This document shows, in pieces, positions 1 through 64,000 of a stretch of 64,000 nt of DNA (within the stretch, counting starts at the first letter, position 1; every line of letters begins with the position of its first letter). The notes under the pieces are model-generated. The model was not told where the DNA came from. It worked only from the letters and a program-made list of their open reading frames with translations, and searched no databases. Both the position numbers and the translations under genes were made by a program. Source of the DNA: Piromyces finnis finn (lineage: Eukaryota; Fungi; Neocallimastigomycota); NCBI GenBank assembly GCA_002104945.1, contig MCFH01000007.1, forward strand, positions 496,001 through 560,000, given 5' to 3'.

Positions 1-632
1 GTATAAGGAATAGTTCAAATTACACTCACATATCTGATAATGATTTATATAATTATCACAAGAAAACAAAAAATAGTAAAGAAAATAATATATTAAAAGA
101 AAATGAAAAGAGTAAATCTTTAGAAACGGATAATATGGCTAAAAACAATAATAACAACAGTAATAATAATACGATTCAAGATACTGAGAATAACAATTTT
201 TTGAAGAAAAATTATAGTAATAATAGTTCAAATAATTATAGTGAGAATACAAATATTAGTTCAAGTAATAGTAAAAGTGAGTTAACTATCAGTAGTTTAA
301 GTAATAGTGAAAGTAGTAAAAGCGAAGATTCTAATAGTAGTTCAAGTCATAGTGGAAGTAGTAAAAGTGAGGAGGATACTAGTAGTAGTTCAAGTCATAG
401 TGGAAATAGTAAAAGTGAGGATACTAGTAATAGTGAAAATAGTAATAGAAGAGACAGTTCCAAGGATAATTATAATTATCAAAATACGCTATTAAATAAT
501 AGTGATTTGGAACTCAATTCTAATCGATCATCTGAAGAGTCAATTTATATGAATTTACCAGCTGGTGATAAGAAAAGACTTCCTTCCATTAAATTACACT
601 ACTCAAAAGAAAATTTAAATGAGAAAAAATAA
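1..632 (+). CDS. 3' end of a Ser/Asn-rich low-complexity protein, truncated by the window edge
   Basis: Frame is open from position 3 through the listed ORF 135..632 to TAA. Contains ~45-nt Ser-rich repeats (SSSSHSG.SKSE). No recognisable domain. Confidence 0.6.
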   Translation, partial: IRNSSNYTHISDNDLYNYHKKTKNSKENNILKENEKSKSLETDNMAKNNNNNSNNNTIQDTENNNFLKKNYSNNSSNNYSENTNISSSNSKSELTISSLSNSESSKSEDSNSSSSHSGSSKSEEDTSSSSSHSGNSKSEDTSNSENSNRRDSSKDNYNYQNTLLNNSDLELNSNRSSEESIYMNLPAGDKKRLPSIKLHYSKENLNEKK

Positions 633-1297
633 ATAATCATTATAAATTATATAAGAACGACTAAAAACAAAAAAAAAAAAAAATATATATATATATATGA
701 AAAATTATAATAATGATATATAACTATTTTTTGTAATACATTTATATAATTACAATTTTTGTCAAAAATTTATATACCAATTTCTTTTAATATTAATTAT
801 AACCAAAATAATATAATACTACCATAATTATAATAATAAAAGAAATATATACCAAATATTTTATATTTTATATATTTAATAATTATTTCTATATACTATT
901 TTAATCTCACATATATATATTAAATTATCTATATATAACAATTTTTGATTTTAAAAAGCAATTATAATAAATAATAGCAATAAAACTGCTAATTAAATAA
1001 AACATATTTAAATACAAAGTTTTTTATGTATATATTTAAAAGAGAAATTCAAGAATTTATTAATGAGTTTAATAATATTTTTATACCAAAAAAAGTATGG
1101 TTGAACCATTTTTTTTTTGGTAGTATTATGATGTGTAGTTTTATTTAATAAAGATTTTTTGGAAAAATCATCCAATCCAATCAAATATTTTATCTAAAGA
1201 CATTAATTATAATATGATTTAAAAAATGATTTAGTTATTTATATTTTATTTAATTTTTTAAAATAAAAATCAATTTCAAATTTTTAAAAAAAAAAAA

Positions 1298-3198
1298 ATG
1301 ATTGCCATTGGATTTGAAGGTTTGTTAACTTGAAAAACAAAAGAATATAAAAAAATAATAATAAATAATAAATTTAAAAAAAAAGTTTTATAATAATATA
1401 TATATATATATAAAATTAAAAATAGTTATTAAGAATTATTTTTTATTAATTAATAAAATAAAAATTAATAGGAAGTGCAAATAAATTAGGTGTCGGTATT
1501 ATTGAACATACTGAAGATGGACAAGTTAAAATTTTAGCTAATATTAGAGATACTTATAACGCACCACCAGGTGAAGGTTTCCTTCCAAGAGATACTGCTG
1601 AACATCATAGAAGGGTTGTTTTGGATGTTACAAAAAAAGCAATGAAAACAGCAAATGTTACTTCAAAAGATATTGATATAATTGCCTACACTAAAGGTAT
1701 AATAATGATAATAGAAATATTATTGTATCATCAGAGTGTATATAACTTAATTTTAAACAATAATTTATTAAAAATAATAATAATTATAATTAGGACCAGG
1801 AATTGGTGGTCCATTAGTATCAACTGCTGTTGTTGCAAGAACTTTATCATTATTATGGAATAAGCCAATTGTTGGTGTTAATCATTGTATTGGACGTAAG
1901 TAAATTTTACTATTTTAAATTAAATTAAAAATATACATGCTTTTAAATGTTAAATTTTAAAATATTATTTATTGATTTTCCCACAATTTTAAATTTATAT
2001 AACTAAATTAATTTTGAAAGATATTGAAATGGGACGTGAAGTAACAAAAGCCACAAATCCTGTTGTTTTATATGTCAGTGGTGGTAACACACAAGTTATT
2101 GCCTACTCAGAAAAAAAGTAATTATTTCAAATATTTCAAATAGTCAAAAATTTTAAATAACACCATAATAAAATAAAATAACATTTTATTGCAATTATGA
2201 TAAAAAAAAAAAAAAAGAAGAAGAAGGGGAACAGTATTTAATAATAAATTAACAATACATTTATTTTTTATAAAAGGTATAGAATTTTTGGTGAAACTAT
2301 TGATATTGCTGTCGGTAACTGTTTAGATAGATTTGCAAGAATTATTAAATTATCAAATGACCCAAGTCCTGGTTATAATATTGAACAAGAAGCAAAAAAG
2401 TAATTGATAATTAATAATTTATCATTCCATTATTATTAAAAGCATGAAATTAATAATTATTGCAAATTTAATAAAACAAAAATTATAAATTTTTTTTATG
2501 TAGAGGAAAGAAATATCTTGAACTTCCATATTCAGTTAAAGGTATGGATGTATCATTCTCTGGTATTTTATCTTCTATCGAAACTCTTGCTAAAAATCAA
2601 TTAAAAAATGGTGAATGTACTCCAGCAGATCTTTGTTTCTCATTACAAGAAACTGTTTTTGCTATGTTAGTTGAAACTACAGAAAGAACTATGGCACATG
2701 TTGATTCTAATGAAGTTTTAATTGTTGGTGGTGTTGGATGTAATTTAAGATTACAAGAAATGATGCAATCTATGGTTGAACAAAGAGGTGGTAAATTATT
2801 TGCTACTGATGATAGGTAAATACTGTATACTTTATAAAGCCCCATCACTATTATTATCATTATATAATATAGCTTCCATTTTATATTTTTGATAATTAAT
2901 TATTAATAATTATTTATAATACTCAATGTAGATTCTGTATAGATAACGGTGCAATGATTGCTCATACTGGTCTTCTTATGTATAAGCATGGATCAGAAAC
3001 TCCATTCGAAGAAACCTATTGTACACAAAGGTGAGTTTTAAATGAAAATTAAAAAATAGATAGTAATCTAATTTTTATTAAATGATGATAAATAACAACA
3101 AAATTATTAACTCTGGTATTTTTTTTTCTTGTTATTTATTTTTTGAATATTTCTACAGATATAGAACTGATGAAATCATAACTACTTGGAGAGATTAA
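1298..3198 (+). CDS. KAE1: tRNA N6-adenosine threonylcarbamoyltransferase, KEOPS subunit Kae1/OSGEP (multi-exon)
   Basis: Spliced translation gives [99 protein letters not shown] and [12 protein letters not shown]. Introns are GT-AG. Confidence 0.97.
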
Positions 3199-5870
3199 TT
3201 ATATTAATATTTACATTTGCAATATATAAAGAAAAAAAAAATACATTTAATATATACCCAATATGACAAATAAAAAAATTTTTTTTCATAAAACTACAAA
3301 TCAAATATTATATATAGTATATATATATATATAACCAACTTTGAAAACATGACTATTTGTTATTGAAGATTAAGAATGTAAATAATACATATTAAATAAA
3401 ATAAACAATAAAAATAGATAAAATGCTACATTATCAAGAATAAATATAATATTAGATGTAGGAATAATATATTCTGAAAGAAATTTTATCAAAGTACAAG
3501 TTTAATATACAATAACAATATGTAAATAGTATACGTTTGATAATACTATTTATTGTATCATTGTTTATTTTTTTTTATTATGTATATAAAAGTTATAATT
3601 AAATTTTCAAATAAATATTTTTAACTTTAAATTGTAAAGTTTTCGATGATTGTTATTATAATTCATTTAATTTCTTATTTAACACTTTTAACTATTTATT
3701 AATTTATTTACATTAAATATTATACTTTTTTTTTTTTTTTTCCACTATTATTTAGAAAATAAAATATATAAAGTTAAACTTTACCTATATTTTATTAAAT
3801 AAATAAATAAAAAAAAAAGACTTTAAGTTGTAATTTTTTCTTTCTATTTTTTATATTTAAAGTTTAAATATTTGCTGCTGCTGCAACATTGTTAAAGTTT
3901 TTTTTTTTAAACAAAACAAAATAAAAACTTAAAATGAAAGATAATACAAAACAAATCAATAAATTGTTGATGTAATTGCATTTTCTAAAAAAAAAGATAC
4001 TTTAGAATATATTCATGGTATATAAAGATATATATTTTTTATAATAACAAAAAAGAAAAAAAAAGGCAGTTTTATATATAGTTTAATTTCTATATTACAT
4101 TAATACTATAAATAAATATATTTTTTAATAATTATTTCTTTAGTATAATACTTTTGGAATTAAAATCATAATTTTCATTAATTTTTTTTTTAATATAAAA
4201 TTTATAAAATTAGTGAAATAGAACATTACATTACAAAAATAGAGGCATTATTTATTAATTATTATTAATATAAAATATTTTTTGTTTAAACAATCTCTTT
4301 TACTTTTATTATTTCTCTTTTCTCTTTTACTTTTAATTAATACATAAAAGTATTTAATTATTTTATTTTACTTTATGTTTTAGTTCGTTTTTAATTTATT
4401 AAATCTTAATTTATAATATTTTAATTATAATTTTAATTTATTTTTTATTTTATTTTTTTTTAAAAAAATCCAAAAAAAAAAAAAAAAAATTAATATAAAT
4501 TAATAAAATCAAATATTAATATATATTTTAACTTTATAAATTTTTTAAGATTTATGTATTACACAACACAAGATTTAAAAAAAAAAATGAGTAATATGTG
4601 ACTTTTAACGCAAAGTAAAAATAATCAAAAATGTGGAAAGGATAATAATGATAACAATTAATCATAATAGAAATTAAGTATAATTTTTATTTCCATATAT
4701 AAAATTAGTAGATTATATTTATTTTCTATATTTTTTACTTAAACACTTTGAGAGAATAAAAAAAAATTAGTTATAGAAATGAAATTAAACAAAATAAAGT
4801 ATAAAGATATTTATTAATAAGAATTATAGTATATTATTATAAATGTAAAATAATAATAATTAATGTTTTTTTTTAAACTTTAATTTTATTCTTTATATAT
4901 AAATATTAATTAAATATTTTAAAGTATTTTTTTTTAAAAAAAAAAACTATATAAAAAAGTGTTGATGGAACCTTTTTTTTTCTTATTAATATATAAAGAA
5001 TTAAAAATTAAATTTAAATAAGAATAAAAAAAAAGCATAAAATTATAATGAGTGAAGAATGAAATGATATTTTATTAAAGTTATATGTATATAGCAGTTG
5101 TCAATATTTTCTTTTATAAATAGAAAAAACAATAGTTGATATATACATATAACAATTATAATAAAAATAAAAATTAAATTTATTTCATTATTCTTTATTA
5201 TGAAATAAGTATTTTGTATATATATTACTTATTATTTTATATAATAAAATTAGTTTATTTTAAGTCTAATAATATTTAAAAAAAAAGTATAATTTAATAC
5301 TTTAGCTATATTCTTCATAAGTACCATATATAAGAACAAAATCAAACAGTTTACATATTTAATTCTTGTAGTATCATTCAAAAAAGATATAAAAAAGATA
5401 TTAAAAAAACATTCCCTCAAAACTTAAAATGTTTTTTTCTTCTTTTTTTTGGATAAAATAAAACAAAGAGAAATAATAATAAATTTTGACATATCAAATA
5501 TAAAAAAAAATAATAATAATAAAAATAATAATAATAAAAAGAACGGTGAACAACAAATCAAACCATTAATCAAATAATAACTTATTTAAGTTTGTAAATA
5601 TTCTAAAAGTAATAAATAATAATAGTATAAAAAATCAAAAATTGTTTTTACTTAATCTCTGTAAATATTTCTTTGTTATCTTTTAATTAATAATAAATTA
5701 GTAAAAAAAAAAAATAATAATAACATAAAAATAAAAAAAAGTATTTAAAAAATACAAAAAATATATATATAACAGAATAAAAAAAATATAAACTATTTTA
5801 AAAAAAATTGTAAATAATAATAACAAGTCAAAACATAAAACTATCAAATATTGAAGAATAAGTAATAAAA

Positions 5871-6581
5871 ATGGCATTAGATGCAAATGAAAATAAGTCA
5901 TATTATCGCTGCTTTATATGTTGGGATGATATAGAGTTCGAAGATTCTTCTACTAAAATTGTATCAGCATGTAATTGTATATCAACTGATTTTAAGTATA
6001 CTCATAAGGAATGTCTTAATTTATGGATAAATCAGAATAAGCGTTCAGAATTGAAATGTCAAGTATGTAATTCATGTTATCATGTAAAAAAAGTTTTAAA
6101 ACCATTTAAAAAAATATATATGGAAAATTGGAAAAAAATAAGTTGTTTTTTTATTAGTTTAATTCTTATTAATTCAATTGTTTTAACAATATATATACGA
6201 TGGAGTAAAAAACTTGAAAGTATAAATTATGCTAATTATTTTTATTCAAGTGATATAGAAGATAGTGAAACTATAAATAGTTTTAATGAATGGTTCAATA
6301 GTATTGATGAAAGAGAAAACTTTATAGAAGATTACTTTAGTGAAATTTCCTTTGGTCGCATATTCCAAAATATATACTGTAATTTTTCTTTTATCATAGT
6401 ATTTATAAATACCGTAATTTTGGTATTCGCTTTTTATCATGAAATAGAAAATTTTGTTGAATATTCTATTGATGAAAAATATGAATATAAAAAGCATTTC
6501 AAATTATCTAACCATCATTCAATTGAAAATAAAGAAGATACTTTCAGTAATTATGAATATCAAAAAATAAGAGTTATTTAA
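5871..6581 (+). CDS. RING-CH (MARCH-type) E3 ubiquitin ligase with two transmembrane segments
   Basis: C4HC3 pattern CFIC...CNC...HKECL..WI...CQVC, followed by two hydrophobic stretches. Single exon. Confidence 0.85.
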   Translation: MALDANENKSYYRCFICWDDIEFEDSSTKIVSACNCISTDFKYTHKECLNLWINQNKRSELKCQVCNSCYHVKKVLKPFKKIYMENWKKISCFFISLILINSIVLTIYIRWSKKLESINYANYFYSSDIEDSETINSFNEWFNSIDERENFIEDYFSEISFGRIFQNIYCNFSFIIVFINTVILVFAFYHEIENFVEYSIDEKYEYKKHFKLSNHHSIENKEDTFSNYEYQKIRVI

Positions 6582-7762
6582 AATTAATTTTGATATTATG
6601 TTGAATAGCACAAAATTAAGAAATTATTTAATATTTATATTTTTAAATATAAATAAATTACTCTTTCCATATTATATATATTTATAATATATATATATAT
6701 AGCATAATATAATATTTTTTTCTAAAGATAGTGATAGTAACTATCTATATTACTTTATATTTTCAAATAACATTAAATAAGCGTAAACACAAGATTTTAT
6801 TGTAACTAATTCTATCTTTTATAATAATGATATATAATTTAAACATATTACATTTCCATAATACTTTCATTAATATATAAGAATTTGATTCTAGTTAATC
6901 AATATATAATATGTATAATATGAAATATATTCTTATACATTGGACAATGATTATTTATAGCACATTATAAAAAAAAAAATATATGATGACTTTAAATGAA
7001 TGAAAACTAGCTTTTTTTTTTTTCTATTTGCTCGTAATTCATTAATTTATATAGTTTGTTTTAATCAATAAGCATTCATTACTGAATATTACAATTTAAA
7101 TTTAATTTTTAGTTTTTTAAATATAATTTTAAAAAAAATAAAAAAAAAATTAAAAAATAAAATAAAAAAAAAAAAAAAGGAAGCCTATTTAAAAGTAATA
7201 AATAATCAAAAGAATTAAAACAATGAAATAATTTTACAATTTTTTTCTTTCATATTCATTCCTTTTTTTCGTCCTTTTTTTCTTGCTATTTATAAAACTT
7301 TTTAATCCTTTATAAAAATTTTAACAACTTTTAAATAAGTTTAGTTTTAATGAATTAATACAATTAAACAAAAACTCTAAGAGTAAAATTGTTATAAATA
7401 TATGTTAACTCTATTACTGATATATATATATTCTTTTTTCTTTTTTTTTTTTGTATTAAGAGTTAATAATTGAAACAATAATTATAGATCTATATCTTTT
7501 TGTTATTATTATATTTCTTAATTTTAAATTTCTTTAAAAGCATTAATCAATGCAATTTTTTTTTTTAGACTAGGAAGAGAATACACATCTTTTATTTATT
7601 TATTTATTTAATTTGTGATATTACATAATATTAGGTTATAATACATATTGATATAATAAATAATAAATAAAAATAATAAAATATATATAAATAAAAATAT
7701 AAATATAAAATAATATAAAATAATTATTTTAAGTTGCATAAAAGTTCAATGAACTCTATAAT

Positions 7763-8170
7763 TTGTACTGTGTGGGATTGGTCCCTACCTAATAAATTAA
7801 ATGAAATAATATAAAGAAGTAACATCAGGTATGATAGTGTGGTGTCCACTAAACCCTCCCATGAGTTCATAATGTTTTCATTTGAAGAAATACTAACATT
7901 GAACCCTGTGTACGGAACACTGAGAATGTTCCTTTGCTATATCAGTACGACGTCGGCGCTCTTGATTTTACATTAGGTGTCTTACTAAACCTATCAAAAA
8001 GTAGCCTCATAGAGCTACTAATGATAGGGATTGTTTTAGTAAGAAAAGCCGCGAGACCTTCTACATATGGAACATGAGACCCCGATGAATTGTAAAGCTG
8101 TTCATTCAAATGTCTTTGTTTCGCCTTATCGATTTGTAGCTCATCATAAGCTAAAATTCCACCAAGAAGG
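7763..8170 (+). ncRNA. Structured non-coding RNA; candidate telomerase RNA (identity tentative)
   Basis: GC-enriched ORF-free island. Stems: 7763-7770/7943-7950, 7865-7876/7895-7904, 7914-7919/7927-7932, 7981-7989/8035-8043 (long hairpin) and 8057-8062/8165-8170. G-U pairs favour the + strand. CTAAACCCT at 7849-7857. Confidence 0.6.
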
Positions 8171-9145
8171 AACGTAAAAATATAGTTATAAATTGTTCAA
8201 TGTAATAGAAAATAAAAAAATCATTAAATAATTATTTCATTATTTTAGAATTACTTATTTTCAACCGAAGCTGTTAATATATTGTTAATATATACTTTAG
8301 AAAATAATAAGTACTTTATTTTTCTATATTTTTGTAATCTATTTCTCAATAATAATAACAATGCTTTTTGATATAACAAATTATATAGGAATTAAGTGAA
8401 AAAGCTAATGATCTATATATTAGGCTTTTTAAAGGTTGTAATCTAATTGCCTAAAGAATAGTTTTTTGTTAAAGTTTTTTTTTATTCTAATAAAGATATA
8501 GTTTTTATTTTTAATTTTAGAATTTTAGTATTTTTTTAATATTAATTATCATTACTCTATTTCTAGCTCTTTAACTATCATTTATATTACACATTTCATT
8601 ATTACATAATTGCTTTTACTCTCTAGTTACTCTTTGAGTTGTTTTGTAATAAAAGCTTGCTTTTTTAATTATAATCCTTTAAAGATTTATGTTAATATAT
8701 AATAACAATATATTAAAGTATATTCCCTTTGAATAGATGTTTAAATTAAATAATGAAATTAAAATCTGAAATAAAATAATATGTGTAACGTTAAATTATA
8801 TATATTGTTAATTCAATTGATTATATTCCATATATATTAATAAATTAAGAATTAGAAAATCCTTTCATAAAAATAAACCTTAATTTATAATAAAATATAA
8901 ATTAAAAAAAAAATTATTATTAAAAATTCCTAAATTTCATCAACACTAATTATTCAAATTTTAATAATAAAAATACTAGTTTTTTTTTTTTTTTTCTTTA
9001 CAAATTAAATAATAAAAAAAAAAAAAGAATTAAAAGAAATTAATAATCAATATAATAAATAATTGTAGATTAGATAAATATATATAGTAAAATATATATA
9101 TATACAACCTTATAGATTAATAAATAATATAGATTATAAATAAAA

Positions 9146-11714
9146 ATGTTAGCTAATGAATTAAAAAAAGCAGAAAGTAACAGTAGAAATAAACAATTAG
9201 AAGCAGAAATTGAAATGCTTGCCAATGGAATTAAAGAAAATAGAAAATCTGTAAAATCTACTTCTTCTTTATCTAAAAACTATAAATCCACCCTTCCAAA
9301 GAGATCAGTTAATACTGGTGCTACTACTTCAAAATCAAAAATTTCTTCCAATTATGGTGTTAAAAAACCAGGATCTGCAAGTAATTCTGTATCAAGTGGA
9401 TACAAAACTACTGCCCATACTTATGGTCATTCAGCTTCTCATATAATTTCAACCACTAGAAATGCTAATAGTAAACCAACTATTAAAACCAATAAGACAT
9501 CTAAAACCCTTTCAACTTCCTCTAAAACTAGCTCTAAATCTAGTCCAAAATCAACTACAAGATTATCAACAATTACCAAAACTAATACAACTTCAACTAC
9601 AAAAAGTAATTATTCCATAGTGATTAAAAAAAAAAAATACGCAGTTGAATATAGTAGAATAGAATGCAGAATATATCCCTCTAAAATTTTATAAATTATT
9701 ATTTAGAAATATTATTATCATAATAATTCAAATGTTTAAAAAATAAATATATAAATATAAAAATTAATTATATATTAATATATATACATCCTATATATTT
9801 TATCAATAATGAATAGAAACAACTACTAGAACTGTTGCTCCATTAAAACACAGAAGACTTAGTAAACCACCAACTTTATCTGATAGTGATATAATTGAAA
9901 AGCAAACTTCTGAAATTGCTTCCTTAGAAAATAAATTAAAAGTATGGTTTAATATCCTGATTTTCTGTTTTGCTTTTTTAAATATAATTCAAAAAAATTT
10001 ATTAATAAACTTTAATTGTAAAATTTAATATTATTATATAGGAATTAACAGAAAAATATTTATTATTAGAAGAATCTGCTTTACTTTACCAAAATGATAA
10101 AATTAGCAATGACTGTGCTACTATTGCAAGTCAAAATAAATACATTTCTGAATTAGAACAAGCTAATCAACCAAAGATTGCTGCTGATTGTGCCACCATT
10201 AATGAATTAATGAAGCAAATCAATCAACCAAAGATTGATGCTGACTGTGCTACTATTAACGAATTAATGAAGCAAATTAATCAACCAAAGATTGCTGCTG
10301 ATTGTGCTACTATTGCTAATCAAAACAAGCATATTGCTGAATTAGAAGAACAAATCAATCAACCAAAGATTGATGCTGATTGTGCCACCATTAATGAATT
10401 AATGAAGCAAATCAATCAACCAAAGATTGCTGCTGATTGTGCTACTATTAACGAATTAATGAAGCAAATCAATCAACCAAAGATTGCTGCTGACTGTGCT
10501 ACTATTAACGAATTAATGAAGCAAATTAATCAACCAAAGATTGCTGCTGATTGTGCTACTATTGCTAATCAAAACAAGTATATTACTGAATTAGAAGAAC
10601 AAGTTAACCAATTAACTTCCAAGCTTTCAATTAAAAGTATTTCAAGAGAAGTTTCACAAGTTAAAATTGAAAATGATTGTGCCACAATTGCTGCTCAAAA
10701 CGAGCAACTTAGATTAAAGGATCAAGAAATTGAACAATTAAAACAACAAATCTTACAATTATCAGCTTCAAAGATTTCAAATAATTGTGCTACAATTTTA
10801 GAACAAAATAAAATCATTGAAGCTCAAGATAAAGAAATTAAGGCCCTCAAATCCCAACTTGAGTCAGTTAATACCAGTTCTAAGATTTCAAATGATTGTG
10901 CTACTATCAATGAATTAATGAAGCAAATTAATCAACCAAAGATTGCTGCTGACTGTGCTACTATTAACGAATTAATGAAGCAAATTAATCAACCAAAGAT
11001 TGCTGCTGATTGTGCTACTATTGCTAATCAAAACAAGCATATTGCTGAATTAGAAGAACAAATCAATCAACCAAAGATTGCTGCTGACTGTGCTACTATT
11101 AATGAATTAATGAAGCAAATTAATCAACCAAAGATTGCTGCTGATTGTGCCACTATTGCTTCCCAAAATCAACTTATCAGTGAATTAAAAGAACAACTTC
11201 TTCAAAAAGATAGAGCTGTTACTTCTAAATCAGATAAAATTGAAAATGATTGTGCCACTATTTCTAACCAAAATGAAACTATTAATAAATTAAAAAAATC
11301 ACTCGAAGAAGTATGTAGATATATGTATATAAAGTTTTATAAAATATTATTATACTAATCATCATTTATTTTTTTTTATCTTAATTTTCTCAGGTTACAT
11401 ACGATAACCAAGCATTACGTAGTAATAATCAAGTTTTACATGATGATATTAAAGATTTAGAAGTCATTCTCAGTCAACTTCGTATTACCTATTTCTCCGA
11501 AAGAAACAGAACTGATTCTTTAGTTGTAAGTTTTATAAAAATTACAAATAAAATATAAAATATATCAATATATTAAAGTATTCTATTCCAACAACACGTT
11601 ATAACATTAATAATTTAACATTACTTTTATATATATATATAGCAAACTATTAGTCAACTTAAGAGAGAAAATTCTCAACTTTCCTCTGACCTTGAAGCTT
11701 TAAAGAATAACTAA
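9146..11714 (+). CDS. Multi-exon protein: basic Ser/Thr/Lys-rich N-terminus plus coiled-coil region with ~16 DCATI repeats
   Basis: ORFs 9146..9694 and 10210..11358 are joined by GT-AG introns (exons about 9146-9605, 9816-9941, 10041-11310, 11394-11524, 11643-11714). Ends EALKNN*. Contains 57-nt and 78-nt coding repeats. Confidence 0.8.
10165..11165 (+). repeat. Coding tandem repeats QINQPKIAADCATINELMK (57 nt) and a 26-aa variant (78 nt), in two arrays
   Basis: Near-identical units caaattaatcaaccaaagattgctgctgattgtgctactattaacgaattaatgaag at about 10165-10610 and 10890-11165. Confidence 0.95.
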
Positions 11715-12345
11715 ATCAGATGAAAAAAGGAAAAAAGAATTAAATATAGACAAACTATAATAATACCATTTTTAAAAAAATATTGTTAAATAAAAGGGGG
11801 AAGGGAAATGAATTAAAATCATCATATAAGAAAGAAAAAAAAAAAAAAAAGAAATAGAAATAGAAATATCAAATAATTCAATCATCCTTTTGGAACAATA
11901 TTTTACAAAATATAATTAATTTATTCAAAATGATTAATTATTAAAACCTTTTTTTATTTTTTTAAAAAAAAAAAAAATTAAATAATTTATAATCTTTATA
12001 ATATTAATACTCTTTTAATTCTTAATATTAATATAAACATTTACAATTAAATTAATAGAGAAAAGGCAAAAAAAAAAAATTTTTTTATTTTTACCTTTTC
12101 CGTTGTCTACCTAAGTAATAATTTTTTTTTTTTTTTTTATAATTTTTAAAAAAAAAATAAAGATATAAATATTATATAATAACTTTGAATATTGTATGTA
12201 TTATATTTTTGAAATTTAAATTTGAAAAAAGAGAAATTCAGTTTTCTTATTAATTTTTTTTTTCCTGTTAGGTATTGCTTTAATGAAAATAGTAATGTAA
12301 TTTTCATTTTGGTTATTTCATTATTGTATAATTTAATGATCTCTC

Positions 12346-12376
<31 letters not shown>

Positions 12377-12866
12377 ATAGCAAAATGTTTTTCCATTTAA
12401 TAGCAACATAAAAGAATTAAAAATATAAAATTATTAAATAATTCATATATCAATATATGTAAAAGTTTGTTAAAGTTTTTTACTTTTTTTTTTTATTAAG
12501 AAAAAAAAAAAAAAAAGTTGTAAAATTATTTTTCTTATACTCTAATAAAAAAATATAAAAAATTAGTCTTTTTCTATATTTATTATCATTATTATAATTT
12601 AATGTCAAAATTATAATCAATTTTTAGGTTTAGCAAGTTAAAGGAAAGCAATATTTTTTTTTTAAAAAAAAAAAGGATAAAATATTGGATTATAATACCA
12701 ATGATAAAATAATAGTAATTGTTTTTTTTTTTTAATATTTATTTTATTTATTAATGAATTTTATTATACATAAATGGTTATCTTTGTTGTTGTTGTTTAA
12801 ATTACAATATTTATACAAAAAAAATAATACATTTATTTTATAATTTACTTATTAATTTTTATTTAA

Positions 12867-13439
12867 TTAAAATAAGAAAATTGTTGAAATTAAACCAATT
12901 AATAAGATGCTGGCAATCTTTAAGGAAGCATTTGAAAGAGCGCCACTACAAATATTACTGAGTTCATCTAATTGCTTCTTTTTTTCATCATATTTTTCAT
13001 CATTTTTATCAAGAGTGCTATAATATAATTCTTTTAAATTTTTTTCATAATGCTTTTGACATTTGCTACAATTTTCTATTAAAGTTCCATTACTAATTTT
13101 AACTTTAAGAAGTTCATCATAACAGTAAACACCACCATCTTTTGCACAAATAAGACTTTTCATTAATTCTCCCATTTGTAAAGTAGTAGATAAAATTTTA
13201 GAAATATCGTTTGAATAATTTTTGTTTCCTTTCCATGATTCTTTCATACAGTCTTCATAATCATTTCTTACGTTTTTACAAATATCTAATGGACATTGGG
13301 ATTCAGCAGTTTTTGCGCCTATACCAACTACTCCTTGAATAGATCTTATACATTCCTCAAAATTACTTTTATCACATTTATCTGCTTTGATAAATGCAAT
13401 ACTAGCAACAACTAAAAAGAATAAAGTGTAGAATTTCAT
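12867..13439 (-). CDS. Small secreted Cys-rich protein, probably GPI-anchored
   Basis: N-terminal signal peptide MKFYTLFFLVVASIAFIKA, about 10 Cys, and C-terminal SGALSNA plus a hydrophobic tail. Intronless. Confidence 0.8.
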   Translation of the reverse strand: MKFYTLFFLVVASIAFIKADKCDKSNFEECIRSIQGVVGIGAKTAESQCPLDICKNVRNDYEDCMKESWKGNKNYSNDISKILSTTLQMGELMKSLICAKDGGVYCYDELLKVKISNGTLIENCSKCQKHYEKNLKELYYSTLDKNDEKYDEKKKQLDELSNICSGALSNASLKIASILLIGLISTIFLF

Positions 13440-15076
13440 TTTCTTTTTGTTTTTTAAATGATTTTTTTATTTAGTAGTTATATATATTATATGTTTTTAA
13501 AAAAAATAAAAAGAAAAATATCACTTTTATATAAGAATTTTCTATATAATTTTTGATTTGGATATCTTTTTATATTAGATAAATATATCTGATCTATTTT
13601 TAAAATCTATTTAAAATATATATATATATATAAAAAACTGTATTTAAATAACATCCTATAAAATTTACTATAAATATTTAAATAGTAAGTTATAGCAAAA
13701 GTTACTTTATTATTTAAAGTTTTGATTTTAATTAGAATGGTAATGATAATAGTATATAATTATTATATTTCATAATATTCTAATAATTTTTAAAGTTCCA
13801 TCTTAATTTTATATACATATTATAAATCTTTATTTTAAAAATAAAGATTTGAAATAATAAAATTTGAATACTTTAATAGTATTGTAGGTTTAAATAAAAT
13901 AAAGTTTTTTTTTTCTGAAATTATAAATATCTTTTCCATTTTTTTATATAATTGGAAAAAAAAACTTATATATATTTTTAAAAATAAACTATAATTATTA
14001 AAAAAAAAGAGAGAGAGAATTTTACACTGAAAATTTTCATTTTTTCATATTATAAATAGTTTTATAAATAATATAAAAAAAAAAAATAGGTTAAGTTTTT
14101 TAATAAAATAAAATAAAATTAATTATTTGATATTAAAAATTTTCACCAAAATTATGTTATATAATACCCTATAATTTAATTTTGGTGAAATAAAATAAAC
14201 TTTATTAAAATATCTATGAATGAAGTATCAAAACTATTATCATTTTATAAATCAGAATATTATTCAAGTAATATGAACTTTTTAATATTCCAAATAATGT
14301 CACAATATGATAATATTATTATTTAGTATGCTTAAATATCATTTTATATTATTTATTATTTATTTTGTTTGTTGGAGAAATTAATTAGCCTCCAATATTT
14401 CATTCTATTCCTTTTTTTTTCTTTTGAAATTTATTTAATATTAGTGAATGTATCAAATCTATATACCGAAATTTTATCTTATAAATATATGAAACTTTAT
14501 TTTGAATAATAGATTTATAATTTTCATAATTATAACAAATAATAATAATTTATATAAAAAACTTTTAAAAGATATTTTATTAAGATAATATACCTATTTA
14601 GTATAATAATAAAAATGTTAATATGACAATGAAATTTACTTGATATTTAAAAAAAAAAAAGGTCATTAATAAAAAATAATTATTATTATTTCAAAATGGT
14701 TTAAAATGATTTAAATTTTAATTATTATAACAAGTTATGTAATTATTACAATGAATGAAGGGTTTTCTTTCACATTTAAATTAAAAGTTTTTACCTTCTT
14801 TTTTTAAACTCTTAAAATAAATATCCAAAATTAACCATTCTTTTGGTGGTTGATTTCTTTTCTTTTTTTTTTTTTAAAAATCAAATTTAAGAATATTCTT
14901 TTTTTCAATTAAAGTTTTGTTTATAAAATATTTTTTATATTAATTGGTTAATGTTTACTAAACCGTGATTGGTTTATTTTAAGAAATATAAATTTAATGT
15001 TTATACTTTAAAAAATAATAAAAAAAAATAAAACAAAATATTTTTATAAACATTATTTTTAAAAAATAGAAAAAGT

Positions 15077-16282
15077 ATGTCTTCAGCAGCGGGTAGTGAT
15101 ATACAGTATAATGAAGTAGAAGATGATGAAAAATCTTTACTAGAAAATATTATTATTGATGAAGATGAAAATAATATAAAAGAATCTTTATTAGAAGAAT
15201 CTGTAATAAATAAAAAAAACTCAAAATTCAACATTTTAAAGTTCTTAAAAAATAACAAAAAAATAATAATAATAATAGCAAGTATTGTTATTATTCTTGG
15301 TATTTTTGGTTTCTTTTTAGTTAATTATATTAACGATACTATTAAAGAAATTAAAAGTAGAGATGAAAATTATACATTAAGGAAATATGTAAAAATTGTA
15401 GATAAGCATGATGCCAATGATACTTATGAAAATTGGAATAATAATACTAGTAATAAAAAGGCCTATCTTATTATGTTAACTTCTGAAGGGGAACAAGTTG
15501 ATAATTATTATATGTATACAAGCGCTGTCGTATATAGATTACTTCATAAGGAGGAAACACGTATTAAAAGAAATGATATAGATGTAATTGTTATGGTTAC
15601 TGAGGATGTTGCCGATTGGAAATTAAGAGGTTTACATAATCTGGGGGCTATCATTAAGCGTGTAAATAAAATTACCCTGGATATAAAAAATATAAATGAA
15701 AGATGGAGAAATTGCTACACAAAGCTTCGTATGTTTGGAATGACGGAATATGATACCATAATATATTTAGATGCTGATTTATATATAAAGAAAAATGTGG
15801 ATGAATTATTTGATTTAGCAAATGATATTAGAAATACAACCGGTAGAAATGATTTCTTTGGTGCTGTAACCGATAGTCCAATAAAAATAAACTATAATAA
15901 CAGAGAAAGAAAAGGAATGTTAAATGCAGGTATTATGATTTTAACACCTGAAATAGCCCTATATAACGATTTAATTGAATTAGCTCCCAAAATAGAATTA
16001 TACGATAAACGTTTTATGGAACAAGGATTATTAAGTTATTATTATTCCGATACTAATAATTTATTTAATCGTACACGTTATCATTTAGATCCTCGTTATA
16101 ACGCTCAATGGTTGAGTGATAGCGTATTTAATGAATACTACGATAAGGTTTACATTATTCATCAAAAACTTGGAAACACCGAACATGCAAAAAGTAAACA
16201 AGTTCAAAAAGATATATTTAACTCAATTGTGGAATGGATGTCTTTTGCAAATAATGAAAAAATAGATATCTCCTATGACTAA
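15077..16282 (+). CDS. Glycosyltransferase family 8, type II membrane protein
   Basis: N-terminal TM segment. Motifs YTKLRMFGMTEY, IIYLDADLYI (DxD), LNAGIMILTP, EQGLLSYYY, RYNAQ and IIHQK. Intronless. Confidence 0.88.
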   Translation: MSSAAGSDIQYNEVEDDEKSLLENIIIDEDENNIKESLLEESVINKKNSKFNILKFLKNNKKIIIIIASIVIILGIFGFFLVNYINDTIKEIKSRDENYTLRKYVKIVDKHDANDTYENWNNNTSNKKAYLIMLTSEGEQVDNYYMYTSAVVYRLLHKEETRIKRNDIDVIVMVTEDVADWKLRGLHNLGAIIKRVNKITLDIKNINERWRNCYTKLRMFGMTEYDTIIYLDADLYIKKNVDELFDLANDIRNTTGRNDFFGAVTDSPIKINYNNRERKGMLNAGIMILTPEIALYNDLIELAPKIELYDKRFMEQGLLSYYYSDTNNLFNRTRYHLDPRYNAQWLSDSVFNEYYDKVYIIHQKLGNTEHAKSKQVQKDIFNSIVEWMSFANNEKIDISYD

Positions 16283-16812
16283 TTTATATTCCCAAAATAA
16301 AAAAAAAAATATAAACAATATTAAAAAAGAAAGATCATACCATTAATGTTTTAAAACGAGAATTTATCCTTTTTATTATCTACTAATCTTTTACGCAAAA
16401 AATACCATTTACATTTTATAAAAAAAAACCTATATAATAAGTTACTATTATACTTACTCATAATAGTAATAATAATAGTAATAGTAATAATAAAAATAAT
16501 AAAAATAAAAACTAGCAATGAAAAACTAACCATATTAAATGTTATAATCATTTAAGGTTAGTATAGAATAAACTATTAATCTATAAAAAATAAGATATAG
16601 AATTATATATATATATAAAAAAAGATAAATAAAAAAAAAGAAAAAAGAAAAAGAAACAAAAAAAAAAAAAAACATTCATTACCTTCATTTATCTATAATA
16701 ATAAATAAATAAATTATAAGAGAGCTTTTTTTTTTTTTTTTATTTTTATTTTAATTTTATATTATATTAATTGCTTTATTGTAATAAATATTAAATATTT
16801 AAAACCAAAAAA

Positions 16813-16843
<31 letters not shown>

Positions 16844-17651
16844 TTTACCTCTTTGTCCGAAATATAGTTATTGAATGAATTAATAAGCTCTCTGTTATTA
16901 TTAACTGCTCTACTTTTTCTACTTTTTAATATTTTAAAAATATTATTTATTATGATATACTATCTTTTGCCAGTAATGAGAAAAAAGAGTTTTACATTCT
17001 GTACAAATATTTATTTAAAAAAGAATTTACATTTTAAATATTTCTCATTCTACTCCTAAACCTAAAGTGTAGAAATGCCTCCAATGATATAATGAAAGGA
17101 TATAATGAAAGGCTATATTTACTCTTTTTCATACATTTACATGAATCAATTTCATAGTGTACATTAAAAAGAAATATTAAAAAAAATTTTTTTTTTTTTT
17201 CATTGATGTATATTTAAATTTTTTAATTGTAATTTTTAGATATATAAAAAGAAAAGTTATCAAGACATATTAATTCATAGAAATATTTAAAAAAAAAAAA
17301 AACAAATAAAATAGATGAATAAAAACAGAAATACCTCCAATAATAATAATTTATATATATATATTTTATTATGAATAATTAATTAGTATTATGGAATATA
17401 TTTTTTTTTTTAAAAAAAATGCGTTTTTTAATTTTTTATAAAGTATATATTACATGGTTATAACTTATTATCTATTAATATAAAATGTGATGAAAAATGA
17501 TATTTATATAGACGAATATTATAAATAAAAATGAATAATTATGAATTTTTTTTTATTGTTATTACTATTAATTATCAAAACTTTTATCATTCATTTCTAT
17601 TTTTTTTTTTTTTTTTTATCTTTAACTTATTCTATAATTATGGGATTTGAT

Positions 17652-19416
17652 TTATTGTTGAGTATTATTTAGTTCAGCATAAGCACGATAGAATGTTGTG
17701 TCACCATCAATAGCTTCTAATGTAATATTTGTATCTGCACCAACAAAGAATATAGAACCCTTACAAGCATCAAGCATTTTTTCATCATAAATTATATGAC
17801 CATGACCTTCTGTAACAAGAACAATACTTGGTCCCATAATACCATCAAAGTTTTCTGATTTTACGGTCTTTGGTGATAATTTTGTACAAAGAATGGAAAA
17901 TTCTTCAATAGGTGGATTGTATAATACGGTTGACTTTGATTGTAAATAGGGTGAACCGCTAATAATTTGATTATCTGCTGATATACTTGTATAAGTTAAC
18001 ATATCAATTAAAGTTTCAACATCCTTGAATTTTGGAGTTAATCCAGCACGAACGACATTATCACTTGCAGCCATGCATTCAATACAATCTAGAAATATTT
18101 TATTATTTATAAATACATTTTTATATTCAATAAAAAAAAAGAAAATTATTTAGATTAAAACGCATTTATTCAATCTTTACATAAAATGGTAAATATTTTA
18201 ATAGTTATAATGAAAATATATATATATTTCGTTTTACCTCCTGAAATATAGGCATGTGGTTCATTAGCAGCCAAGTATAAACCTTCACCAGGTTTTAAAG
18301 AAATAAAGTTTAATAAGAAAATTGAAAAGACACCAACATCGCCTGGATATTGAGATTCAATTCTTATTATAACTTCATTGAGAGTACCCCTCTTTGGATT
18401 TGGATCAGTTGTTTTAATACGATTAATTAATTTTTCAAGATTAGTCTTAATGATATCATGATCTTGTTCCATTAAACTTTTATAGACATTTTTTAAAATA
18501 TTCTTTTTTCTTTCAACATCAAATGGACTGACAATTTTATCATCATCAATAATTGATTTAAAATCTTCATATACTTTTTTTCCAATAACATTAATAATTT
18601 CTGGATAATTATTTATGTTTTGTTCAATATCTTTAAGAGGTCTAAATCCACAGACACATTCAAATGGTGTTAAAGCAATTGCCATTTCAGGTTTGTGATT
18701 ATCATCTTTTTTTTTTTTTTTTTTTTTTTCATTTTCATTTTTCAATAAAAAATATAATATATATAAAATTTTTGTTAGTTTTTATAATTTACTATTATTA
18801 ATTTATTTATTTAAGTATTTAATATTATTAAAATATTTTTTCATTAAGATTATATTTTTATTAATTATATATGACATAGTAAATAGTAAATATCATTGAA
18901 TACTATTACGATTTTTTACCTTTATATTTATCTGGGAAATTTTGATACAAGTATTCAGCTAATTTCTTATCAGGATGAGCTTGAATGGATAAAGCAGTTC
19001 TAATAGAAAGTACCTTAAATAAGAATGGAAGATCGCCTTCATACTTATTTGAAATACCTTGTGAAATTAAATCTGGATGAGCTGAAATAATTTTTTTTAA
19101 AGATTCACCTGTTTCTTTTTTAATACTTGGACCATTTGGATGTGTACCCATCCATAACTGTTATTTTATTTTAAAAAAAAATAAAGGTTAATAAAAAATA
19201 TAATTAATAATACATGTATTAATACATAAAACCTTGCATAAATATATATATATATTTAATAATAAAAAAAATTACCTCTGCATATTTTTGTTCGGAATCA
19301 ATTGAAATTTCTGGATATGCATTAGAGATTAATTCAGCAACCTTACTATTAGTACCAATTTTTCCCCATGCGTAATTTTGAACTTTCGGAACAATTTGAA
19401 AAACTCTTTCAGTCAT
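17652..19416 (-). CDS. PMI40: Mannose-6-phosphate isomerase, type I (4 exons)
   Basis: VQNYAWGKIG, YAELWMGTHPNGPS, LPFLFKVLSIRTALSIQAHPDK, DDNHKPEMAIALT, FLLNFISLKPGEG.YLAANEPHAYISG and CMAASDNVVRAGLTPKFKDV. Confidence 0.96.
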
Positions 19417-21577
19417 TTTTCTTTTTTTTTTTTATTTATATATAATATATTATTTTAATAAAAAAAAATATATGAATTGGATAAAGACAGAGTTAGAAAT
19501 ATAAAGTCTAAACATAATCTTGAGATTATACGCTAATAAATTATAAATAAATGAATGAAATAATCAAAATAATAATTATTTTTTAACTTTTTTTAAAATA
19601 ATTATCCATCTACGCGGAAATAATAATATAATATGATATTTAATACATATTTATATTATTTCTATTATATACATGTAATAGAGCACTTTCTTTTTTAAAA
19701 AAAGAAAAAAAACGTATAAATGGTAAATTTCTTTAAATTTTTATATTGAGTTTACTTACATATTATATATATTATTTATTTTATATTTTTCTGTTTTCTT
19801 GTTATTTTCTTGTTAGTTTTGGTTTTTTATTCCTTGTTGCTGTAAATATTTATAATATTATGCTTACTTTTTCTTGCTTTGTTTACTTTAAAAAAGAGAA
19901 AGTAAAAACAATGGCACTTTTTTTTATATATATATAAATATTTTATGAAATAATAAGAATAATAATAAAAAAAAGATAATTCTTCTTTATACACGTAATT
20001 TAATTATAATTTTTAATCAAACCTTCCTTTTAAAGTAATTCATTTATATTTATATAATAAAGATTCAAGCCACAAATTACATTAAAGAGTTTTTTTAATT
20101 TTTGAATTTATATAATTTATATATATCATATATTAAGTTAAACTTTAAATTATATTAAATCAAATATTATCCTATAACCTCAAAGTTCCTTTTTTATAAT
20201 TAATAAAGTTAGATATTCATCACAAGTTTAAAATTATATAAACATATATATTTATTACATTTTACATATGTTAGAATTATAAAAAGTCTATAATTTTATT
20301 TCTTTTTAAAATTCCTTATTTAATCTTTTTTAAATGAAATATTATTTGATTTTATTCCTTCTTTTTCGGTTCCTATTCCAATTAATTTAAATGCTATATT
20401 GAAAAAAAAAATTGAATTTAAAAAGTAAATGCTTATAAATAATAACTTTTAAATAATTTACTTAAAAATGGTAATAAAATGTCTGTATACACAAAAGATT
20501 ACTTAAATTAATAGAATATACTATTTATCCTTTGTGTGTAATTGATGTTTAGAAATCACAATTCTAATATATGATGATAAATTAATTTTTTATTAATATA
20601 AAATAAATAAATAGATCATTAAATTAAATAATGGAATAAATATTTTATTTATTGATGATCCCTAATTGTTTTAAAATCATAATAAACTCTTGGTTTTCCT
20701 AGAATATTCATGTACATTATTAATAAAAATTCATAATAGCCACATATATTGTATGTATAATGAGCTATTTATAAATAATTATAAATAAACTTTATTAATA
20801 ATTTTTAATCAACAAATAACAGTATTAATTATAGATTAAAATATTTAATTACTTTAAAACTTTATTAAATAAATAAATAAATAACCTGAATTAACAACAA
20901 TAAAAAAAAACAAAAGGAAACTTGGCTTATTTTTCTTTTTTTTTTTTTTTTTACAACTTATTTTGTTAATAGAAAATACATTATGAATATTTTTAAATGA
21001 TGATTCTATAAATTTTATCTATTTCTAATAACTGTTCTATGAAGGGATAGAATTTAATAATTTCTTTATGAAATCATCCTTTTTTTTATTAATTTTTTGT
21101 TTTTTTTTGTATATATTAATTGGCATGTTTCAGATGATGAAAAAATTAAATTTATAGATATTGATGAAGGATGGAGAAGCATTTAAAACCAAAAAGTAAA
21201 AATTAGGTACCAGATCAGATCAATTAAGTCACACCACCAAAGTAAGGATTACCTAGTCTAACTTTTTGTTTATTATTTTTATTATAAATATTATGAGAGT
21301 TTTAATATTTTTTTCTTTTCTAAATATTAAAATGTATCTTTTTACTTTTTTTTTCTTTTGAAAAAATTATAATAAAGTTTACTTTGAATATTCTTTTTGC
21401 CACTAAATATCCTCTAGTTTGTTTATACAAATATAGTTTAATTGCTTATTATGATTTTACATTTACATTATATATACATTACAACATTCTATTATATTGT
21501 AGAAATAATTTTTAAACATTATAAATACTTAACTAAAAAAATTAGTAAACTATTTTGTAAAGTTAATGGAACATGCC

Positions 21578-21734
21578 TAATTTATACATAATTTATATCC
21601 TAGTATAAAAAGTAGACGAATAGTAATTTATACATAATTTACATCCTAGTATAAAAAGTAGACGAATAGTAATTTATACATAATTTATACCCTAGTTATA
21701 TTTGTATAGAGTAGACGAATAGTAATTTATACAT
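21578..21734. repeat. 46-bp tandem repeat, about 3.3 copies
   Basis: Unit taatttatacataatttatatcctagtataaaaagtagacgaatag. The third copy has an insertion. Confidence 0.9.
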
Positions 21735-22329
21735 TTTTATTTGATTATATATTTATAAATATTATTTAGTTTAAATATTCATATCTATTAATATTTACTA
21801 TAATAAAAAATTTTTTTATGGGTTAAAATAAACACATTATTTAAAGATAAAAAAAAAGACATCTTTTGATGATGGTGCTGAATTATTATAATTATTATAG
21901 TCATAAATATTTATTTTTAAATTATTGGTATTTTCCAATAAAATTCTTTTATAAAATGACTTTTAAAATTAAATAAAATATTTTTTATTTCTTTATTTCT
22001 CTTTAATTACTTGGGTTATGATTGAATTAATAATAATAGAGAATTGGTTAATAAATATAATTTTAAATATTATAATTAAATATTGAAAGTTTAAGACAAC
22101 TAAAGATATACTTTTAGATGGTCTAAAACAGTTCAATAAATTGTATAAATTAAATGTATTTTCCTCACATATAATTTATAATATTTTCTAATGCCAGGAT
22201 TGTAAAAAATAAAAAAAAAAATATTTATTATTATTTTTTTTTTTACTCCACCAGGTTTTCAATTTTATTAATTTAATTGTAGGGTTTTTTTTTTTTTCCA
22301 TACCAATAATATATTATAGATGTAAAAAT

Positions 22330-23802
22330 TTAATATCCATGTAATACATGTTGTTTATCCTTTGGTAAATTATAGTATTTTAAAGCTTCTTCTCTCATTT
22401 CTGAATTTGTTTTAGAATACCAACTCTCATTATTAAACACTGAATTTCTTACATATTTGGAAAAATCGTCTTTTCCAAGTACACCAGCTAAATGTACTAA
22501 AAAGTCACCTTTTTTAATATGATTAGTAACATTGTAACCTTCACAACAATAAGAATTAAACTAATTTTGTGGAACAATTATATAATGACTATCTTCTTCC
22601 ATATTTTGTAAAACATGGAACATAGAAGATTGGTCATAATAATAAAGATCTTCTTCTGAATGATAAAAGGCATAGGTATAAGCTTTCATCATAAAATCAA
22701 TAGACCATGGATGAACACGAATTAAAAAAACTCCTGCATTTAATCCGTTAACATCACTTGTTATTACTAAATGAATATCATCTTTATCGTCTGGTGGAAT
22801 GAATGCTTTTAATTGAATATTTGGATTGGTGAGAACAACATCTCCATCAACCCAAAATAACCAATCATAACTTTGATTCTTCATTGCATCCATTAAATGT
22901 TCTAAAATATAATATAATTTCATATAATAGATAGATCTTGTCTTTATTATATTTTGATCCTCTAACGAAAAACCATAATTATAAGCATCCGCATATTGTG
23001 CAAATTCACTAATGGCATTCTCATAGACAGAATCTTTTTTGACTTTATCTGCAAACATAATAATTTCAAATTTTGGTTCTTGAATTTCTTTTGGCTTACA
23101 ATGGTATGTTACGTCCATGTAAAGACTGCGTTCTGAACATGGTGTTCCATAAATTATTGTACTTGGTTTAATGTAGCAAGAACGGTTATCGTCACATAAC
23201 TTTTTAACTTTATCTAGTGGTTTTAATTCACACTTTTCTTCTTCGGATACGGTAATCCAATTTTCTGGATAATCATTTCCATTTTCATCTTTTATACATT
23301 TTTTATTATCATTTACTCTTCGACCAAAGAATACATCCTCAATTTCAATTGAAAAACCAACAGGACATATTATTTTATTTCCTTCATAAGATTCTAATAC
23401 TTTACTGGTATCATAAGTACAGAATATTCCGGTTACTGATGGTAAAGTATTATTGGTATTATGAATTTTTATTTTTTCATCCTTTTGAATATTAGGTTTA
23501 TGTTTAATCATTGAATGTATATTATATTTTACATCGTCTGTTGTTGTATTTGTATTATAGTATTTTAAATATTTTTGTTGCTTATTAATTTTATTATCAT
23601 TAGTTGATATAGTTGGTATAGTGATATTTTCATACTTTAGCTTTATAATATCATCCATTTTTTCACTATAAATGGTATTAAATACTTTATCATTTAGAGT
23701 ATTCATTGAAAATTTATATAATATTTCAAAAGTACCACCCAATACAAGGATAGCAGTAAATGTTAATAGTATATATTGATACTTTTTATATATTAATTCC
23801 AT
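22330..23802 (-). pseudogene. Gal/Rha-binding (SUEL) lectin-GT34 fusion, paralog 1, with a premature stop codon
   Basis: Matches 30816..32276, but TGG(W) has become TAG at 22561-22563. The same frame continues (FNSYCCEG...DFLVHLAGV...ALKYYNLPKDKQHVLHGY*) to TAA at 22330, 491 codons in total. Confidence 0.85.
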
Positions 23803-24494
23803 TTTATTATATATATATGTTTTATAATTTAAAAATAAAAATACTTTGATATAAAAGTTATAAAATATATATTTTTATATTTTTAGTTTCAAAACTCTTT
23901 GAAATAAAAATTGATAAATGTTTAAACTATTTATGTTTTTTAGTATTTGGTATATTAGCTAATTATAATAGCTATTTATTTTTTTTGTTATTAATTTTTG
24001 AATTTTTAATATTAAAAGAGTTTTTTATTATATATATTTTCTTTTTATTATATACTATTTTGAAATATTGTTGCTATTATTATGTTTGCTTTTTTCGAAA
24101 AAATGAAATAGCAACTTTATATATATTTTTGTATATTATTTTTTTTATGTTTTTTTTTCAATGTTTAAAGAGAAAAAAAAAAAAAAAAAAAAAACATTTT
24201 AATATATTTTTTAATATATATAACTTCTCCAGTTATGAAAAAATTTTATATTAAAAAGACGATCTTTATTTAATATTATTATATGAGAATGAGAATAAAA
24301 AAGTATGGCATTATTGAAACAAATATTAATATCTAACAAAAAAAACAATATTTAAATTATACCTTACTATAGATTTAGCTTATAATAAAATAGAGAATAA
24401 ATTTTAAAATTGTATATTTAACCTTTAGTCTTTAGTTCTTTCTCTTCTTTTTTATTTTAAATATGATACACTTTTGAGTGATATTTTTTGAAAC

Positions 24495-24710
24495 TATTAG
24501 GAGTGGTAATTTAGGATTTATGATTATGTCAACTTTATTAATATATTTTATGATAAAGAACTACTTGCGTTACATTCTTCTCAAACTACATGTATTTATA
24601 CATTTGCATTGTGGCTTAAACATATAATTAAATACAATATATACAAATACGTTTTAATACATTTCAATACATTTGAATACATGTGACATAACGTTTCACA
24701 TATTCTAACA
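24495..24710 (-). repeat. 3' LTR (216 bp, TG...TA on the minus strand)
   Basis: Minus strand reads TGTTAGAATATG...CACTCCTAATA. 214/216 identical to 29747-29962. Confidence 0.93.
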
Positions 24711-24720
24711 TTCCCCCTCA
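24711..24720 (-). promoter_or_regulatory. Polypurine tract (TGAGGGGGAA) abutting the 3' LTR
   Basis: Plus strand ttccccctca lies immediately next to the LTR terminus ...ctaaca, a typical copia GAGGGGGAA-TG junction. Confidence 0.88.
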
Positions 24721-25020
24721 AACCTAATTTTCTACTAAGTAAAATTTGGTTTGCTGGTGAATATGTGCATTTTATTATTTCTAAACTATTAACTATAAAC
24801 TAAATCTAATGTTTAAAATTTTTATATTTCATTAACTGGAATTTAAAATATTTCACATATATTATTCACTAATTGCTTTAAAGAATTTAAATATTACCCT
24901 ATAACTTCGTTTTTATGGATAAACTGAAAACCTTTGTATAATTGGGTAGTATTAAAGTTTAAAATTTGGATTGGATATTCATAAATTGTTATACCATCCA
25001 TTAAGGATTGAAAACCCTTC

Positions 25021-25280
25021 CGGTTTTACATTATCCTATAAACTATATTGGTAATCTCTCTGAGATTTACACAGAATTATAGACAACACATGGTTTACCT
25101 CTTTGGTTTTACGTTTTCTTAACAACTCATGGTTAACCTTTGATTTTACGTCCTTATGACAACACATATGGATAACTCTTTTTGGTTTTACGTTCTCTTA
25201 ACAACCTATGGTTAATCTTCTTGGTTTTACGTTCTTCGGACAACCTATGGATAACTCTCTGGTTTTATGTCCTTATAACT
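25021..25280. repeat. Degenerate ~39-bp tandem array (about 6-7 units) in the 3' internal region of the element
   Basis: Recurrent ggttttacgt(t/c)...acaac(c/t)(t/c)atgg(a/t)taa(c/t)ct units. Confidence 0.8.
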
Positions 25281-25677
25281 ACAATTTTCTTTAGAATATT
25301 AGCATAATTGTATTTCAATCTATTTGTAAATACTAATTAATAATGGTAAAATTTTAATTAAATTCTTAATAGTTATTTAGTTTATGTATATTGAATTTTA
25401 ACATTTTCTTTTAGGTGTTTTTCCTTCCTTTTATGCCTTTTGTATTGATTAATTATTCTTATAATATTTAAGAATATTTTACTTTGTATTTGAAATTTTG
25501 TTCTTTTCATTTTTACATATTGAATATTGAATCTTATAAATTTTTACATTTGAATTTCAATTCATTCTATTTATTAAGCCTTAGTTTCTATGCAATGTTT
25601 TAGTTATTTCCAATGTTTAACTAGAAACAAAAATTATTATCTTGAATTTTAAATTTCGTATATTCACTACTTCCCCC

Positions 25678-25681
<4 letters not shown>

Positions 25682-25747
<66 letters not shown>

Positions 25748-26279
25748 TTCCGAGTGCATTTCTCCCATCGATCAGAGTTAGCTCCAATGGTGGTTCTTAG
25801 AGAAACGTTGGCTCATTCCTATTGCTAGGTGGTTGTGACCCTCCTGGTCTGTCATACTGTTTCTTCAGCTTCGACGCTCACTTAATCCATGTACATTAGA
25901 TGCATGTCGTTGTACGATATTTCACAACTACAATGCTAAGCCTCTTATAGTCAATTTGATCACGTGTCAACCGCCCCCTAATGTTTACACTTAAATTGAT
26001 TAAGGAATATTATGTGTTTTTGGCATAGCCTAAGTCACCACTTATTAAGTTCTAATTTGGAATGTACCATGTACACTAGACCCTCTCAGGCCGGCTAGAC
26101 GAGTGTTATTATCATAGTAGTAAATTAGAAAGTTCATTTATACTTACCTGAATATCATAACCCAACCCATGGCAAACCCAGTGGGAAAATCCACAGGCAC
26201 TGACATCTGCGGGGTCGAACCAGAAGCCTTATGTATGCTAAGGAAACGCCTTAACAACCAGGATAAAAACTGGAACGAC
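25682..26279 (-). mobile_element. tRNA-Ala-derived SINE with 63-nt poly(A) tail and 13-bp TSD
   Basis: Head GCG-TTTCC-TTAGCAT-ACATA-AGGCT-TCTGG-TTCGACC-CCGCA has canonical tRNA spacing, anticodon AGC and a B box at 26211-26221. Poly(T) at 25682-25744 on plus. TSD acttccccctcaa at 25669-25681 and 26280-26292. No ORF. Confidence 0.88.
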
Positions 26280-26947
26280 ACTTCCCCCTCAAATCTAGAT
26301 GTTTAGTAATAAATATTTAGATTTGAAAATGAGAAATTTAAATTTCATAAAATTTCATTCATTTTGCATCAAATTTTCATAATAATGAATAAATTTTCAT
26401 AACATATACGATAAATTTTAATGCCTATATTAAAATAAATAACATATTCTAATGTTTTCATTCATTTTTCTCAATTACTAATCCTTTTAAGTGTTGTGAA
26501 ATTAATGAAATGATTATTAAAATCAATCAAACAATTAAAATATACTTCAAGTATTTATTTCTTTACTTCAAATTAAAATAAGTAAATATACCAGTAAGAT
26601 TATAACAAGTTAATATGATAAGATAATGACATTTAAAGTATCGATTGTTGAAGAGAATAAAGTTCTTCTAAACAATATCGAAGTCGGCTCGGTTAATTAG
26701 AATGTCAGCTAATAGGTCGGCGATCACTCACTACGTTTAAAGTGGCGATATGTATATGAGGGTTTCTAAAATCACCGTAAATTTAATTTTAAAACGGCGT
26801 CACAACATTCTTGAATGTTGGTAATAAATATATATGATGAATCAATGTCATCTAAATTTATGGAGCCCTTTCTATAAAGGTGCTACATTTTATTGATGGG
26901 ACCAAATTAAATATATGTAGATCTTGAACCATCATTAATAAATATCT

Positions 26948-27080
26948 ATGAATTTAACTCATTTCACGCTAAGTTAAATCATGATAAGTTGTTAAAATAT
27001 TATTGAATGCACCCATTTCACGCTAGGTCATTCTAAATATATATGTGTAGAATATGCTCATTTCACGCTAAGCATTTCTA
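26948..27080 (-). other. Three tandem stem-loops with different stems and an identical 12-nt loop
   Basis: Plus-strand stems atttaact/agttaaat, gaatg-acc/ggt-cattc and tagaa-atgct/agcat-ttcta each close the loop CATTTCACGCTA (26960, 27014, 27059). Confidence 0.85.
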
Positions 27081-27770
27081 ACTTTAATAAATTACCTCAT
27101 TTAAAATATATGCTTTGTAGATTAGCAATAACTAATAATTGCCTACGGGATGAGCATTTGACCAGAAATATATTTGCTTTGTAGATTAGCAATAACTTTA
27201 ATAATGCTTTTGAGGCTAAATATATTATCTTAATGTGTTGTTATAGTAAATCAATTCAAAGAGTTGTATACTGGATTAAATAATATATACTAATTTTGAG
27301 TGATATTATCATGATGAAGTTGTTTGACATTTTCACAAGGATAGTTCAATTCTTTTTGTATAATTTCATTGTAATAGGATATTTTATATAAACTTATCAA
27401 ATAATGTTTAATTATTCTAATTATTGTTTCTAATTGTAAAAATTAATTATTTTCTTCAATTCTTTCCCCTATGGCGGAAAGGATATTATCTCATTAAAAT
27501 AGTAGTAGTTAAAATATTCGAATATTTCACAAACAATTTATTTACTTGAAATAAATATGTATGCTTTTAATAACGATAATGCTATTTTATGAATGTTAAT
27601 AAAACTAATTCTTTTAAAAATAAAATGAATGTTTGTAGGTGTATGTATGTTTATGAATATTTACATAATTGAATATATGGATTTTTAAATGATAATGAAT
27701 GTAAATTGACATAATGAGTAGATCAAAATCAAATTAATAAATTTAATAAATTGAGTAAATTAGGAGAATT

Positions 27771-28973
27771 CTAATATACAATGTTTATTTGCCAAAACAT
27801 TACTGACATTAAAATAATAAATACATTTGCGAGAGAAATATATTTGAAGTTTACAGTTCCGTTTGAATCTTCTTGTTCGTCATTAAGTTGGTTATCAACA
27901 ATATAATAACCACAAGATTCACTATCAACTATATTAATGTCATTAGAAATATTAGTTATATCGGTATTGTTAGAGATAATTGGTATTTTGGATATACTGA
28001 CTTTACTAATGTCAACTTTATAACCAAGATCGCATAACTTTTTAATATAAAATTCACCAATATGATCACAAATTTCTATACCAATTTTAGTATATGTTTT
28101 ACCAAAATTGATATAGGTTGAATAGTCACAACCTGCAAATAGTGCAGCCTCAGCTGCTCTTCTTCTTACTAATCCTGGAAGAGGTTTTAAAACACCGTTT
28201 ACATATCCTTTGTTGTATTCTAAAATCTTTTTATTAATTTCTTCCTTTGTTCTCCGACCATTATTAGTTAATCCATCAATACTTCCAACATTATAAGCAA
28301 AACTACATAATGCATCATATTCATTTTGATTCCAATTATATTTATAATTGAAAGATTTTACATTAGGACCATATTTTTTTTCGATTGAAAGTTTTAACCA
28401 TTTCTCTGCAGTTTTTTCATCTATTGTTAAGCCCTCGTTGATATATGTTCCAGTAATATCATAGTTAGCACTGGTAGTACCGTAACCAATAGTCCATACT
28501 CCAACCGGATCTAAATAGGCAGTTAATACACATCCTTCAAAAATTTTGATTATGTTAATTATATTGTCACTTACTTTTAATTGATCATTATTTTGATTTG
28601 TATTTGGAACGCATAGTCGAATAACACTAGGTCCTGGGCATTGGTCCATATATCTCGTGTAAGATTCTTCTGAACAGTCATCTTCATTTATATTTTTACA
28701 TTTTCCTGTATTTAGAAGAGCTGTTCCATCTGTAAGTGTATCGACATCTTTTATACAGCATTTAATATTAACTGAGTCATGTGTACAAAAACCTGCATAT
28801 GCTTTAGCATTGCCAGTTTGTTTATCATTTAATTTACATTGATCCTCTCTAACGCAAACACCTGTTCCGACATCGGTTACATGACATTTTTGATTTTCAG
28901 CAATTACCAATGGTAGAATTAAAATTGTCGAAAAAATATTTAAAAAATATATTACTTTGCTTCTTAATCTCAT
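27771..28973 (-). CDS. Secreted, membrane-anchored GH24 (phage-type) lysozyme with two N-terminal Cys-rich modules
   Basis: Signal peptide; two GxC...C...GxC/QCPGP...CC modules; FEGCVLTAYLDPVGVWTIGYG with E/D/T catalytic residues; QNEYDALCSFAYNVG; LPGLVRRRAAEAALF; C-terminal hydrophobic segment. Intronless. Confidence 0.93.
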   Translation of the reverse strand: MRLRSKVIYFLNIFSTILILPLVIAENQKCHVTDVGTGVCVREDQCKLNDKQTGNAKAYAGFCTHDSVNIKCCIKDVDTLTDGTALLNTGKCKNINEDDCSEESYTRYMDQCPGPSVIRLCVPNTNQNNDQLKVSDNIINIIKIFEGCVLTAYLDPVGVWTIGYGTTSANYDITGTYINEGLTIDEKTAEKWLKLSIEKKYGPNVKSFNYKYNWNQNEYDALCSFAYNVGSIDGLTNNGRRTKEEINKKILEYNKGYVNGVLKPLPGLVRRRAAEAALFAGCDYSTYINFGKTYTKIGIEICDHIGEFYIKKLCDLGYKVDISKVSISKIPIISNNTDITNISNDINIVDSESCGYYIVDNQLNDEQEDSNGTVNFKYISLANVFIILMSVMFWQINIVY

Positions 28974-29732
28974 TCTTTGGAGTATTTATAATATTAATAT
29001 ATTTGATGAAATTTAATAACTCAATTGTAAATAATTATATAAAATAAATTTAGAGTTCACTAGTTAATTTATACTGTTTGTAGTGAATAAGGTAAACTGA
29101 GAATGAAATTCTATTGTTTATTTAATTCTAAATTTATATTTCGAATTTGTACTTTATTAACTTTGAATTTAATTTTACAATATCTATTCATAAATAGTTT
29201 CTAAAATAATTAATTCTTTTCAATTTTGAATACTTTAATTTATTTCTGAGTTTTAGGCATTGGTTGTATTTGAATAAAATAAATTTTATGTTGGTTCAAA
29301 ATTATTTAGAGTTCAATTTGTTTTGTTTATTTTTAAATTTAAAGATTTAAATTAAAAGTTAAAAAATTCAAAATTCAATTTTAGAATAATTTGCTTTCGG
29401 AATTTAAAATTGTCTATATTATTTTAGTATAAGGAAACTTTGTTTATATCAGGTAATGTTTTTCTTTCATTTTACTGGATTATTTGGTATTTCGTGGTTT
29501 TTCAATTTTAGATTGCCATTTCAATTTCAAAATTTTTGAAATCTCAAATTCTAGATCTCAAAACAGTTTTACCAAACATAGATAATTTCAGATTAAATAA
29601 TTTAATTGTAATGGTTAGAATTTCCTACTGTTTTCTCCTTTGACATAATACTGTATCCGGCAGTTTGATTCATCTTTCAGAGAATCATTTGAGAGTCAAT
29701 GAGGGTCATTGAGATTCTCTCTTGAGAGTCAT

Positions 29733-29746
29733 TGAGACTCTTAATC
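29733..29746 (-). promoter_or_regulatory. Primer-binding site complementary to the tRNA-Lys(CUU) anticodon arm (half-tRNA type)
   Basis: Minus strand GATTAAGAGTCTCA directly follows the 5' LTR. Its complement TGAGACTCTTAATC matches the anticodon stem-loop of eukaryotic tRNA-Lys(CUU), ending at position 40. Confidence 0.8.
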
Positions 29747-29962
29747 TATTAAGAGTGGTAATTTAGGATTTATGATTATGTCAACTTTATTAATATATTT
29801 TATGATAAAGAACTACTTGCGTTACATTCTTCTCAAACTACATGTATTTATACATTTACATTGTGGCTTAAACATATAATTAAATACAATATATACAAAT
29901 ACGTTTTAATACATTTCAATACATTTGAATACATGTGACATAACGTTTCACATATTCTAACA
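29747..29962 (-). repeat. 5' LTR (216 bp)
   Basis: Direct repeat of 24495-24710, flanked by the TSD GAAAC at 29963-29967. Confidence 0.93.
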
Positions 29963-30815
29963 GAAACGAAAAAAAAATTTTTTTTTGTTCTTTTTTTTCT
30001 ATGGTAACACAGAAATAAAAACATGAAGTGAAGCTAAGAAAAAAATTTTTTTTAATATAAGCCAATTAATTAATAATAAATTAAATGTATTAAATTAATA
30101 TAAAATTAATATATTTATATAATCCTTAATATTCTATAAACTCTATTAAATTAAAGTTGTACAAAAAAAAAATAACATCATACATAAAATTCAATTTTAT
30201 TCTTATCCACATGCAATGATAAAACATAATATATCACACGATATTTAAAAGTTATGGTAATATTTATTCAAGATTTTATAACATTATAATATAATTTCTC
30301 TTAATAAAAGTTGAAGAGCTTACCCATTTTATTTTTTAATAGTAATAACAACTATTGTGAATATTTATTAATATATAAAATATATTTGTATCAAATATAT
30401 CATTGAAATATATTGATTATATATGTCCTTTTATTAAATATTATTATTATATATATGATTAAAACAATATATAAAATAATATGTAACATTTTTATTTCTT
30501 TGGGATAATATATATTTTATTTTACCATAGGTTTTATAATTACAAAGAGGATTTATATTCATCTCTTTATAATTATTAAGTTATGTTTAAAATATTTATG
30601 ATTTTTTTTTTCATTATAATTAATTATAATAAATGAATAAAAAATAATAATATTAGTATAAAGTTTTTTTTTAAAAAAAAAGAATATACAAAAAATACAT
30701 TGCTAATATTTCTTTTTTTTATTTATTTATTTATTTATTTATATATTTATTAAATAATCAATGAAAATATATATTTTCATAAAAAATATATATTATAATA
30801 AAGTTTTTTTTTATG

Positions 30816-32276
30816 CTAAAGTTTAATCTGTTCATCCTTTGGTAAATTATAGTATTTTAAAGCTTCTTTTCTCATTTCTGAATTCGTTTTAGAAAACCAA
30901 CTCTCATCATTATAAATAGTTTCTCTAATACTTTTAGCAAAGTCATCTTTACTAATTATACCAGCTAAATGAACTAAGAAATCTCCTTCTATTATATTTC
31001 CTACAAATTTAACGTCACAACAGTAAGAGTTAAACCAATTTTGTGGAACAATTATATAATGACTATCTTCTTCCATATTTTGTAAAACATGGAACATAGA
31101 AGATTGGTCATAATAAAAAAGACTTGCTTCTGAATGATAAAAGGCATAGGTATAAGCTTTCATCATAAAATCAATAGACCATGGATGAACACGAATTAAA
31201 AAAATGCCTGCATTTAACCCATTTTCATCATTTGCTATCACTAAATGAATATCATCTTTATCGTCTGGTGGAATGAATGCTTTTAATTGAATATTTGGAT
31301 TGGTGAGAACAACATCTCCATCAACCCAAAATAACCAATCATAACTTTGATTCTTCATTGCATCCATTAAATGTTCTAAAATATAATATAATTTCATATA
31401 ATAGATAGATCTTGTCTTTATTATATTTTGATCCTCTAACGAAAAACCATAGTTATAAGCATCCGCATATTGTGCAAATTCACTAATGGCATTCTCATAG
31501 ACAGAATCTTTTTTGACTTTATCTGCAAACATAATAATTTCAAATTTTGGTTCTTGAATTTCTTTTGGCTTACAATGGTATGTTACGTCCATGTAAAGAC
31601 TGCGTTCTGAACATGGTGTTCCATAAATTATTGTACTTGGTTTAATGTAGCAAGAACGGTTATCGTCACATAACTTTTTAACTTTATCTAGTGGTTTTAA
31701 TTCACACTTTTCTTCTTCGGATACGGTAATCCAATTTTCTGGATAATCATTTCCATTTTCATCTTTTATACATTTTTTATTATCATTTACTCTTCGACCA
31801 AAGAATACATCCTCAATTTCAATTGAAAAACCAACAGGACATATTATTTTATTTCCTTCATAAGATTCTAATACTTTACTGGTATCATAAGTACAGAATA
31901 TTCCGGTTACTGATGGTAAAGTATTATTGGTATTATGAATTTTTATTTTTTCATCCTTTTGAATATTAGGTTTATGTTTAATCATTGAATGTATATTATA
32001 TTTTACATCGTCTGTTGTTGTATTTGTATTATAGTATTTTAAATATTTTTGTTGCTTATTAATTTTATTATCATTAGTTGATATAGTTGGTATAGTGATA
32101 TTTTCATACTTTAGCTTTATAATATCATCCATTTTTTCACTATAAATGGTATTAAATACTTTATCATTTAGAGTATTCATTGAAAATTTATATAATATTT
32201 CAAAAGTACCACCCAATACAAGGATAGCAGTAAATGTTAATAGTATATATTGATACTTTTTATATATTAATTCCAT
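30816..32276 (-). CDS. Type II membrane SUEL-lectin-GT34 (GMA12/MNN10-like galactosyl/mannosyltransferase) fusion, intact paralog 2
   Basis: N-terminal TM; lectin pattern CPVGFSIEIEDVFFGR...C...KVKKLCD.NRSC...YGTPC...YMDVTYHC; GT34 motifs DWLFWVDGDVVLTN, NGLNAGIFLIR, YDQSSM and DFLVHLAG. Intronless. Confidence 0.9.
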   Translation of the reverse strand: MELIYKKYQYILLTFTAILVLGGTFEILYKFSMNTLNDKVFNTIYSEKMDDIIKLKYENITIPTISTNDNKINKQQKYLKYYNTNTTTDDVKYNIHSMIKHKPNIQKDEKIKIHNTNNTLPSVTGIFCTYDTSKVLESYEGNKIICPVGFSIEIEDVFFGRRVNDNKKCIKDENGNDYPENWITVSEEEKCELKPLDKVKKLCDDNRSCYIKPSTIIYGTPCSERSLYMDVTYHCKPKEIQEPKFEIIMFADKVKKDSVYENAISEFAQYADAYNYGFSLEDQNIIKTRSIYYMKLYYILEHLMDAMKNQSYDWLFWVDGDVVLTNPNIQLKAFIPPDDKDDIHLVIANDENGLNAGIFLIRVHPWSIDFMMKAYTYAFYHSEASLFYYDQSSMFHVLQNMEEDSHYIIVPQNWFNSYCCDVKFVGNIIEGDFLVHLAGIISKDDFAKSIRETIYNDESWFSKTNSEMRKEALKYYNLPKDEQIKL

Positions 32277-33675
32277 TTTATTATATATATATGTTTTATA
32301 ATTTAAAAATAAAAATACTTTGTGATATAAAAGTTATATAAAGTTTTATTTTATGTATTTTTGGGTATATTCTTTATTATAACTATTAAATAAAATATGG
32401 TTTATTATTTAATCTTTTATATTTATTTAATATTGTTTATAATTATTGCTGTTTTTTTTTTTTTTTACTTCTATAGCTATAATACTTTTAAATTTTCATT
32501 TTATAATTATATATGCACTATTTTTGCATAGTTTAAGTATTTAAAGAAAATTTACTACTACTAAATAATTGATTGTTTCTTTTTTTTTTTTTTTTTTACT
32601 TTTTAAAAAAGAAATTGGTAAAAAAAAAAAAAAAAGGACCTATTTATATACAATTTCTAAAACAATTATGAATATGTTATTGTATTGTTACTTTCATTAT
32701 ATTATATATTATATAATATAAATAGTTAAATATTATTTCTATTATAATATTAATTCAAGCATTTCTTTTTTTTTTTTTAATAGAAAAATAGAAAAATAGA
32801 AAAAACATTTTTCACACAAAATTAAATTAAAATTAATAATTTAAATTTAATATATGTTAATTATATATTGAATACATATTTAAATAAACTTTAATTAATA
32901 TCAAAATATGACAATTTCTATTATTCAATCCTTATTTACAATAAAAGAATACATTAAAAATTAAAAAAAAAAAAAAAAACAATATTGTGATATTGTTACA
33001 TTTACTTGAAAAGAAAATATGAATTATAAATGCACTTTTATTGAAAAATCATCATCCATTTCTATATTCTATTCTTCATTTTATTCTATTTATTTTATTT
33101 TTAAAATCATTATAATTTAAAAAAAAAAGATGAAACATTAAAAATATACTCATATAAATCCTTTACTTTTTTAACATTGCAGTATTCATAGAATTAAAAA
33201 AAAGAATAAATTAATTATTATCTTTTAATATATTAAAATGAAAAAATTAATTGTAATTTTTATAGAAAAAAACTTTTTCTTTATATATTATATAAAATTT
33301 TTGTTTTAATACTATTCTTTTTTGTTTACTATTGTTTAAGGAAATAACTAATAATACTATTTTCAAAGTATTTTCATTTTAATTATTCAATACATTTTTT
33401 TATTTCTTTCTTCAAGTGTTTATAAATCCACAATTAAAATTTATATTATAATATTTATAATATATTTTTATTGTTTTTTTTTATTTTTTAATATGTAACA
33501 TACTTGAAAGAATAATTAAATGTTCAATTTTAATATTGTTTGTGAAATAATTTAAAACTTTAATATATAATAAATTTAAAAAATGTTAAATTAAAAAAAT
33601 GTAATAAAATTATATTGAAACAATCATTGTTTTATTATTTTTAAATAAAAGGTGGGTGTTTTATAAAATGAAGAT

Positions 33676-33811
33676 ATATAATAATAATAATAATAATAAA
33701 CATATTAATAAACATAATAATAATAATAATAATAATAATAATAGTAATAATAATAATAATAATTTCAATAATAATAATAATAATAAACATAATAATAATA
33801 ATAATAATAAT
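33676..33811. repeat. Imperfect (AAT)n microsatellite
   Basis: AAT repeats interrupted by aaacat units. Confidence 0.9.
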
Positions 33812-34689
33812 ATTTATAGCAAAATTAAAACATCATTAGAATATTATTATACATAATCATGAATCATTATGTAAGATATGATATAAAATATAAATTATAA
33901 ACCTTAATTATTATAAATTGGTAAATTTATAATAATTAAGTTTTTAAAGTTACTATTTTCTATTTAATTAATCTTTTTATATACTTTTATAGAAATATAT
34001 GACAATTTTAGTCATAATATTATCATAAAAATAAAATATTATATTAAATAAAGTTTTTGACATTATCATTTTATGATATTATTATCTGATATAACTCGGT
34101 TCAATACAATTTTATTTTTAAGGGTTTTGTGATTAAATACTTTATTTATTATTAATATTACAATAAAAGACGTATTTTCAATAATTCATATTTTTCATAA
34201 TCTATACTAAATATTTAAGAATAGTTAATATAGAACTAGTAATAATATAATAGAATTAATAATAATATATAAAATAAATATGGAAACATTAATAAAATAA
34301 GAAATAATATTTATTTATGTATATATTCATGTGATAATCATAATTTAAATATACACCACCACTATAACTTTTTATGTAAACTTAAGATTTTGTAGAAAAC
34401 AAACTTATGGATTTTATGTATTTATATTAATTAAAAATGTAAAACAATTCTAAAAATATAAATATACACAATAATCTATTTCATATGAAATAGAAAATAT
34501 TGTATTAAATTTAATTTATAGAATAGAATGTATATTTCATTTTTAATATAATATATTGAATGAATATAATAGTTTAATATTATATTCATATTTAATAGAT
34601 AATATATAAAATGAAATATCCTTTTTACAGAAATTAGTATTAAATGTATTGAAAATATATAATATTAAAATTATTTAATATTTTCGTTT

Positions 34690-34790
34690 TTTATAATTAT
34701 AGAATTACTATCGCTAACATTTGATTCAAACCACATTTATTTATACATTTACATTGTGGCTTATACATCTAATACAATAATATTTCATAT
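34690..34790. mobile_element. Diverged solo-LTR fragment related to the 216-bp LTR
   Basis: 26-nt exact match tatttatacatttacattgtggctta at 34738-34763, with alignable flanks (agaattactatcgctaacatt vs agaactacttgcgttacatt). Boundaries are approximate. Confidence 0.65.
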
Positions 34791-35397
34791 ATATTTCATA
34801 TATCTGTCATTTGTTCAAATATTTTTAGTATATAATAAATATTTATTTATTATATCCTTAACATAGATTGTACATAAAATGTATTAGTTAAACCTCTATA
34901 CTATTATCATATTATATATAATATTAATAATAATAATCAATATAGTATTTTCTAAAACTAACTTCATACAACAAAAGATTAAAAAATATTTTATTATATT
35001 CATTATTCTTTAGCTTTAAAATTATTTATGCCAATAAGAAATTATTTTTAATTGGTATATTTATTGCATTTATATAAAAACAAAACTTTTATTTGATATT
35101 TTTTTATATACACTATTGAAAATTAAAAGGCCTTAAAAATAAAAAAAAAAAAGTATCAATAAATGAAATATAAATTTTTAAATGTATTAATATTTTACTA
35201 ATTTATTAAATATTGTTTTTTATAATGAAAGAAAATATATAAAAGGGTAATAATTATCATATTTTTTTTTTAATTATATAATAAATATAAGAAATATTAT
35301 GTAAAAAAAAAATATTTAAAGAAATTTTTTTTTTTGATAATTATTACTAATAAATAAAAAAAAGAAAAAAAAATCAACATTTATTAGTATCCACTAT

Positions 35398-38300
35398 TTA
35401 AAATAATTTAATAATCTCTTCTGCAATAAGTTCATCTTCTAAATTCCATGATATTTTAACTAAATTTCTAGAGGGCGAAATTCTGACTTCTACTGAACGA
35501 ATGGTTAATATACTTTCATCATGATCTTCTCCATGACTGTTGGAGGAAGAGGAATTATTTTCATCTTCAGATATAGTATTATAAATATCTTCTATATCAT
35601 TATAAATAGTTCTATTATCCTCGTCTGCTGCTTTTTCTTTCCCTTTGTTTTTATTTGTTGTGATTTGCGGATTACCTGTATTTTCATTATTTTCTTTGGA
35701 TTTTTGTTTTTCTTGATTTTCATTGGTATGCATAGTATGTACATTTTGTTTCTTTGAACGTGTTAACATTTCTATTTCATGCAATGAAATACACGGCTCA
35801 ATATCATTTACAACTGATTTGGTATCATGATTATTTTTTGTTGACTCTTTTTCTTTATCCTTGATATCTTTTTCTTTTTCCTTAGGATTACGTTTACTAT
35901 AGGAAATGGAGGAAGAGGATGTTCCCACTTCAATATTTTCATTTGTCGAATAAACTAAACCTGTTGAACTTGTTAATAAATTAAGAGAACTTTCTCCTTC
36001 TATCCTTAAATTTATCTGTCTTTGGGGTGGAATGGATGAGGAATGCTCGGAATTCATTGGTATATTAAAGGAATCACGAAAAACAAACGATTTATTTTCA
36101 TGAAGTTTACGATAAATTCTTTTTTTCGTAATTAAATTATCTAAAATATAATACTTTAATTCAATTAAAATTCGATCTTCTAAATTGATTTGATCATACT
36201 TTTTTTCAGCTATTTCTTGTTCCTGTTCTAGTGTTTTAATTTCTTCTTCTTCATTAACTTCACCTTCTTCAATGGCCTCTTTTTTATTTTCTTCTTCCAT
36301 ATTATCTTTTTTATCCTTTTCATCGTTATCTTCCTCTTCACTTTCCTTATCTTTTTCTTCGCTTTCCGTGGAATCATAGTATTTTAATTCCTCTTCTAAA
36401 TGTTCTCTTCGAATGTCCGCTAAAAGGTTTAGGGTGGAGGAATCACACGATGCATTCTTACTATTTTCCTTATTAATTGATTTTAATTTATTTAAAAGTC
36501 TTTTCAAATCATAATTCTTCTTTCTAATACAAAATTTAACTTTTTTGTCAATGAAACCACGATCATTCGCAATGGTTTCTTCATTAACAATCTTAATATG
36601 ATTACGATCAAAATCTTGAAAAGATTGTCCTTGAACTTCATAGGTAATATCACTTTTATTTTCATTTAAATACCATGAACCTTCATTCCATCGACTTCTT
36701 TGGGTTAATGATGTTTCTCTATCGGGATTTGAGTCATTATTTAAATCCCAAAGCATCACCCCTCTAAACGGTAAATGTCGGATAGGTTTCATATATTTTA
36801 TCGGGACATTCGCAATAGGCTTAGAAAGAATATCCGTAATACTTTCGTTGCCTGTTCCATTTTTATTCTTTTCTCCCTGCGTAAAATGATTATTGAATTT
36901 TCGAACTTTTAATTTTAGATTTTCTTCTGATAATTTATCGCTCAACTCTCTTTTTCTCTTCTTTTCATTATCTATACTGCTATCGATGTCTTGTTTCGTT
37001 GGTTCCATTTTTATATTATTATTCTCGGTATTTTGAATCGACCATGAATTAGCATCAATATTTTCTTCTTTTATATAAAAATGAGACGGTGGCAGGTTTG
37101 ATTGCATTTCCTGTTTAATATTCATTGAACTTTCATTTTCCTTTTTAATTAAGATATTCTCGGATGAAGCAGAATTATTTGATTCATATTTTATGTTACT
37201 TATCGGGGTATCTATTTGCATGGCTTCTTGTTTAATAGAACTACTATTTGTATTGTCTTCTTCTTTTTTTACCCTGCTTCTTTGATCGTTTCTTGCGATA
37301 TTAGAATTTTCGTCGATAAGGGGTTCGTCAGAAGAAACACATGGTAAATCACCAATTTTGTCAATATCAATAGCATCTAAACTTTTCGCTGTAGACGTAT
37401 ATGCTAAGTAATCGTCCAGTGATTTTTTGATGACATCAACCGAAAGATCAACTTTGATATTTCTCTTTGTATTTATCGTTACTGTTTTACCGTTAGGAGG
37501 ATAATACACCGGAATTTTAATTTCATCCTCAATTTGACGAGCTAAATATTTCATTTTTTCTTTTTCACCATGAACAAATATAACATTTTTTGGTTCACAC
37601 ATACCAATCATTTGCATAATACCTTTAGCATCAGCATGAGCTGAAAAGGAAAGATTTTCAACTTTTAAATTGACATTAATTTTATTGAAGCGATCAATTT
37701 CAATAATTTTATCACCTGCTAAAACTTTATTACCAACTGTACCAGCAACACAATATCCAGGAAGAATAACCATATTTTTTGGATCTGGTGCCCATTTCTT
37801 AAATACATTTAATGATGTACCAGCATGTAACATACCTGGGGAAGCAAAAAGAACCATGGGTCCTGGATTGTCCGCATAATGAGAATCCCAAGGTTTAATG
37901 TGATTAAAATCAAACATATTTCTTTCAACAAAATTTTTTTTAATTTTTTCATTGGTCCAGTTAATAAAAACTTTATAAATATTATTTGCTTTTGAGGTCA
38001 TACCCGTTGAAAAGTAAATTGGTATTTTTAATCCCATTCTTTCCCAAAAACTTTCAATTAAAATACATAATTCTTGGGCACGACCTAAGGCAAATACTGG
38101 AATTAACACCTTACCTCCTTCTAATACACAGTTATGGACTTTTTTAAGAAAGGTTTGTTCTCTTGTACGTTTAGATTCACGAATAACAGTAGCATATGTG
38201 GTTTCAGTGATTAAAACATCTGGTTTGCATTTATCAATCCAAGCAGCACCTAAATGTCTATCAGGGGTCATATTATAATCACCAGTATATACAATGGAAT

Positions 38301-39110
38301 TACTACCAATAGTGATTTTAAAAAGACATGCCCCTAGAACGTGTCCAGCATAATATGCCTTGATTTCTAAATCATCACACACTTTTACCGATTCATGTAA
38401 ATTAATGATGGTTACCTTTTTCATACTATCTTTAATCATTTGAGCAGTAAAAAAATTAGAATCACCTCTTTTATCTACAGTAATTTTACGAAAATCTTCT
38501 AATAGTAAAGGGCAGATAGCTTTAGTTGGTGCAGTCATATAAATAGGACCATCATATCCTACCATTTCAGTAAAATAAGGTATTGCACCACAATGATCTA
38601 AATGAAAATGAGAAATTAAAAGACAATCAATCATTTCATTGATGTTATTGCCATTCTTTGTAATGTAGGAGAAATCTGGGAATCTTCTTTCATCGTTGTA
38701 ACCCATATCTTTAAAATTTTAAAAAATATCAACAATAATATTATTTTATACGAAAAAAATATATGAATTATTAAAAATAATTTTTTAAAAATAATAAAGA
38801 TTTTTTAAATACTATTTATTAAAATAGGAAATGAAATTTTAAATGAATTTCAAATTTTAATTTGAAATTCAATTTAATATATACTAAATTTTACTTTATA
38901 TTTTGTCTTTAGAATAGTATTTTTATGAAATCAAACAATACATTCTATTATTTTAATACTATTTTATAGCATATATGTATATATTCATACAAATTTAATT
39001 TTAAAAATATTGTCTAAATAAAAAAATTTTTTTATTTATGGAATTTCAAATTAGACTAATTTATAAAAAATTAATAAAAGTTCCAAATCAAATCAAATCA
39101 AATTAAAAAA

Positions 39111-39141
<31 letters not shown>

Positions 39142-39250
39142 ACTTACGCATTCCACAATCAAGCATAATATTTTTTCCACCAAAAGATATAAGAATGCAA
39201 CTTCTTCCTACATCTTGACCTGCACCTAATGGTACAATTTTTATTGACAT
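35398..39250 (-). CDS. INTS11: Integrator complex subunit 11 (CPSF3L; MBL/beta-CASP RNase) with long low-complexity C-terminal half; 2 exons (39250-39148, 38708-35398)
   Basis: [35 protein letters not shown]|[47 protein letters not shown] and SFSAHAD are diagnostic of INTS11 rather than CPSF73/Ysh1. Confidence 0.92.
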
Positions 39251-41410
39251 TTTTGATGACTTTTTGTGAATATTTTCTATGAAAAAAAAAAAAAATTTTT
39301 TTTATTGTTGCCTTTGAATGGTAAAGTTTATGCAGTTAAAAAAAAAATAAATCAGGTTTAATAAAATATATTTTTCTTTAATATGGATTTATAAAGTTAC
39401 GTTTATAATTTTGAAAATTAACAAAAATAAATAAGTAAAAAAGATTAATTTCTAGAAAAAATTTCAAATTAAATTGAAATTTCATACTTACAAATTTAAA
39501 AATAATTAATTACTTTTTTTTTTTTTAATTAATTGTATTACTTTATTGTATGATAACTCATTTATTATTAATAATATTATAAAATAATAATTTATATATT
39601 TTATGATTCAAAAGGTATATGGTATATACATAATAAAATCAAATTTGAAATTTGATTTCTATTTTATTGAAATTTCTTTTATAAAGGAAATAAAACTAAA
39701 AATAAATATAAATTTAGTTAATTTGATGGTTAATAAATTTTTAATTAATATTTATTTAATTATTAATAATTCTGGTATTGTCGCTTTTTTTTCTTCTTTT
39801 ATTTTTTAGGTAGAAATTTTAAAATTTATAGGTGGTTAAAGTTACTAAAAATTAATTAATAAAAAAAAAAAAAAAATAAAATTAAAATTAAAAGCTATTT
39901 TTTTTTTTTTTGAAAGAAAAATGATTGATATTGAAGGAATCGAATTTGAACTTTTTTTTAATATTTATCGGAATTGTTATACTAATGATTGATAAAAATG
40001 TACTAACAATTTTTTAATATTTCATAGTTAATATCGGTATATTTCGTTATGAGAAAAAAAAAGAATTTATATTAATTTATTATTATTTTTTTTTTAAAAA
40101 AAAAAAAAAAAGATGAAGGGTTGGTATTGAATTTATTTCTTTATATAGATAATAGATAAATAAACAATTAATTAATTTATACAACTTTTTATAAAGTTCA
40201 TACTTGCGTTAAAAAAAATATTGTATATATAGAATATAAAATGTAAAAACCACTCATTCAAATAAAATTAAAAGATGTTATTAGTTACATTATTCTTTTG
40301 AAAGTATTTAAATATACTATTTTTGATAACAATATTTAGCATTATATAAACGAAATAATTATTAAATAAATATTAAAACTATACTTTTGAGGAAAAATAA
40401 AACCATTAAAACACTCAAGAAAATGGTTTCTTTTTCCCTTTCCTTTAAAAATTTAAAATTTTCTTGTCCTTCAAAAAAATTTAATTCCAACTTCTATGTT
40501 ACACAAAAATAATTAATAAATTTATAAAGTTGTTCTTACATAAAATTTAAAAGTTGAAGTTTTTTTTTAAAAAAAAAAAAAAAAAGAAATAATATTGTAA
40601 AAGTTGTTTTCTTTTTTTTCCTTATTATTATTATTATTAAAAAATATTTACGTAGTAAAAGTATATATATATATATTTTTAAATCCTTTAATTCGTAGTT
40701 TCCATATTTTAAAAGATTACATATAAAAATTAAAAAAATTTTATTGATTTATTTTAATATATTATTTCTATTTATACAATATATTTCAATATATATAAAT
40801 ATTATATAAGGACAATACTATTTAATCTACAAAAAATTTTTAAAAACTCACCTTTTTAAAAAAAAAATTTATTTTATAATTTCAACGATAAAAAAAAAAG
40901 AGAGAGAGAAAATTGGGAAATTCGTATAGTAAATAGTTAAATTTATTGTTCTCTAGAATCATTAAAATATTTTTAATATATATATATACCAAATTTATAT
41001 TATTATTTATTTAAATTCATATTTTAATGTAAGTTCAAAATAAATACAAATAATTGATAATTAAAAAAAAAATTCTTATTTTATAATACATAAAATAGTA
41101 TAAAGTTTTTTCTAAACATTAAATTATATTAATAGGAAATAATATAATATATAACATTGTAATTTAATATTAATATTTAATGCAATTAAATTGAATTTCA
41201 TTTGTTATATATTTGGATTATTAAAATATTGATTACCCTTTTTTTATATTATATTATAGTTATATATATATATATTTTTCTTTGTTTTAAAAACTTATCA
41301 AGATTTAAATTAATATTTTTATATCAAATATATTATAATATTATATATATTATTTACAAAAATTTATTATTAATTTTTACTCAAAAAACTGCTAAAAAAA
41401 GAAAATAAAA

Positions 41411-42347
41411 ATGTCAATTCCAAAACCACGTAGTATGCCAGTAGGCTTTAGAAATATTCTTCGTCCAAACGATTCAACTTCATTATGGAATTGTACTTTA
41501 TCTCCAGGTTGGACTCAAGAAGAATCAGATATTTTAAGAGATGCTCTAATATTTTATGGTATTGGTAATTGGAAGGATATTATTGAACATGGTTGCTTGC
41601 CTGACAAAACTAATGCTCAAATGAATTTACAATTACAAAGAATGCTAGGTCAGCAAAGTACAGCAGGTAAATTTTTGAATATATATATATATATATTTTC
41701 CACAAATACAATTATTTTTATAAAATAATAATAGTAATAACAATAAACACAAAAATTATAATAATAATAAGGACGGTAATAATAAAACATCTAATAATGT
41801 AAAATTAATACGTTTATTTTTTTAAATTTTAATATGTATAAAAAAGAATTTCAAAATCTTCATATTGATCCATATGAAATTGGTAAAATTAATTCTCAAA
41901 AACAAGGACCAAATATTAGAAGAAAAAACGGATTTATTATTAATACAGGAGGTAATTTCTCAAAATTAGAATTTTATTATATATATATGCATAAGAAAAA
42001 ATAAATTATTTTAACTATATAAATCAATTATTTATATTCCAATAAAATATAATATAGGTAAATTATCAAGGGAAGATATTAAGAGAAAGATACAAGAAAA
42101 TAAAGAAAAGTATGTTGTTGTTGTTGTTGTTGTTTATCTATAATTTTGAATTATGTAATTAAATTGAAAATCTTAATAATTATATTGTATATATAAAAAT
42201 AGCTATGAATTACCAGAAGAAGTTTGGAGTAAAATAGTATTACCAAACAGAGAAGTTGTAAGTATATTATACATTGTATTAAAGTATTATTAATTATTTA
42301 ATTATATTGATTGATTAATATATATTTATTGTTAATAATTGTATTTA

Positions 42348-42380
<33 letters not shown>

Positions 42381-43150
42381 TAATAAAAAATAAAGTTCAA
42401 GAAGGTATTATAAAACATTTTTTTTTTATATTTTACTATTATTGTTATTATTTTAATTGGGATAAAGTAAAGATATTAATTAACTAATAAAAAAAATAAC
42501 TTTAACAAATTTTTTTTTTTAAAAAAATAAAAAGCGATTAATGAAAAAAGACAAAAATTAAATAAACTAGAGGAAGAATTAGATTCTGTTTTAAAACAAA
42601 TTGTTAATAGAAGAAGAGAACTTCGTGGTATGACACCATTAAAAGAAACCGAAATGAAATCTATTGTAAATAGAAGTAATCAAAATGATACCAAGACTGA
42701 AGAAAAAGAAATTAAAGAAGAAGAATCAACTACTGTAAATGAAGAGAAGGTAAACAAAAACTATAATAATAAAAAAGATTTATTTGTTTTATTATTCATT
42801 TTTTTTTATTATTAATTTCTCTTTTTTTTTTACTTTTTTTTTTATTGTTGTTAAATAACTATTGGGATAATAAATTGTAAATTAATTTACATGAATGAAC
42901 AAATAAACATTAAAAATAGATTGAAAATACAGAAACTTCAAGTATATCTATTATTTCAACAAATGAAAATGAACAATCAGAAAATATAAGCAGTAGTAGT
43001 CCTATAGTAAAAAGTGAACAAAAGAAAAAGAGAGTAGTTAGTAGAAGAAAAAATAAAAGACGTGTAAATAGTGATGACGAAGACTTTTTACCTCCAGGAA
43101 AAAGTCGTTCAAAAAGAACTCGTAGAACTCCAAAAAAATCAAGTAACTAA
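41411..43150 (+). CDS. p1-like (Myb/HTH) subunit of the MTA1c/AMT1 DNA N6-adenine methyltransferase complex (multi-exon, includes a 25-nt microexon at 42380-42404)
   Basis: SPGWTQEESDILRDALIFYGIGNWKDIIEHGCLPDKTNAQMNLQLQRMLGQQSTAEFQNLHID...RRKNGFIINTGGKLSREDIKRKIQENKE resembles the ciliate p1 signature as I recall it. Basic C-terminus. Confidence 0.78.
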
Positions 43151-43435
43151 ACTAACTAATCTCTAAGGAACTTTTTTTTTTATTAAAAAAAAAAAGTTAT
43201 CATAATATTTATCATCATCATCGTAATACTTAAGTACATTTTTCTTATAAAATATTTATTTTTATACTATTTATAGAGTAATTCTTTCATTCATTATCAT
43301 AGTATGTTAATTAAGAAAAGCGGTATAAATTGAATAAAATTAAATAAAGTATTTATTAAATCAATAATTTATTTATTTATTATTATTTATTATCATTTAT
43401 ATATATATATATATATATATAAAATGTTTAAGGTT

Positions 43436-43474
<39 letters not shown>

Positions 43475-43658
43475 TGAAATTTATCTATTTTTCTATAGTA
43501 TTTTATTATATTTTTTTATACTTTATGGTTTTCTTTTTTTTTTTTTTTTTTTAAATATATTACATTAAAAATGGTATAAAATAAAATAAAAAAAAATTTT
43601 TTTTTTTATTTTTTATTTTCAATCTATTTATATTATCATTATAATCATTAATACTAAT

Positions 43659-45490
<1,832 letters not shown>

Positions 45491-46188
45491 CTTCGATATT
45501 TATTATTATAAATTAATACTTGTTGGTATTTTTCTTTTTTGGTATATGATTTACTTCAATAAGTAAAAAAAAAAAAAAAAAAAAAGACAATTTAAGCTAC
45601 AGAGAAAATTTTAATTTTAAATTTAATAAAAATTTGATTTTAATTATTCTATCTTTATTTCTTTTTTCTTTTCTTTTTTTTATGACAACTACAAATTATA
45701 TGGGTTATTGTCGTTTTTATTATTATTACATATATATAATTTATTTTTTTTTATATAATTATATTTTCTTTTTTTTTTTTTTTTTTCTATTTAAATTTCT
45801 TTCTTTTATTTTTTAAATTAAACTAATTTTTCAAAAGTTTCTTTAAGAAAAAAAACAAATTTTATAAATGTTTAAAAAATAAAAATCTTTAATATAATTA
45901 ACGCGCCACTTTTTATTTATCATTATTTAATTTAGTTTAACTTTATTTATATTATTTATTTTATAAGCGCCATAATTCATTAATATACAAAATTTAGTTG
46001 ATTTTTTTTTTTATGGAGATGTCTTAAATAATAATGAGAAAGATAACTTTAAAAAAAAAGAAATAAATAAAAAGATTTTAAAAACTTAATAGAATATTAA
46101 GGTAAATAATAAATTAAATATTATCTAATGTATATAAGGTATAATTATATATATATATATATATTTTTTTTTTTTTGCAACATGAACT

Positions 46189-50918
<4,730 letters not shown>

Positions 50919-51928
50919 TTGTCAACTTTCCAGTTAATATTAAAATTATAAAAAAAAAAAAAAAAACTTCGAATTCTTTTAGGATATAAACACTTTTGTA
51001 GTATAATAAATGAATAAAATATGATAATAATTTTACAATAGTTTTAAATAATATATTTTTATATATTCTTTAATAAAACAGTTTTTGATTTATAAAAAAA
51101 AAAAAATTTAATATAAATTAAAATTAACAATATAATTTATTTTTTACTGCTATTAATAAAAATTGTTTTTGTTTTTTTTAAAAGAATAATAATAATAATA
51201 AAATGTTTTTTAAATATAAAAATAAATAAATATATAAAGTATTAAATGTATTACAATAAAAAAATATATAAAAGAAAAATGTTAATAATAATAAAATAGT
51301 ATATGATGTAAAATTTTTTTAACAATAAATATTAAATATTAAACTCCGATATAATTTTATATTTTTAAAATCAAATTCACCATCTCTATAATAAAGGAAT
51401 AATTTATATTTGTATAAGAAAAAAGTAAACAAAGATTTCTAAATTAGACAAGAATTATTAATAGCTATATTATCTAAAAATTATCATTAAAACTGAAGTA
51501 TAATCCTTTTATATTAGGATAAAGTAAAAGAAAACTTTTCATAGTTCTATACCTTTGGATTTTAAATTTCTTTTTTATAACATATGTGTAACATAAAAAT
51601 GTACTTTTTAAATTAATTTTTAATTTTATCATATGTATATCATATGTATTTATGCATATTTGAAATTAAAATTAATGAATGTATATGTATATCAAATTAA
51701 ATAAATTGTATCATTTCTATTAATATAAATAAGTGAATAAAAAAATAGATTATTAAATAAACTATTCTTCAATGTTTGGATAGTTCACAAAAAAAAAAAA
51801 AGAATAAAAAAGAAAATTTTAATATATAAAAAAGTTTATTTTTAAAAAAAAATAAAAGTCTTTTCTTAGTTATTATTTTATTGAATAATTATCAAAAAAT
51901 TATAAATAATATATAATAAAACATCAAC

Positions 51929-53148
51929 ATGGAATATCATATTAGTACTGAAGCTTATTTAAAGATTTATGCTCATTGTATTAAATATCCAGTTAATCAA
52001 GTTACTGGTGTATTAGTTGGTAAATTAACTGAAGGTAATCCTTCCAAAGTCAATGTTATTAATGCTATTCCAATTACACATGAATCAATTTTATTATCCC
52101 ACAATCTTGAAATTGCTTTGAAACAAGTAATAAAACATAATATAATCTTGAATTTCTTATGAAGTATAATACATTATAACAATAATAATAAAAGTATAAT
52201 AAAATCAAATATTATCAATTCAAAACTAATATCATTTATTTTTATTTATTTATTTATTTATTTATTTTATTATATAACTACGAACCTATATATTTTAAAT
52301 ATTTATACATTAAATTTAATTTCATATTGACTTTTAATATTTCAAAATAATTGTATAATAAAATCTTTCATTAAATCTATTTATTTAATTGAAAAAAAAA
52401 AAGATTGAAATTTACTGCAAGAATAATACTTTACAAATTGTTGGTTGTTACCATGCCAATGAATTAGTTGACGATGCTGGAATTCCAGAAATTGTTAATT
52501 TACTTGCTAGAAATATTGATACTAATATCAATGAAAATGGTTTATTATTAATGGTATTATTTGTTGTATACTAATTACATAATAAATGATAATGATAATA
52601 ACAGACAAATAATAAAATAATAATTTGAAATTTTAGATTGATAACAATAAGTTAATTGCCAATGAAGAACAACATATATTCAAAGTAAGAATTGGAAAAA
52701 AAGAATATACATATATATATAATATTACAAAAAAAAAAAAAAAAAAAAAAGGTTTATCTAATTGAACAAATATCTTTTTTTTAACTACTAAAAGCCATAT
52801 GTTAATCGTAAGGGTTGGAAGATTTTACAAACAATGTAAGAAATAAAACATAAATTTTTTAATATAAATACCAAAATATTAATGTATATATATATATATT
52901 TTATTGTTATAATGTTCTATATTTATTATTAATAACATTATCTGGAATATTTATATATTCAATACAATAATATTTTCATGGAAATATTTTTCAAAAGAAC
53001 TAATTATGTATTTATTGTTGAAGAAGAAGCTATTAAAAAATCCAAGGAAATTGCAAAGAATGGTTTATATAATGAAGTAGTTGATTTTGATAGTCATTTA
53101 GAAGATGTATCACTCGATTGGTTAAACAATTCCAAGATTGTAGCATAA
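51929..53148 (+). CDS. EMC8: ER membrane protein complex subunit 8/9 (UPF0172, MPN-like), multi-exon
   Basis: AYLKIYAHCIKYPVNQVTGVLVG, NAIPITH, LEIALKQIE, IVGCYHANE and VVDFDSHLEDVSLDWLNN. Confidence 0.88.
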
Positions 53149-54096
53149 AAAACACCATTAATTGTATTATTCAAATAGAAAAAAATAAATATAATAATAA
53201 TATTTTTGTTGTATTGCTTATATGCAAATTTGTCAAAATATATTTTTTTTTTACAAGCAAAGACATGATATTCATTAAAATAAAAAGTTCATTTATCTTT
53301 AATAAAGTACAGGATGAAGCAAACAGCTTTTTAAAATAGAAAAAAAAAAAAAAATCAATACATATACAAAACAAATTTATATCATAAATATATAACAAAA
53401 CAAAATAAAATTAAAAAAAAAATTAAAATTAAAACAATTTGAGAGCAAATGAAATAATAATAATAAAATATATTTTTATTTTGATATTATCATTACTAGA
53501 AAATATTATATTAATCAAGATTACTTTTAAAGCTTATATACAAAATAATAAAATATATAAAATAAAACTAAAAATAAAATAAAATAAAAAAAAATTAAAA
53601 AAAAAAAAAAATAAAAATAAAAAAAAATAACCTCTATTAATTAAAAGTTTCATGGCATAAAAATCTTTTACAATTGTAAAGTGTTTTTATTTTTAATTAT
53701 TTTTGCTTTTCTTTTTTTATTTATTTATTTATTGTTTTTTGTTTTTTATTTTAATAAATACTAAAACTTATTGATATCTATTAATGATCTATAATAAAAG
53801 AAAAAGAAAAAGAAAAAAAAAAAAAAAAAAAAAAAAATATATATAAAGGCTATAATTATATCAATAACTTGATTTGAAAAATTATTTATATATACAAAAA
53901 AATATATATGGTTGTAAAGATTTTTTTTTTTTTTTTTTTTTTTTCTAAGATCTTTTAATGATTTTTTAAATTTCTTTAATTAGCATTACTGAATATTATA
54001 TATATAATAAGGAATAAATATTTTCAATAGTAAAATTAAAACGAAAAAAAAAAAGTTCACTAATTTTAATATAATAAAATGTATTTTTTTTTTTTT

Positions 54097-56520
54097 TTAA
54101 GCTTTTTCTTTTTGTTCTTGAATTTGATGATTTGGTGTCCATGGACCTAAAGAATTCTTTGCCCAATAATCCATTGGATATGAAGATTGCCATTGTACAG
54201 CATCTAAGGTAACAGCAGCTTCATATGTATTTAAAAGTGGTTTTGAGAAAGAATAACCCCAATCAATGGATAATCTTGGACAAGCTAATTGAATCCAACT
54301 ATTTTTAATATTATTTAAATAATTTAATATTAGTTAGAATTATTATTAATATAGATTTTACTAATTAAAAAAGACATCTTAACTAAATATATATAAATAA
54401 ATAAATTTTTTCTATTAATTAATTATCGCCACTTACGCATCAACATCACTAAATTGTTCAAGTTTACTTGGGAAAATTTCAGATAACAAAATAATAACAT
54501 AATCTTTATTATTTTTCTTTAATAAATTTTCTATATACTATTAGTGTAGACGTATTAAATATATATAAATATATAAAAAGAATACATTAATAAAATAAAT
54601 ATAAATATATAAAATATTATTTATTATTTTACAGATAACTTACATCAAGAACCTTTAAACTTCCTTGTCTACCTAAAGTACCCAAAATAACACCAAATTT
54701 ATTAGCTTTTTTTGCTTTTGCAATAGCTTCCTTTCTCATTTCATACATATCTTCGTGGTCATATTCTTCATATGTCATTTGTTTAGCATATGGATCATAA
54801 CGATAGGCTTTAATTTCTGGATTTGAAATCATAATAGATTCTAAATGGAATCTACCATCACCTAAACAACTATATTTTTTTTATGACAATGTGTATTTAT
54901 ATATATATTTATATATTATTATAAAAAAAATAGAATAAATAAAAAAAAAAAAAGGAAGTTTTGTTAATTTTTCAAATAATAGAAAACAGGTGAATATTAT
55001 ATATGAATACATATATCAAATTAAATAATTGTATAATTAAATAATTACATAATAGAATCATAATCACCAACAGGTGAAGAGGTACAACCTAAAATTTCAC
55101 CTGGAGAAAGTGGTCTTGTTTGAGGAATAACAATATTATAATCTTGTTGTAATAATTTTTTACTTGCTTGTAAAGCAGTAACAAATTGAATTGTACCAAC
55201 AAAAGCAATACGAGATTGTGGTTCAAAATTATGTTTAATAGTATCAACGAAATGTTGAACATCAATTTGAATATCAACAAATACATAAATAGTTTTGATA
55301 GTAGTGACAGTAATTGGTACTTTATTAATTTTTAAGAATAGTATATTTTTAAATTATATAATTATATATTTTTTTTAAAAAAAAAAAAAATAAAAATAAG
55401 ATAATAATAAAAAATTAATTTACTTGTTTAAAAAAAACTTTATTGCTTTTATACATATAATTTTTAATGAATTTAATCATACCTAAACAACTGTGGGCAT
55501 AATGAATTAAGAAATCACAACCTAAAGCCTTAGCAGTTAAATCATCAACACAACAAGCACCATAGGTTACATCTCCCATAATAACAGTTTCGACATTTGT
55601 AAATCTTTTAATTTCAAAAAAAAAATTAAATTTAGTATTATGGAATTTTATACATTTTACATTACATGAATTGAAATGAATGAATTTCTAATTTTATTTA
55701 TTTGTAAATTTAATTACAATACCTTTCGAGAATATCAGAAATAGTACAAGCAAACATTTGAAGACCTTCTGGAAATTGAAGAGCAACTATATATATTATT
55801 TGTTTTTATTTGTTTATTTTTTTTTTTTTTTTTTTTTTTTTTTGGTTTTTGTTATAATAATTTAATTAATTTGAAATAAAAAAAAAACATATACATTTTA
55901 AATTTATATGAAATTTTAATAACATATTTTTTAAATTATTAATAAATAAAGCAATAATAAATAATTTAATAAATAAATTAAAAAAAAATAAATAGAGAGC
56001 TAACCTTTTTTTGCTTCAAAACGTTTAATTTGCCATACACATTTATGAATTTCGAAATTATAATTGGAAGGAAGCTATTATTATTAAATATTATATAATT
56101 ATTTATATTAAAAATAATAATGAATTATTTATAAAGGTTTGATAAGAGGAATTTCAAATCATTAATGTGACAATATTTAATTTACAAATTTAAATGTAAA
56201 CTGTTATATTAAAGTAGTTTAAATGGTTTTTTTTTTCTCATGGTACTATGTACTATCACTATTATTTAATAATATTAATAAATATATTATGTATGTACTT
56301 GTTGAATAGCCTTATTTAATAAAGGATTATTGGTGATTTCTTCTGGAATTTGATTAAGAATTCTATTCTTTAATTTAGATTTTGCAACAGTAACAACTGT
56401 AGTATCAGCTTTTGAGGAAGAATTATTGACTTTTCTACCAACAAATCTTTTAACTGTTTTTTTTTTTTGTTTAACTTCAGCGTTATCGGTGGTTGGTTTA
56501 TTTTCGACAGAAGAATCCAT
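54097..56520 (-). CDS. DPH1: Diphthamide biosynthesis protein 1, multi-exon
   Basis: [82 protein letters not shown] and [13 protein letters not shown]. Confidence 0.96.
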
Positions 56521-56958
56521 TTTTATTTATTATACCTATTAAAAATAACTTATTTTTCCAAAAAAATTTTTATTTTCCTATATATCTATATATATCTATT
56601 TTTATTTTATCTCGCGTCGTAAATACTTTATTAATAACAGCAATTATGTAATTAATAAAATATCAATGATATATATTTATGTTATATCAAATTCTTTTTT
56701 ATTATAAATAATAAAATAATTATAAAATTTTCTAAGATATTTTTGAACTTTTGATTGGCTAAAAAGATGATTATTTTTTAAATTTTAAATCTATTTTTTT
56801 ATAATAAATTTTATTTTTATTAAATTAAATATTTTATTAGTTTTTGGTATTTGAAATTTGTGTAACAAATATTTTTACTATAGTAAAAAGGATTTCAAAT
56901 CGACCTTTTTTCATTTTTTAAAATATACTTATACTATTTTTATAATATCTAGTCTATA

Positions 56959-57115
<157 letters not shown>

Positions 57116-57407
57116 TTTATTATCATCTTTATTATCATCTTTTTTAATAAACAAAAAATACTATAACAAGGTTATAAATATTTTCTTTTTTTTTTTTTAT
57201 TTTTGGACTTGAAAAGTGTATAAAGTTTCAACTTTTGGTTCATTATTTTTTTTTTAAAAAAGATATACATAAAAATTAAATGTAGGGAAAAAAAGAGATT
57301 ATAAGAAACTTAAACCTTATTTCATTATAGATAATAAAAATAGCACTTTCTATATTTTTATTTATATTTCCTTTTCTTTTCTTTCTTTCTTTTTTTTTAA
57401 ATATCGA

Positions 57408-57444
<37 letters not shown>

Positions 57445-57899
57445 TAATACAAATAAATAAATAAATAAATATAAAAATATAATTATATCAATATAAATAT
57501 GTTATAATTATTTATGATAATTTAATTTGGTCAATATAAATATGTTATAATTATTTATGATAATTTAATTTGGTTATTATCAAAGTAATTTTACTATTCG
57601 TATTTCGTATAATTATTAATATTATATGATATTATATTATATGATATTATATTATATTATTATTATTATTAGATAAAAATAGTCTTTATTTGAAAAAATT
57701 AAAAATGTATTAAATTTTTTTAAAAAAATTATAAAAATAACAAAAAAGATAAAGTATATTTTTTAAATAATATATATAATATGGTGATAGCTAAATAATT
57801 ACAATATTCATTAAAGAAAAAAAAGTAAAAAAAAAAAGAGTGGGTTATTTCGATGGAAAATTAAATCTATTTAAATATTTAATTATAATAATATTCATT

Positions 57900-60800
57900 T
57901 TAATTTCCATTGCTCTTTTTATTATTATTCATAAAATTTTGTTTAAATTGACCTAACTGTTGTTGTTGTTGTTGTTGTTGTTGAAATTGTTGTTGAGTTT
58001 GTGGTGGTAAAATAATAATCTTTTGATTTGTCTTGATATTCATTGGAGGAAGTTGACTAATATATTTATTTGGTGAAGATGTATTTGAGAAACTAGTATC
58101 ACTCACATTAGAGGATAATGGTATTGTTGGAGACTTGGCTCCCTTCTTCTTCTTATTTTTATTACTTTTGCCACTCTTACCACTCTTACCACTTTTGCCA
58201 CTCTTTCCACTTAAAGTACTTTCAGCAATAGAATCAGTATCTCTAGCAGCCAAAATATTTAATGGAGTTAATGGATTAATCATTAAGTTTGTATTTCTCA
58301 AAAGAGCAGCCTTTTTCTTTCTTTCTTCAACTTCATATTCTTCCCACTTTTTCAATGGAATAGTGGTAACGTCAAATTTCTTTGTTTCAGTACTTTCTGA
58401 ACTTTCATAACTACCACCACTACTGTTAACCTTTCTTGTTTCTCCCCATGAAAAATCATCAAAGTGCCAGAAGGCGTAAAGTGGTAAAACTAAATTCCAA
58501 ATTGGAAGAGCAAGTAAATAGATTAACATCCAAAGGACATAGACTAATTTACGAGAGGTTAATAAAATTAATACACCTGGTAAACCTAAAATTGCAATAA
58601 GCATCAAAATTGGAATAATTGGAGCTTCACCCTTAATTATAATAACTCCTAAAAGATATATTGTGAAACAAATAGCAGCTGGTAACACAACTGTACCAAA
58701 TAATTCTAAACCTACAACAAATTGCATAGAGAAACAAAAAGTACCACATAAATCCTTTACAAGAACTAATTCCATTAAATTATGAATAGTTGAGTTAATC
58801 CATCTACGACGTTGAGATAATAATACATTAAAACGATCTGGTACAATAGTTTTACATCTAGCTTGTGGAATAAAGACCATTTTTCTTCTTGGGAAAGTAT
58901 TTAACATTAAAGTAGAAAGGAAACGATCTTCACCCAATAATAATAAATTCTTTTTGTGAAGAGTGTCTACAATATTTTCAGAATATTCTTCAACAATATC
59001 AACATTTACTAAAATTGGAATACATTTATTTGGTTCATTCATTTTTGGTGCCTTAATTCTATACATACAAAAACAACCTGGAAGACAGGTAACACCACCA
59101 AATACAGATTCGAAAGCTTTACTTAAATGATGAGAAATGTAATATTCGAAAACTTGAATACAAGTAACCCAAGATGTTGTTTTATTGGCAATTCTAGTTT
59201 CACCACAAAGACCCATAATTTCAGTATCGTTACGCATAGCATTAACCATGTAAGAAAGGGAATCAGGTAATACCTTAGTATCAGCATCTACCATCATTAC
59301 TATTTCAAAATTGTCTGGGGTGACACCGGTAACATGATGTATCTTTGTAAAAAGTTCGTAATCTAATGGAGTCATACGATCATCGTAAAGAACACGACTT
59401 AAGAAGTTCATTAAAATAATTTGAGAATCACGTTTACCACGATTACCTGGTTTTGGAGAGTTACTTTCAGCAGGTGTACCACACTTTCCAACAATAATAA
59501 TTGGAACCGTGTGATCCTTGATTTGATAAGTACCAGCATATACTTTTGCCATATTATGTTGTTTTTCTCCTGTTGCAACAGCTAAGTAACTTTTTGGTTG
59601 AGCTTCACCTAAGGCTGGATCTTCATAAATCATTCTACGAGCTATTTCCGGTGTGCTTATATCATTACCAACACCAACAACTTCACCATCAGCAATAACG
59701 AAAATCAATTTTTTCTTATCATTATAGGTAGTGGAAGCAAGAGAGTTCAAAGTAGTTTGAAGACCTTCTTTACCTTCTGAATAGCAAGTAACTAAACAAA
59801 TAACATAAATATCACCATTACCACGAATTGAAACTTCGTATTCTAATGGATCAGCTTCTTTTCCTCCATACATACTATGCTTAGCAACTGTTAATTTATC
59901 CGCAATAAACCAACTGAAAATTAAGGCCATGAAGAAACGAGTTAAAACAACCCCTAAAATTGCAACGAGGAAAATTATCATAATGGTATTAGCCAAATAA
60001 CAACTTGGTGTTTTGGTATCAACAACACCAACAGTATATCTTTCTAATAAGCAATCCATTTGTTTTCTAGCATCTGGATACATGCTAACATCAAGACTTA
60101 TATCTCTACCAGCTCCACGTTCCAATACATTTAAAGTTTTAGAATTGAACATTTTTGAAAGTGTATTATTGGCAAGAATAGAAGTAATATTCATAACATG
60201 ACCATTATAAACAGTTAATCTTGTTTTTCCCGAATAATTATCTTCAATATCTTTCCATGAGAATGAAACTTTGGCATATTGTCTTCCACCTTTTAATGTA
60301 GATCTTGATATACATTTACCATTAAAAGCTTTTTCAGAAAATTTAGCTGGTGTAATAGAACAATCATTTAAAGTCCCTTCATCAATAATACCTTTACAAA
60401 CATCCTTGCACTTATTATCAGTACATGTTCTAAAAAGATTAGAAATATCTACTGTCTTATAGGAAACCCCAAGTTCCTTATTTGTTTGATTTTTAACTAC
60501 AGCATTAACATAATTGTATGAATACCAAATTCCATTAATAAGAACACTACTGTCATGTGTTACAATTTCACCTTTATCATCCTTCCAATTAAGATAAACA
60601 GAATTTTTTGATTCTCTACATAATAAAGGTTGAAGACCAAAAGTAAAGAAACCCATCAAAATCATCATTAAAAGAATAATTAAACATAATGTAACCTTTA
60701 ATTAAATAAGCATGATAATGTTTTTGTTTGATTGGTTTGTTTCGTTTCAATTTTTATACAAGGTTTATACAATAAAAATTGAAATGTAATTATAATATAT

Positions 60801-61946
60801 TTATAAAAATATATAACATTCATAGTTATTCAAAATAAAAATCGAAGCAATCAAGATTTTTTTAATAAATAATATAATAAAAAAATTAGACTTTGTATTT
60901 ATTTTAAAGCAACTCTATATTTTATATCAATACAAAATATTTATTTACCTTTTCTCTCCATGCTTGAATAACATTTTTATCAGTCATTCCACCTAATTTT
61001 AAACATGCTGAAAAAATACAACAAGTACAACATTTGGAAATTTTTACCCAAATTGAGTCCGATTTTTCTTGAATAATTGGATTATCAACATTAGCTCTTT
61101 CACTCTTGGTTGCACCTATTGATTTTATATTAAATAAATAATTTATAAGTTATCATATTTAATATCGCTTAAGTGAAAATGATTTTTACTTTTTATAAAA
61201 ATAACAGTTTTAAGCTTTTTATAATATTAAGTAAAAAAAAAAAAAAAAACCCATATTGTAAATCTATTACATGTATTCTTTTATAAAATTTATTTATAAA
61301 AAACACAATTCTATATTATAAATATTTTTGAAATACAAAGCTAACTCTATTCACATTTAAAGTTTTCCTTAAAAAATTAGTATTTACCTGTTCTTGCCAT
61401 TGGAGGTAATTCATAATTTTCACGCATGAAATTTCTACGACGTGTAGTTAATTGACGTTCAGGTCTTGATAAAGTATTTGCTTTCCTTATTGAACTAAAA
61501 TTGGAATTTTTTCTTGTTTCATTAGCATCAATACTAATTTTAAGATGAGATCTACTATCTTCTTCTTTTAAGTTACCACTAAATGCTGAATCTGGAGAAT
61601 TAGCTGAATTTATTTGGATAAAAGTATCTGAAGTTTCCTTTTGTACTAAATTTCTCACTGAAAAACCAGCCTCAGCAGCAATTGTTTTCTTACTTTTAAT
61701 ATTTGATTGAATCTTTGCTTCACTTTCTTTACTACTACCTGCAGCAACCTTATTTATATCTATTGTTAAATCATTTCTATCCTTTTTATTGGTTTTATCT
61801 AACTTGATTGAATCCAAACTAATTTCTTTATCGTCAATAATTTGTTCATATGTCTCATTTAAATTTTTGGGTTTTCTCTCAAGGGTATCTTGGTTGTAGT
61901 ACTTGTGAACAATTCCATATTCACCAGGTTGATAATGATTTGACAT
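57900..61946 (-). CDS. Chitin synthase, division 2 (class IV-like, no myosin motor); about 3 exons
   Basis: [78 protein letters not shown] and [12 protein letters not shown]. Exons about 61946-61386, 61117-60949 and 60695-57900. Confidence 0.95.
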
Positions 61947-64000
61947 TTTAATATTATACTCTAATTTATTACTTTTATAAAGGTTTTTATATTTGGTTTA
62001 TTGAATTTCTTATAATATTTAGGTTTTATTTAATTATTATTAGAAATATCATTTATTTTATAAAGAATTTATAATTAATAATTGAGACGTGAAAAAAAAA
62101 AAAATTCACTCTATTTCATTTACAGATATATGATTTTATTGTATAATTAAATGCTCTTTTTAATAACATTGAATTACAAATAATATTAAACAATTAAGAT
62201 TTTAAATTTTTTGTTGTTTAAAAAAATATTTAATTAATTATAAAAATATATAATATAAAATATTTAATACTAATTTTTATAATAAGAATACAATATATAT
62301 ATTATATAATAAAAAAATATTTACCTTATTTAAAAAAGCTCTAATATTATTGTTTTATTATAAGTCTTATATTTTTTATATCTCTACTATTTGCAAGTTA
62401 GAGCTATAATTATTCTTTTCTTTAAAATTTTTAATATTTGTTTTTTTTTTTACTTCTTTTTTGGTATTTAATTGAAGTTTTTTTTTTGTAATTTTTAATT
62501 TTTACTTCTATACTTTGATAGAATTTTATTATTTATTTGATTATTGATTTATTATTTTATTCATTTATTCTTCATTTATATAGAATATATAAAATATAAT
62601 GATTTTTATCAATATATTTCTGTTATTTATTTTTATAGTTTTAAAAATATATAAGAGTATATTTAATAAAAAAATATATATATTTTAATATATAGAATAT
62701 ATAATAAGATTATGTATTATAGTTAATAAAAATGATCTATTATTAATTGTTCATATATATATAATAAATAGAAAATAATAGAGGTTATTGATAAATAATA
62801 AAATATATATAACAAAAACTTTTTTTTTTATTTTGATGGTTATTGGTTATATGCTATAATCTATCCTTTTTTTTTTTAGATTTCGAAATATACTATGTTT
62901 TGTTATTTTTGTTGCTGTTATTACTTACTATAAACTATTGTTGTTACTGTTACTGTTGTTGTTGTTGTTGTTGTTTTAAATACTTTATATTTTTTAGTAT
63001 TGAATAAATAGATACATTTATTTCATTTTATTTCATTTTTTGTTTTTTTTTTAAATCTATATATAATTTTTTTTTTAAAAAAATTTTAAAGAAAATATAT
63101 TTTAGGGTTAAAAAGAAAACAGGTCCATTAATAAATATCTTTTAATTAATCAAAATGAATAAAAAAAAATTAATATTATTCTGTTTAAAACATATATATT
63201 ACAATATAATCATAATATATTAATTTAATTATCTAAAAACTGTTAAACTTTTTATTATTCTTTTATTTTTAGAATGAAAAAAACAAATAGAAATAAAGTT
63301 TGAAAGAAAATGTTTATACAAAAAGATTGCTGTTAGTAAAAAAAGAAAGAGTAAAAGAGTTTAGTTAAAAATAAAAATAATAATTATAATACTGAAAAAA
63401 ACCCTCTTAGTATTTTAATTGAAAAAGAGGATGTTATTAATATTATAATCATCAACTCTAAGGTAAATGATATTAATCTATAGATAATAATAATTATCTA
63501 TTATCAGCTATTATACTACGAAATAGTTAAATCTTTCTGGTTTACTGTGTTACTCTACATGGTTTAATTTTTTTGTTTTTATTATTATATTAAATAATAA
63601 TTATTTATCAATCTTTAATATATTAACAATCTATTGCAATATATGTAATAATTAAAATAGTTGAAACTATTATTTATTTTTTAAATATAATAAATTTATA
63701 AAATCAAACTGAATAATTAAATTTATTGGTTATTATATAAATACACAAGTCAATTATTAAACTAATTTACAATATATTATGAATTAATTGTATGAATATA
63801 AATAATATAATAAATTTAAATTAATAAATATAATCCACAACATTAATAATTATTTAAATGAAATAAACATAAACAACAAAAATTAATATAAACATTAATC
63901 AATAGTATTTTTTTTTTAAGCATTTCTTATAATAATAATGAAAGACGTTAAACTCCATTAAAGCTATTATGCTTTATTTAACAATGTAGGATACATAATT

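Follow-up and report, generated by a model that had tools for sequence, protein, structure and literature searches.

Acutely transforming retroviruses are replication defective, carry a transduced v-onc gene, and require a helper virus. Starships are cargo-carrying DNA transposons of fungi. To our knowledge, fungal GH24 muramidases such as that of Trichophaea saccata have not been reported from mobile elements. LTR elements are known to transduce genes, as in maize Bs1 and in retrocopies of Drosophila, mosquito, and zebrafish (Tan et al. 2016, PMC5131818), and capture of ToxB by a Helitron-like element has been reported in fungi (bioRxiv 10.1101/2025.11.13.688278). Fungal Copia elements, like the non-autonomous elements that depend on them, are reported to combine a primer-binding site (PBS) matching the tRNA anticodon loop with a 5-bp target site duplication (TSD) (PMC10886601). 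GH24 lysozymes are unusually numerous in Piromyces, but the cause was not given (PMC8778642). We found no prior description in the literature of a lysozyme-carrying LTR element of the kind considered here.

The window analyzed, a 64,000-nucleotide stretch of Piromyces finnis contig MCFH01000007.1, contains an LTR retroelement at positions 24495 to 29962 on the minus strand, with the same sense direction as its cargo open reading frame (ORF) (Table 1). An earlier note on this DNA had described 216-bp LTRs, a GAAAC TSD, a polypurine tract (PPT), and a single long intact ORF of 400 amino acids, and this anatomy was confirmed. The two LTRs are identical at 214 of 216 positions, and both mismatches (24500 and 24606) are located in the 3' LTR. 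GAAAC directly flanks both outer ends of the element; the chance of such a 5-bp match is about 0.005, an estimate from a base composition of about 18% GC. In the sense direction the LTR reads TGTTAG...CTTAATA, and the 5' LTR contains TATAAATA at nucleotide 111 and AATAAA at nucleotide 172. The P. finnis LTRs thus have TG...TA termini rather than the canonical CA end, which is found in two metagenome relatives, L079 and L086 (...AACA). The PPT adjoins the 3' LTR in every copy and every relative examined, and a putative PBS adjoins the 5' LTR. The full element of the family is about 4.9 kb, with the same structure in all copies. The internal PPT is conserved in the P. finnis copies and the metagenome relatives, and it is present twice in the window copy because a later 598-bp poly(A) retroposon, found in this copy only and outside the family consensus, duplicated it as its own 13-bp TSD. 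The region of approximately 39-nt tandem repeats is also conserved in the metagenome relatives; the window copy is one 39-nt unit short of copy L004.

Table 1. Features of the lysozyme-carrying LTR element, in window coordinates
Feature	Position	Strand	Remarks
Left TSD	24490..24494		GAAAC on +, GTTTC in element sense
3' LTR	24495..24710	-	216 bp
PPT TTTGAGGGGGAA	24711..24722	-	Identical in 7/7 P. finnis copies and 10 metagenome relatives
Tandem repeats of ~39 nt	25083..25255	-	Within conserved 1-kb segment from internal PPT to 3' PPT
Internal second PPT copy, cPPT-like, TTGAGGGGGAAGT	25669..25681	-	3'-side 13-bp TSD of retroposon
Non-LTR retroposon, secondary insertion	25682..26279	-	598 bp, ends in 63-nt poly(A)
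Internal PPT copy	26280..26292	-	5'-side TSD of retroposon
Noncoding 3' region downstream of ORF	26293..27770	-	Partly conserved relative to L007
Cargo ORF, 400 aa	27771..28973	-	Pfam, alignment, structure model
Leader, PBS to ATG	28974..29724	-	Conserved in sister elements
Putative PBS GATTAAGAGTCTCAATGACTCT	29725..29746	-	Conserved in relatives with differing U5 ends
5' LTR	29747..29962	-	216 bp; no difference from either LTR of copy L004
Right TSD	29963..29967		Second 5-bp copy

Between the LTRs of the window element there is no ORF of at least 60 amino acids other than the cargo ORF, and the stop-free segments of at least 35 amino acids outside it matched no Pfam family at E <= 1. No gag or pol was seen in the window, in the seven P. 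finnis loci of the family, or in 10 metagenome relatives. An autonomous partner element was found neither in the window nor in the gene tables of the family's P. finnis loci. Encoding neither gag nor pol, the window element does not qualify as an autonomous Ty1/copia or Ty3/gypsy element. The earlier note had stated that a lysozyme gene replaced gag and pol; their absence was observed, and the replacement itself is something that we infer. The element resembles the transforming retroviruses in having a captured cellular gene between LTRs, no gag or pol, and, as suggested for P. finnis, a dependence on helper proteins. It differs in being endogenous and intracellular and in showing no sign of env or of a viral particle, and its cargo, far from being oncogenic, plausibly benefits the host.

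The PBS that had been proposed stood as a conserved site at the 5' LTR but lacks the classical TGG..., which pairs with a tRNA 3' end. The sequence GATTAAGAGTCTCA(A)TGACTCT is kept beside diverged U5 ends in the P. finnis copies and the metagenome relatives. The complementary strand reads as an anticodon arm, TGAGA-CTCTTAA-TC, with the anticodon CUU, and presumably matches tRNA-Lys(CUU). In resembling the complement of a tRNA anticodon loop, the putative PBS of the P. finnis family is like that of fungal Copia-dependent elements. LTRs, a PPT, a 5-bp TSD, and the lack of gag and pol are shared with LARD and TRIM elements, such as the fungal Helenus TRIMs (PMC10886601), as is the PBS in candidate form. 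However, the interiors of LARD and TRIM elements are noncoding, whereas members of the P. finnis family always have an intact cellular-type ORF, which differs between members.

At least five full LTR-lysozyme-LTR copies are present, on five P. finnis contigs. Their TSDs, in the sense direction, are GTTTC (window), TAAAC, TGGAT, ATTCT, and CCCTC, and all are perfect. The encoded 400-amino-acid protein is identical in three copies, which lie on three contigs among unrelated neighboring genes, and is 96% and 82% identical in the other two; the ORF is intact in all five. Across the seven copies of the family every TSD is a perfect 5-bp duplication different from all others, homology between copies ends exactly at the LTR termini, and the two LTRs of a copy differ by 0 to 2 nucleotides. 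The lysozyme gene is the sole gene of a non-autonomous LTR element that has been copied to at least five places, and the family comprises at least seven insertions, each with its own TSD. These results bear out the earlier proposals that further lysozyme copies with different TSDs would exist and that the gene moved as part of the element, as the window TSD flanks the whole unit and the four other loci have TSDs of their own.

Secondary insertions into the element do occur, because a non-LTR retroposon entered the window copy apart from the family consensus. It is nevertheless extremely improbable that a host lysozyme gene merely came to lie between two independent solo LTRs or was inserted later into a noncoding element that had already landed. 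The TSD encloses the entire unit, the same arrangement recurs at four other loci with other TSDs, and sister elements have the leader and the 3' region in common with it, along with the N terminus, the tail, or both. Furthermore, no LTR-free version of the gene was found among the annotated P. finnis proteins of 220 to 700 amino acids when these were searched with the full-length protein and with its last 60 amino acids; the earlier note had named orthologous loci with the lysozyme but without the LTRs as an observation that would count against its proposal. The whole-unit TSD and the four further loci effectively refute the solo-LTR or later-insertion reading.

Copying at the DNA level rather than by retrotransposition, in which a locus with LTR-like repeats was segmentally duplicated or spread by gene conversion, is highly improbable as well. 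A neighboring GT34/SUEL-lectin gene has been tandemly duplicated at the DNA level in the window, but that duplication ends short of the insertion site. Divergence among the copies is mosaic (the LTRs and last 1 kb are 99% identical, the ORF 91.5%), which suggests recombination or conversion. However, in seven of seven loci the homology stops at the TG...TA termini with a new TSD, and the copies are scattered over different contigs with unrelated neighbors.

The sister elements L006 (TSD ATTTT) and L010 (TSD ATTAC) have the same LTRs, leader, and 3' region as the lysozyme copies but a different central coding domain, and encode other secreted proteins in place of the lysozyme; leader homology in L010 runs to 34 nucleotides before the ATG. 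The C-terminal tail is kept in both of their ORFs, and the lysozyme-type N terminus is kept in only one. The central coding domain has been exchanged in these sister copies. Other cargos between the same LTRs, which had been anticipated, therefore exist, and a separate later arrival of the lysozyme was not seen, as what distinguishes the sister elements is a domain replaced in frame. Every family member examined carries an intact ORF. The 10 AT-rich metagenome relatives have the PPT, PBS, and LTR start in common with the P. finnis family and carry still other ORFs. In another organism (L007) a related lysozyme gene is followed by noncoding sequence that is 66 to 75% conserved.

As in LTR-mediated retroposition (Tan et al. 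2016), a cellular coding sequence resides in a non-autonomous, TSD-flanked LTR unit, and secondary retroposition has occurred (maize Bs1, 1 to 5 copies; P. finnis, five lysozyme copies and two cargo variants). In contrast, the P. finnis cargo is a complete intact ORF rather than a partial mosaic of exons, it has no LTR-free parent within the annotated size range searched, and its body has been swapped in frame between 5' and 3' ends, coding as well as noncoding, that stay fixed. The P. finnis lineage is also old enough to have 8.5%-diverged subfamilies, all of them recently active, and it has relatives in other organisms; it resides in an anaerobic gut fungus and carries a lysozyme of phage type.

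The cargo protein has a signal peptide (amino acids 1 to 27), a cysteine-rich, beta-rich domain (about 28 to 130), a GH24 muramidase domain (about 131 to 285) with putative catalytic residues E146, D155, and T161, and a C-terminal part made up of an extension, a low-complexity linker modeled with low confidence, and a hydrophobic helix (381 to 399). Amino acids 143 to 275 matched Pfam Phage_lysozyme PF00959 (E = 1.4e-25; 90.5 bits versus a cutoff of 22.3). Within the Glu-x8-Asp-x5-Thr motif, E146 and T161 are invariant and D155 is nearly invariant among 45 homologues. The AF2 model had pLDDT above 90 over most of amino acids 131 to 320, and its top Foldseek matches were phage endolysins (E = 4e-10; target TM-score up to 0.82). 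In the model and alignment, the predicted GH24 catalytic triad and lysozyme fold are intact. A secreted fungal GH24 fold joined to a noncatalytic module is also found in the T. saccata enzyme, with its SH3-like domain (PDB 8b2s), but identity is only 23% and the P. finnis modules are instead the cysteine-rich N-terminal domain and the hydrophobic tail.

The GH24 domain is 55 to 64% identical to bacterial and phage endolysins. The closest non-fungal relative (P0006, 63% identical) is a prophage endolysin encoded between a holin and a serine recombinase, so that the bacterial derivation given in the earlier note is better described as phage-endolysin type. Such identity could raise the suspicion of bacterial or phage contamination or of a chimeric assembly, for which the probability is negligible. 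The ORF, with a GC content of about 28 to 30%, lies within a fungal contig of 18% GC; the bacterial homologues lack the eukaryote-type signal peptide, the cysteine-rich domain, and the C-terminal tail; and the gene is on five long fungal contigs, flanked by fungal genes. This genomic context refutes contamination.

The ORFs of copies L004 and L002 differ at 102 nucleotides (8.5%) without a stop, whereas neutral simulation at that divergence produced a stop in 2,000 of 2,000 runs. Indels between copies amount to one in the ORF, which is in frame, versus 55 to 56 gap columns in each of the flanking noncoding segments. Values of dN/dS among copies exceed 1 (1.5 to 2.7), and dN is similar to the divergence of the adjacent noncoding segment. 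For these reasons the amino acid sequence, especially in the cysteine-rich domain, appears to be either weakly constrained or under diversifying selection, a pattern inseparable from AT-biased mutation. GH24 proteins with the same tail, and with homologous downstream noncoding sequence, occur in other organisms, and the lysozyme ORF has therefore long been maintained.

It is conceivable, but unlikely, that the element is real and its lysozyme ORF a functionless passenger, either not yet decayed or preserved because an open frame serves the element itself, for instance through translation-dependent RNA stability. The dN/dS values would fit such a passenger, as would the youth of most copies, evident from their nearly identical LTR pairs. 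However, the L002 lineage has remained free of stops and frameshifts, the putative catalytic residues and the cysteines are conserved, and the relatives in other organisms share both tail and downstream sequence.

We consider it very probable that the window element is a young copy of a non-autonomous, trans-mobilized LTR retrotransposon family of P. finnis whose sole gene encodes a modular secreted protein, here a GH24 lysozyme of the phage-endolysin type. In the proposed mechanism, the 5' LTR, with its TATA-like box and AATAAA, would give rise to an LTR-to-LTR RNA that proteins of an autonomous helper element would package and reverse transcribe. A helper of the Ty1/copia type is likely, given the 5-bp TSD and a putative PBS that looks complementary to a tRNA anticodon arm. 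Plus-strand synthesis would start at the 3' PPT and at the identical second, internal PPT. Integration would copy the gene to new sites and increase lysozyme gene dosage, and template switching between copackaged RNAs may shuffle the modules of the ORF. The protein would be exported and is predicted to cut bacterial peptidoglycan, with the hydrophobic or GPI-like tail probably tethering it to the surface of the fungus.

A broader interpretation is more tentative. The family may be a long-lived LTR "vehicle" of anaerobic gut fungi that has no replication genes but always brings along one intact gene whose product is secreted or at the surface (GH24 lysozyme, an uncharacterized chitin-binding-associated domain, lectins, and others). 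Selection would maintain it as a platform on which such genes are multiplied, moved, and reshuffled by domain, among them an antibacterial enzyme of phage derivation on which diversifying selection acts in the bacteria-rich gut. If so, it would be the retrotransposon-borne equivalent of Starships and other DNA elements that carry cargo. Starships and the Helitron-like ToxB element resemble the P. finnis element in amplifying a gene of the secreted effector type and altering its copy number, but they are rolling-circle or tyrosine-recombinase DNA elements, whereas the P. finnis element has LTRs, a PBS, and PPTs and moves through an RNA intermediate.

In a fungal group for which genetic tools are missing, the family provides a natural LTR cassette that is currently active and compact (4.9 kb) and whose cis elements (LTR, PBS, and two PPTs) are defined. 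It also lends itself to studying whether a non-autonomous retroelement lineage can persist through selection on cargo that benefits the host. The family shows that a eukaryote that has acquired a gene domain from a phage or bacterium can go on to multiply and diversify it with retrotransposition machinery of its own. LTR-borne copying would offer a mechanistic explanation for the abundance of GH24 lysozymes in Piromyces (PMC8778642).

Three contigs of the Piromyces finnis assembly GCA_002104945.1 (MCFH01000007.1, which contains the window, MCFH01000053.1, and MCFH01000006.1) encode one and the same 400-aa lysozyme protein, with further copies on MCFH01000137.1 (96%) and MCFH01000013.1 (82%). 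The gene neighbors of the five copies were different at each locus. BLASTN with the element recovered a complete LTR-lysozyme-LTR unit of 4883-4896 bp at each fetched locus, and the similarity between copies stopped exactly at the LTR termini. Each copy was bordered by its own perfect 5-bp target-site duplication (TSD), namely ATTCT, CCCTC, TAAAC, TGGAT, and, in the window, GTTTC, and the two LTRs of a copy differed by 0-2 nt. The dispersal of the copies, their individual TSDs, and their near-identical LTR pairs therefore indicate that the element has carried the lysozyme gene to new sites repeatedly, and recently. An earlier note had made this claim from the window copy and had named further copies with different TSDs as a test of it; five loci with five different TSDs, four of them outside the window, now bear it out. 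At window positions 34689-34779, L001:13969-14086, and L004:14003-14150 (L001 and L004 being P. finnis loci with element copies) there are fragments with 70-80% similarity to the central part of the LTR. Two of them directly adjoin element copies, and all are probably left over from older or related LTRs.

Features of the window copy, and identity of element segments between the P. finnis copies L004 and L002 (a diverged subfamily)
Feature	Window position	Strand	Identity, L004 vs L002	Remarks
LTRs	two direct repeats within 24495-29962		99.1%	216 bp each; mismatches at 24500 and 24606
Element TSD	immediately outside each LTR	+		GAAAC (GTTTC in sense)
Leader			96.4%	
Lysozyme ORF	27771..28973	minus	91.5%	400 aa; sole long ORF of the element
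1.5 kb after ORF			91.3%	
Last 1 kb			99.6%	
Retroposon	25682-26279			598 bp; 63-nt poly(A) end; window copy only
Retroposon TSD	25669-25681 / 26280-26292			13 bp; duplicated internal polypurine tract

The first 3683 nt of the window copy were identical to the L004 copy; over its last 1187 nt the window copy has four substitutions and lacks one of the 39-nt repeat units. The insertion that is specific to the window copy bears the hallmarks of LINE-type retroposition. Near the L004 element (L004:15572-15776) lies another copy of this insertion, truncated at the 5' end, 100% identical, and with its own TSD, AATAATTCGAGTG, which argues that LINE-type retroposition is currently active in P. finnis as well. 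The 5' end of the retroposon holds a B-box-like GGTTCGACCCC; neither ARAGORN nor Rfam called a tRNA in it.

The window is extremely AT rich (GC content of about 18%). The element is located in the spacer of a tandem duplication (22352-23990 and 30829-32467; 93.7% identity over 1649 bp) of a SUEL-lectin plus GT34 (GMA12/MNN10) galactosyltransferase-like gene, whose ORF is 413 aa in the first copy and 486 aa in the second. The duplication ends short of the insertion site and provides no paralogous empty site. Long arrays with a 9-nt period at 44069-44545 and from 48603 onward, 4.3 kb apart, and 57-nt-period repeats at 10117-11292, inside an ORF at 10210-11358, are probably repetitive coding sequence.

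In minus-strand orientation, the LTR begins with TGTTAG and ends with CTTAATA, the purine run TTTGAGGGGGAA adjoins the downstream LTR, and the primer-binding site (PBS) GATTAAGAGTCTCAATGACTCT, which starts GATTAAGAGTCTCA, adjoins the upstream LTR. The element is thus oriented on the minus strand, as is its ORF. In the sense direction the LTR contains TATAAATA at nt 111 and AATAAA at nt 172, which would fit the usual layout with a promoter in U3 and polyadenylation in R. All seven P. finnis copies, and one metagenome relative, have a second, identical polypurine tract (PPT) some 1 kb upstream of the 3' one, and the approximately 45 nt upstream of this second tract were conserved across organisms. 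By analogy with Ty1 and the lentiviruses, which have a central PPT, this internal tract may function as one.

Stop-free interior segments of at least 35 aa outside the lysozyme ORF matched no Pfam family, and the gene tables of the fetched P. finnis loci listed no reverse transcriptase, integrase, or gag. The other large ORFs in the window were ordinary fungal genes (chitin synthase, beta-CASP nuclease, and glycosyltransferases). The element is non-autonomous. The earlier note said that it has replaced gag/pol with the lysozyme gene; the sequence shows the absence of gag/pol, which the cargo may have replaced. The PBS has the complement TGAGA-CTCTTAA-TC, which resembles a tRNA anticodon arm with U33, the anticodon CUU, and A37. 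Fungal Copia elements, and non-autonomous elements mobilized by them, are reported to have a PBS complementary to the tRNA anticodon loop and a 5-bp TSD (PMC10886601). This precedent points to a putative copia-type helper. ARAGORN found no tRNA gene in the window and 24 loci, and an Rfam scan of window positions 20000-36000 gave no match at E <= 1.

The cargo matched Phage_lysozyme (PF00959; E = 1.4e-25) over aa 143-275. Aligned with 44 homologues, the protein has an invariant E146 and T161 and a nearly invariant D155, the Glu-x8-Asp-x5-Thr arrangement of T4/P22-type lysozymes. The AlphaFold2 model had pLDDT values above 90 across most of aa 131-320, and its top Foldseek matches in the PDB were phage endolysins (E = 4e-10, target TM-score <=0.82). 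The N terminus is a hydrophobic helix resembling a signal peptide, followed by a Cys-rich, beta-rich domain (aa 28-130); a low-complexity linker was modeled at low confidence. The C terminus is a hydrophobic helix (aa 381-399) with small residues (DSNG) just before it, a predicted membrane or GPI-type tether.

Between the L004 and L002 copies the ORF contained one in-frame indel, versus 55-56 gap columns in each of the two non-coding segments that flank it, and when the 102 observed substitutions were placed randomly with the substitution spectrum of the neighboring DNA, a stop codon arose in 2000 of 2000 neutral trials. Selection therefore keeps the frame open. Four methods put dN/dS at 1.5-2.7 (Fisher p = 0.003); the ratio peaked in the Cys-rich domain, which had a dN of 0.19 and retained its cysteines. 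Such values are suggestive of diversifying selection and are not taken as proof of it: dN of the ORF was not above the divergence of the adjacent non-coding DNA, so AT-biased mutation at synonymous sites, which diverge less than neighboring non-coding DNA in this AT-saturated genome, may inflate the ratio. The mosaic of identities along the element suggests recombination or unequal constraint. The 1 kb from the internal PPT to the 3' LTR (sense 3684-4680), which includes the 39-nt tandem repeats, was 99.6% identical, versus about 91% at the ORF and the adjacent 1.5 kb (sense 990-3683). Candidate causes are strong cis constraint and recombination that homogenized the segment, possibly involving the helper element.

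The same vehicle carries other cargos, as the earlier note had proposed looking for. P0004, a related P. finnis protein, shares its first ~130 and last ~35 residues with the lysozyme protein and differs in the center; the element that contains its gene has the TSD ATTTT and matches the lysozyme element in its LTRs (96-99%), leader, and 3' region. In the copy at L010, which has the TSD ATTAC, the LTRs and the 3' region are retained, as are the leader up to a point 34 nt from the ATG and 100 nt that code for the tail; this copy encodes a 514-aa protein with a different signal peptide and the same central domain as P0004. In these two element copies GH24 is replaced by a domain of ~160 aa (P0004 aa 150-350; L010:9773-11314) with the motifs HYRGKSG...WCLTLGSY...HFSGYDxWDFEW. 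The domain belongs to no Pfam family, has about 50 cluster representatives among 1.84 billion clustered proteins, and often occurs beside chitin-binding modules. The two variants have the same right-hand breakpoint, inside the tail-coding sequence, which would fit homology-guided template switching or recombination. In a tail-only search the sole P. finnis matches were LTR-borne proteins, and no LTR-free parental gene was evident among annotated P. finnis proteins of 220-700 aa. The AlphaFold2 model of the L010 cargo (mean pLDDT of 41) was too poor for a fold search, and an NlpC/P60-like assignment of its second domain was dropped, since neither Pfam nor NCBIfam nor a BLASTP comparison with P0003 supported it.

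P0003, a 658-aa protein from an AT-rich source (Logan SRR13090323), carries GH24 together with chitin-binding and NlpC/P60 domains and a tail of the same kind, and the non-coding DNA 3' of its gene is 66-75% identical to the P. finnis element interior, including the internal-PPT region. A scan of JGI metagenomes for exact matches to the 17-nt PPT/LTR junction gave 91 matches, most by chance; about 10 AT-rich contigs (21-26% GC), which have both the LTR start and the PPT region in common with the element, were true relatives. Those with the 5' end present had the same PBS although their U5 ends differ. None of the ~10 relatives contained gag/pol; their ORFs encode a SUEL-lectin protein whose hydrophobic tail is similar, coiled-coil proteins, an H-type lectin, and a Cys-rich membrane protein. 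The contigs L012, L051, L054, L079, and L086 agree with the element in PPT, LTR start, and PBS, and their ORFs are of these kinds, with an uncharacterized 406-aa protein in addition. In L051 and L079 a PBS comes directly after an LTR, which suggests tandem elements or assemblies collapsed across multicopy LTRs. In a tree of GH24 domains the window protein grouped with P0003 and the related proteins P0001, P0002, and P0005 (support 98/95), and proteins with bacterial wall-binding modules fell on the opposite side; the nearest of the latter is a 63% identical prophage endolysin encoded between a holin and a serine recombinase.

The classical analogue of gene-carrying LTR elements is the defective transducing retrovirus. 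Transduction of cellular sequences by LTR elements, with secondary retroposition, is established for maize Bs1 and animal retrocopies (PMC5131818), and the abundance of GH24 in Piromyces has been noted (PMC8778642). Literature searches found no description of an LTR vehicle, in line with the earlier note, which knew of none in anaerobic fungi. New relative to these precedents are the host group, an element whose only content is a complete ORF kept by selection, a phage-endolysin-type enzyme carried as cargo, the exchange of cargo in frame while the skeleton stays fixed, and several diverged subfamilies that have all been active recently.

Follow-up and report, generated by a model that had tools for sequence, protein, structure and literature searches.

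Three hairpins with an identical loop belong to a conserved structured domain in the sense RNA of a non-autonomous LTR element of the gut fungus Piromyces finnis

The Psi regions of retroviruses and LTR retrotransposons hold several neighboring hairpins, some of which present the same short loop on different stems, and packaging signals usually adjoin the primer-binding site (PBS). The transport or posttranscriptional elements of simple retroviruses are built from internal loops in one long stem or from 100-nt direct repeats. Iron-responsive-element arrays and the MS2, PP7, and boxB hairpins combine a constant loop with a variable stem, an unpaired stem base, and tandem copies. Finally, LARD and TRIM elements and the gene-capturing LTR elements of plants keep their LTRs, target-site duplications (TSDs), PBS, and polypurine tract (PPT) but have lost gag and pol, and they sometimes carry a captured host gene. 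For Ty1/copia elements, the RNA signals that act in cis are poorly defined, and we found no published work on such signals in the Neocallimastigomycota.

Here we describe three adjacent hairpins (the trio, or array) in a 64-kb stretch of Piromyces finnis DNA ("the window" refers to this whole stretch; its G+C content is ~20%). The trio lies inside a 5.5-kb LTR-bounded element (24495 to 29962, minus strand) and, as expected of a Psi-like signal, is a conserved structure in the sense genomic RNA. It resembles Psi in being a cis element whose loops are fixed and whose stems need only pair, which would be expected of non-autonomous, helper-dependent elements. In contrast with Psi, its loop sequence is unrelated to any known to us, it lies in mid-element, 3' of an ORF and not beside the PBS, and inspection of relatives with gag or pol did not reveal it. 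With constitutive transport elements the trio shares a location between the last ORF and the PPT and 3' LTR, repeated identical sites, and the prospect of serving an unspliced RNA, but it consists of three separate hairpins with an 8-nt apical loop, and no relevant Rfam match was obtained at E ≤ 1. The constant loop, variable stem, unpaired stem base, and tandem copies recall iron-responsive-element arrays and MS2, PP7, or boxB sites; however, the sequence and length of the loop differ from those of these sites, the unpaired base falls within the 3' arm, at a distance that varies, and the context is that of a retroelement. Like LARD and TRIM elements, the family keeps LTRs, TSDs, a PPT, and a PBS-like block and is without gag and pol. 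It differs from them in that intact-looking ORFs for secreted or membrane proteins vary on one backbone and in that the hairpin domain is the best-conserved internal part.

The trio was found through the 12-mer CATTTCACGCTA, which has three exact matches in the window, all on the plus strand (26960 to 26971, 27014 to 27025, and 27059 to 27070). The chance expectation is ~0.07 matches even with one mismatch tolerated, and three copies were seen in 0 of 100 shuffles. Inverted repeats flank every copy, and each copy is the tip of a minus-strand hairpin. When 156 nt of minus-strand RNA were folded, three hairpins with the 8-nt loop GCGUGAAA were obtained at −35.0 kcal/mol, compared with −23.8 ± 3.2 kcal/mol for shuffled sequences (z = −3.5; 0 of 200 shuffles equaled this value). 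These results confirm an earlier note on this DNA, which had reported three stem-loops with an identical loop. The plus strand of the same stretch folded more weakly (−22.9 kcal/mol; z = −1.4), because the U·G and A-U pairs that close the loop exist on the minus strand only. On that strand the outer bases of the 12-mer pair (A-U and U·G) around GCGUGAAA, and the note's assignment of the structure to sense-strand RNA, with these two pairs extending the stem, agrees with the fold. Two details of the note had to be corrected. With the closing pairs included, the stems are 10 to 15 bp long, not 8 to 11 bp, and each has one unpaired base in its 3' arm; moreover, to call the stems unrelated was an overstatement, since hairpins 1 and 2 are recognizably diverged duplicates in which compensating changes preserve the pairing. 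The three hairpins, with scores from the covariance model described below, are as follows.

27048 to 27080, minus strand: hairpin 1, loop GCGUGAAA (fold; 36.2 bits)
27005 to 27033, minus strand: hairpin 2, loop GCGUGAAA (fold; 32.1 bits)
26944 to 26986, minus strand: hairpin 3, loop GCGUGAAA closed by A-U and U·G (fold; 36.9 bits)

The borders of the element that carries the array were defined by comparing three loci on three contigs of assembly GCA_002104945.1 that encode an identical protein. The features of the window copy are listed in the order of its sense strand.

29963 to 29967, no strand assigned: 5-bp TSD, 5' side (locus comparison)
29747 to 29962, minus strand: 5' LTR, 216 nt, with TATAAATA (TATA) and AATAAA (repeat comparison)
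29733 to 29744, minus strand: PBS-like block TTAAGAGTCTCA, 2 nt past the 5' LTR (identical in copia-type elements)
27771 to 28973, minus strand: cargo ORF, 400 aa, with a signal peptide, a Cys-rich domain, a GH24 phage-type lysozyme domain (PF00959; E = 1.4e-25), and a hydrophobic C-terminal tail
26280 to 26292, minus strand: internal second copy of the PPT, central-PPT-like, duplicated by a nested insertion (block conserved in relatives)
25682 to 26279, minus strand: nested poly(A)-tailed fragment of a non-LTR retroposon, 598 nt, not part of the family backbone (no counterpart in the two other near-identical copies, L001 and L002)
24711 to 24723, minus strand: PPT, GAGGGGGAA core, immediately 5' of the 3' LTR (same tract and LTR start in L013 and L015)
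24495 to 24710, minus strand: 3' LTR, 216 nt, starting TGTTAG and ending TTAATA in the element sense (direct repeat, 99% identical to 29747 to 29962)
24490 to 24494, no strand assigned: 5-bp TSD, 3' side, GAAAC on the plus strand and GTTTC in the element sense (repeated at 29963 to 29967)

The 5-bp TSDs differ at the three loci compared (TAAAC, TGGAT, and GTTTC), and the LTRs start with TGTTA and end with TAATA, an imperfect inverted repeat with TA rather than CA at the end. The PPT abuts one LTR; thus, the sense strand of the element is the minus strand of the window, and both the lysozyme gene and the hairpin loops are in sense. The LTR-element context that the earlier note had supposed was borne out in the form of a non-autonomous element with 216-nt LTRs and 5-bp TSDs. 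No gag or pol was found in the window element, whose only ORF of at least 60 aa is the lysozyme, and it gave no protein match to the reverse transcriptase (RT), RNase H, or integrase of related copia-type elements; the window as a whole held no transposon proteins. The loci searched yielded no tRNA genes. Around a 2-nt spacer, the 5' LTR and the PBS-like block meet in an inverted repeat made up of the terminal 9 bases of the former and the initial 9 of the latter (29733 to 29755, minus strand).

The internal PPT of this backbone is similar to the central PPTs of some retroelements. In eight other loci (L012, L013, L014, L015, L022, L024, L027, and L028) the block lies near the array, 264 to 708 nt 3' of it or ~480 nt 5' of it. 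In L014, comparison showed that a purine tract first taken as the border of a 3' LTR is the internal copy. The nested retroposon fragment, which is found in the window copy only, was inserted into this block and is flanked by a 13-nt target duplication (25669 to 25681 and 26280 to 26292), so the pieces on either side of it were compared separately. The 3' part of the fragment recurs in L002 (15572 to 15776). LINE-like ORFs lie in L004 (2159 to 6234, minus strand) and L002 (713 to 2644, minus strand), as a pair (302 aa, followed by 1,056 aa with an RVT_1 domain) next to one element copy; these ORFs are not called as genes, and they may represent a source family of the nested fragment.

Six copies of the element were found in P. 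finnis, three of them near-identical, and all 18 of their loops match in 12 of 12 bases. The diverged copies have 95% (L004), 92% (L005), and 80 to 95% (L006, with a different central protein domain) identity, and in L005 and L006 hairpin 2 shows a compensatory G-C to A-U change. Divergence among these copies is low and mosaic, probably as a result of exchange between copies, and a conservation profile across them did not single out the array. A metagenome scan for two loops 25 to 55 nt apart returned 25 contigs. Eleven of these, with 20 to 26% G+C, repeat the arrangement of the array, with two or three of its hairpins in unchanged order on stems that differ from those of P. finnis; around the array they are 70 to 80% identical to the window element, and several also share the internal PPT block, the stretch before the LTR, or the LTR. 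The named relatives of one ORF on such a contig are from Orpinomyces and Neocallimastix, which places these AT-rich contigs in gut fungi. When more distant relatives were compared, the array was the main or only block in common. The other 14 contigs were GC-richer and had the 12-mer within tandem repeats or palindromes, with its flanks unpaired. The same was true of the seven matches to the two-loop pattern in prokaryote genomes (tandem repeats or long palindromes), and both sets served as negative controls; viral contigs gave no match to this pattern. In GC-richer L018, L007, L031, L010, and others, the 12-mer occurs by chance inside unrelated repeats or palindromes of bacteria and other organisms.

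Across the collected arrays, 42 hairpin instances were examined, 33 of them distinct, and the 8-nt loop formed in 40. Since the scan selected for two loops, the third loop of each contig is an unbiased sample; among nine contigs this loop was identical in seven, had a pair-keeping U·G to U-A change in one, and had two changes in one. The closing U·G pair is replaced by U-A in two relatives. Over 23 hairpin cores (20 distinct), 91.4% of cells pair, compared with 78.6% ± 2.0% after shuffling (0 of 500 shuffles reached the observed value), and pairing falls to 11 to 47% when the partners are slid by one to three columns. Both sides have changed at five of the seven pairs. Because paralogues and close relatives account for many of the hairpins in this comparison, these counts overstate the number of independent events. 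From nine diverged arrays, RNAalifold recovered the three hairpins unguided, with 18 pairs supported by compensatory changes, along with an upstream hairpin whose loop ends in UCUACAA and another small hairpin. The covariation that had been proposed on the basis of the window is present in the family: the loops are mostly invariant, and the stems compensate. These data show that selection holds constant the 8-nt loop together with the two pairs that close it, whereas the stems need only pair.

The same data contradict the idea that the array is a neutral remnant of a tandem triplication, which we find scarcely credible: hairpins 1 and 2 are clearly diverged duplicates, but the loops have not changed while spacers and stems diverged, pairing was kept by compensation, and the triplet is conserved in relatives that are just 70 to 80% identical.

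The trio does not stand alone. A second hairpin type adjoins it on the 5' side, occurs in one to four copies in relatives, and has a stem that covaries, and small conserved stem-loops lie on the 3' side.

27174 to 27192, minus strand: second hairpin type, copy 1; 5-bp stem, same 9-nt loop as copy 2 (repeat search, relatives, RNAalifold)
27111 to 27127, minus strand: second hairpin type, copy 2; 4-bp stem, 9-nt loop ending in UCUACAA (repeat search, relatives, RNAalifold)
26810 to 26943, minus strand: small conserved stem-loops 3' of the array (sequence common to relatives, fold)

The entire 370-nt domain, including these flanking stem-loops, folds with a z score of −2.5. The hairpins are shown to be part of a conserved structured domain in the sense RNA of the element, and the domain is under selection.

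A 22-position covariance model built on the hairpin was then searched over 270 kb, as the earlier note had advised. Scores of at least 24.6 bits were obtained at known element hairpins only, always on the sense strand, and the next best score was 12.9 bits; the motif was in none of the ~40 ordinary genes in these 270 kb. Rfam 15 gave no match at the gathering score in the window, and at E ≤ 1 over 24300 to 30100 it gave only an unrelated, weak miRNA match in the LTR. The trio is outside any curated RNA family, in agreement with the earlier statement that it matched no recognized motif. Nor is it a CRISPR array, as that statement also held: the constant unit is 12 nt within variable palindromes, and the genome is fungal. 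In the published literature, the 12-mer and its core gave chance primer matches only, and nothing on this element was found in work on gut-fungus retrotransposons and lysozyme transfer.

We next considered whether the array belongs with the lysozyme gene or with the element. The array lies 690 to 830 nt 3' of the lysozyme stop codon, on the same strand. The identical lysozyme protein is encoded at three loci of GCA_002104945.1, and its closest named paralogues are from Piromyces finnis. Beyond P. finnis, the catalytic domain is matched best over its full length (~60 to 64% identity) by unnamed proteins of public genomes and metagenomes that bear choline-binding or SH3 domains typical of bacteria; this comparison suggests that the lysozyme was acquired from bacteria. 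In relatives, the ORF upstream of the array encodes a GT92 glycosyltransferase (L027), another glycosyltransferase-like protein (L013), a leucine-rich-repeat protein (L011), or a Cys-rich membrane protein (L015). The upstream ORF of L024 (301 to 1002) matches the lysozyme protein in the C-terminal tail only, L006 (10001 to 11302) keeps the N-terminal Cys-rich domain and the C-terminal tail around a different central domain, and L015 (90 to 764) has, by eye, a similar Cys-rich N terminus. The cargo proteins are thus modular across family members. In L009, a distance of 1.2 kb separates the array from the PBS-like block upstream of it, and this interval holds no sizeable ORF. L013 has a PPT, then an LTR, and then a PBS-like block, and an 87-nt repeat recurs 2.3 kb apart in it, a layout that suggests tandem units with a cargo-less basic unit of ~2.3 kb. 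The cargo ORFs are uninterrupted, and most encode secreted or membrane proteins.

Cargo-gene paralogues of the ordinary kind, at loci of N. lanati, A. robustus, and metagenomes and on transcript-like contigs, had no array, and its derivation from the 3' untranslated regions (UTRs) of the cargo genes was rejected for this reason. Conversely, the array is damaged or gone at three loci where the ORF is intact: hairpin 1 is broken or lost in the P. finnis copy L005; L044 is without the ~670-nt region that bears the array in L013, its 76%-identical relative; and L051, a probable transcript contig that runs from the ORF through the domain, has one hairpin left, whose loop contains an insertion of 5 nt. 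Such loci argue for a role of the array in the element itself and not in the expression of the ORF. Since different ORFs or none precede the array and host paralogues lack the hairpins, the array belongs to the element backbone and not to the lysozyme mRNA.

The backbone has an affinity to Ty1/copia elements. In three gag- or pol-bearing loci of gut fungi (L032 of N. lanati, L046 of A. robustus, and the metagenome element L044), the 12-nt block TTAAGAGTCTCA is identical and occupies the same position after the LTR; L032 additionally shares an 11-nt LTR start and the LTR end with the window element, as well as the 5-bp length of the TSD. The N. lanati element has 241-nt LTRs that are 99.6% identical, and its pol is in two ORFs, of which the one with the integrase (rve) precedes that with RVT_2 and RNase H; no gag or protease ORF of at least 60 aa was found in it. 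The A. robustus element has a copia-type gag and a protease-integrase ORF, and L044 has RVT_2 fragments. In addition, the array-bearing L012 holds a remnant of copia-type RNase H between the internal PPT block and the LTR. As judged from these shared sequences, the array family is probably a non-autonomous lineage derived from Ty1/copia, the Ty1/copia pol architecture being seen in the relatives only and the window element having no pol. Whereas the window element combines a lysozyme with the array and has no gag or pol, these relatives have gag, integrase, or RVT_2, and no hairpin was seen in L032 (LTR to LTR), L046 (5' LTR to integrase), or the visible part of L044; all three are incomplete or degenerate. 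No intact autonomous partner was found in the window, in the element loci, or in a scan of viral contigs. In that scan the PBS-like block returned 66 contigs, which were unrelated and mostly phage-like, and the RT ORFs in L004 and L002 were ruled out as an autonomous partner, being LINE-like.

Each hairpin would hold out the same single-stranded loop on a rigid stalk, and the identity of the loops leads us to infer three equivalent docking sites for one trans-acting factor. Inside the element the complement of the loop is at chance frequency (9 seven-base sites versus 9.8 in shuffles), which also points to a factor acting in trans. The hairpins therefore most likely serve as repeated sites at which a factor handling the element RNA docks, and a multivalent binding array, as the earlier note proposed, is a plausible and the most economical reading. 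The Gag protein of a helper copia-type element is our favored candidate for this factor, put forward tentatively and with somewhat less than even confidence. An RNA that encodes no Gag could not be captured during translation and would hence require a strong handle of its own for entering helper particles; such a requirement would also account for the presence of the array in the gag-less lineage and for its absence from what was inspected of the relatives with gag or pol. Those relatives also provide an argument against Gag, since they share the PBS-like block and show no hairpin in their visible parts. Moreover, the near identity of the N. lanati LTRs suggests recent movement, so that array-less lineage seems not to need an array, and a distance of 2.9 kb separates the trio from the 5' end of the element, which puts it away from the PBS, the usual neighbor of packaging signals. 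A broader proposal, which we regard as possible but doubtful, is that an undescribed RNA motif marks copia-derived, gag-less elements that carry and multiply whole genes for secreted or surface enzymes in anaerobic gut fungi, including a lysozyme with its nearest non-fungal relatives in bacteria, with the trio as the helper-particle handle and thus a natural cis signal for retro-transduction. If the hairpins do provide such a handle, the spread of intact genes in gut-fungus genomes by copying, including that of a gene probably derived from bacteria, would be explained.

As the main alternative, the constant loops may bind a host RNA-binding protein that acts in the nuclear export, stability, or localization of the intron-less element RNA and any cargo mRNA on it, much as do the export and posttranscriptional elements that some retroviruses have 3' of their coding region. 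This is conceivable, if rather unlikely. The array is always 3' of the ORF and 5' of the PPT and 3' LTR, a multivalent design with identical loops would fit an adaptor protein, and the uninterrupted cargo ORFs for mostly secreted or membrane proteins and the probable transcript L051, which spans the ORF through the domain, are consistent with such a role. However, relatives with gag or pol would depend on such a service as well, yet no array was seen in them; the ORFs of L051, L044, and L005 are intact while the array is decayed or gone; and ordinary genes in the 270 kb searched do not have the motif. If a host protein is bound instead of Gag, the trio would represent a new posttranscriptional element of a lineage about whose RNA biology next to nothing is known. 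The motif is short, sharply defined, and covarying, and the small covariance model matches only this element family in 270 kb; it can therefore serve as a practical marker for annotating such elements in very AT-rich genomes, which are hard for gene and repeat callers.

It is improbable that the loops instead pair with another RNA, be it the primer tRNA, another host RNA, or a second genomic RNA in a weak loop-loop dimer. Some yeast LTR elements make additional tRNA contacts beyond the PBS, and the loop includes the stretch GCGU, which could pair with itself through two wobble pairs, but a wobble-rich palindrome of 4 nt is weak and complements of the loop within the element do not exceed chance. 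We consider a role at the DNA level (hairpins in single-stranded cDNA or a DNA-binding protein on the 12-bp core) to be very improbable. The sense strand does fold as DNA (z = −2.2), and 12 bp would suffice for a protein site; nevertheless, arms that vary yet still pair do not fit recognition of double-stranded DNA, wobble pairing holds for just one of the strands, and folding as RNA is much stronger. Less probable still is a 3' UTR regulator particular to the lysozyme mRNA. The array does follow the lysozyme ORF in the same orientation, and the earlier note had offered control of that mRNA as one function, but the same array follows GT92, glycosyltransferase-like, leucine-rich-repeat, or Cys-rich ORFs or no ORF at all, host paralogues do not have it, and it has decayed beside intact ORFs, with hairpin 1 broken in L005. 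The distribution of the array largely refutes this explanation.

Several minor observations concern the LTRs and the surroundings of the element. The first 19 bases of the LTR (29944 to 29962) resemble the 5' arm and loop of hairpin 1 (27057 to 27080, minus strand), with UUAGAA..AUG and GUGAAA in common; GTGAA at that LTR position is kept in array-bearing relatives and absent from the N. lanati element, and the resemblance could be due to chance in AT-rich DNA. Partial LTR-like stretches outside the element copies, at 34717 to 34779 (84% identity to the LTR) and in L004 at 13969 to 14086 (75%), may be solo or older LTRs. Finally, the element is flanked by two copies, 94% identical, of a gene that encodes SUEL-lectin and GT34 domains (22352 to 23990 and 30829 to 32467), an arrangement that resembles a local duplication on either side of the element.
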